Below, piece by piece: positions 1-64,000 of a DNA stretch of 64,000 nt. Each line of letters opens with the position of its first letter. Within the stretch, counting starts at the first letter, position 1. The notes beneath the pieces were generated by a model. That model was not told the DNA's origin, ran no database searches, and worked only from the letters and a program-made list of their open reading frames with translations. The DNA is from Aplysia californica (lineage: Eukaryota), in contig NW_004797313.1 of NCBI RefSeq assembly GCF_000002075.1, positions 70,034 to 134,033 on the forward strand. Direction: 5' to 3'. The position numbers and the translations under genes are program-made.

Positions 1-45
1 ACCTCTGCCCTCCCTCACCTCCACCCCCATCCCCCTCTCCCAAAG

Positions 46-268
46 CAATTGTCCATTCATCTGTGTTCTACCTGTGCATGGCGCTGAGTGGATACACTGT
101 TATTCACGTGGCCACCACGTCAATTCCGTCACGCGTGGAGCATTGCCTCCAGCCGGTGCTTCTCACTCTCCTTCACGTCTGCTTCACGGCTGTGTACCAG
201 GCGATCGGGGGTTCGGATCCACAGGGCAATAACTACGTCTATCGGGGAATGGACTGGGGTGGCAACAG
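46..268 (+). CDS. Rolling stone-like (Rost, FAR-17a/AIG1-related) membrane protein, penultimate coding exon; gene 5'-incomplete
   Basis: Pyrimidine tract + AAG acceptor (43-45), donor AG|GTTGAT at 268/269. Translation ...IPSRVEHCLQPVLLTLLHVCFTAVYQAIGGSDPQGNNYVYRGMDW resembles the Rost pattern P.R..H...P......Y..FT..Y...GG.D..G..Y.Y...DW. Confidence 0.75.
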
Positions 269-275
269 GTTGATA

Positions 276-713
276 ATATGTGTCATGACACGGTGGAATC
301 AGGCACTCGTCAATTTTTGGCCATTTTGAGTTATTTGTAACATCTTAAGCCTTTTTCATCTACCTTGCTTTTGTGGGGGAAAAGACCCACCTAGATCTAT
401 ATCTTTAATAGAAAACGAGATATTTGCAACTGAAAAAAGTGGGGGTCACCTGGAGTCAGAGGTATAATAAACGAGAAATAGTTTTGTGATTTCAAAAGCT
501 TGAATGTCCTTGGAAACTTCAAATACACATCTATTATGGCTTTGATGAACTATTGACAGTAACATTCACACAGAGTATGTTTTTAAAAGGACATAAAAGG
601 TGTTAAGCCCCCAAAAAACCGACAAATAAATTGCTCAAGGGATAGAAAAATGCCAGTTTCTTTGATTTGATTATTTTGACAAGCGCCTGATTTCACCACG
701 ATGCGTCACATAT
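276..713 (+). mobile_element. MITE family A (~440 bp, imperfect ~40-bp TIRs, ATATGTG ends), copy 1
   Basis: Left atatgtgtcatgacacggtggaatcaggcactcgtcaa; right reverse complement atatgtgacgcatcgtggtgaaatcaggcgcttgtcaa; about 7 copies in the window. Confidence 0.8.
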
Positions 714-1264
714 GATAACAACATGTGCATAATTTTGTTGATGTATCAGTTCTAACTAAAGCTTGTAATGCTTGTTTACGGTAATTCTTTCTGCCTCGTC
801 TGTATGCTTCAGGATCACGCTTCATTTGTAACAACAATATCAGCGAGGACAAGGACAGTGACAACAACGATATTATTAAAGCGGACGACAAGAGACGGGC
901 TCGGTAGAGTCAAGAAACACATCACAACCAGCAAGAATGGCGACGACTACGACGACGACGACAACGACAACAAAAACTTTTTAAAGAAAAGGAAATGATA
1001 AAGGAAGCGTACATTTATACTGGTAGTTATTATGAATGATGAATGAGCCTCTCTCAAAAATTAGAATGTTCATGATTGACAACACAACGCATACATACAT
1101 CGAAATTAAAAGATAACGTAGAGAACACTTTTTCAGCCACCTTGCAATCCCATATTTCTACTGCTATACCACTTGTCATGTTATAAAGGAGTTTGGGGTT
1201 TTTTGGGGGTTTTTTTCAAAAGTGTTTCGACGAGCTGTTTGCCCAACCTCTGTGAAAATACATA

Positions 1265-1520
1265 CATTGCTACCTTAGAATTATACAGTTCTATCTGTCA
1301 TTTTTGACTATTTTGACTTTCTAAGACCATGAGGTCAGAAACCAAATTAAATGTCCTATCTGCTCTATCAAAATCGTATGGTTATTCAAAGTCGTTATCA
1401 AGATTTTCAAAGAATTGCATTCGAAAAAGCTTGGCAAGTTTTGAAACTCAATTTTTTAAAGATAAATTTATCAAAAGTGAGTACTGAGCTGAAAGAACTT
1501 TGACCTTGTAGTTCTAGGGT
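1265..1520 (+). repeat. Dispersed repeat; second copy at ~9165-9218 plus 10015-10207
   Basis: Both share ctatctgctctatcaaaatcgta...ttcgaaaaagcttggca...tactgagctga...ttctagggta. Confidence 0.7.
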
Positions 1521-1731
1521 ACTTGCTCATCTAATAATATACAATTACTGTCTTAACTACACCCCCGATGCCGCTTTCACTTTCAGGCCCAACATGTTTC
1601 CTTGTGTCCTTTCGGGTCTTGTTCATTACTTACAAGGTAGAGAGTCAGTTTCAAAGCGACCTAACGCTATAAAATGTTGTACATATAGCGAATGGCTAGC
1701 CGACTCAGCCGTGTCAAACCTCTCCCCTCAG

Positions 1732-2791
1732 CCTGAAGGCCTTCCTGGTGGCTCTGGCCTGGCTAACCTTGACCTTCATCTCTCACCTGCTGGTGGTCGC
1801 CTGCTCCAAGCTACGCCGCGCCACCTTCCGGTACTTGCGCGTGCGGAGAGGTCAAGGACAAGAGACGGACTCGAATAAAGACCCTTTACCGGAAACTGCT
1901 CGACAGCCTTCCCCGCCGGAGTTCTGGGTGGAGAACCTACCCCACGGACACAAACGTTTGCACGTGGGAACACCACAACAACTACTCACGGGACTCCCGA
2001 CGACACCACAACAACTACTCACGGGACTCCCGACGACACCACAACAACAGCAGCAGCAGACAGCGACGCCCAAGTACCACGCCCCTTCAACCCCCTTTCT
2101 ACCGGAGACAGCTTACGGCCAGACGCTGTATGAACAGCGACTTTTTCAAATCTGCAGAGAAACAACGGGGCCCCGATGTACACCCTGTGGTGGGTTTTGC
2201 TCTGTCCTTCCCGGTTTCCTCCAGCCACAGGCCGGGGCACCTATCCCACAATCCGCACCAGAGCCATCACTTCCTCTTCCTCATCAGTATTCTCACCCTC
2301 CTCCTCCACATCAATATCATCACCCTCCCCCTCCTCTTCTTCCTCACCCTCCTCCTCCTCATTGGTATCTTTACCTTCCTCCTCCTCTTCAGCATCATCC
2401 TTTTTGTCAAAATCCTCACCCCCCTCCGCCTCCTCCTCATCACGCTCACCAAACATCCTCCATACCTTCACCAACACCCCAGTACAGACTGGCGGCTGGC
2501 CCTCCTCTATCCCCCGGCTCCTATCTGTGTCACCCGGACAGCGTGTCTGCTGACGGGAACAGCCGGATGTACAAGTGTTTCCCCGAGAACCACCAGGGCC
2601 CGCCACTTCCTGCAGGTCACGTGGTGACTTGTGGTCCAAGGGGAGGTAACTGTCCCCTCTCACGACAGCCGCCGCTCAAACCGAGTTATTATGATGATTG
2701 TAAGAGAAAAATGACGTCACGACTACCATGTGATTGTTCGACAACTTCAGAGTCGGATGAGGAACAACAAGAAGAAAAAGATGAAGAATAA
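1732..2791 (+). CDS. Rolling stone-like protein, terminal exon: last TM helix plus long Pro/His/Gln-rich tail
   Basis: Acceptor CTCCCCTCAG|C. The phase-2 join with exon 46-268 gives S-LKAFLVALAWLTLTFISHLLVVACSKLRR (hydrophobic helix, then H..L....KLR as in Rost C-termini), in frame with ORF 1748-2791. AATAAA near 2846 and 2986. Confidence 0.72.
1970..2048 (+). repeat. 33-bp coding tandem repeat (TPQQLLTGLPT x2 plus partial copy)
   Basis: acaccacaacaactactcacgggactcccgacg repeated exactly twice, then a partial copy running into poly-Gln codons. Confidence 0.9.
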
Positions 2792-3356
2792 GAAGACCAG
2801 AGCAAAACGCCAGGAACCACCGATGAGATCACGACTCTTTGCCCGAATAAAGAGGAACCTCACACCACTCGCTCAAAGGGCGCCACTGTATGCAGATAAA
2901 GTGGAGGGTCCTTAGAATAAGACAACTGAACTTTAAAAATAAGTGATTTGATCTTATTCAATTACAAGTAATAATAGTTAATTGAAATAAAAATGTTCTA
3001 CCAACATATGTGGTGCAGTTAGTACATGTAGACTCATCGCACGTTGAAGACATGGGTTTCACTTCCGAGTGACGACATTTTTACCGAGTTTGGAAACATT
3101 GTCTGAGCATGAAAGCACAGACTGAGCTGTGTCACCTATTTCTGGGGACAAAGATAATTTGATGCTATTCACTTATAAGACCATTCCAAGAAAAATGACA
3201 CATGTAACCCCCAGGGGCAGTGCCACTGAATGCAGTGTCTTTAGGCCATTCCCAAAGGAAGGACCTTTCTCGTTCAAGCATAGTAGAATTGTAAATGGGC
3301 TGACTCATGTCACGCTCATAACTGTGCCTGATCTACAACAGGGAACTGCTGCTTTT

Positions 3357-3603
3357 TCTTTCCTGATCCTAAATATTGTCATTTTCCTCTACTTCTTTTG
3401 TATGTTTGTCACTCTCTTGTGACCTGCTATTTCCGGGGTGCCTTGATAGTCGAAGCAGACCTTGTGCCGTTGAAGCTAGAGAGGTGAGCAGTCTAAGTCT
3501 GATTCCCTGTAAAGACTTCTCTGTTGACACCCACCCCTTGGCGCTCATATGACCATATGCAGTTGCGAGCACCGTAAAACCCTCTACTACAGTATAAAAA
3601 AAA
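3357..3603 (+). mobile_element. SINE-like repeat family B (~245 bp, A-rich tail)
   Basis: Near-identical copy at 31128-31370; 3' stem-loop ggcgctcatatgacc...gttgcgag(c/t)(a/g)ccgtaaaacc followed by an A-rich tail. Confidence 0.75.
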
Positions 3604-6217
3604 TATATATATGACACACGTAACACTGAGATGATAGCCTTCTAAAAGAAAATCTAAGCAATGATAAAGCCATTCTTCATTTCGTTTTGTTTGAGGAAGG
3701 TTGCATTCAACAAACAAACAAAAAAATAGTAAGTAATGGCTCCATCACTGCTTAGAATTTTTTTCAATAGGTCATCATCTCCATGTTACGTGAATCACTT
3801 TCCATGGGATGGTCAAGCTTCCGTCACGAGGATATCAAAGATGAGTGCAAAGATTTTGCTTAGGGTAGGTAACAGGCCTACCCCCCCATCAGGAAAAAGA
3901 AATAAAGTCTAGCAGTTCAATGTTTTGTTTTCTCTTACGAGTCCTTGGGATTGGTAGTAAATTTTCTTTCTTAACTGTGTTGGTACATGTAACAAAAACA
4001 TTGGCCATGACAAAGACAACGACAACAAAATTATTCAAGAGAAGGGTTTCTTCCTTCCTCCCTTTCATATGGTTAAAGACCAGCAGAAGGACAGAAACAC
4101 CTGCTAACATATATATTACTCATCCAGGAATCAAATTCACATTATTTGTGATCTAAGTGAAGAGGCTGTTTCACCACATATGATGGCTATAACAAGCAGG
4201 AAACATGTTGGTAAAATGATGGTCAAATAGAATAAACAAAAATCAAAAGGCGAGATACAGCAGTGGCACATATGGTACCAAGAGGTAAGAATGAGCTTCA
4301 TTTATAACATGCCATAATGTGATTTTTATTTCACTAATGTCATAAACTACAACTTGACAACAAATTTTATCTACAAAATGTGCTGAGTTCTCAAGTACGA
4401 TTGTATGTTCTTTCCAAAGCAACAGTCAAGGCCTATTGATTTCCTTTTCTGAGACAAAGTCAGAGTTATCGAAATGAAATGCCTCACTGACTGAAAAGAA
4501 CCAGAACTTGGAAAAGCAACTTACGATTCAACCCTAGCAAAACCAACGCAACCCCCCACCCAATCCCAAATCTTTCTATCCATCTCCTGAGCGATTGGAC
4601 GGGGAGACCTCTTCTAATGCACTGGTACATTCAAAACCTTCACTTCTCTGTTGTTTCTGTCCAACCTTTTTCCACCCCGAAAAAACTTTTTTGCATCATA
4701 GTGCTTTTCCTTAACTCAAATCTGAAAATATCCATCCACCTCTCATTACCATAAAAATCCCTCCAACCTCCCCCCCCCCATCCCCATAAAACATATATCT
4801 TATTCTTATATCAACAAAAACACAGAAACAAAAGAGCTATAAATACAAAAGATATAAGAAAACAACAGCATAAAAGGAAATTTGTCTTGCTTTTAATCTC
4901 ACTGTATGAATCATTGGTCTTTGACCCACTGCGTAGGACAATAGTACTGCATGAACACTTTACTTTGAAACAAAAGACTATTTTTAACAAAACAGGAATT
5001 CAAGCCAATTCTGCCATGGTTACCAAAGTCATGCATGTTTAAAGAATTGTGCTACAATTTCCATTTTTTTTTTTTTAGTTCGTACTTCTACACAAAAATT
5101 TGCTAAGAAAACTGGAAGTAAGTGATTTCTACTGGATTGCCGCCAGGTTCCTGATTATAGCATTGTGTTACCCTTATAACATCACAACTGAAAGAGCTGC
5201 GGAGCTGGCCTACCATAGAAAACTGCATCTCCCCGCCACGCTTAACGGCAACAGAGGATGAAAAAGTAAAAAGTAAAGTTACCCTCTTTTCAGCCATGTG
5301 CCATCATGAAATTCTAATTATTAAAACTCTTCATATTATCTCCACTTTTTGAGACTGACCAAGATAAAATTCATTTGGGAAAGCCAGTTCTTCCTCGACT
5401 TTCAACTGCCAAGGTGTCTTTCACATGCACAAAAAATGCACATGGAACCTCCAAATATGTTGTCCTTATCTGTCTGAAAAGACAGTGCTTTCACTCACCT
5501 ACTCTGAGGTCCCAGGTGTAAAAAAAACAACTTCATCAACCATGCCCGTGTGAACCAAGAGTCAAATTGATTGATTCCTTATGACAGGACAGCACCTTTC
5601 CTCTAAACCAACAAGCCTTCATATAAACATTCAAAGATACACAACAGTACTAGATGATGTAAAACCTATCACAAATCAACATTAATTAACGTTTCAAGTG
5701 AACAGCACTCAACCTCTTGACCTTCATAACCGACAGAGTTGCTAAAAGGCTGGTGCCGGTTTTGAAAAACAGAACACCATGAGTGAAATCACTGGGTACT
5801 TTACAAAAAGTATGGGAAAAACATCAGAAGTCACTTTCTGAATATAACAACACACCATTTTTGACATTCAAAACACATTGCACACATACAGGTACACTTC
5901 TGCGACCCCATAAACAAACAGTCTCTTTGACACTCCCATCCGCCAATACAACCACACTCTGCAGTTTTCCTTTCCTGTTTTATACAGATTTCTGATTCCA
6001 GTCGACTACGCTGCAGAAAATAAAATTTTATGCCAAATCCTATTTTATAAAAATTGACAAAAAATGTTTGTAACAACACAATGGAATTTGGATAATTAAA
6101 ATAACAAGTCTGTGTCAAACATTAACATTTCACTTTTCCAGCAAGAAGAAGAAAAATACAAGAGGAAAGGTATAAATTAATGAATGGCACTGATTCATAA
6201 TCACATTTCTGTCTACC

Positions 6218-8357
6218 CCGGTCAATATCAGTCGTAAGACGCAGTGTGCTATTATCTGCTAAGAGGCTCGAAAGGCAAAAAAGTGACTTTCCATGAAATT
6301 TTTTTTTTTTGGATCGATTGAAAGTTTGATGTCTTCTACTTCATTTAAGATAAAAATAAACAATTAAAATCGACTATAAATATTTTATTTTGATCTATTT
6401 TGGAGGCGTGTGTCTTTTGTTGTGAGCTTGGGTGAAGAGATAAAGGAATTAGGACCTTGCTAGTGTGTAGCTGAGAGGTTATTTTTTAGAACCAATACCT
6501 CATGGCCACCTTTGCTTCAAGGCTTCAACGTTCTTCATTCACAACTACTTTTAGATTTTGACCCCTTTTCGAGCATGAATGGTCTGAAATGTAAACAACT
6601 CTGATTGGTAAAACGGAGTAAAAACGGTAACTTCTAGCTCACTTCAAGTTTGTTTACGTAAACAGCTGACTGTGTGGGAGTGCTCTGCTAGCTGTTATCG
6701 CCTGTTGACCTTTCAGTTTTACACTTGGATTGACTTTAAAAATTTGTTTTTATTATATTGTTTTTTAGTGCTTTTAAAAGAATAATAAACCTTCCTCTAA
6801 ATCTCTCAAAGTGGACTCCTTACTAAGAGGCCACCGAGGCGGTCTATGCGCATGTACGTATGTGTGTTCGTGTGTTTGTATGTGTGTGTATACGTGTGTT
6901 TGTGTATGTGAGTTTGTGTTTGTGTGTGTGCGTGTGGGTGTGCTCTCTTGTGTTTATGGTGCTATTGCAAATGTATAATTAGATAGCATTAAAACGGCAC
7001 GTAAGCCGACTCGCAGCCTTCCGAGCGCGTGGTTTCGGTGAAAAGGGGTAATTCAGATCTCTTTTTCTTTGCTGTTTTGCTATAAAACACCAAATGCTGA
7101 ACACTTTAAAAAAGTTAAGATTTTCTTCATTACAATAGTGTAAGTTGTCTGTATATCCCAGTATTTGGAGCTGGAGAATCGCTGTGGAAAGGAAGCCCCT
7201 CGCTGTCGGAATGCGAGGTCAGCCGGTTCAAAATTGCCACCCATGCATTCGAATGCTTTGCAGAAATATTGATGATAAAATACTGTCTTTTCATTGGAGG
7301 AGAACTATAAAGCTTTGAGTGCGATTTCCCATAGTTATTATTTTTGGCCTTTGGTGTTCACAGAGAAAACCCTGAAAAAAAAAAGGATCCAAGTTTTCAA
7401 GGATCATTTTTAACACGAAATGTGTAAAATACCGGCTAAAAAAGGTACTAATAGAAAGAATAGTTCTGTTTCTATTAGAATAAAGTCATCAGCTTGGAAT
7501 TATTTTGCATGAATCCTTCCGTGAAACCACAGGGAGCACTCAGTACACTACAGTATTGGGTCGACTCGCCCACTGCAAGGGCTTGTGCGACACTGGCCGA
7601 GACAATGCTCGGTGTTTTAATTGAAATAACAACATATCATCGTGTTTGAGGCAATGAAATACTGATTGGCAATGATCTCAATCTGGAAAGAAATTTGATT
7701 TCACTATTTTGTTATAATGATTGTACTCTGTTAATGTAGAGATGTTTGGTGCACTTGGTACTCTTTTATCATCTGTCAAACATGGGGTTGCAGCCAGTTA
7801 ACGACTTCAGCAATATTTGATATTATGTTAAACTGAAACAGATGCCATTCTCTTACACATTGACCGAGAGGTAAAAGTACAGTACCAAATTTCTCAGGAG
7901 ACACAAGTCTTTCATATATGAAAAAGATGAATTTGACTAACAGTTACTTTGAAAATTTAGTTTCTGGTACCTAGTATAATGCTAATATTTTGTTGCATTT
8001 GACGTGAAGTCTGTTCTCGTGAAAATTTTGTTTTGTCCATAAGTTTTTTTCTCTGAGAATGAATAGTTTTCTACTTTTGTATGTTACCTTGTAGTGGCAT
8101 AACCAAGATAACCGCTAAATTTCAAGTCTCTATCTCAACTGTAACACACTTTGCTATGGAAACATGTTGCTCAACTTCGGAGGCCATTTTCTCCTTTTCA
8201 TGTTTCCTCACCTCGCACAATTAAAAGTTCTGTATTTTCGTCAAATATGGTCATATTTACTTCATTCTTGTTTTAAATTATAGGGAAAAGGTGACAGTTT
8301 TTTAAAACAAAGTTAACTCAGTTTTGAAATTTCCTTCATATGACTGATATTGACCGG
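6218..8357. mobile_element. ~2.1-kb non-coding element with perfect 16-bp inverted termini
   Basis: ccggtcaatatcagtc (6218-6233) and gactgatattgaccgg (8342-8357); no ORF of 60 aa or more inside. Confidence 0.65.
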
Positions 8358-8652
8358 CAGGGACACATTAATATTGTGGTCATAAACCACTGATGAGATC
8401 AAACCACCCCCCAGAGAAAACGCAGCTAAGCATGAATGAGTTTAAATAAGACACTACAGTGCATTGAGACGCTTTTCAGTCATTGAAGGCAAAGCGTGAT
8501 CTAAAGAAATCTACAAGTACCTTTCTTTCTTAATTGCCCTTATAGCATGAATTATGTCCACCCTCTCACCATACACTTTTGTCACTATTGCCTGCTCCTC
8601 ATGACTTGCGCAGTTGAAAGAATATGTGGTTCGACAGCACAAAAACACTGAG

Positions 8653-8772
8653 CTATAAATGGTCCAAAGCCTCCAAGCCAATGAGGCGGAGAGCATTTAG
8701 CAAGACTTGGTGAGCTGCTCGCATGAGATGAAGTCGGGCAAACATAAGAGGCAGTAGGTGAAGTTCTCCACC
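8653..8772 (-). CDS. DALRD3: DALRD3 exon 14 (terminal, TAG stop)
   Basis: GGELHLLPLMFARLHLMRAAHQVLLNALRLIGLEALDHL*. Confidence 0.9.
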   Translation of the reverse strand, partial: GGELHLLPLMFARLHLMRAAHQVLLNALRLIGLEALDHL

Positions 8773-11700
8773 CTGTGCAGAAAATTAAAGAGAAATTATA
8801 AGAAATAAATATACAACACCAGCTCTTTATCCAGACAATAAGAAAACAGGAGACAGAAAAAGGCAAGAGAAGACACCATTATGGATCTTTTGGGAAAAAG
8901 TGTTACAAACGTTTTATATATATGAGAACAATCATAGAGAAAATTTTTTAAATTTCATCAATACTGCACCGTTACCAGTAGTCAGGGTGCAACACTCTTG
9001 TCTTGAACAGTTTACTGCATTTTGCTTAAGGACATGAGTTTCAGAAATAAAAAAGGGAGCACAGACACTATCTTTACCCTCAGACAGCTGGGGAAAAAAA
9101 AAAAAAGCATTGAGCACCACAGGGACACGATTCTCTTTGTGGATTAAGAGAAAGTTTTTACAAGTTGCTACCTTACAATTACAAAGTTCTTTCTGACATT
9201 TTTGGCCATTTAGAGTTACAGTCCGTGCCGGCTTTAAGCACGCCGGCTTAAAGCACGTTTCGGACTCAAGCACGCTAAACGGCTCTTACCGAATTTTTGC
9301 TATATAAATTACAAGCCTTTAAGCACGGTAACTTTGGCTTCAAGCACGCTTCATTTACAAGACAGTCAATACTTTCATGATGACGCATCGAAGTTTGAAC
9401 ACAGTCTACACCGCAGCAGTGGAGTGTGTCAAGAAAAACACAAAGAACGCAAATGATGGACGCACACACTCACACGGGCGGAGAGGAAGGCAGATGCACA
9501 CAGCCGCGCGCGTGGACATAGGATCTAGCCTTGGCCTAGGGCAAAGCTACACACTACCGAAAAAAATACAAAGAGAGTCGGGGAGACGAGAAAGGGAGGC
9601 TGACTGCGATTTCACTGTTGACCCTCGCTATCCATTAATCCTGATTGTGTATCACGCGCGAGATGGGATGAAGGCGGTGGTATGAGTGGCACAGCGGGCA
9701 GTGGTACGCATAGGCAGTGTGTAAGCCTAGTGTGCTGTATCGTGACTGGCCGTCTAAATTAAGTTTTCATTTCCTATTCGACGACAACATAAAAACAAAC
9801 AAGCGAACAAAAACTACCATGGCGGGTGTCTAAATAACAGCGCACAATTTTGCGGGACCGCTATAGGCCTACTTACAAACAAAGGGAAATAGCACGAGAA
9901 ATTTTCTACAAGAAAATCTCTGGATTATGTCTGCTTCACACTCAAGCACGGTTCGGCTTTAAGCACGCTTAAGCTTTCTCCCGATGACCATGCTTAAAGC
10001 TGGCATGGACTGTACTAAGACTATGTGGTCAGAAACCAAATGTTCTATCTGCTCTATCAAAATCGTAAGATTATTCGGAGTCATTATGAAGATATTCAAA
10101 GAATTGCTTTCGAAAAAGCTTGGCATGTATTAAACTCAGTTTTTAACGTCAAATTTCTCAAAACTAGGTAGGCTACTGAGCTGATTAAACTTTGTAATTC
10201 TAGGGTAGCGAAGTGTCTACAGCGACAAACTCAAATATAAGGAAACTATACGATGACGTGGTCAGCTCTCAGTATTCTATTGACTATTCCTCTAAAAGAC
10301 AGGGATGCCATTCAACTTATTTTTAAATAGCTGAAAATCCACGCGCCACGGTCATGCTAACATATATGAATATCAATTTGAAACCCAAAGGGTGTACATA
10401 GAGAGAAATGACAAACAAACATAAGCAATGGGTGTACATAGAAAGAAATGACAATGTGGGTTGCTGTTTTTTTCTTTTCCAACTATAGATTCTATCTTGA
10501 TCTCAATAATGAAATAGCCGATCAGGATCAAAATACTGGAAATACCTAAAAAACCCAGAAAAGTGGCATCCCTGAAAAGATATTACATGAACATCGTTTG
10601 ACATTTTTGGTGAAACTGAGCTGCCTAAACATCCAACCACCATAACCCTCCCCCCCCCCCCCAACTTCCATTGTCCAAGTACTAAAACATAAAATTGTTT
10701 ACATTTATACTTGAAAATAGAATTCCCCGTCAACATTACAAAATAAGATAGCTCTGGTCTTTATAATACATTTTATTTGAACTCATTGCTGGTAAACTCC
10801 AAATATGCCAGGTGGAAGAAAATTATTGCTTTTAGATTAAACTTTATAAAAATCACATGTTTTAAGAGGAAAGACAAAGAATCATACTCACTCCAAGGAT
10901 GTGATATCTGCTGTAGTAGGAGCTTAAACGTTTTGAAAAACCAACCAAGAAGTTAGAAATCTGCAAGGAGAAGGACGAAAAAATATTCATATAGACAGAT
11001 ATGTAGGACAGAAAAGTATTTTACATATGAGTGCTAATGGGACCACATCCTTAAAATAGCCTTTATAACAATATGGTGAACACCTTCAAATTCATGAAAT
11101 GGTCAATTTTTTTTTCATGGTCAAATGGTATAGGTCCAACGCCCTTATCCAATGATTATAATTCAGGGACAATATGGCTCATGACAAATATTAAAATTGA
11201 TTTTAGACTAACACAGAGAGTGAATGAGCTACACTGTCTGTGATTCATACTATACCTGAAAGTATTCAGCATCATGGCTTCTACTGACCATTATCAAGCA
11301 GGTTAAAAAATGAGAGCAAGATCACATGAGGTAGCAAGCAATCTTTTCTGAACCTGAGCATCGAAAACGTCAGAAAAGATTGCTTGACACGCATAAGTGG
11401 TACATGTGGAACAGGAAACCCAATGATTGGTTTCTTAAGGTTCCATGTGGATGTTTGATGCATAATATGCATTATATTTATGACCACCTGTAGTGCAAGC
11501 TATACTGTTGGGATTAACCCCTTCATTGCCGTATGACATATCTGGTACGTCAGGAAAATGCGTAATTTTTAGCGCTGTGCCGTACCATGTACGTCTTGGA
11601 AGTTCGCAAAATTTGCCGCTCCTGGTTGCCTATATGACGTTACATGTACATCACACTAAAAACCTGGCTTTAATTTTTCTCAATTGAGTTATAGCCGCAA

Positions 11701-14700
11701 GCGCTGTGTTGATTCGTATTCGGAAATAAAATATGCGTATATCCGTACCAAATTTGCTAGTATTTCTTTACTGCTAGGCTTGCAAGTGATCGATAAACAC
11801 AGATCTAGGCTTGCGGGTGGCTGATTGCTCTAATAAAATGTAAACATCCAAATGATTTTAAAGAGGCAAATAAATTCACTTTTTGACTTAGATATATGCA
11901 GGTCATTCGAAATTAAGAGTAAGATGGGGGGGGGGGGGGGGGGGGGGAATGGTGAATAAGTAGGTACCACAGACTAAAATTTCAAGGTTCTCTGATTTCA
12001 TGGTTTACTGTACCACCTTATAGAATTTATTATTCTGAGCGTTTTGATACCAAATTTATACATATAGCTTCATTTTTAACAAAGTTATGAACATCTGAAG
12101 TTGCAGGAAAATGCTATATTTTTTTAATTGCGAAATGTCTGCACTTTGAGATGTCATAACATTCTTAAATTTGAATGGATATTTACAAAACTTGTAAAAA
12201 CAACGCCCATGCACATAAAGAACAAGCCCAATTTTTTTCAGGTGTATCATATAACCAGAAGATGGAAATTTATTGGCGTAAACATGGCTTTTTGAATAAA
12301 AAGGCAAGAAATACAAGGGGAGGTTAAAATCACCACTCGCGACCACCGGCCCCTTGGCTGCGCGCCGGGCCGCGCTGACGGGAAGGAGAAAGAATTTATA
12401 CGAAACTGGGGCGATGGTGCACTGCTTGCGAGCTGATGGGGAGCGTCCGGTATCTATTTGCGTATAATAGACGTGTTATTCTTGAAGAGGAATGAATGGG
12501 CTTTCTGCCGATATATCTCCACAGTCAGTTCGATCACTGGTTCCATAAAAAAGACAGCATCGAAAGCTTTTACACGCAAATCTCTTCTATTAATTCTTTA
12601 AGGACAGTCTTTAGAAATATATCACCGGAAAGAGCGTTTTCTCATTTTGAAATATCGGCGAATCAGATTGCAGTAATTAATATCATACGCTCCCTGTTCC
12701 AGTTCAATCGAGGTCACTCTAAAAATCAATACACGAAACGCGCTGCAGTGAAAACCTCGATAGTGTTGTCTTTTATACCACAAGATTTTCCTTTCAAAAG
12801 AATCATTGATTCAAATAAATAATACCACTAAAAAGAGGAAAAGCTCCTCTTTCTTCTGATATATCAAGTGTCTGTGTGTATGCATGATCACACGGTGTTT
12901 AAGGAGGGTAAAAATATGGGTTTTGGTCTCCGTGACAGAGCGCCAGTGCGCCATGGGGGCGCAAGGCCAGTTTGCGGTACCTAGAAAAAGAAAAGTGAGC
13001 AAAGTGACACAATCAAAGACTAGGTTTACGAAATATGCCATGAGTGCGCTAGATCTAGACTGCGCATCCGTTATCACCGAAACATTAGGCTGCGATTTTG
13101 GGTAAATGAGCTCAGCTGAAAATCAGTGCCGACAGTAGGAACGCATACTCACTGCCAACAAAAGGGTTAAGAGTTTGATCAGTAGAGAGTTCTGCCAGCC
13201 CAAAACTTTATGATCTATCAAAACAATCTATGGAAAAGGGAGATTCTTTCTCCTTTTGGTGAATCCAGTGTCTGTCTCTTTGAGACTTACATCAGTACAT
13301 GTCAGGCTCCATGTATTCTCTATTTATCCAACACATCTGCTTTAGGCTTATACACAGCATCACCTGCAGTGGTGAGAGAAAGTGCACTCCGGCTGCAACA
13401 CTACTCATTTTGTGTTGCCTTGAAACGCACACATCTTTACTCAAACACTTAGACCATACATGGGTACAGTTCTGATTCCATACCTTGTGAGTGTGCACTT
13501 TTGCAGCAATTTTTCCATCAGAGGGAATCACGCATTCCACAGACTGATGTACCGTTTCCGGGAACCTTGAGATGAAGAGAAACAGCAATTCCCACTCCTC
13601 CTGAGAGATAGAAAGACCATGATGGAATTAGAAGAAGAAAAAAAAAGAAAAGAAAACTTCAATAAAGAGATAAATTTCACAATGACATGATCTACAACAA
13701 TGAATACAAAACAGGTTTTAAGATTCCGAACAGCAGCATACCATGGCGCTGAGTCAACATATCTTATTTGAGAAAACAACATAGCCGTTGCCGGTATAAA
13801 ACTATAACACTGACATCGTTTTAATAACAATAATAAATAATAAATAGCATTTATATAGCGTATATCCCCACTCAACAGCAGGCTCTATGCGCTTTAAAGA
13901 GGTAGTATCATAATAAAAGGAAAGGTGAAAAACTTCATGGAAATAGTATTTTGTATACGAGAAAAAAAAAAGAAGTCGGGGGCATTGGTTACATTTTATG
14001 AAGGAAACATAATTACTCACACATTGTTAGATAAGAAAACTTCATATCGCTACCCTTCAATATATAATTAATTGTGTGGCATAGTGGTGAAATCAGGTGC
14101 TTGTCAAAATAATGAAATCTACGAAATCAACATTTTTCCACCTGTTAGGCAATATTTATCATCTTATTAAAATTTGGAGCTCAACACCTTTAATGTCCAT
14201 TTAAAAACACATTCCCATTAGATTTTACTGAAAAATGTTGCAGTTTCCAAGGACACTACAGTCACCAAGCTTTGGCAACCATTTTCTCACTTATTTTACC
14301 TCTGAAACCAGGCCACCCCACCTCCTTAAGTCGTGAACATCTCCACTTCTATTCAAGACAGATACGTTTGTTTTTGTTAATGTAAAGCAAGGCAAATGAA
14401 CAGAATTACTTTTTTAACAATAACTCCATATGGCGAAAAATTGACAAACACATAATTTCACCATATCATAACACAAGTACATCTGGGAGGGCAATTATTT
14501 CCACATCCCTTGATGTGGGCCCCATCTAGAGAAAGTCAACAATTGTATACCTTTACACATTCAACTAAAGCAGCAGAAAAGAGAAAAGTAAAATGTAAAA
14601 TTCAGACAACAAGGGATATAAAAAAACAAACCAACCTCTTCTCTCAGCAAAGTAAAGTCAGTTTCTTTCAGCGACGGCAGTGGAGGGTATATACCTGCAT

Positions 14701-17700
14701 GGCAAAGGGTTAAAATCCACGTTACAAAATGAATACATTCAGGGAAACCATGGGAAGTTCTGGATGAAGTGACCATATATTATGAGAAAGAATTTGGTAA
14801 ATGCATACACAGTAAGCCATAGAATAAAGAAAAAAGTATATAATGTATAATTTTAACCACCACCACGATGTACTGTGGGTTCTAAGTAAATGTTTAACTT
14901 GTTAACAGTTGTAACCATCTTGTAGAAATGATAATGACGATAAAAGGAGATGATAATTATGGTAAGGATGATCAAGGAGGTGTCCATGATGACGATTATA
15001 ATAAATATGATCGTTCATTTATTCTAGCCTCTAGCACAATAACAAAAATTTCTGTAAACAAATCTTCTCTCTAGAACCAACACACTAAAATCAATTCAAA
15101 AACATGTGAAATTTAACCCACACCTTTTTTAACTCCCTGAGAAAAGTGTTCAAACAGTGTGGCCAAACGGGCTGTGTTGTACATAATGAAAGCTCCAGTC
15201 CGGCTCTCTAGTCCTTCTCCAGGACTACAAGCACTCAGATGGAGCTGCAATAAAACAAAATTGAAGAATACAGAATGGACAACTGAATGAGAGAGAAAAG
15301 ACAAATAGCAGATTAAATTTTTTTCCTTTTTAAAAAAAAATTACTCTGGAACAATTACTTCTGCAGAAACAGAACAAAATGAACTTTTCAAATATCACAG
15401 ATAGCATCGCAGAGCCACCTCAAAAGACAGAAACTCTCTTAGGTGCAGCCTCTTTTTTGTTCAATGCCCAGTCCCTAGATACCTGGCTGATGATCTAACA
15501 CTCATAAATCTTTTACTTCTCTTTTGACACAAACTGAGTATTCAGGAGGTGGGCTACTTCTACTACCATGCCTAAAAAGACAAACACAAACTCAAAAAGG
15601 AGATATCTGGGTATGGCAGAAAACTCATTTAGATTATTTGGGGTCACAGATGTGGTAGAAACCACGAGACCGTTGGAAACCTCACTTGGACATGGGACGC
15701 ATTCTGCAGAATATCGAATGTGATACTGGCTTGAGTTAGCTGGGTGATCTGGTTCTTTCTTGCTTCATCTGAAAAGATTGAGAACAGACCTTTGCAGCTA
15801 ATATATTTTTACACCTTCTTTTGATCTATACTAAAACAGAATAAACTAAAGAGTTATATAAAATATTAGCAACAGACAGTTTGAACATTACAAACCTGTA
15901 CAAACAATATTCAAATTTTGACCTGACACTTGAATGCACTAATGAACTACAGAAGGGTGAAAGAATGTCTTGATCACTTTATTTATTTACTTCCATGGCT
16001 GCCATCAGGAGAGAACAAAAACTTTAAAATCACAACTACTACCACATGGCACTGGGCTGATGGAAACAAGACTAGCAACTGCTGGATTAATAACAAAAAG
16101 AGCAAGATATGTTGCTTATGTGGGAGTGTACCGCCCAACCACAACGAGACATGATTTAGGTTCTTTTACAGAGGGAAGATTGATCTTTCATTAGTGGACT
16201 CAGAGGCTCAAATGGTCTGAGGCGACTTTTGGTACCTTTCTTTAGGCATACACACATATGTCTTGAATTCACACCATCAAAGAATCATACTCACCCTCCA
16301 CGGCTTCTCCGTACCTCATCTCTGCTGCCTCTGTCATCTGCTCAAGCCTCAACCTGAACGACATACGTTTATACTTGAAATGTTGGTACTGATGCACTCT
16401 TATCACACGAAAGAATATGAAAGAAAGACATTCTCATTTATTAACGGTCTGTGAGCTACACTTTACTTCAGGAATCTTTAACAACCTTCATCTAATTTCA
16501 GAGCAAATAAACCAAAAACCAGCTTATATGCCTACAAAAATAAAATTGCCATTTAAAAGACAAAAATAAGAAATTTTCTTCTCATGCATGGATGCTTTTT
16601 AATAATCATGAATAAAAAATGTAAAAATGTGAAATAAAAAAACAACAACCCTCCATTAATGAACCAAACACACATCCAGTAAAGAAGAATAAACATGTAT
16701 CCTCAAATATGTTACTAACTTTTGGAAGAGTTTAGCAGTATTTTCACACGGGTCGCTCTGCACAGCACTATCAGATTTCTGTATGACTGGGCCAACAGTA
16801 AGGTGACTCTGGTGTGACAAAAAGACCAAAGGCAAATTAAAAACAAGGAAAGAGGGCATTTGTTGAAAACATTTTATGCCCAATCAACACATTATAGATC
16901 ATTTAGAAGGCCAATTGCTTGGCACTGCCAACCACGGAAAACCTTGGCTGAGTGGGATGCATTTCATCAGAAAACTAGGATACTCAATTTAAATATCTTC
17001 TTCAAAAGAAAAGATAACTTTCATGTTTTTTATGTGTAAGTATTGCAAGGCAGAGGGCTTAACCTTTGCCCCATAGATATTATTGTAAAGTAGTGAACAC
17101 TAATAAAGGTGAAAACAACAATTCTTAAGGACATGTGTGCTTTCACATATGCATTAACTCACTCAACCCAAGGAGTTTTACCCCAAAATGTACCCAGAAA
17201 CCGGTCATTCTGTCACTTATGAAAGGGCCCACTAGTAAATATAAATATTAAAAAGCTTTGAAATTTGGCACAAAGTACCAACTAAGATGGAACTTTAGAC
17301 ATATCAAATCTGAAGTATGTAGCTTCAGTAGTTTTGCTTTGGTGTGTTGTACACATTTGGCACTTTTTATGGCTTTTTTTTTTCATAGCAGAATGAGCAA
17401 GAGCAAGCCTATATTTATATTCCAAATATGCTTGTGAGTGTCTATATATTGTACGACATGTGTAATAAAGACTATCAAATACTTTCATGAATGAAAAAAA
17501 TATGTGTGTGAGAAAAGCAGAGAGAATCGATTGCAAGACATGCTCAGCTGACCAGTGTCAACAAACTTGCTGAAAGTGCCTTTACAAAAACCTCGATTTC
17601 TCCGTCTGCAATGATAGCAGAAACAAAATTTCAGCATCCCTCTAAGCAGAATTGGATGGGGAAATAACAAATTGACCTTACATAAAACTTAAGCTCGTTT

Positions 17701-20700
17701 TTTTAAATGAAATAACTAGTGTACCATGGGTCTCAACTCGCGATTTTACAAAAGGAGGAAATTTCTGCGTGATCGCTACAGAAGATTATTTTTACGAGAC
17801 ACCCAATATTATTATATTGTTCAACCCTAGAATGCAGAAATAAAAACCATCAATATATCAAAGAAAGGTTATTTCATACCAATTTGAGGGTTTGGAAGAT
17901 ACTTTCAAGTAAAAGAGAGAGTCACTTACCAAGTATTTATAATTTTGATTAAATACAGAAAGTGGTGGCGCATTTACTTGGAGGTGGGAGGTGCCCCTCC
18001 CAGCAACTTTCTTTGCCGATGACTGTTCCTCAACAATTTAGTGGAGGAAATGGCAGTAGTGGAAATCCGCTAAATAGTGGAAAATTGAGGCCTATGTATA
18101 CGAAACAAAACTATAGGGCCGAGTTATCTCAGTTGTGGGATTGAACACAGCTCACGAACTGACCAAAATATCTCGGTCAAGGGATTGAGTGAGTTTAACA
18201 GCCATACATGCAAACGATCCATAGGCTACCGCAAGGGAGTATGATTATGCCACATTTTTACTGAAACCACGATCAGAAAAGGATAATGGTAACACCAGAT
18301 ATTCTTTTAATCTTAGAAAATATTTGCAGAAGCAATAATATTGGTACAAAGCAGCAATCATCACACTGGCTTTCTCACAGCTGAGCATATACGACAACAG
18401 AAGCAATAACATTTTCTGAGGCTGGTTGGCCGGTGCTCTGGTGTGGTTTGTTCCTTCTTTCCTATCAAATATCAATCATCCTCATTTGTCCTTCTTTTTG
18501 TGTTTGTAACACCTCTAATCTTCAGCACTTATATGACCTAATTGTGTTGCAAGAGCTGTAAAACTCTTATTTAAAAAATAATATTTTCAACAAAAAACAA
18601 CAAATATGTCAGAAGTAAAGTTGAATGTACGTGACGGTATTCTCTCACCTGAGGTACACACCTGTCTGAGAGAGCTTGCCAAACCAGGTGGACTTGCTGC
18701 TGCCGAAATGCCTGAGACTGAGGCACTATGTTGATGCAACCAGTTAGTTCCTGCACGTAAGAAGATTTTTTAAGGCATGAGCTTAACACTTGACAATACA
18801 CAAATAGTAATAGCTCTGTAACAGGATGAATGGAGACAGTTTGAGGGAAAGGATCTCAATGAGAGACAGAAAAGTAGCTTCCCCAAAGAAAATGTGCCAA
18901 CACCTCATGGTTTGTTAAAAAAAAACCCAAACAAACAAAAACAATAATACGAATTTAAACAAAGAGCAGAAATAATTTCACCCACAATCAAAAGAAATGA
19001 TTTTCAATGCTTTTTTTAATGAAATAACATGTCATTCTGCATACACTGGTCTAGCCAATGTCAAATTTGTACCACAGTCTGTCTAAACAAAATATTCTCC
19101 CATTTTCCTGTTTCATTTTCTCCCAGTCATCGGGACCACCAAAGACAAACTACGCTTTGTACCTGATCTGCCAGCATGTGCAGAACACACTCCTCTAGTT
19201 TTATGGCTGATTCTGTGACACTACTGGGCACACCATCTAGAAGCACTGAAATAAAAAGAAACTTTTGTCATTTTTGTAGAATATTGGAGAACAATCATAA
19301 CATCCTCCCCCGCCCCAAATCAACACAATTTGGAATCAGGGATGGAAACTGATCAGTCCAAAATTTACTGAACTTTTCGCAGGCCGATTTGGAAAAACAC
19401 ACTTCTTCAATTGTAGATTAGTACACACAGGTCCCACTTACGGAAAATGACGGAGCAAATCAAAATTACGGATTTCCGTAAATTTACGGAAAATTTCTAC
19501 CCCTGTAGAATATAGCAAAGCAGACAGCTTTGACAATAGCGTCTTAACTATTCTATGTATGGTCGATCCTTGCAACCCAACATTTCCCACTAGGATAAAG
19601 TAAGGTGGCGTACATCTTTTACTAAAACACTTTTTTAAACGAATGCTGATACTGCTGTACTGCTGTAATGAATGGACACAGAAATGGCTGTCAATAGTGC
19701 TTAATTTTCTTCCTTAATGAAAATTGCACTGAGGCAGAGACAGACAAATCTTTATTTCAAACCCTTCCTCTCTTGGATACATTAGAGATAATTCAGATGA
19801 TTCAATCTAAGCTCAAAAATAGGATGCTGTCCTGTAGCCCTCTGCAACGTCATGTGTTATACAAGCTCGTACAAGCTTGCATATGTGTTACTGGACCTCA
19901 AATTCCATTTATTATAGGAACAAATAAAGGGGAAAGTCATCCTTTTCAACTTTTTTAATCCTCTGAAACTAATGATTTACATCAATCCAGAAATCACAAC
20001 TGACCTGTGGCTTTGCAAAGGTTTTTGTCAAACCCGTCCTTCCCAACTGCGTACCCTCGGTCCTTAATGACACACTGTAGGTCAATCACACAATCAGTTG
20101 TTCTAGAATTTTCTCCTGATTCTGAGGACCCCTTTTCTTCTTGCTTGGTATCAGATATCTCAGAGGTTTCCACTGTTTTCGGGTATTTAAGAGCTCTAGT
20201 CAAGATGGCATCTCTGATTGACTGTGCATGTGTGGCAGAATCAGGATGACAGCTGAGCTTGGACAAGTCATTCAAACAAATCACAGAATACCTGGAAATA
20301 ATACAAGGGCAAGATATAGCATAAGAAGGCAGGTGGTCAAACTACAGGCCTTTAGAAAGATATTCTAAATCATAACAAGAGGTGCCAACTGGGTACCAGA
20401 AAAATCGACACTTTTCAGACTATGTGGGGACATGGGCACAGGACTCAAAGTTTTCAAATGAGATCATATTGTCTAATACATCTTGCATTGGAACCATTTT
20501 TGTACAAAGAGCAATATGACATGTACAAGTCGGACAAAATCATGACAATTTCAGGAATCTGGATTACCAGATTTATTTGGAAAATAGGCACTTCTTCATA
20601 GCAAAAATTGAAGAAATACACACACAAAAAAAAAGGATGGCACCAGCGAGGAAAGATTGGTTAATCAACACAGAGCATGAGATTCTAAAACCAACAATGC

Positions 20701-23700
20701 GAGTTGATAACTTTTGAATTGATGGCTATTGGGTATGTTACAGAGTGATCCAAATAAACTATACAACTTGTTTTGTAAATATCTTCTTCCATACTGAAGT
20801 TTTGCATTTCAGATTTGAACATAATATTTGGAAGCCAAAAGGAATTTGACATTCATTTTAAATAGATGTCCATTGAATCGTTTTGCTCTATATGGCGCGT
20901 CAAAAAAACAACTTTTGACTTCATCCCCATTTTCGTTGCATGTTGCACCAGTTCGCATTAGGCCTACCATTAAAAGTTGCAACAATCGCATCATATTGAA
21001 AGCTACAGCAGTCTAACAAGTCAACAGAAGTATGCAGATATTATTTTTCCCAAATTTCGTTTGCCTGCTGAGGTCATGGTTAAGTTTAGTAAAGAGCAGA
21101 GAGCTTTTATATTGAACATTACCTCTCCACAAACTCACTAACCCTGCCATTTCGTAAGTTCTGTGCACAGCATAGAAAGAATGCTTAGGTGCCTTCAAGA
21201 CCTTTGGTGTATGAGTAGAGAAGTTCAGTCAGCTTGGATCTACAGCGAATGAGAACTAAAAATTCCCTTTAAAATGTCCACTTCAAGTCGAACACGCACC
21301 ATGCGCAGCCCTTTAAACGTCACCAGGGTGCAGATTTCAGTAGTGAGTCCCATGAGATGTTTGTCCATAGACGATCTGCAGCTAGAACTTTCCTACACCG
21401 TAACAGTCTGCATTCTCACAGTAGATTTTAACCTACGACAGTACCATTTTCATCTTTGCTAGGGCAAGATGACATGGATCAGAGCATGGCAATGTGTTCA
21501 TGATTCCTCGATTGTCTTGAAAAGCGGGATAATTTCCTCGATGACATTTGGTTTAGTGAAAAGCCCACTTTCATCCCGCGGGATATGTTAACTCAAAAAA
21601 TTCTGTCTATTGGGCACCCCACTCCCTATTGCCTCTAGAAGCCACTTCATGCTGAATATATACAGCTTATGTGGCTAAACACTCGTGGTTTAGCAGGTCC
21701 TTGTGTTAAGGCACTAAAGAAAATATTGAACGACGCATTTAAAATGTGTCGAGTCCAAAGGAGGGCATGTAGAGGGTTGCTTCTAGGAATTCCAGAGTGC
21801 AGTGGTTAGTTTTTTAACTCTGTAAAAGAATTAAATATTATTTAAATGTTACAGAGATGGAAAATTAAATGTTAAAGAGCAAATAAAGAAAAAGGTCAAC
21901 CAATCTTTTCATGACTTCCTTTACAAAGATTTTTTTTTTTAAATTAGTGAACTTTGCGTATTTGGGTGCTTTTTTTCTTTATGCAATTTCTATTTTAAAA
22001 ATAAGTTTATTTTTCGTGGATTTTAAGTCAAACAAATACCTTTTGAATGAATTATGTCTGTTCCAAATTGCAGCATTCTTGAGCAATTTTTGTGAGAGAG
22101 ATATTCAGAAAAAAAGTTGAACAGGTTTTTTTGGGATCACCGTGAATGTCTTCAAGAATAACATGTTAACGCAAGGTTAGAACAGGACATCATATTGTGG
22201 TGACTAGCAATGGCGAGAGTGTAAGCAAGATTACACTGTTTGCCCAAAAACTTTTATAGCTAGTGCTGGCCTAACTTTCACAAACCTCATTATTATTCTC
22301 TTACTTATAAAATTGGCCTTCAACTGAAACATATTTTCATGGAAATAAATACAAACTTCTTAAAGAGGGCAGGGTAGAGTAACGTTACATTCCACACAAA
22401 AAGGGTATATATTTTATCAACTCTCACACTAAATGTTATTTTAAGTTATTAAGACCGTGGACTCTGGTTCCCAACAAGGACACCAGGACTCAGTACTCTG
22501 AAGCATTATTTTTAAATTCTGAACAACTCCAATGTAAGACTGAAAATAAAATTGAAAACAAAAGGTTTATTTTGGCTTCCAAAAATATAATCCAAAATGG
22601 TAACTGGTGTAGATATGACTAGATTTCATTTGCAGAAAGCTGCCTCCATTCGTTTCTTTATGCTGTCTTTAATGAAAAAAAAAGAAAAAGAAACTGTGGA
22701 CTGACTCCAGGTGCACCATTGTGTGTCGAAGCTACTGACCATACACATGTGACCAAAGCCTAATTCTGTTAACTTTCCCACTAAAACAAACCTGTGAGCT
22801 TCTAATAGATTTCTCACATGACTGTGTAGACTGGAACACCTCATGTCAGTCAAAGAACTTGTCTCTGACATGCTGACACCTGCTTTTTCCTCGGAGATGA
22901 TGTTTAAAGCGATGCATCCCAGACAATCTTTTGACTTTCTTAATCCATACTGGGATCCACATTCCTGCACCTGGGTGAGATTAGACAGTAACATCTAAGA
23001 AACAATCTCGGTTTACATCATACCAAAGATCAACATTAGCATATTATTAGAAGCACAAAAGTTATGAAATATATTACAAAAACAACAGGTTCAATTTTTT
23101 TTCACATCATATTCTAGCCAAGTTTACATTCCTGATGAATCTATTAATGGGAAATTCAAGAGAAAAAAATAACTCGACTGATGAATCAGTTTTTTACTTC
23201 AGATTTATTGCAAAGAGTGAAACAAAAAAATAAGACATTGATTGTGCCAGTACTTCTCTGGAAAATTATCTTTTCTATTTTATACGGCATCAAACAAATA
23301 CGAGAAGCACCTTTTAACAAAGGCACTATCAGAGGAAACTCGACTCAAAGCACATGATTGAACTTCACATGTGCATGAAGACCTTTTTGGAAAACTAAAG
23401 CTTTTGATCTTACATGCTATAATATAAAGAGGATTAAAAATGAAGTAAAGGCGCAGACAAAGCACTGAAAAGTAAACACGCAGAAATGGCAACTGCAGTA
23501 TAACATGGTAAAGTAAGGGTCCAACTAGGGGCAGGATCTCTGAATAAGCATGAAGCCAAATACGTGGGGAGCCTTCAATACTTCTGAAACAATCCTAGTT
23601 CATGAATTCCCCATTGAAGATTCAAACCACGGTCAACTACACCATAGCCCAGCAGCAGACCAACTGAGCCACTGACTGTAGGAGGATAGTCTAAAATTCG

Positions 23701-26700
23701 AAAGAAAGAATAAGATGAAACATTTCAAAAATTTTGAGAAATATCCATCTCCTTTGACTTTGATACAAAATTACTATGCCTTTAAAACCTGAAATATATT
23801 TCGAGTAGATGTACCTCTCTGTCTGTCAAGAATGAACTGCTATCGTTTATGAAGCTATGCTTATATCTAGAACTTGTTCAGGATAGCTAAATCAATAGTG
23901 TGTGTGTGGTCACATAAAAAAAAACCATGCATGGATAACGCAAGGAGCAACTTTAGGTATCGAGTTAGCACACGTTCGTCCCAGTTCAAATACTAGACTG
24001 AAGACTGTGGCCATGTTCCTTAAGAGAGGCTATTGCAATGACATCATTACCCCAATGCACATTTTTCCATTGGCTTTATTAATCAATATATATCTATATT
24101 TCCTGCATGTTGCATTAAAAAAATATATAAATCTGGCCTTTTAAACTCTCCCCAATGAACAAAGCAACAGAGCTTAAACAACAAGTCTCCCTAGAACAAT
24201 CAAAGCCAATATGTGACAAGCTGAGAAATCCCTCGTTCAAAATGACACCACTTTTGCTTGGTGGAAGGACTGGTAGAGTAAGTGGTGCAAGCTGTGTTAA
24301 TATAAGGCTAAGGGGGAAGTCCATCTTATTCTTAACGTAATGGGTATTTAAAACAAATAAAGCATAGTTTTTACAATAAACTATTTGTGGTAGCTGGGTC
24401 AAGCCGTGCAGTGGTCCCTAAGTTCTACTCTACCTCATTCAAAACAGTCTGCAACACTGAAGCTCTGTTTAAGAAGACTGCCAAAACACTGAACTTATCC
24501 TGGGCCAGCCGGGCTATGTGGCTACCACAGAGAAGCTGGCTCTCAGCAAGAGAGAGGAACTGAGGATAAAGACAAAGGAGAGAATATACATAATAAATTT
24601 ATGTGAGTGTAATTTCATGAATATTATAGTTCAATAATAGCAAGAGAGGGGAAGGAAAGAGGGAGAGAGCGAGAGTGGGGGAGTGGAGAGTGGGGAGAGA
24701 GAAATAGATTCTAGATGTAAGAGAGTCAGCTGATGATTAGGCAACTGAATATTTTGGGAAACACTAAAAATGATACAAACATTTGTCCTACTGTACAGCA
24801 CAAACTTTGTTAGAAAAATGAGACTTCTAATGAAATTATTATCTAATTTTGGTACACATGTTGAAACGCAATACACTGTTTGTTTCGGTACTTGCAACTC
24901 TGGATCTGGTGCTCTGTACAGGGGCAGCCTTAGTATGATGATTAAAGCCATGAAAGTACATTGCAGACAGGAGCAAAGAAGAAGAGTAAAAAAGGAGAAC
25001 AAAGAATACTGCAAGATTAAGAAAAGAAGACCCTATAATAACAGGGGAAAGACAGCAGGCGAGTTGCTCACTGTAAGTCATACACAATCAGTAACATAAA
25101 TATTTATAGTAACAGCCATCATGTTTAAACTATAATATATGTTAGAATAGGTCAAACAAAAGACGGCTGTTACTATAAATATCGGCCAATGGCGTACTCC
25201 TAACATTCTCTATCACAAACATTATTAGAGAACGACAACTAAACGCTATTGGCCAATATTTATAGTAACAGCCATCTTGTTTGACCTCGCAAAGGGGATG
25301 CCCGCGGCGCCATCTGATTGTGATTTTATAGATCCAGGCCAAGTGATGATTTCGCGTAGCGTGCGGTTTGCACTGGCAGTTTCCAAGCTTCCCTCTTTGA
25401 GTCTTTCCTAGTGGTTCCCCCTAGTCCTGGCAACTGCTTTTGCACCTCACAGTATCCATGCAAACCTTGCAGTCTCGAATTAGATCTAGATCTACTCCAT
25501 TTGCAACTCAGCATCCTATTAAGTCCAATCTTTAAAAAGTGCATGATTTCTTGTGCTTAAAAAACTAAAAGAAACGATCCGGTCGATCATTCGCACTGCG
25601 TCATTGAACTTTGTTTGAACTTGCTTTCGTACGTAGGCCTAATCTTAGTCTTTTTCTTCTTTTCAGTTACATAGTGTACAGCATCAGAATTAATCTTGGC
25701 TGAAGAAGGGTGCTGCACAGTCACAGACATCCGAACCGAAAAGCTGCAAGTTGCAAAGAAAATAGATCTAATCCAAGTCGGCAGGCTTCCGTCTGTCGTC
25801 GTGCGGTCATGTCTTCCGTCTGTCGTCGTGCGGTCATGTTGCCACCATGAATGACAAAAAAAGTGGGAATCCCTCAATGACGTCAAACAAGGGGGCTGTT
25901 ACTATAAATATCGTCCAAGGGTGTTTAGTTGTCATTCTCTAATTATCCGCTTGTGATCTAGATTCTAGATCTAGATATGGCGATTGTTAACATTCCCGCG
26001 TCTAATTCCGATGAGCGTTTTTCATTGCCTCAGGCATGTTTCGCTTTGCTCCCTAATCCTAACACATGCGACTACACGCAGGGCGTAAACCCGGCTCCGA
26101 TTGGCTGAACCTTTGACCCATGAATACTAAAAGTAGGCCTACAGTAGGCTACTCTTGGCGCTCTCGACTACACTCTCCCTGTCACTCTCACCACCCTCCC
26201 TCAGTAGTGCCTTAGAGCCTCTCTCTCTCTCTCTCTCTCAAGGTAGGGTAACAAACGAAAAGTCCCCAATTTGTAACATGTCGCTGGTCGAGTGAAGAAA
26301 CCTTGTAACCGCAGAAAAGAAAATTGTACAGGAGAGACAAAAAAACTAATAACTCTTGAATAAAATGATAAAATCAAAGTAGATACAGATTAATAAAAAC
26401 ACTTTAGAAACGTGATTAGTGCATGCATAAAAATAACTTTTCTACCGTTTATATAGTTATGCCGTGGGATGCGAGGTTTCATTACAACATTTTTGTCGTA
26501 ATGAAACCTTGTAGTCAGCCGTTTCATCAGGACAGAGTTTGACTACGTGAGGGTTGCGAGTTTTCTTGCAGGCCACCTCTATTCTCACCCGGAGTGAGAA
26601 TAGTGCAGGCGAGTCTTGTGGCTATTCTCACCCGGTGCGCGTTCACCAAATTTTGCGTTCACCCTAAACCACAGAATTCTACACTGTGATGGTATAACAG

Positions 26701-27495
26701 AAAAATTGTAGAATTCTGTGCCGTGAACAAATGTTCCATTACAACTGTAGCCTACTAAAGGCGTACAATTTTGTCTGTGGGCAGTGGAGAGAGAGAGAGA
26801 GAAAGAGAGAGAGGAGTAGCGCGAGAATTTCCGGGCAAAACAAAATGGCGACCCGCGTAGTTCGGCTCGATTCGAAAAGTTAAATAGCCGTAGCATCTTT
26901 GTAGACAACCAAATTTATTTACTTTTGTGTTTTAACATCATTTTTAAACTTTGTTTTGGTCAATTTGATCATCCACACCGATAGACAGTATTCAGAAAGA
27001 GACAGAGAGAGAGAGAAGAGGGGAGGAGTTGATCTTGCGAGAACTTCCGGGCGGGCCGCGGGTGAGAATAGCCACTTTCTTTCTTGCAGCTCATATTTGG
27101 TTGCATTTTGTCTGTTGTTTGGAACGCCACAAACTGATTAAGCTATTTTTTAAGACCAATTAGATCTAGTTTGGAGTTCGATTCCCAGCCAAAGGAAGTC
27201 AAATAAATGTGCGTTACCGAAATATCGCTATATTATAGAGATACTATCAGAATCAGTGTGTCAGTGTTGTCAGTTGTGCACCAGTCACACTCACTTGACT
27301 CACCTGCGATATTTTTTCTTCTGAAGCTTTTATGCACCCTCGAGGAAGGATTATGTCACCACTCTTAAGATCTCTGGACTTTTTTCTCAAAACTATTCCA
27401 TGGAAAGAAGACTCAGTCCCAATTTTCTGAAGCATTTCGTGAATTTTATGCTTCAAATCTAGAAGCATGTTTTCGACAACATAGTTATCCGCCAT
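8653..27495 (-). CDS. DALRD3: DALR anticodon-binding domain-containing protein 3, complete 14-exon gene (~561 aa)
   Basis: Exons 27495-27304, 24559-24434, 22970-22792, 20291-20005, 19245-19163, 18750-18649, 16808-16720, 16353-16295, 15768-15686, 15244-15124, 14694-14636, 13600-13484, 10960-10892, 8772-8653. All GT-AG, phases consistent, 1686 nt. Motifs GAFIMYNTARLATLF, GIYPPLP...DFTLLREEEEWELLF, SSYYSRYHILG and HLLPLMFARLHL..A..QVL..ALRLIGL resemble vertebrate DALRD3. Confidence 0.92.
9219..10012. mobile_element. Tc1/mariner (pogo/Tigger-like) MITE with TA TSD
   Basis: TA|cagtccgtgccggctttaagca ... tgcttaaagctggcatggactg|TA (20/22 TIR match), with internal repeats of ggctt(t/a)aagcacg. Confidence 0.82.
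10892..10960 (-). CDS. DALRD3: DALRD3 exon 13
   Basis: ISNFLVGFSKRLSSYYSRYHILG, donor GTGAGT. Confidence 0.9.
11518..13166. mobile_element. Putative piggyBac-like non-autonomous element(s)
   Basis: TTAA|CCCCTT at the left end and AAGGG|TTAA at the right; TIR similarity is short, so this may be two elements. Confidence 0.45.
13484..13600 (-). CDS. DALRD3: DALRD3 exon 12
   Basis: EEWELLFLFISRFPETV...VHTHK, 39 codons. Confidence 0.88.
14072..14365 (-). mobile_element. MITE family A, partial copy
   Basis: gtggtgaaatcaggtgcttgtcaaaataatgaaatc ... ttttacctctgaaaccagg, shared with the other copies. Confidence 0.7.
14636..14694 (-). CDS. DALRD3: DALRD3 exon 11
   Basis: GIYPPLPSLKETDFTLLREE. Confidence 0.9.
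15124..15244 (-). CDS. DALRD3: DALRD3 exon 10
   Basis: GAFIMYNTARLATLFEHF, start of the DALR domain. Confidence 0.9.
15686..15768 (-). CDS. DALRD3: DALRD3 exon 9
   Basis: ITQLTQASITFDILQNA (A.I.FE.L-like motif), 83 nt. Confidence 0.84.
16295..16353 (-). CDS. DALRD3: DALRD3 exon 8
   Basis: 59 nt, LRLEQMTEAAEMRYGEAVE, donor GTGAGT. Confidence 0.82.
16720..16808 (-). CDS. DALRD3: DALRD3 exon 7
   Basis: SHLTVGPV... (HL.CGPV-like motif), 89 nt, GT-AG. Confidence 0.82.
17158..18193. mobile_element. TTAA-type non-autonomous DNA element
   Basis: TTAA|ctcactcaaccc ... ggattgagtgag|T-TTAA. Confidence 0.6.
18428..18570 (+). mobile_element. SINE-like or LINE-3'-end repeat family C
   Basis: ggtgctctggtgtggtttg...gcacttatatgacct.attgtgttgcaag.gctgtaaaactc; four copies in the window. 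Confidence 0.7.
18649..18750 (-). CDS. DALRD3: DALRD3 exon 6
   Basis: ELTGCINIVPQSQAFRQQQVHLVWQAL..., resembling the V.CEEEFQQQKLDLLW segment of the vertebrate protein. Confidence 0.85.
19163..19245 (-). CDS. DALRD3: DALRD3 exon 5
   Basis: 83 nt, phase 1 in and 0 out, LLDGVPSSVTESAIKLEECVLHMLADQ. Confidence 0.78.
19337..19505. mobile_element. Short hAT-like MITE (CAGGG...CCCTG)
   Basis: Termini cagggatggaaa / tttctacccctg; flanks tggaat and tagaat; internal ttacggaaaa repeats. Confidence 0.55.
20005..20291 (-). CDS. DALRD3: DALRD3 exon 4
   Basis: Open frame YSVICLND...GFDKNLCKAT; phase 2 in, phase 1 out; GT-AG. Confidence 0.82.
22792..22970 (-). CDS. DALRD3: DALRD3 exon 3 (VQECGSQYG...SLTDMRCSSLHSHVRNLLEAH)
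   Basis: Acceptor CCCAG at 22971-22975, with an alternative in-frame TAG acceptor giving an exon start at 22994; donor AG|GTTTGT. Confidence 0.8.
24434..24559 (-). CDS. DALRD3: DALRD3 exon 2 (FLSLAE...VFLNRASVLQTVLNE)
   Basis: Strong pyrimidine tract + CAG, donor GAG|GTAGAG, 42 codons. Confidence 0.82.
25098..25943. mobile_element. Composite inverted-repeat element in DALRD3 intron 1
   Basis: ~60-bp TIR attagagaa.gacaactaaac...atatttatagtaacagcc..cttgtttgac at ~25224-25285 and inverted at 25883-25943; extra TIR fragments at 25098-25212; 27-bp tandem duplicate at ~25786-25839. Confidence 0.65.
26575..27078. mobile_element. Putative MITE with CTATTCTCACCCG terminal motifs
   Basis: Motif forward at ~26579 and ~26622; inverted (gtgagaatag) at ~26594 and ~27062. 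Confidence 0.45.
27304..27495 (-). CDS. DALRD3: DALRD3 exon 1 (MADNYVVEN...RKKSRDLKSGDIILPRG...ISQ)
   Basis: ATG at 27495 in GTCATGG context; donor CAG|GTGAGT; 64 codons. Confidence 0.85.
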
Positions 27496-27730
27496 GACTG
27501 TTTGTTTACGTCGGAAACGAAAGAGAGTAATTTGCAAAAACTAGAATGTTAAAACTGCGCGGATTAAAATTAAATCACTATTGGAGCTTGATGATATTTG
27601 ATCCGCAGATGTTAAAATGTAGAATCTATGTTTTATATGCATCCGAAAAACATTGATGACGAAGAACGGCTTCCGGTGCTGCGTTGCCTTGTTTCATTTC
27701 AGCGTAAAAATACAAACATCGGGAGAGGAA
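27496..27730. promoter_or_regulatory. Probable DALRD3 promoter, possibly bidirectional
   Basis: Immediately upstream of the DALRD3 ATG, locally CpG-rich, with an ETS-like CTTCCGG at ~27670. The hexosaminidase needs an untranslated first exon somewhere between here and 30682. Confidence 0.4.
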
Positions 27731-28069
27731 TTATTTCTCTTCTAAAAATACTTTCAAGGAATTAACACTTGAACTGAAGCAGGTGAAATTTTAAGTAGTA
27801 GAACTACTCTTCTAACTCTTGTTGCAATTAAGATTATTTTTGGAGACTGTATTAGTGTTGTTGAGCTGAGATAGTGAGATCCTCTCACAAGCCAAAATGA
27901 AACTGGCTGGATGTCAGTCAAAGGCCTAATTTTCAATATTATTGGCTTTGCTTTGCTGTTTTGGATCTGTTTAAGACCGAGAAGACAGTTGAAAAACGGA
28001 GTCCCGGGGGCGGGACAGAATTACAGAATCAAAGTGTGAAGCGTTTCCTGAGGCTTTCATTGTTAAAGG

Positions 28070-28252
28070 AAAGAACTATTCCTCCCAGTGACACTGGGGA
28101 TAGGCCCAGAAACTATTCCCAGTGTCACTGGGAATAGGCCTGGAAACTATTCCCAGTGACAGGCCCCGAAACCACTGAAAATAGGCCCTAGGGCAGAATA
28201 TTGTTCCCAGTGTCACTGGGAATAGGCCAGAAACTATTTCCAGTGACACTGA
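28070..28252. repeat. Tandem array of ~33-bp palindromic units (tattcccagtg.cactgggaata)
   Basis: About five degenerate units of aaactattcccagtgWcactgggaataggcc. Confidence 0.8.
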
Positions 28253-28620
28253 CAACAGACAGGCCCATTAGATCTATCTATGGTAGTGTGTATACAGAGC
28301 CGGTAACCTGGAACAAAATCACAAAGTTTACAGTTTACAGTACAGACCCGGTAGGGGAACTCTTTTGTGATTTCGGAAAGTTTCAGCGCCGTCTTGGCTC
28401 AGGGCAGACCACAGATCTATTCTATGGCCTAGGTCTAGATCTAGACAGACAGACATAAATCATTGATCTGTTTTCGAGGCTAGCCTAGATCTAGATTCTA
28501 GATCTAGATATATATATAGATCTAAATGAAAATTGCGGATGTCTTTTCGATGAACGATCGTTTTTCCTCCGTTTTGGAGTTGGAGGAATCACGATTTGAA
28601 GAAAAGAATAATGTCATAAT

Positions 28621-28879
28621 NNNNNNNNNNNNNNNNNNNNNNNNNNNNNNNNNNNNNNNNNNNNNNNNNNNNNNNNNNNNNNNNNNNNNNNNNNNNNNNN
28701 NNNNNNNNNNNNNNNNNNNNNNNNNNNNNNNNNNNNNNNNNNNNNNNNNNNNNNNNNNNNNNNNNNNNNNNNNNNNNNNNNNNNNNNNNNNNNNNNNNNN
28801 NNNNNNNNNNNNNNNNNNNNNNNNNNNNNNNNNNNNNNNNNNNNNNNNNNNNNNNNNNNNNNNNNNNNNNNNNNNNNNN
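28621..28879. other. Assembly gap
   Basis: N run; others at 45545-45713, 45776-45913 and 62088-62240. Confidence 1.
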
Positions 28880-29671
28880 CTAGCACACATATCACCCTTT
28901 TTTTTAATCCAAGAATTCACAAATTTATTTGAATATCTTTCTTTGAAGGGCCTTTTTATTATGCCAGGCTCCGTGTTGTTTACCCTTAGATCTAGCATAG
29001 CGACAACAAAACAACGATTTTTGCAATGCAGAGTTTCAATCGATATTGGCGCTCAGAGATTGAGGTCAGGCTTGTTTACAAGTTCTACTTCCTTTCGACA
29101 ACTTAAAAAGTAGGAACCTATGTTAAAAAGTGCAGTTTCAATTTCGCTTGGATTTCGTTGAGCCGCTCACAGCGGTAGAACAAAGGCTGCGGAAAAACTT
29201 ACAGCGGCTGAATGGACGGAATCAGTTAATTTCATTTTGTTGTGTCGTAAAGTTTTTCTGTAATTAATTTTTTTTTTAAATCACATCGCACGAAACCAAC
29301 AGCTGTGGCATCTTCCCGACACCTCTTCCCCCAGCAAACGGAGAGTGCATGATCACGATGCGCAGTGTCATTGGTCAACATAATTAACTTTGCCCCCGGC
29401 AAGGTCAACTCAACTTGGTTGTTGTTCTGTTTACTAATGATGCAGGGAGGGCCAGTTTAGATAGATCTAGTAACGGACATTATGCTGGACTCGATTCAGA
29501 GTCGGAATATAATTTTTGTCTCTTCGGACTCGAGTGCAAATAGTCACTTCGATCATCATATTTTCGGCTTTACGATATTCACAGAGGACTTGAGCGCTGT
29601 GTGTTTGTTTTTTTCCTCAACAATGCCTCTTACCGAAGTGGCACTATCACACTATCGCTCAATCCAAAAAT

Positions 29672-29869
29672 GGGAAGACTTCCGTAACGAGCGACCACCC
29701 CAACAAATACAAGAAGAGACCTAGATCTATCCCTAACCTTTCCCTTACCCCTACCCCTATCCTTAGCCCAACCCTTACTCATTCCTCACACCCTAACCCT
29801 ATCCCAATCCCTAACTCTCTATTCTACTCTGATTCATAATAGTGGTCGCTCGTTACGGAATTCCTCTCC
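29672..29869. mobile_element. MITE with ~27-bp TIR, telomere-like (CCCTAA/CCCTAC) core and 6-bp TSD
   Basis: aaaaat|gggaagacttccgtaacgagcgaccac ... gtggtcgctcgttacggaattcctctcc|aaaaat. Confidence 0.8.
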
Positions 29870-29896
29870 AAAAATGATAGTCACGCAGGGACATAT

Positions 29897-30143
29897 TATG
29901 TGAGGCGTGCTAACAAAATGAGTCACTTCTCGCAATCCACAAATGGAGATATTGGCCAAAAATCAACACTGAAGTCAATTTTTTAAATTTTCTATTGATG
30001 CCAGGTTGTTTAAGTGTATAACAAGCCACTTTTTATTTCACACTTATAAATTATATAAAAACTTCACCTAAAAGTGTGATGTATCTATTTCCGTATAGCT
30101 CGAATCCGAGAAGTAACTCATTTTGTCAGCACCCTTCACATAT
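29897..30143. mobile_element. MITE with ~35-bp TIR (TATGTGA ends)
   Basis: Left tatgtgaggcgtgctaacaaaatgagtcacttctcg; right reverse complement tatgtgaagggtgctgacaaaatgagttacttctcg. Confidence 0.75.
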
Positions 30144-30762
30144 GGTAGGATATATCTTAAAACAGTGTGTATAGAATTACAGAGAAAACAATTATAATTT
30201 TATCAGTTAGATCTGGTAGTTTTGAATATTATATTTTTGGCATAAAACCCACTAATTCTGACTTATTTTGGCTAATATTTTGTGTGTGGAAATTTTGTGA
30301 ACCTGGCGACATGGGACAGATGGATGTCATGATCTTAAATTCTTAATTAAAAGTTTTCTATTAGGCCAAAGGATCAGCAGAAAAAGGTAGAGTAGCCTCT
30401 AAAGATATAATATGGACAAGTTCAATTCTTTTAGACTTCTAACTTTCAGAAGTACAAAATTATTATAATTTGTGTGTCTTTAAGTTTTGGAGCAGGCTCA
30501 TAGAGGTGGTTGCTTTTAACAATTTTATCATGTTAACTTAATTATATTTCTGTGTTTTTCTTCTTTTTTTTTTTTATTGTTTGTGAAAACGTTCTTTTTC
30601 AGACTTGATTTAAAATACATTATTTTATTGAGTGAAAACATTTAAAATTATCATACGTTACTCATTATTTTATGTCTGCAGGTGTCCCAAGATTTCCCAA
30701 CGCCGTTCGAGGACATATTTGTGGTCTCAGTATAGAACGGCACATGAGCAGCTGATAGAAAC

Positions 30763-30846
30763 ATGACTGATTCACCTCCTGGCAGTGTCCCTATCTCCCA
30801 AAAGGAGTTAGATGTGCTCGCCTCCACTCTAGGACTGAAATATCAG
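30763..30846 (+). CDS. Chitobiase-type hexosaminidase coding exon 1 (exon begins as 5' UTR at 30682)
   Basis: Acceptor TCTGCAG at 30675-30681; in-frame TGA at 30745; ATG 30763; MTDSPPGSVPISQKELDVLASTLGLKYQ; donor CAG|GTTCAG. Confidence 0.8.
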
Positions 30847-33800
30847 GTTCAGTTTTCTTTGATGAAATAGCAGTTTTGATACATGAGAATGTTTAGTTTT
30901 CTTAGGTTTTTAATTACTTTTATGGAGAACTCTTTTTGGGAAGGACTTCCGTAACGAGTGACCACCCCAACAACCCCAAACCCAAACCTAAACCCTACCC
31001 CTACCCCTATCCCCTACACCTCTGTCTCATAGGTCGAGTGGTCGCTCGTTACGGAAGTCCTCCCCTTTTTTGTATGTAGCATTTGTAGAGATTTTTAAAA
31101 AATTTTGACACATATCGAACGAAAATTTCTTTCCTGATCCTTACTATTGTCATTTTCCTCTACTTCTTTTGTATGTTTGTCACTCTCTTGTGACCTGCTA
31201 TTTTGGGGTGCCTTGATAGTCGAAGCAGACTTTGTGCTGTTGAAGCTAGAGAGGTGAGCTGTCTAAGTCTGATTCCCTATAAAGACTTCTCTGTTGACAC
31301 CCACCCCTTGGCGCTCATATGACCTTATGCAGTTGCGAGTGCCGTAAAACCCTCTACTATTAAAAAAATGTAAAAATAAAAAACGTTTCATTCACACTCT
31401 TTTTTTGCTGCTTCCTCATGAACATTGTTCCCTCAAATACATTTTAAAAATCAACCCACTTTGGGTAGTATTATCCTATTACTCTAATGTTTGAAAACCA
31501 AAAAATTAATAACTCTTTTGTCAATGCATTTTTTAAAAACTTTCAAATAAAAAACATTTTACTCAAGGTACAAGACTCTTTCATTTAAGCTTGTTTTAAA
31601 GCAATTTCAAACGGGGTTTTTTATGCATTCTTCTTAATTATTTCTGTAAAATGTAAATTTATTGAATAGTTTGAAATTTTATGGTGAACATTTGTGAGGT
31701 CAGAATAGCTGAAGACATTTGAATTTTTATTGACTTTTTTTTTGTACAGGTGGAGGACAATTTAAGTGGTGGCAGAGCTCTGTTCAGTGCATCGATCACA
31801 CTGACAAATAGATGTGATATCCCTCTCAAATACTACACAGAGAGCACAAGTTGGAGAATCTTCTTTTGCCACTTACGTATGGTGGAACCAACCTACCTTC
31901 CTCTTGATGACAGTGTAGATCTTCAGTATGCAGGTGTGCGCTTTGCTCACCTTAATGGTTCTATCTTCTCTCTCAGTCCCTTAAAAAACTTCAAGACTCT
32001 GGAAAAAGGAGATTCGGTGCTTATCAAGTTTAATGGCCAACACTATTCTGCTTCTCGGACTGATATACTTCCAAACTGGTACATTCAAGTAGATGGACTT
32101 GAGCCTCGTATAATCAAAAGTACAGAGGGTGAGTCCTTGGACTTTGTGGGAGACTTTGACTCACCCAAGAAATACAAACGTTTTGACTATGTTTTGGCTT
32201 CTGGAAAGCGACGTTACGATACGTACCAGCCATTCTCCCCAGAGGTGAGATTTCTCAGGTACTTGTCTCCCAAGGAAGATGATGACTCTCTACAGCAAGT
32301 GGTCCCAACACCAGCGAGCTTTCAGAAAAAAAGTGACAAGTCGATTGATATCTATTCAGGTGGATGGAAGATCATGCTTTGTGAAGATGCAGACTTCCTG
32401 AATGAGGCCCAGTTTTTGTCTGGTATGTTTTTAAAATAATTTTCAAATTCATATAGCGATTCTTTCTTGGAATTTTTCTGAGAACTTTTCTGAAGGTGTT
32501 GGTGTCTTGTTTCTTGACTTTTCTCTTCAAACTCAGTAAACATGTTCAGGGCCAGGTGGGCTCCTTCAGTGCTAATGTTCATAATTTCTAAATTAGAGGA
32601 TTTTCTCACAATTTCAGTTTCATAACTCTTTGACATGTGTGTAGTAGAAAGCTTTTAAGAGGTCAAAGGAACTTTTAATTTAAAAAAAAAAAAAATTTTT
32701 GTTCTTTTACTTGCAGCTGTATGGTCGAATGACTTGTTGTTGTTGTTGTTACTGATCCAGTAGCATCTGAGCGTTAGCTCTTCTGCATGGCCATTCGGTA
32801 ATAGTTGCATGTTTGTTCTAATTGTTGTCTTGAGGAGTAGAGGCAATTAGATGTGTGAGGTAGCTTGGGAAGAAAACATCCCCTTAAATCAGTTAGTTTT
32901 CTACAGAAGAACAGATGATGTTCCACTGTCTCTGAGGAGTAGTCACATAGTGGGCAGGCAGCAGACTGCTTTACTCCAATTCGGTTGAGATGTTGGTTGA
33001 GGGGTACATGTTGTGTTCTAAGTTGGAAGATTATAGATTGATCTCCCCTCCTCAACTCATTGATTGGATCTTTGACCAGTGGTTTATTCATGTGGCCATA
33101 CATCCTCCTTCCTGTCGTACCTGTGGCCCAATCATTCATCCACTCTTCCTTGAGGTTTGACTTGATCATTTGGCAACAGGTAGTGTAATTCGTAGGAATT
33201 TCAGGCTGAGGGAGGCTAGCTCCTTTCTTTGCCAGAGCATCAGCTCTTTCATTTCCCGGTATCCCAGTGTGGGCAGGAATCCATTGTAGGACTACTCTAA
33301 CGTGGTGCCTACTTATCAAATTATGTAGACTGTCAAATGACTTAAAGTGTGATTTGACATGCTTTTTTTAAAATCTTCTCTTTATTGTTCCAGTGCATCT
33401 TTCTATGTAACAGGTACTGCCTTGTGAAAGACTTCCTTTTTCTGAAAATTTAATTTCTCACCCTAGGACTGATCATTATAGCAAAGCATCTCCATTTTCA
33501 TACCTACTCGTTGCACACACTGACTCACAAAACTACTAAGATTTATCCCTTTTGTTGCCAATCAGGAGTGTAACTAGTGATTTTCCTTGTTTCTGTAAAT
33601 CAGAAAGGATCAACATTCCTCTGTCAGAGGAGCGACGGGCTCTGTGTGAGGGTGAAGCTTGTCCATCGAAAGTCATAGCGATCAGGAGGTCTGAGGTCAA
33701 AACAGCTCTTGCAAACAGCTCTCTTGTTTCTGAGTCATATGAGATCTCGGTTGATGCTGCAGGGGAATTTGTCCTGGTAAGACAAGGGTTTGAGCTTTGT

Positions 33801-36800
33801 GATTTATAAGGTATTTTTGTGAAGTAATAAGGTATATACTTTAATAACATATAAAAATTATGAGTTCAATCATCAGCTGCATAGGATAGGATATTCTTTT
33901 CCTAGATATTATACTTTACCCTGTTCTCCTCTGTTCATGAAATTGCAAATGAATACTTGGCAATCTGTTGAATAAGAATATAATGTAAATGAGAGCATAT
34001 GACCCAACAGGCTGCAGTTCTGTTTATCCCCAGGAAGAAGATTGGAATAGTAAATTAAATTTCTCAAGCTAGCCAAGGGAGTTTTTATGAAGCTGTAGAT
34101 ATATGTTCGTTTGTGTGTGAAAAAGCTTTTTCGTGTTTGAATGTATTATTTTTGTAGTATGGCTCTCTGTCTTACTTTTTAAAGTCCTTACTGATAACAC
34201 TATAATGCCCCTTTTATCAGATCTCGGCAAAAGAAGCAGCAGGAGCTTTCTACGGTATTCAGAGTCTTCTTAGTTTGTCATCTGCTTCTTCCAAGAGAAA
34301 ATCCGGCCAAATACCAGAGTGCCTCATCTGTGATACCCCACGATTCCCTTACAGAGGCATGCATGTGGACATTTCCAGAAACTTTCAGTCCAAAAGTGAA
34401 ATATTTCGTGTCCTGGAAGTGATGTCGATGTATAAGCTCAACAAATTCCATTTCCACCTGACAGATGACGAGGGTTGGCGGTTGGAGATACCAGGTCTTG
34501 AGGAACTGGTTGAGGTATCTGCTTGTTGGTTTGTTTCTATCTGATATTGGTACAAAGGTCATAAGTAAAACAATATTGTCTACGTTGTTTTGATTACAAC
34601 AATGCTGCTTTGCTTATTTAAATAATTTTATTGCAGTTTGATTTTCGGGAAACATTTTTCCCATGTGGGTTTGGGAGTAACAAACAGCCCCATTGTTTAC
34701 TTGGTGGAAAGGCCAGCCTACTAGTGGTGGAGCAGCCGCCATGAAGATCAATGCTGCAATATAGAATTTAGGGTTGGGTTTTTTTATGTAACACTGTCCT
34801 TTCTTCCTCCATGCCTCAAATTGTTGTGCCATATGTTCTTCTTTTGAATAACCTTATTGTGTCTAGTAGTGTGTTGTACTTGTTCCTAAAGAAGCAGATC
34901 TTAAGTGCCTTTAAGACTTCTGCAGAATTTATGAGACCTGGCTGCGACAGGTATGGGGCATTAATGTCATGAGTGATAAATAAATCCCCCCCAAAAAGAT
35001 TTCTCCTTTTTATATATATAAAAATATTCTTCTATATGTGTCTCATTGCGGTGAATCAGGGGCTCATCAATTTTTGGGCATATGGAATTACTGTTTTTAT
35101 TTTAACTCTTCATGTCCGTAAGGGATTTTTGTTCTGACCGAAGCCTCCCAGGGACTGATCCTATACAGCAGTTGGGTGGGTTACAAAAGTCTATATAACT
35201 TTCAATCTACTAGGCCCACATCAAAACTTTTGGTATGTCTGTGTTCAGAAATGAAAGTTGCATTTATTGGTGTTCATTTAGATGCCTTCTTTGAAGAATA
35301 ATAATAGACTATTGAAGTAAATGGCCATTAGCAAAAAAAATGTTGCAATGTTACATAACACTGTTCACTCAAATAGGGGTGTAACTTTATAAAACTTGAA
35401 CACAGAGCCAAAGTAAAAGAAGCAAAAATGTTGATATACATTCTAGGATTACATCTATGGTGGCTGTAGCTTCTTTGAAGCCCATTCTTTTGAAATACAC
35501 CAAAATAATAAAATGTATCAGAACCCACATTCGGCATGAAAAGTGTAAACACAGCTAGATCTAGATCTACTTTTCTACACACTTTGTTATACAATAAATC
35601 AAAGGCTTACATTTATAGTTTTGTTTGAATATACCTAGATATGAAAACTGTGTCTTTATGCACGTTTTCCAAGTAATTTTGAGTAATTATTTGAAGTTTC
35701 CAGGTGTAAGATGAGGTGTACAATAACCACATATAAAAAAATCACATGCACAAAGACATAAGCCTACACATTACGATGAACTAACCTGAATAGAGCCTCA
35801 ACAAGATCCAACATCTAGATCTAGATTTATAATATCCAAATGGAATGAAAACTTTGTCTCAGTATAATCCAAACAAGAAAACTGTCACTACAATTTTTTC
35901 AGGAGCAATCTCCAGCCATTATAATCTCCCTAACCAACACAAACAAATTATACACAAAAAATCAGCTGTTTGGAAACAAGCCATCAAATCTAGCAAACGG
36001 GCCCGCACAAACGCTACAAAATGAAAGTACAAACAGAAACAGACCTATTTTTGGCATTTGCGACCATAATTTCGGTTGATGTAGTGAAATATTAGTTTCA
36101 CGTGTATTTAATGAAGGCTAGTGTAGCGAGCCGGTATCAGCGGCCAAACCCACTTCGCGCCGAGCCGCTGCCACCGGCTCACCGGACATGAAGAGTTAAA
36201 GCGTGTACATTTTTCTATCTTTCGATGAAAAGAATGTCCATCTATCTTGAATAGAAGTCAAGATATTTGCTATTAAGAAGGTGGGGTCACCTGATTTCAA
36301 AATTAGCTAGAAAATGGCCACCAAAGTTAGGTTACTTCCAAAGCTTGAGAGTTCTTTGAGACTGAAAATTCAAATTTTTTTGGGTTTGCCTTCAATCAAC
36401 GTTTTTCAGTAAAATTCACACAGAAATGTATTTTTAGATGGATATAACAGGTTTTGAACCCCCCAAAAAAAAAAATTTGATAAAAATTGCCAAACCCTCG
36501 GGAAAGTGCTGGTATCTTTGATTTCATTATTTTGACAAGCACCTGATTTCACCACAACGCGTCATATATTTTTATAATGCCTACAATTAATTGACATAAT
36601 GTATTATGCCAAGCTGCCTTATTAGGTACATTTATCGAGGCTGAAATCAAGCCTTGTTCAATCTTTTTTTTTTTTTTACGGCGCTCGCAACTGCATAGGT
36701 CATATGAGCACGCGGGACACACCTAATATTTTCAATTGGTAGGAAATTTTGAATTTTGCCCGGGTGGCGGTTGAAGCCTACTCTTATCGATTTTAGACCA

Positions 36801-39800
36801 CCAAGGGATCTTTAAGGTGCGCAACTTGCACAAGGGCCCTCCATTCGATCTGTTAGTTTCTTCTCATGTGTTTTTGTTCGACTGGATTATAACTCTGTAA
36901 AGGTTATTGCTTTAGATATTTTGCTCTTCAGGGACTTTACTCATTTTTAGTCAGTAAAACATTAAAAATGTTATCTTTCAGATGGGTTCCAAACGAGGTC
37001 ATGACCCAGACGAGAGAGAGTGCTTGCTTCCCCTGCTAGGCAGCGGACCCAGTGCTAGTGGCCTGGGGTGTGGATATTACACAGTGGAGGAGTACCGTGA
37101 GATTCTGCGCTTTGCCAAAGCACGTCACATTGAGGTCATTCCTGAGATTGACATGCCTGGGCACAGCCATGCTGCAGTCAGGGCCATGAAAGTTCGCTAT
37201 GATCGACTGATGGCAAAGGTAGTTTCTTCTTATACTTTTTTTTGTGTAATTCTTTTTAGTTGTTCCATAATCTTTTGATTTTTTTTTGGTCTCTTTATGT
37301 CACTAAAGATGCACATAGTCCATTCTACTTGTAGAATAGTTTCACATCTTCTTGAACGCACGTTAGAATGAGGACATAAACAAACCTCCATAAGGGGAAA
37401 ATATTTTGACTAAAGGAAACTACCAGACAGGTTTTTTAAAGTAGCTTTTATGGCAATGATTGCAGTTCTATCTTAATTTCGGAATGTCAATATAAGTACC
37501 TGTACAAATGAGCACCTCCCACTCCTCGCAAATTTTTACATTATAATGATATTGCCCAAGACGAACACATGTCTACGACAACTACAGTAGAACTTGTCTA
37601 AGACAGAATCGTTAGGGAGTCAGAAAAAAAACAGGGGGAGGAGGGGGGGGGGGTTTAGAGGCCCAGCCAGTGGGATCAAGAGTCGCCTGCCCGGTCGGAA
37701 AGCATTAGTCAAATTTTAACCCCTCTCAAGAGCTATCCTAGTCTCTCTGATAATGGCATGCGTCAGTCCAACTTGTCTAGTGCCACCAGTACGTGCATCT
37801 CATTGGACCATTGTTTGACTTATTAAAAACAGAAAGGATTGTACATGTCCTTTGTTCCCACCCTTAGCCCCACCCATCGGTGTAATAAGCACAGTCAACC
37901 AATGCCACCCTTCCCGCACGTGTAACAACGATTCGAGGAACTTTTTTCCTGGCTATCTCCACAATCAGGGTGGCAGGCATTTATCAAATTAATTTCACAC
38001 CTCTGGCTACCCAGGAAAGTTTTAAGGCCACTCCTTAAAATTTTCCTGGGTAGCCAGAGGTAGCTTCGGCCAAGACTCTCTTCGACAATTTCAACTGCAT
38101 TTAAAAAGGAATTGGTTAGGGCTTTTGCTTTTTCATAATGAATGGTCCAGGAATGTTGGACTGGCTTGAATGAGTGTCTCAGCTGAAGCTACTGCTCTTT
38201 GGTATAAAACAGATGTGGACCAATGGCATAGGGACCACCTCTGTCTGTTCAAGCTGATTACTGTTTTATCAGTGTGCACTGGCCAGCCTGACTTCCACAC
38301 CCGACTAGTTGAGACAGTGAACTATTAAAAAATTCTTTTGCCTTGTTTCAGGATGAGAAGGCGGAGGCTGAAAAGTACTTACTCTGTGACCCAGGGGATG
38401 GCACTCCCAAGGCTTACTCAGTGCAGATGATAGCGGAGAACGCGATGAACCCTGCCCTCGAGTCGACCTACGCCTTCGTTGAAAAGGTTTGTCAGTGTAC
38501 TGAGAATTTTTTAGCCTTTTTTCTCAAATTTTCAAGCCCCCCACGCCTTTGAAGTAGTATGACTTTAGTTGCAGAATGCTACAATCACTCCTGCATGAAG
38601 TGCAATGTGTTGAGAGTGTTGTGGGATAAAAAATTCAGTTTTAAAAACGTGCACTTTGCTGTAGGTTTTCTCAGAGGCACATACATATAATGGCTCAGGG
38701 CTGAGGGCCAAAAGCTAAAAATGTGCAAGACTAGTGACAACAATAACAGTGCCTAAGGTTGGTTGGCAATACCCCCCCCCCCCCCCCCCCAATTGTTCCC
38801 TTTTCTTTCTCAGTTCCCTGTATTTTCTAGAACAATTCACAAGACTCTAACAGTAGATCCTACTCTTTTCTTATTCATCTGCCTTTCCCATCTTTTAACT
38901 TACTTTTTGCGTTCGCTTTTTGGTGGAAAGTGCGTCAGTGTAAATCTGTGTGAAGCAAGTCGGTTCATAGTCTCCGCGATGTTTGTCTTGAGTGTTGTTT
39001 TTGTCCCACAGTGCTCCTAAGGAGTGAAAACTATTCCCTCAGGTTATTGTGGAGTTGAAAAAGATGCACGAAGACATCCAGCCCCTCACGGTTTTTCATC
39101 TGGGTGGGGACGAGGTTCCTTACGAAGCCTGGGATGTCTCGCTGTCATGTGTGGCCCTGGTCGAGTCAGGAAAGGTGGAGGACATGGATGGTTTGATGGA
39201 GTATTTTGTGCTGCGGGTCGCTGAATTGGTACACAAGCATGGGTTAGAGCTCGGGGCGTGGCAGGATGGCATAGTGAGTACCATTTTTTTTTAAAATTAT
39301 TGTATGCAGTTATCAGGAATGCCATCGTCAGTGTGTGTGATTTTGGCCTAAGTCTGATTAAGGTCATGGGTAGTGGTGGGTGCTCTGATGTGGTTTGCTC
39401 TGCCTTTCCTATCACAAATCTATCGGCCTTTTCTCTCCTCTATGGGTGGTTGGCGGGTGCTCTTGTGTGGTTTGCACCTTCTTTCCTATCAAACACCTAT
39501 CATCCTTATCTCTCCTCCTTTTTTGTGCTCGTTACTCTCTTGTAACATATCTATTCTTCGGCACTTATATGACCTTATTGTGTTGCAAGTGCTGTAAAAC
39601 TCTTACTAAAACTAAACTTATCTCTTTTCCTTCTTTTCTTGGTATGTTACTCTCAAGTAACACCTAATCTTCAGCACTTCCATGACTTATTGAGTTGCAA
39701 ATACTGTAAAACTCTAGCTAACATGTTGACAATGGGGTTTTTCACTGTAAGCTGCTACATAACTCCTGTTATTGACACTCAATACTAGCAACTTGAAAGC

Positions 39801-42800
39801 AAAAACAAAGCAGTTTGTCCCTTTTTTATGTCTTATTGTCACGAAGTACAGATTTTTGGGGGTTTTTTTTATTTCTTGTTTAAGGCAACAAAGTACTTCT
39901 ATCTATCATATCCTCTAATAGGTTATAACTTCTATGGAAAATATATCCTGATACTTGTAAAAGGATAGTCCCTTGATTATTTCTTGTCACAGGTAATAAA
40001 AAGAATCCCCCTGATGTTTCCTTGTTGCAGGTAATGAAAAACAAAGGGCCCTACAACCGCAAAAAGTTCCCGAACCGAAGAGTGCTGGTTCACTTTTGGA
40101 GGAATGCCTGGGAGACTGGACAAGCCTTCGATGCCTTCAAGTTGGCCAATGATGATTATGAGGTAGATAGGCAGGCTTTGCTAGAAGAGGGGTGTGCATA
40201 TTTCTTAATTGGGTCAAAAGTTCATTTTTCTTGTTTTCTTTCAGGTGTTGTGCTTTGTTTATACGGTCACACCTGCTCTAATAGCCATCTGTCTAAGACA
40301 ATCACCTGCACAAATGACCACTTCCCACTTCTCCCTTTGGGTTTTTTCTTATTCTTTATTATAATGACACTGTCCTGGATGTCCTCCTATCTGAGACAAC
40401 CACTTTTGTCCTCGACAATGGGTGGACGTATTGGACAATTTCAACTGTATTTGAGTTATGGATGACTGGAGGGCACTTAGATGTGACTGCTCCTACATTT
40501 TTTCTATATTGCTTTTAGATTAATCTCTACCTTTTCTGAACTTAATAACCAGTGCAATGGTTAGAGGATGCCCTCGTAGGTTCTTCTTCCAGGCAGTACT
40601 TTTGTTGCTTCAATCTATCTTACATGTCTGTGCATGACCATTACTGTATTGACATGCTATACATCAACTCAATAAGAAGCAGAGGCTAAATGACTGTTGT
40701 CTTGTTGATGAGTTTAATCAATCTAAAATTGCCCTCAAATGGAGTGACCGCGACAAGCTTCTCTTTTATTTAAAGACTTATTCTGACTAAATAACCTTTA
40801 TGGTACCGTCGAACCTGCTCTAATGGCCACTTGTCTGTACTACCGACCACTTCCCACTTCCACTTGCACTTAAAAAAGAATAATTAAAACAACACTGTTT
40901 GAGACATTCACCTGTCTAAGTCAAACTCTTTTCCCCTTGACAATTGGTGGCTGTCTTGGACAATTTCAACTGTTTTGACGTTCCACTTATTAACTTGAAA
41001 ACATGTGGAGACTTAATGATCTTTATTTTTTAGGTGTTTTGTTTTCTTTTTAAAAAACCTCAAACTTAAGGACTGTTATCATGTCGACAAGCTTCTCTTT
41101 AACTGAAAAGCTAAACCTGATAAAGTTACCTTTATTATTTTGATGTCCTTCTTTTTATCTCAAAATCTGACCCATCCTTAAGACGGATCTGCCATTGGCT
41201 GACAAAACGCCTTTTTTTTATTCACAGTGTAGTAGTTTCAAGAAAAAGGGCATTTTCTCTGAGTAACCATTAAAGAAAAGGCGTTCTTCCGAAATTTGAA
41301 TTCTAATTTATTCAAAAACTAGTCTCAATTTCACTTTGATTTTTTCACACAATTGGGGTAACTGGTCAGGCTGTTGATTTAACAAAAATTTTGCTCCAAA
41401 AATGAAAGAAGGCGTTGGCAGCTGGCAGCAGTGATGTGATGTTATCAATTGTCAGTGTGCTTCTGTATAACTCAAAAATAATCTTGATTATTTTCATCAT
41501 GTTGATGTGGCCCTCTTTTCATTCATCAAACGAGTAGAACAAAAAATTGTTTTGGTGTCTGTCTCTTAGGTGATCCTGTCCCCGGGCACTCACCTGTACT
41601 TTGACCACCCTTATGAGCCGGACCCTGAAGAGAGAGGGCTGTTCTGGGCCTGCAGGTGGGTTAACCATTATGGGTTGTTTTGGGTTTTTTTCTTCCTTCT
41701 GTGGCCAGTCAGATGTTCTCATTTACAATATCACTTTTTTAGTTTTCTTGTATTTTTTAATAACTGAACCTACATCAAAGTGTTATATGTGTCAAGACGC
41801 GGTGGAATCAGGCACTCGTCAATTTTTGGGCATATAGAACTATTAATACAATCTTAAAACTTGTTTACTTCTCCTGCATTTGGCGAAAAAAATACCCCTC
41901 TATCTTGAATTGAAGTCAAGATATTTGCGATTGAAGGTGGTGGGGTCGCCTGGTATGAGAGGTAAAACTAGCGAGAAAAGTTTGGTACCCTCCCTCCAAA
42001 GCTTGAGAGTCCTTTGGAACTGGAAATTTACTTTTTTCGTACCTTTAATGAACATTTTTCAGTGACATTTGCTGAGAAATGTGTTTTTAAAAGGACATAT
42101 GAGGTGTAGAGCCAAAAATAGAAAATATTTTTTTTAATTACCCAAAATCCAGAAATATGCCATTTTCTTTGATTTCATTGTTTTGACGAGCACCTGATTT
42201 CACCACGTAGCCTCACATATGAAAAACATACGCTTAAAAAAAAAATTATATTCACTTTTTCAGACATGCATTTTCTTCAGAACACTTATTTGAAAAAAAA
42301 CAACAACAAAAGACCTCAATGAGTGTGAATGCACATAAATGTTTTAATCTTTAAGCAGCTTTCAATGGAACCTGATACCTGGGTCTCAAGAACTAACATG
42401 TCATGAAATCTTCAGGCTTGTTTGTTGCAGGTGGAGTGTTTCTAGTACAAGGATGATAAAGTACTCTAAGTTGACAGTTTTAAAGACTTAAAAAGGAAAT
42501 TCTATTTGGCTTATAGTCTATAGTTCTGTTTTTACTCCAAAATGGGTATTTGTTGCCCCTCCACAGTGAACAATTTCTAAAATATTGCAGAATCAGTTTT
42601 CTTTTTACTGCCTTTTATCACATGGGTGGATATAGAGGTCAGATCTATTGATTTTTCATGTGCAAGAATGTCTTTTCTTTAGAATGACCACACAAATCCC
42701 TTTATTTCTTACATGGATATTGTCCTATATATATACATACAGGTTTGTGGACACACGCAAGGTCTTCAGCTTTGCCCCTGACAATCTCATGTCTAATGCT

Positions 42801-45800
42801 GACGTGAAATTGACTGGTGAAAAGATGACCAAAAATGACCGCAAGATGCTGCAGTTGGAATATTTCACAACACTGAAAAAGCCACAGAACATCAAAGGTA
42901 ATAGGAGGACTGCGAGGATGACATTAGGAAAGGAACTTTCATTCTTAGCCGTTAGGACAAGGGAGCTGCAATGAACAAGTTGCTATTGAGCTCAAGCTCC
43001 TAAATAGTGTCAGTGTTGGTGACAAAGTATAAATAAATAAATAAATAAATTGCATTTATATAGCGTATTTGCACAAAGAAGTGCTCTATGCGCTGTACAA
43101 TAATGCAAAGAACATATGCAGCACACAGCTTCTATAGTAATCCTCTTTCTCTCTCTCACTCTGTCTCTGTCTCTCTCTCTCTCTCTTCAGTACATCCTTG
43201 AGTAAAGACAATCCCACAAAACTTACCCATACACCCTTGCACTCATTGATTTATTCACACAGTCATAAATTCTTACAGAACAGCATGAATAAACGATACT
43301 GAGAGAACATAATAGATACTGAGAGAACATAATAAGCATTTAACTTTCAAGTGGATGTGTCCTTGTGAAGGCTTCAGTAACCCTAACCAAAAATACAGAG
43401 CACTTCACTGTCGTCTGCATTGCGATATTATGTTTATCATGACATTGCTATACGTACTAAAAATTTTTGTATGCGTGCAGATCAATAAACTGGTATTATA
43501 TCTATCTTCATTTATTTTTATAAGAAGTTAAAGGATGTGATTAGCTAGCTGCTTCTTCCCAGCTATCTGTCCTTGCCCCCCCCCCCCCCCCTCCTACTTT
43601 GCTTTCAAGTATGCTCTGTTTGGCACTGGATTATGGACAGGCTTGAAGTACTTGAGCTAGAGTCCAATCTGACTGATCGTGAATAGTTCTCCTTCGTCAA
43701 AATGTGTGCTTGTTTTGGGTTGTTGTTTTTGGTAAGTGTTTTATGGCTCTCGCAACTGCGGAGGGTCATATGAGCACACAGGATGTATGCATTTTCTTCA
43801 GGTGGAGTAAAGAAGCCTATGATTAGTGGGAAGAAAGCCAATGATTTTGACTTTTTATTTGTTTAGCTGCCTGATAAGGTCACAGTAAGGGGAAACAGTC
43901 CCCATGTTCATGTTGCCTGGGCCTCTCACCAAGAAAAGTAAATTGATTATTAAGAGTAAATCGTCAAATATAATCATGTCACTCCTCATGCTCGGATCTC
44001 TTTATTTTTTTCTGCAGGTCTTCAAGGACAGATCTGGACCGAACTTGTCCGTACACCATCTCAGTTCCACGAAATGATCTTTCCCCGGCTTATCGCGCTG
44101 GCAGAGCGGGCATGGCATCGGTGTGACTGGGAGGACCAGGATTACGAGAAGAGGACGGGTGACGTGGAGGCGGATTGGTCCCGTTTTGCCCACTCCTTAG
44201 GACACAAGGAACTGTACCGACTGGAGAGTTCACAAGTGCCTTATCACATCCCTCCGCCAGGAGCCAGGTATGGGATGTGCGCTTAGTAAGGGGGGAACTT
44301 TATCTTTACAAAAGATTTATATTTATTTCCTTCTGTCTTTTTCACAATGTCCTTACAGCTAGACCTCAGTCTTTTCAGTCCTACATGGACTCTCATCTTG
44401 GTCTCTTCTGAGCTTATTCTTTTGTCCATCATCCCCGGGTGTTAATTACGAGTTGCTTGCTTTTTCTAATAATGTAAAAGCACAAAAGCAATGCACTAAT
44501 ATTCGCTCTGCTGTTCTTGACTGTTATGCCCTCTTCAAAATGCAGACATTTGGAGAGCACCACTTGTAGGTCCTACTTCTTTTTTGTTTATCTATCTGCC
44601 TTGGGTTTTTTTCCCAAACACTAAATTATGATTAAAGTGGCTGTAATTGTGTAAGTATGCTTCTCTCTTGACCAGGAAAAGGTTTTTCCATCTGCCGTAT
44701 ATCATAGCATATAGTACACCTTTTTTAACCTAAAATTCAGAGTTTCAAAGTCACCCTGTGTCTTATCCAGGAGATACAAATTAGACCCAAACGGCCCAGT
44801 GGAAGCCAACTAAAAGGATAGACTCTATGGATCAGGTAAAAATCAATTAAATAAAATCTGGACATTACCACTTTGAAAAAAAATGTGTGCTTCATGCCTC
44901 AAAATAGGCTGCTAGCAAAAAAGAGGTAAGTGCAACAAAAAAAAATGGGGTTTGTTTTGTTTAAAAGTATGGTTTGTTGATAATAATAGAAGTCCACTAA
45001 CAAAAGTGATGGTGCTTGCCATAAAAAAGTTGGTATCAGATGTACGTAGGATTTACATGCACTTTTACCATTCCTGTACAGCCACAGAAAATTTCCAACA
45101 GGGACAATACAGTGTTATCTTATCTCATCTCACCTTATCTGATCATATCTCCTATCTTATTTTATCTTAGCTTTTGAATCCCCGCTTATCTTATCTTTAT
45201 ACCAGACTTTTGGCTCTCTAGTCTACCTGTGTCTTATCTGTGTATGCATCCTACACGCAATGATATACAGTATCTTCCTTCTTTTCTCTTGCTTTTGTTC
45301 ATCTAATGTATTATTATTATGATAAATGCCTCCAGAATCACCGGTGATGGTCAGTTGGAGCTGCGGAGCTGCTATCCGGGTCAGCCTCTGTCTTACTCAC
45401 TGGACAATGGTCAAACATGGCAGGAGTACAGCACACCTACTGATGTAGCCGCTTGTGAGGAGGTGCTAGCCAGAGTGAGGTGAGTAAGCCCACAAGAATG
45501 TATACACTCACAAATACATGCTCACATGTGCACGCATACTCACANNNNNNNNNNNNNNNNNNNNNNNNNNNNNNNNNNNNNNNNNNNNNNNNNNNNNNNN
45601 NNNNNNNNNNNNNNNNNNNNNNNNNNNNNNNNNNNNNNNNNNNNNNNNNNNNNNNNNNNNNNNNNNNNNNNNNNNNNNNNNNNNNNNNNNNNNNNNNNNN
45701 NNNNNNNNNNNNNGTAGAATGCTTGCAAACGAATTTACAAAACTCATTTATTCATATATGCGACTCCTTTTCACANNNNNNNNNNNNNNNNNNNNNNNNN

Positions 45801-46073
45801 NNNNNNNNNNNNNNNNNNNNNNNNNNNNNNNNNNNNNNNNNNNNNNNNNNNNNNNNNNNNNNNNNNNNNNNNNNNNNNNNNNNNNNNNNNNNNNNNNNNN
45901 NNNNNNNNNNNNNACAAGCTCTAGTATATATTTAAAGTTTGTTTTAAGGAACATCCTTTCTTCTATTTTGCTTTCACACACACACTAACAGTAACACACA
46001 CATTTATTTATACATTTATTTTTTCAGTTCTCACGATGGCCAACACGAAGGAACAACATCCTTTCTTCTATTT

Positions 46074-46141
<68 letters not shown>

Positions 46142-46272
46142 CTCTCTCACACACACACCCTCACATTTATTTATAAATTAATTTTTTCAGTTCTCACAAT
46201 GGCCGATCCCACAGTCGCTGTGTCAAAGTGTCTGTCAAGTCTTACACCGATAGTGATGAGCAGGAGAGTTGA
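30763..46272 (+). CDS. GH20 beta-N-acetylhexosaminidase, chitobiase-type (CHB_HEX + GH20b + GH20 catalytic + CHB_HEX_C), 13 coding exons, ~891 aa
   Basis: Exons 30763-30846, 31750-32422, 33604-33776, 34221-34514, 36982-37218, 38352-38486, 39043-39273, 40031-40162, 41570-41655, 42743-42897, 44018-44267, 45336-45479, 46191-46272. All GT-AG, phases consistent, 2676 nt. Motifs DTPRFPYRGMHVDISRNF, KLNKFHFHLTDDEGWRLEIPGL, IPEIDMPGH, HLGGDE, AWQDG, LYFDHPYEPDPEERG, GQIWTE, IFPRLIALAERAW, YSLDNGQTW. Confidence 0.93.
30938..31064. mobile_element. Second copy of the telomere-like-core MITE
   Basis: cttttt|gggaaggacttccgtaacgagtgaccac ... gtggtcgctcgttacggaagtcctccc|cttttt. Confidence 0.8.
31128..31370 (+). 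mobile_element. SINE-like repeat family B, second copy
   Basis: Collinear with 3357-3603. Confidence 0.75.
31750..32422 (+). CDS. Hexosaminidase coding exon 2 (CHB_HEX carbohydrate-binding domain and linker)
   Basis: ITLTN...WRIFFCHLR...HLNGSIFSLSP...TDILPNWY...VVPTP. Confidence 0.9.
32736..33331 (-). mobile_element. 5'-truncated non-LTR retrotransposon (I/Ingi/Nimb-like; RNase H C-terminus + zinc-knuckle region)
   Basis: ORF 32774-33319: LQWIPAHTGIPGNERADALAK, QLRTQH..LN.HL, CPLC...ETVEHHLFFC. (AAC)n tail. 12-bp TSD gtc(g/a)aatgactt at 32724-32735 and 33332-33343. Confidence 0.9.
33604..33776 (+). CDS. Hexosaminidase coding exon 3 (GH20b domain)
   Basis: ...SESYEISVD..., donor GTAAGA, phase 1 in and 0 out. 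Confidence 0.87.
34221..34514 (+). CDS. Hexosaminidase coding exon 4
   Basis: GAFYGIQSL...PRFPYRG...HLTDDEGWRLEI. Confidence 0.93.
35034..36569 (+). mobile_element. MITE family A copy, split by a TTAA insertion
   Basis: 35034-35105 plus 36200-36569 reconstitute a copy collinear with 41785-42220. Confidence 0.78.
35106..36195. mobile_element. Non-autonomous piggyBac-like element (TTAA TSD, perfect 13-bp TIR)
   Basis: TTAA|ctcttcatgtccg ... cggacatgaagag|TTAA. Confidence 0.85.
36664..36840 (-). mobile_element. SINE fragment with Nin/Deu-like core and poly(A) tail
   Basis: Minus strand gttgcgcaccttaaagatcccttgg...taagagtagg, then gctcatatgacctatgcagttgcgagcgccgt + A-run; same tail as family B. 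Confidence 0.55.
36982..37218 (+). CDS. Hexosaminidase coding exon 5
   Basis: GYYTVEEYREIL...HIEVIPEIDMPGH. Confidence 0.93.
37999..38061. repeat. 63-nt near-perfect hairpin (29-bp stem, 5-nt loop)
   Basis: acctctggctacccaggaaagttttaagg-ccact-ccttaaaattttcctgggtagccagaggt; a single G:T pair. Confidence 0.9.
38352..38486 (+). CDS. Hexosaminidase coding exon 6
   Basis: YLLCDPGD...SVQ...MNPALESTYAFVEK. Confidence 0.9.
39043..39273 (+). CDS. Hexosaminidase coding exon 7 (catalytic Asp-Glu pair)
   Basis: FHLGGDEV...GAWQDG, donor GTGAGT. Confidence 0.93.
39372..39720 (+). mobile_element. Repeat family C with internal partial duplications
   Basis: Head motif repeated at ~39378 and ~39455; tail motif at ~39560 and ~39670. 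Confidence 0.7.
40031..40162 (+). CDS. Hexosaminidase coding exon 8
   Basis: VHFWRNAWETG...LANDDYE. Confidence 0.9.
41570..41655 (+). CDS. Hexosaminidase coding exon 9
   Basis: VILSPGTHLYFDHPYEPDPEERGLFWAC. Confidence 0.92.
41785..42220 (+). mobile_element. MITE family A, full copy
   Basis: Same TIRs and body as 276-713. Confidence 0.8.
42743..42897 (+). CDS. Hexosaminidase coding exon 10
   Basis: FVDTRKVFSFAPDNLMSNA...KPQNIK. Confidence 0.9.
44018..44267 (+). CDS. Hexosaminidase coding exon 11
   Basis: GLQGQIWTELVRT...MIFPRLIALAERAWH...YHIPPPGA. Confidence 0.92.
45336..45479 (+). CDS. Hexosaminidase coding exon 12 (CHB_HEX_C domain)
   Basis: GQLELRSCYPGQPLSYSLDNGQTWQEY, donor GTGAGT. 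Confidence 0.88.
46080..46158. repeat. (CA)n/(CT)n microsatellite
   Basis: Read directly from the sequence. Confidence 0.95.
46191..46272 (+). CDS. Hexosaminidase terminal coding exon
   Basis: SHNGRSHSRCVKV...QES*; resembles the S.DG.R.SR...V end of chitobiases. Confidence 0.78.
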
Positions 46273-46747
46273 GTGAGACCTCGATTTACGGCTTCTACCT
46301 GGATTTGGACAGCGCGAACACTCAGGACTATTTGAATGTTTTCTTCTTCTGTATACAATGTTATGACGTTTTGGAAAAAAGACGAGTATAAATGTTCGCT
46401 AAAATGAAATCCCCATTTTTATATATTCTGAGGGTTTTCGTCTTTTGTTGGGTTAGTGCGAGCCTACAGTTATTTCAAATTTGTATTGTAAAAAAGATTT
46501 TGAGATAATATACCTGAAAGTGTCTTAATTTTAATTTTTTATTTCCTGATTTATTCCATTGTAAACTAATTTTAGGTTTGATAACTTATTGCAAACTGAG
46601 GAACTTATTCCAGAACATTTCTTACTGTCGCACTTGTTAAAGTTTCAGGGTTTTCTAGTGAGAATCACAAATTTCCCCTCTGCTTTCTGACTAGCAGCAT
46701 GAGAAGCTATGATATCTCATATTTTTTTCAACCCACTGTCTATGACT

Positions 46748-47436
46748 CAGTGATCATAATCTTCCACAGATTCCCAGAAATCTGAGATTTTCAGTCTTCT
46801 CCGCTTTTTCCCTCCCAGTTCCTCCTTTCCGTGAGTCGCGTGGTTCGCACAAATTATCATCCGCTTATCGCCAATACAGTGCCTAGCGGTCAGCCAGCGC
46901 AATCCGCCGGTGTATGCGATACTTGAATTTCACAGCGATTTCGTCATCGCCAAACTGCTAGAGACTGCAATGTTAGTGTGGGTTCACATGCATGAGCCCT
47001 CCAGAAAGCGTTCATCACCATGAAGTATGATGAAGGAACTGACAAAATTGGACGTTCTCAGAATACAAGAAATTGATTTGAAAATCAAAAACAAATTTAG
47101 ATTTTTGTGGCTAGAGGAAAGTTTGACCACAGAATCAAAGAAAGGTGACAAGAATATTATTTGTGTTGGTGATTCTATTGATAAAGTGGACACCACCAAG
47201 GGGTCTCCTCATAAGAGGCAGAAGTAGAAGTTCCTCCAATACTACTCGATCTAAGCCCATTAAGCTGTTTTCCCTGTCCTCAAAGGATGTTAATTGTTAA
47301 TTACAAGATTTCTTTTGAAACTGAAATAGATGTTAATAATTTTTATGGGTGTGGTAGGATCTCGTGATTTTATTTGGCGGGTTTGGTGCTTCTGTCTATT
47401 TTCCTCCTTTTTGACTTTTGCTCGTAATGATCACTG
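46748..47436 (+). mobile_element. Internally deleted hAT-like DNA transposon with 6-bp TSD and a possible transposase N-terminal remnant
   Basis: atgact|cagtgatcat ... atgatcactg|atgact. Internal ORF 47027-47227 (EIDLKIKNKFRFLWLEE...VGDSIDKVDT) resembles the start of invertebrate hAT-type zinc-finger transposases (recalled, unverified). Confidence 0.65.
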
Positions 47437-48293
47437 ATGACTGTGTGTCACAAATTAACGGACTTGCGAATACATATCTTTCATATTGATCATCTTCTCT
47501 TGTTACCTATCAGAACGATATTGATGAAGCTGAAGTTTTCAATTTGTTATTAATTGATATTGTTTTTATCACTCTGTGATCGTCTGTTTTGCCACTCCCA
47601 TCAGACTTGGGGCATGGAAAAATAATTATAATGATAGCTGATTACATTTTATGCAAACATCAGAGAGCTTTTCTTAAGAAATCGCTATTGCAGCAATATT
47701 ATTTTCAATTTATGTGTGCTTAATGTTAAGATCCCCTCCCACAATCCCCTTCTTGAAAATGAATTAAGAGTGTTTTATTTTAGTGTTGGTTGGTTATTTT
47801 TGTCCACCAGATATTTCACTTGTTTTGTGAATTACAGACTACTTAAAGTTTTTTCAAACTCTACATCTGGCTTCAGTGCACATTCTGTCACACTTTTTAC
47901 AGTGGGCAATGCTATTTCACGTGGTGGTTTGTCTTTGTTATTAAGGTATCAAAACTGTTTACATTGTGTGGTGTTAAATTAATGTGCATTTTATTGTTCT
48001 TTTTTTGTGTGTGTTGCTTGAAAGTATTTGTTTCACTTCACACTGCCTTGTCTTAGCATGTGAACCTGCTGGTCTCTCCCAGTGTAGCATTATATTGCAT
48101 GATTTCCATCGTTGCACTTTTTTAGTGTGTTATTGTAAATGAAATACGTGTTTGAAAACTACTTTAAATTGTGTCCCTGTAAATATTCCCCCCCCACACC
48201 CCCTGCCTTGTTTCAGATGAGATGAGATCAATTTTGTGAATTCTCCATTGAAGAAATCGGCAGTGCGTTTTCATCTGTCATTGATTCAAAGTA

Positions 48294-64000: not shown

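Follow-up and report, generated by a model that had tools for sequence, protein, structure and literature searches.

The DNA analysed here (a window of 64,000 nucleotides of the Aplysia californica genome) carries a GH20 gene of 13 coding exons, 30763-46273, whose spliced product of 891 aa shows no differences from the database protein P0001, "Aplysia californica beta-hexosaminidase"; the exon joins are seen on assembled sequencing contigs (Table 1). A first-pass annotation had closed this gene at 39273, which halves it: the motifs LYFD (41594), FWACR (41642) and IWTE (44032), and the stop codon (46271-46273), all lie further downstream. The 3' UTR is about 545 nt long, as inferred from the sizes of transcript contigs. 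The poly-A runs X21-X23 gave almost no reads on the exons examined (the last exon and 3' UTR being outside these), which is compatible with restricted expression or with 3'-biased libraries.

The non-coding first exon has its 5' end at or before 27663, and no ATG occurs between that position and its donor. Its splice to exon 2 is carried by contigs from three of four runs (X4, X6 and X8), the X13 contigs leaving the start of the gene uncovered. These three runs, which are not recorded as RNA, are assumed to be so, the GT..AG joins showing splicing; all come from one study, and assembled contigs lose rare isoforms. Two stops in the same exon as ATG 30763 are in frame with it (TAG 30733-30735 and TGA 30745-30747, the latter having already been used in the first-pass annotation to fix the start), so a transcript bearing the first exon encodes no signal peptide. 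A three-codon upstream ORF (30744-30755) also lies within the 5' UTR of exon 2. A divergent neighbour is arranged head to head with the GH20 gene, some 140 bp from where the GH20 transcript contig begins; for its exon pieces no match emerged in Pfam, Atlas and PDB searches.

Table 1. Features of the GH20 locus and its divergent neighbour (positions are those of the window)
Feature	Position	Strand	Remarks
First exon of divergent neighbour gene	27304..27522	-	X6 contig ends at 27522; loose end in X4 matches exon ending at 24559
Non-coding first exon	27663..27782	+	X4, X6 and X8 contigs join 27782 to 30682, GT..AG
5' UTR part of exon 2	30682..30762	+	in-frame stops TAG 30733, TGA 30745
Coding exon 1	30763..30846	+	aa 1-28; first conserved helix follows 12 polar residues, without a signal peptide
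Coding exon 2	31750..32422	+	CHB_HEX (PF03173) and start of GH20b
Coding exon 3	33604..33776	+	GH20b domain
Coding exon 4	34221..34514	+	last part of GH20b and first part of catalytic barrel, with D360, R363, D393
Coding exon 5	36982..37218	+	RGHD; G414 (36997-36999) in place of first Cys of pair 1
Coding exon 6	38352..38486	+	NPA; A522 (38454-38456) in place of first Cys of pair 2
Coding exon 7	39043..39273	+	catalytic D555-E556 (39109-39114), W605
Coding exon 8	40031..40162	+	W632
Coding exon 9	41570..41655	+	Y663, D665, +1 subsite W679
Coding exon 10	42743..42897	+	Cys-free; animal paralogs have third Cys pair in this segment
Coding exon 11	44018..44267	+	W740, E742, end of barrel
Coding exon 12	45336..45479	+	CHB_HEX_C (PF03174)
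Last exon, coding part	46191..46273	+	acidic C-terminus without hydrophobic tail; stop 46271-46273

What kind of enzyme does the gene encode? The product is a four-domain GH20 chitobiase of the Serratia type with intact active-site residues. PF03173, PF02838, PF00728 and PF03174 follow one another in the Serratia order, all four above cut-off (301 bits against a curated cut-off of 22.3 for the catalytic barrel, PF00728), and the predicted structure (pTM 0.87) has its best PDB counterparts in 9JOQ (TM 0.84) and 1QBA (TM 0.81). With 9JOQ and the Serratia marcescens chitobiase (SmChb, 1QBA/1QBB) it shares domain order, fold, Asp-Glu pair and +1 Trp, but the Aplysia gene differs from that of Serratia in being intron-rich, in having no signal and in its broken cysteine pairs. 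The catalytic Asp-Glu of H-x-G-G-D-E is D555-E556, and the -1 subsite residues R363, W605, W632, Y663, D665, W740 and E742 are present. When the ten Serratia -1 subsite residues (PMC8098473, Table 3) were mapped on a phmmer alignment to 1QBA, nine were identical; the tenth (Serratia F672) is His here, as in all 24 bacteria-like homologs. The S-V-Q segment and CHB_HEX of chitobiase are retained, the six motifs singled out in the first-pass annotation (DISR, HLGGDE, AWQDG, LYFD, FWACR and IWTE) are all present, and a Pfam search of the protein gave no match to PF07555 (GH84). The lysosomal enzymes HexA and HexB have the GH20 barrel and catalytic pair in common with it, but are distant (17-19% structural identity), have no CHB_HEX domains and are products of the secretory pathway; in phmmer searches human HexA/B matched at E ~1e-20 and Serratia chitobiase at 1e-143, which bears out the separate lineage proposed earlier.

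The gene thus belongs to a known family, and the observation is wider than first claimed, extending to a mollusc-wide clade. The 42 closest relatives among the matches listed form one clade (SH-aLRT 99), which persists when the trait columns are removed (SH-aLRT 99; 19 of the 61 tree rows) and is nested within animal chitobiases in a tree rooted on bacteria-like proteins. All 33 named members among the matches listed are mollusc proteins and cover four classes (snails, bivalves and cephalopods, besides a chiton), and there is no non-mollusc member among the named matches (best 120 of 4082 and of 4587; best 150 of 20889 representatives). Orthologues across the four classes show 46-66% identity, and the clade is kept in shelled and shell-less molluscs alike. 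Wherever aligned, the clade shows no variation in its catalytic and -1 subsite residues (41-42 of 42) or in the +1 subsite W679 (Serratia W685; 42 of 42), and near the active site it has residues of its own (P558-Y559-E560, Q606, Q/R/K633 and L677). The fused long gene models P0011-P0016, P0098, P0100, P0102 and P0123, in which NPC is present in every module seen, were left out of the trees. The Aplysia genome has at least two signal-anchored paralogs, P0072 and P0129, which with other secreted, membrane-anchored or GPI-type animal chitobiases, those of bivalve shell matrix (PMC7747718) among them, belong to the same animal subfamily (about 39-43% identity). Two clade members, Lottia 236342 and Octopus XP_014790058, were placed as plain chitobiases in the tree of PMC7747718, whose relevant passages contain no remark on a missing signal, and in the open-access literature (subscription papers lying outside this scope) we came across no account of a mollusc chitobiase without a signal.

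The predicted absence of an export signal extends across the clade. In the Aplysia protein, 12 residues precede the first conserved helix and contain no hydrophobic core (highest hydropathy over 9 residues, 0.12), in agreement with the earlier reading. By a hydropathy heuristic, a signal or anchor was called in one of the 39 N-complete clade members, compared with 47 of the 55 other animal proteins and 23 of the 24 bacteria-like ones, the single positive being a model extended upstream of an internal MMDQ start; a hydrophobic N-terminus was likewise absent from all 28 further isoforms and near-copies of at least 600 aa. A hydrophobic C-tail occurs in 34 of 66 other animal homologs and in none of the 42 clade members, among which PTS1, KDEL and CaaX signals and an MG start were also sought and not found.

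Serratia chitobiase is exported. Its cysteines, whose positions are what the alignment here shows, were reportedly found to be disulfide-bonded by Tews et al. in 1996. The conserved pairs compared here, over 132 aligned proteins (42 from the clade, 66 other animal and 24 bacteria-like), are 414/422 and 522/568, both of the Serratia type, and an animal-specific third in the 700-731 segment. G414 and A522 align, in the phmmer alignment to 1QBA, to Serratia RCHD and NPC, and so the two replacements originally noticed (RGHD and NPA) stand. Neither Serratia-type pair is kept in any clade member, whereas 63 and 65 of the 66 other animal homologs keep them; two or more cysteines in the third segment are found in 65 of 66 animal paralogs and in none of the clade, the Aplysia protein having no Cys there at all. 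Loss of signal and loss of cysteine pairs therefore coincide on one branch, which was the test proposed in the first-pass annotation. Cysteines outside the canonical pairs have a median of 10 (6-17) in the clade and of 1 (0-7) in paralogs. A further pair, C68/C99, is present in 31 of 66 paralogs and still intact in 24 of the clade's 42 proteins, which counts against a cytosolic reading, but is broken in the Aplysia protein and 12 others.

Cysteine loss alone cannot prove a cytosolic location, and was dropped as stand-alone proof, because a hydrophobic N-terminus goes together with absence of both pairs in 17 of the 136 stretches scored for distant representatives (at least one, P0283, being doubtful). 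The refutation named at the outset (secreted homologs without these cysteines) thus applies in part; the proteins concerned are distant and bacterial-looking, and are not animal paralogs. The N-terminal cysteine loop is indeed absent, as had been stated, but does not discriminate and was also dropped: two cysteines in residues 28-45 (an assumed placement, Serratia being absent from that alignment) occur in none of the 132 proteins, including all 66 animal paralogs and all 24 bacteria-like ones. Sequons at 564 and 593 are found in 30 and 38 of 66 paralogs and never in the clade, whereas at the conserved Asn 32 and 48 they occur in 23 and 15 of 42 clade members, 1 and 1 of 66 paralogs, and 6 and 21 of 24 bacteria-like proteins; the clade sequons at 32 and 48 would suit proteins that are never exposed to glycosylation in the ER, but could alternatively be gained glycan sites. 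Overall sequon density, lower in the clade (p 2e-6), was set aside, since after correction for composition p is 0.85. Animal paralogs thus keep signal or anchor, the three cysteine pairs and the conserved sequons, and in many cases a hydrophobic C-tail as well, and the clade is without all of these.

How does this compare with other hexosaminidases outside the secretory pathway? O-GlcNAcase is a cytosolic beta-N-acetylglucosaminidase with substrate-assisted catalysis, but is of another family (GH84), which has a separate locus on another contig of the Aplysia genome. Hexosaminidase D (HexD), which we take to belong to eukaryote clade B and which to our knowledge has no CHB_HEX domains, is likewise a GH20 enzyme that stays clear of the secretory pathway, but of a different GH20 branch. 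The Aplysia protein does not qualify as its orthologue, being nested (in a tree without a HexD sequence) among animal chitobiase-type proteins that carry CHB_HEX domains, and here too the earlier separation of lineages holds; a cytosolic location of the mollusc clade would mean an origin independent of HexD. HexD (HEXDC), the nucleocytoplasmic GH20 enzyme of mammals, is named in PMC4339880, and eukaryote clade B GH20 sequences have been reported in Lottia (PMC2492878).

From its sequence features, the product is very probably an active enzyme and, with the same high confidence, one that stays outside the secretory pathway; that it works in the cytosol also seems likely, while for the nuclear part of the "nucleocytoplasmic" role first suggested no support was found. 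We favour, with some confidence, an active soluble cytosolic exo-beta-N-acetylglucosaminidase that mostly splits chitobiose and short GlcNAc oligomers. For chito-oligomers as the main substrate the chances appear about even, this part being argued from a bacterial structure with 32% identity. The gene for a secreted or membrane-anchored animal chitobiase would have been duplicated in the mollusc ancestor and one duplicate would have lost its signal-coding sequence; under the reducing conditions of the cytosol, disulfides and glycan sites would then no longer have been under selection, and free cysteines would have accumulated. Catalysis would be substrate-assisted, with D555 orienting the acetamido group, E556 acting as acid/base and W679 holding the +1 sugar by stacking, as its Serratia counterpart does. 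Cytosolic oligomers might arise by uptake after extracellular chitin digestion, or by release from chitin synthases (chitin-synthase-family matches lie on seven contigs of the genome); their cleavage would yield GlcNAc to be salvaged into UDP-GlcNAc or fed into glycolysis.

A rather unlikely competitor is that the enzyme is cytosolic and active but acts mainly on free N-glycans ending in GlcNAc, or on protein-bound O-GlcNAc, instead of chito-oligomers. The evidence on location would be identical; the genome has a GH85 (ENGase-family) locus, so a cytosolic free-glycan pathway likely exists; and the clade's own active-site residues, and its retention with or without a shell, could be read in the same direction. 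Against this, the +1 Trp, S-V-Q segment and CHB_HEX of chitobiase are kept, the Serratia pocket is short and suited to sugar dimers (PMC8098473), and the genome already has its GH84 O-GlcNAcase-family locus. Among the three substrates proposed (chito-oligomers, free N-glycans and O-GlcNAc), O-GlcNAc is the least likely.

It is improbable that the protein, though signal-less, is released non-classically (from shed digestive cells, in mucus or in vesicles) and acts extracellularly. Bivalve shell matrix does hold chitobiases of like domain architecture, according to PMC7747718, and the signal-bearing homologs indicate that the fold works extracellularly without these disulfides. However, the ten or so scattered extra cysteines fit a reducing compartment, and P0072 and P0129 are available for extracellular work; the Lottia and Octopus clade members are also unmarked as shell-matrix proteins in supplementary table 3 of PMC7747718, a weak point, as no Lottia chitobiase is marked there. 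Far less probable is an unseen isoform with a signal-peptide exon, which would make the protein partly or mostly secreted or lysosomal. Rare variants are lost from contigs, the 5' end comes from the contigs of one study, and a 259-base N stretch in intron 1 is unreadable; but acceptor 30682 runs into the two in-frame stops, an ATG-to-donor scan of 27522-31749 in phase with 31750 gave two candidates, neither convincing, a form skipping exon 2 has no in-frame upstream ATG, and the orthologues (38 of 39) and further isoforms lack a signal. As to the suggestion that such an exon might hide in that gap (28621-28879), the first exon observed is non-coding and ends upstream of the gap at 27782, and the splice skips the gap. 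A decaying or non-catalytic copy (a sugar-binding protein or relic) is scarcely credible: the extra cysteines and lost pairs could mean relaxed selection, and the structure model has low confidence in two segments close to the active site (661-684 and 505-515), but the catalytic and -1 subsite residues are invariant and orthologues have been maintained in four mollusc classes.

PMC4339880 credits animals with two hexosaminidases that work elsewhere than in the secretory pathway, namely O-GlcNAcase and HexD. If our preferred cytosolic reading is true, the signal-less chitobiase conserved in four classes of molluscs would add a third enzyme of this kind, of independent origin, and would imply an undescribed cytosolic pool of GlcNAc oligomers in chitin-making animals. 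It would also offer a clean natural case of re-compartmentalization, a single branch having lost signal, anchor, three cysteine pairs and glycan sites, in a clade that annotation pipelines and shell-matrix studies group with secreted chitobiases. In mussels, latency of N-acetyl-beta-hexosaminidase is a biomarker of lysosomal stability (PMC3094310), and such assays could pick up background from a cytosolic isoenzyme, provided that it is active at the acid pH used; an enzyme free of disulfides should also pose few problems in expression and testing. More speculatively, and with rather low probability, this may be the third independent cytosolic hexosaminidase in molluscs, a secreted chitobiase relocated before the classes split to serve an intracellular chitin-sugar cycle, clearing oligomers from chitin synthases or the gut, setting the supply of GlcNAc and UDP-GlcNAc for the chitin of shell, radula and beak, and possibly also trimming free glycans or O-GlcNAc.

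The coding part of this chitobiase-type GH20 gene comprises 13 exons (junctions located by reading 28000–51800; introns GT..AG throughout) running from the ATG at 30763 to the TGA at 46271–46273, and the extent first assigned to it, 30682–39273, covers only the first seven. The spliced product, of 891 residues, is identical to XP_005092291.1 (named beta-hexosaminidase in the source, Aplysia californica; here P0001, whose residue numbers we use). Seven listed exons lie in order, free of extra letters, on one contig of sequencing run X4, the coordinate gaps being consistent with exons left unlisted. Where might a signal peptide be encoded? Among four runs compared over 25200–31100, three (X4, X6 and X8, from one study and presumed to be RNA) gave contigs in which an exon ending at 27782 is joined to 30682 through GT..AG, a splice that bypasses the N stretch in which the first-pass annotation feared a hidden signal exon. 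As this first exon has no ATG beyond 27663, and exon 2 has in-frame stops at 30733 and 30745 upstream of the start codon, the transcript as observed leaves no room for an encoded signal peptide, just as had been claimed (rare isoforms, which contigs drop, may be missed). The exons drew almost no reads in three raw poly-A runs.

Above the Pfam cut-off, P0001 has CHB_HEX, GH20b, GH20 and CHB_HEX_C domains. Among solved structures it is closest to 9JOQ (E 2e-182), followed by Serratia chitobiase (1QBA, 6e-143), compared with E about 1e-20 for human HexA/B, and its AlphaFold model (pLDDT 81, pTM 0.87) has TM scores of 0.84 to 9JOQ and 0.81 to 1QBA. When the Serratia subsite residues tabulated in Table 3 of PMC8098473 were carried onto P0001 by hand, via the 1QBA sequence alignment, nine (R363, D555, E556, W605, W632, Y663, D665, W740 and E742) were identical and the +1 Trp was matched by W679, whereas F672 of the Serratia enzyme corresponds to H666. 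The mapped columns are invariant, wherever aligned, across the 42 closest relatives (P0001 included), which upholds the earlier view that the active site is intact.

With P0001 and a profile of 31 sequences as queries, 146 proteins were retained. The analysis took in 110 of these, later 132, all 700–1000 residues long; short fragments and long fused models were set aside. In a FastTree phylogeny of the 110, a single clade (support 1.0) is made up of the 42 proteins in which neither Serratia-type cysteine pair (414/422 or 522/568) is intact, and both pairs are present in 67 of the other 68. Once the termini had been trimmed and the columns for cysteines and sequons dropped, the 19 clade members among 61 selected rows still stayed together in IQ-TREE (SH-aLRT 99), nested within an animal group (99), the root being placed on eight bacteria-like rows, some assigned to that group by tree position alone. 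All 33 clade members with organism names are from molluscs (gastropods, bivalves, cephalopods and the chiton Liolophura, the earliest branch), and the NPC motif is kept in annelid, brachiopod, cnidarian, echinoderm and tunicate homologues among the matches listed. Littorina (P0018/P0052), Lottia (P0030/P0048) and Pomacea (P0046/P0054/P0090) have both a signal-less gene and a secreted-type paralogue, on contigs of identical length and hence likely on the same chromosome or scaffold; this arrangement may be a remnant of the duplication from which the two arose.

The 42 clade members were compared with 66 other animal and 24 bacteria-like proteins, rows that share descent and so display one event repeatedly rather than independent samples. 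By hydropathy, a signal or anchor is present in 1/39 N-complete clade members, 47/55 other animal proteins and 23/24 bacteria-like ones; bivalve and cephalopod members mostly start two residues ahead of the first helix, and the 28 additional isoforms and near-copies examined all lacked a hydrophobic N-terminus. Pair 414/422 is intact in 0/42, 63/66 and 24/24, respectively (three caenogastropods keep C414 without its partner), and pair 522/568 in 0/42 (one being a gap), 65/66 and 24/24. Losses of signal and of these pairs thus coincide in one clade, as had been proposed for checking. Of the three broken disulfides originally described, these two are lost in the clade and kept in nearly all the other proteins compared, and the N-terminal loop is absent from every group; a further pair, not noted at first (at least two Cys in segment 700–731), is present in 0/42, 65/66 and 0/24. 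A hydrophobic C-tail follows the pattern 0/42, 34/66 and 0/24. Sequons at 564 and 593 occur in none of the clade and in 30 and 38 of the other animal proteins; the bacteria-like proteins have 0 and 1 Asn there, and no sequons. The conserved Asn 32 and Asn 48 lie in sequons in 23 and 15 of 42, 1 and 1 of 66, and 6 and 21 of 24, a pattern that in the clade may reflect the lifting of a constraint against glycosylation of structural Asn residues. Cysteines outside the canonical pairs have medians of 10, 1 and 0. On the other hand, overall sequon density, after composition correction, did not differ, and the C68/C99 pair is complete in 24/42 clade members and 31/66 paralogues, half pairs being commoner in the clade (13 vs 5).

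Does cysteine loss in itself indicate location? In a representatives search, both pairs were missing in 23 of 136 scored stretches, 17 of these with a hydrophobic N-terminus. These 17, which by eye look like bacterial lipoproteins, are in part the kind of secreted homologue without the same cysteines that the first-pass annotation held would count against it; they indicate that the fold can do without the disulfides. This supports activity, but it means that cysteine loss can no longer serve as proof of a cytosolic location. Disulfides are described as unconserved across GH20 in PMC2492878. Four bacterial-looking chitobiase-type proteins (P0180, P0248, P0264 and P0283), seemingly without signal peptide or Cys pairs, are possibly convergent cytoplasmic forms. 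Two proteins of about 1200 residues (P0167 and P0192), with an apparent kinase-type N-terminus ahead of a degenerate GH20 module from which the catalytic Asp-Glu is missing, are possible pseudo-enzyme fusions. Three cephalopod-like secreted paralogues (P0075, P0086 and P0099) have a Cys-rich N-terminal extension, listed in P0086 as the chitin-binding domain PF01607.

The head-to-head promoter that the gene shares with a divergent neighbour lies in a stretch rich in CpG (ratio of observed to expected about 1.0), where an ETS-like motif, CTTCCGG, occurs at 27670. We take the neighbour to resemble DALRD3; Pfam, Atlas and PDB searches with exon pieces gave no confirmation of this. The intronic repeats draw thousands of poly-A reads at 95–99% identity and are therefore heavily transcribed elsewhere in the genome.

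Features neighbouring or lying within the GH20 gene
Feature	Position	Strand	Remarks
Head-to-head promoter	27304-27782		Minus-strand gene contig ends 27522, GH20 contig begins <=27663, ~140 bp apart
Divergent multi-exon gene	about 13300-27498	-	Exons 27304-27522, 24428-24559, 22756-22973, 20006-20293, more further down
Phytanoyl-CoA dioxygenase (PhyH, PF05721) exons, convergent downstream gene	57630-62683	-	
Non-LTR retroelement fragment, intronic	32774-33364	-	RNase H and zf-RVT matches
Interspersed repeats in GH20 introns, abundant	31104-31659, 36664-36842, 39444-39999, 41668-42223		
Short element, two copies	29680-29860 and 30946-31062		Looks like a MITE or SINE; matching inverted ends flank CCCTAA/CCCTAC-like tandem core

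What might such an enzyme do? Its sequence makes a cytosolic location probable, and P0001 is most likely a soluble exo-GlcNAcase that would act by the GH20 substrate-assisted mechanism, established for D539/E540 of Serratia chitobiase (PMC8098473, PMC1885261). Retention of the +1 Trp and accessory domains, in a family whose Serratia pocket is suited to dimers (PMC8098473), points to chitobiose and short oligomers as candidate substrates, if it is assumed that oligomers find a way into the cytosol; chitin-synthase-family matches occur on seven Aplysia contigs, and the genome has at least two signal-anchored paralogues (P0072 and P0129) and a GH85 locus. Trimming of free glycans is a real rival to this role. 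O-GlcNAc removal seems already served by a GH84 locus; HexD and O-GlcNAcase are the non-lysosomal mammalian enzymes named in PMC4339880.

Mollusc four-domain chitobiases are treated in PMC7747718, and clade B GH20 sequences were reported from Lottia (PMC2492878). Lottia 236342 and Octopus XP_014790058, which carry no shell-matrix mark in supplementary table 3 of PMC7747718, fall within the signal-less clade; excerpts of that paper make no mention of signals in either, and its domain figure might show them. Searches of the open-access literature did not turn up any report of a mollusc chitobiase without a signal, older subscription-journal biochemistry being outside this scope. Comparative sequence evidence gives good support to such an enzyme being real, as a variant of the known GH20 family.
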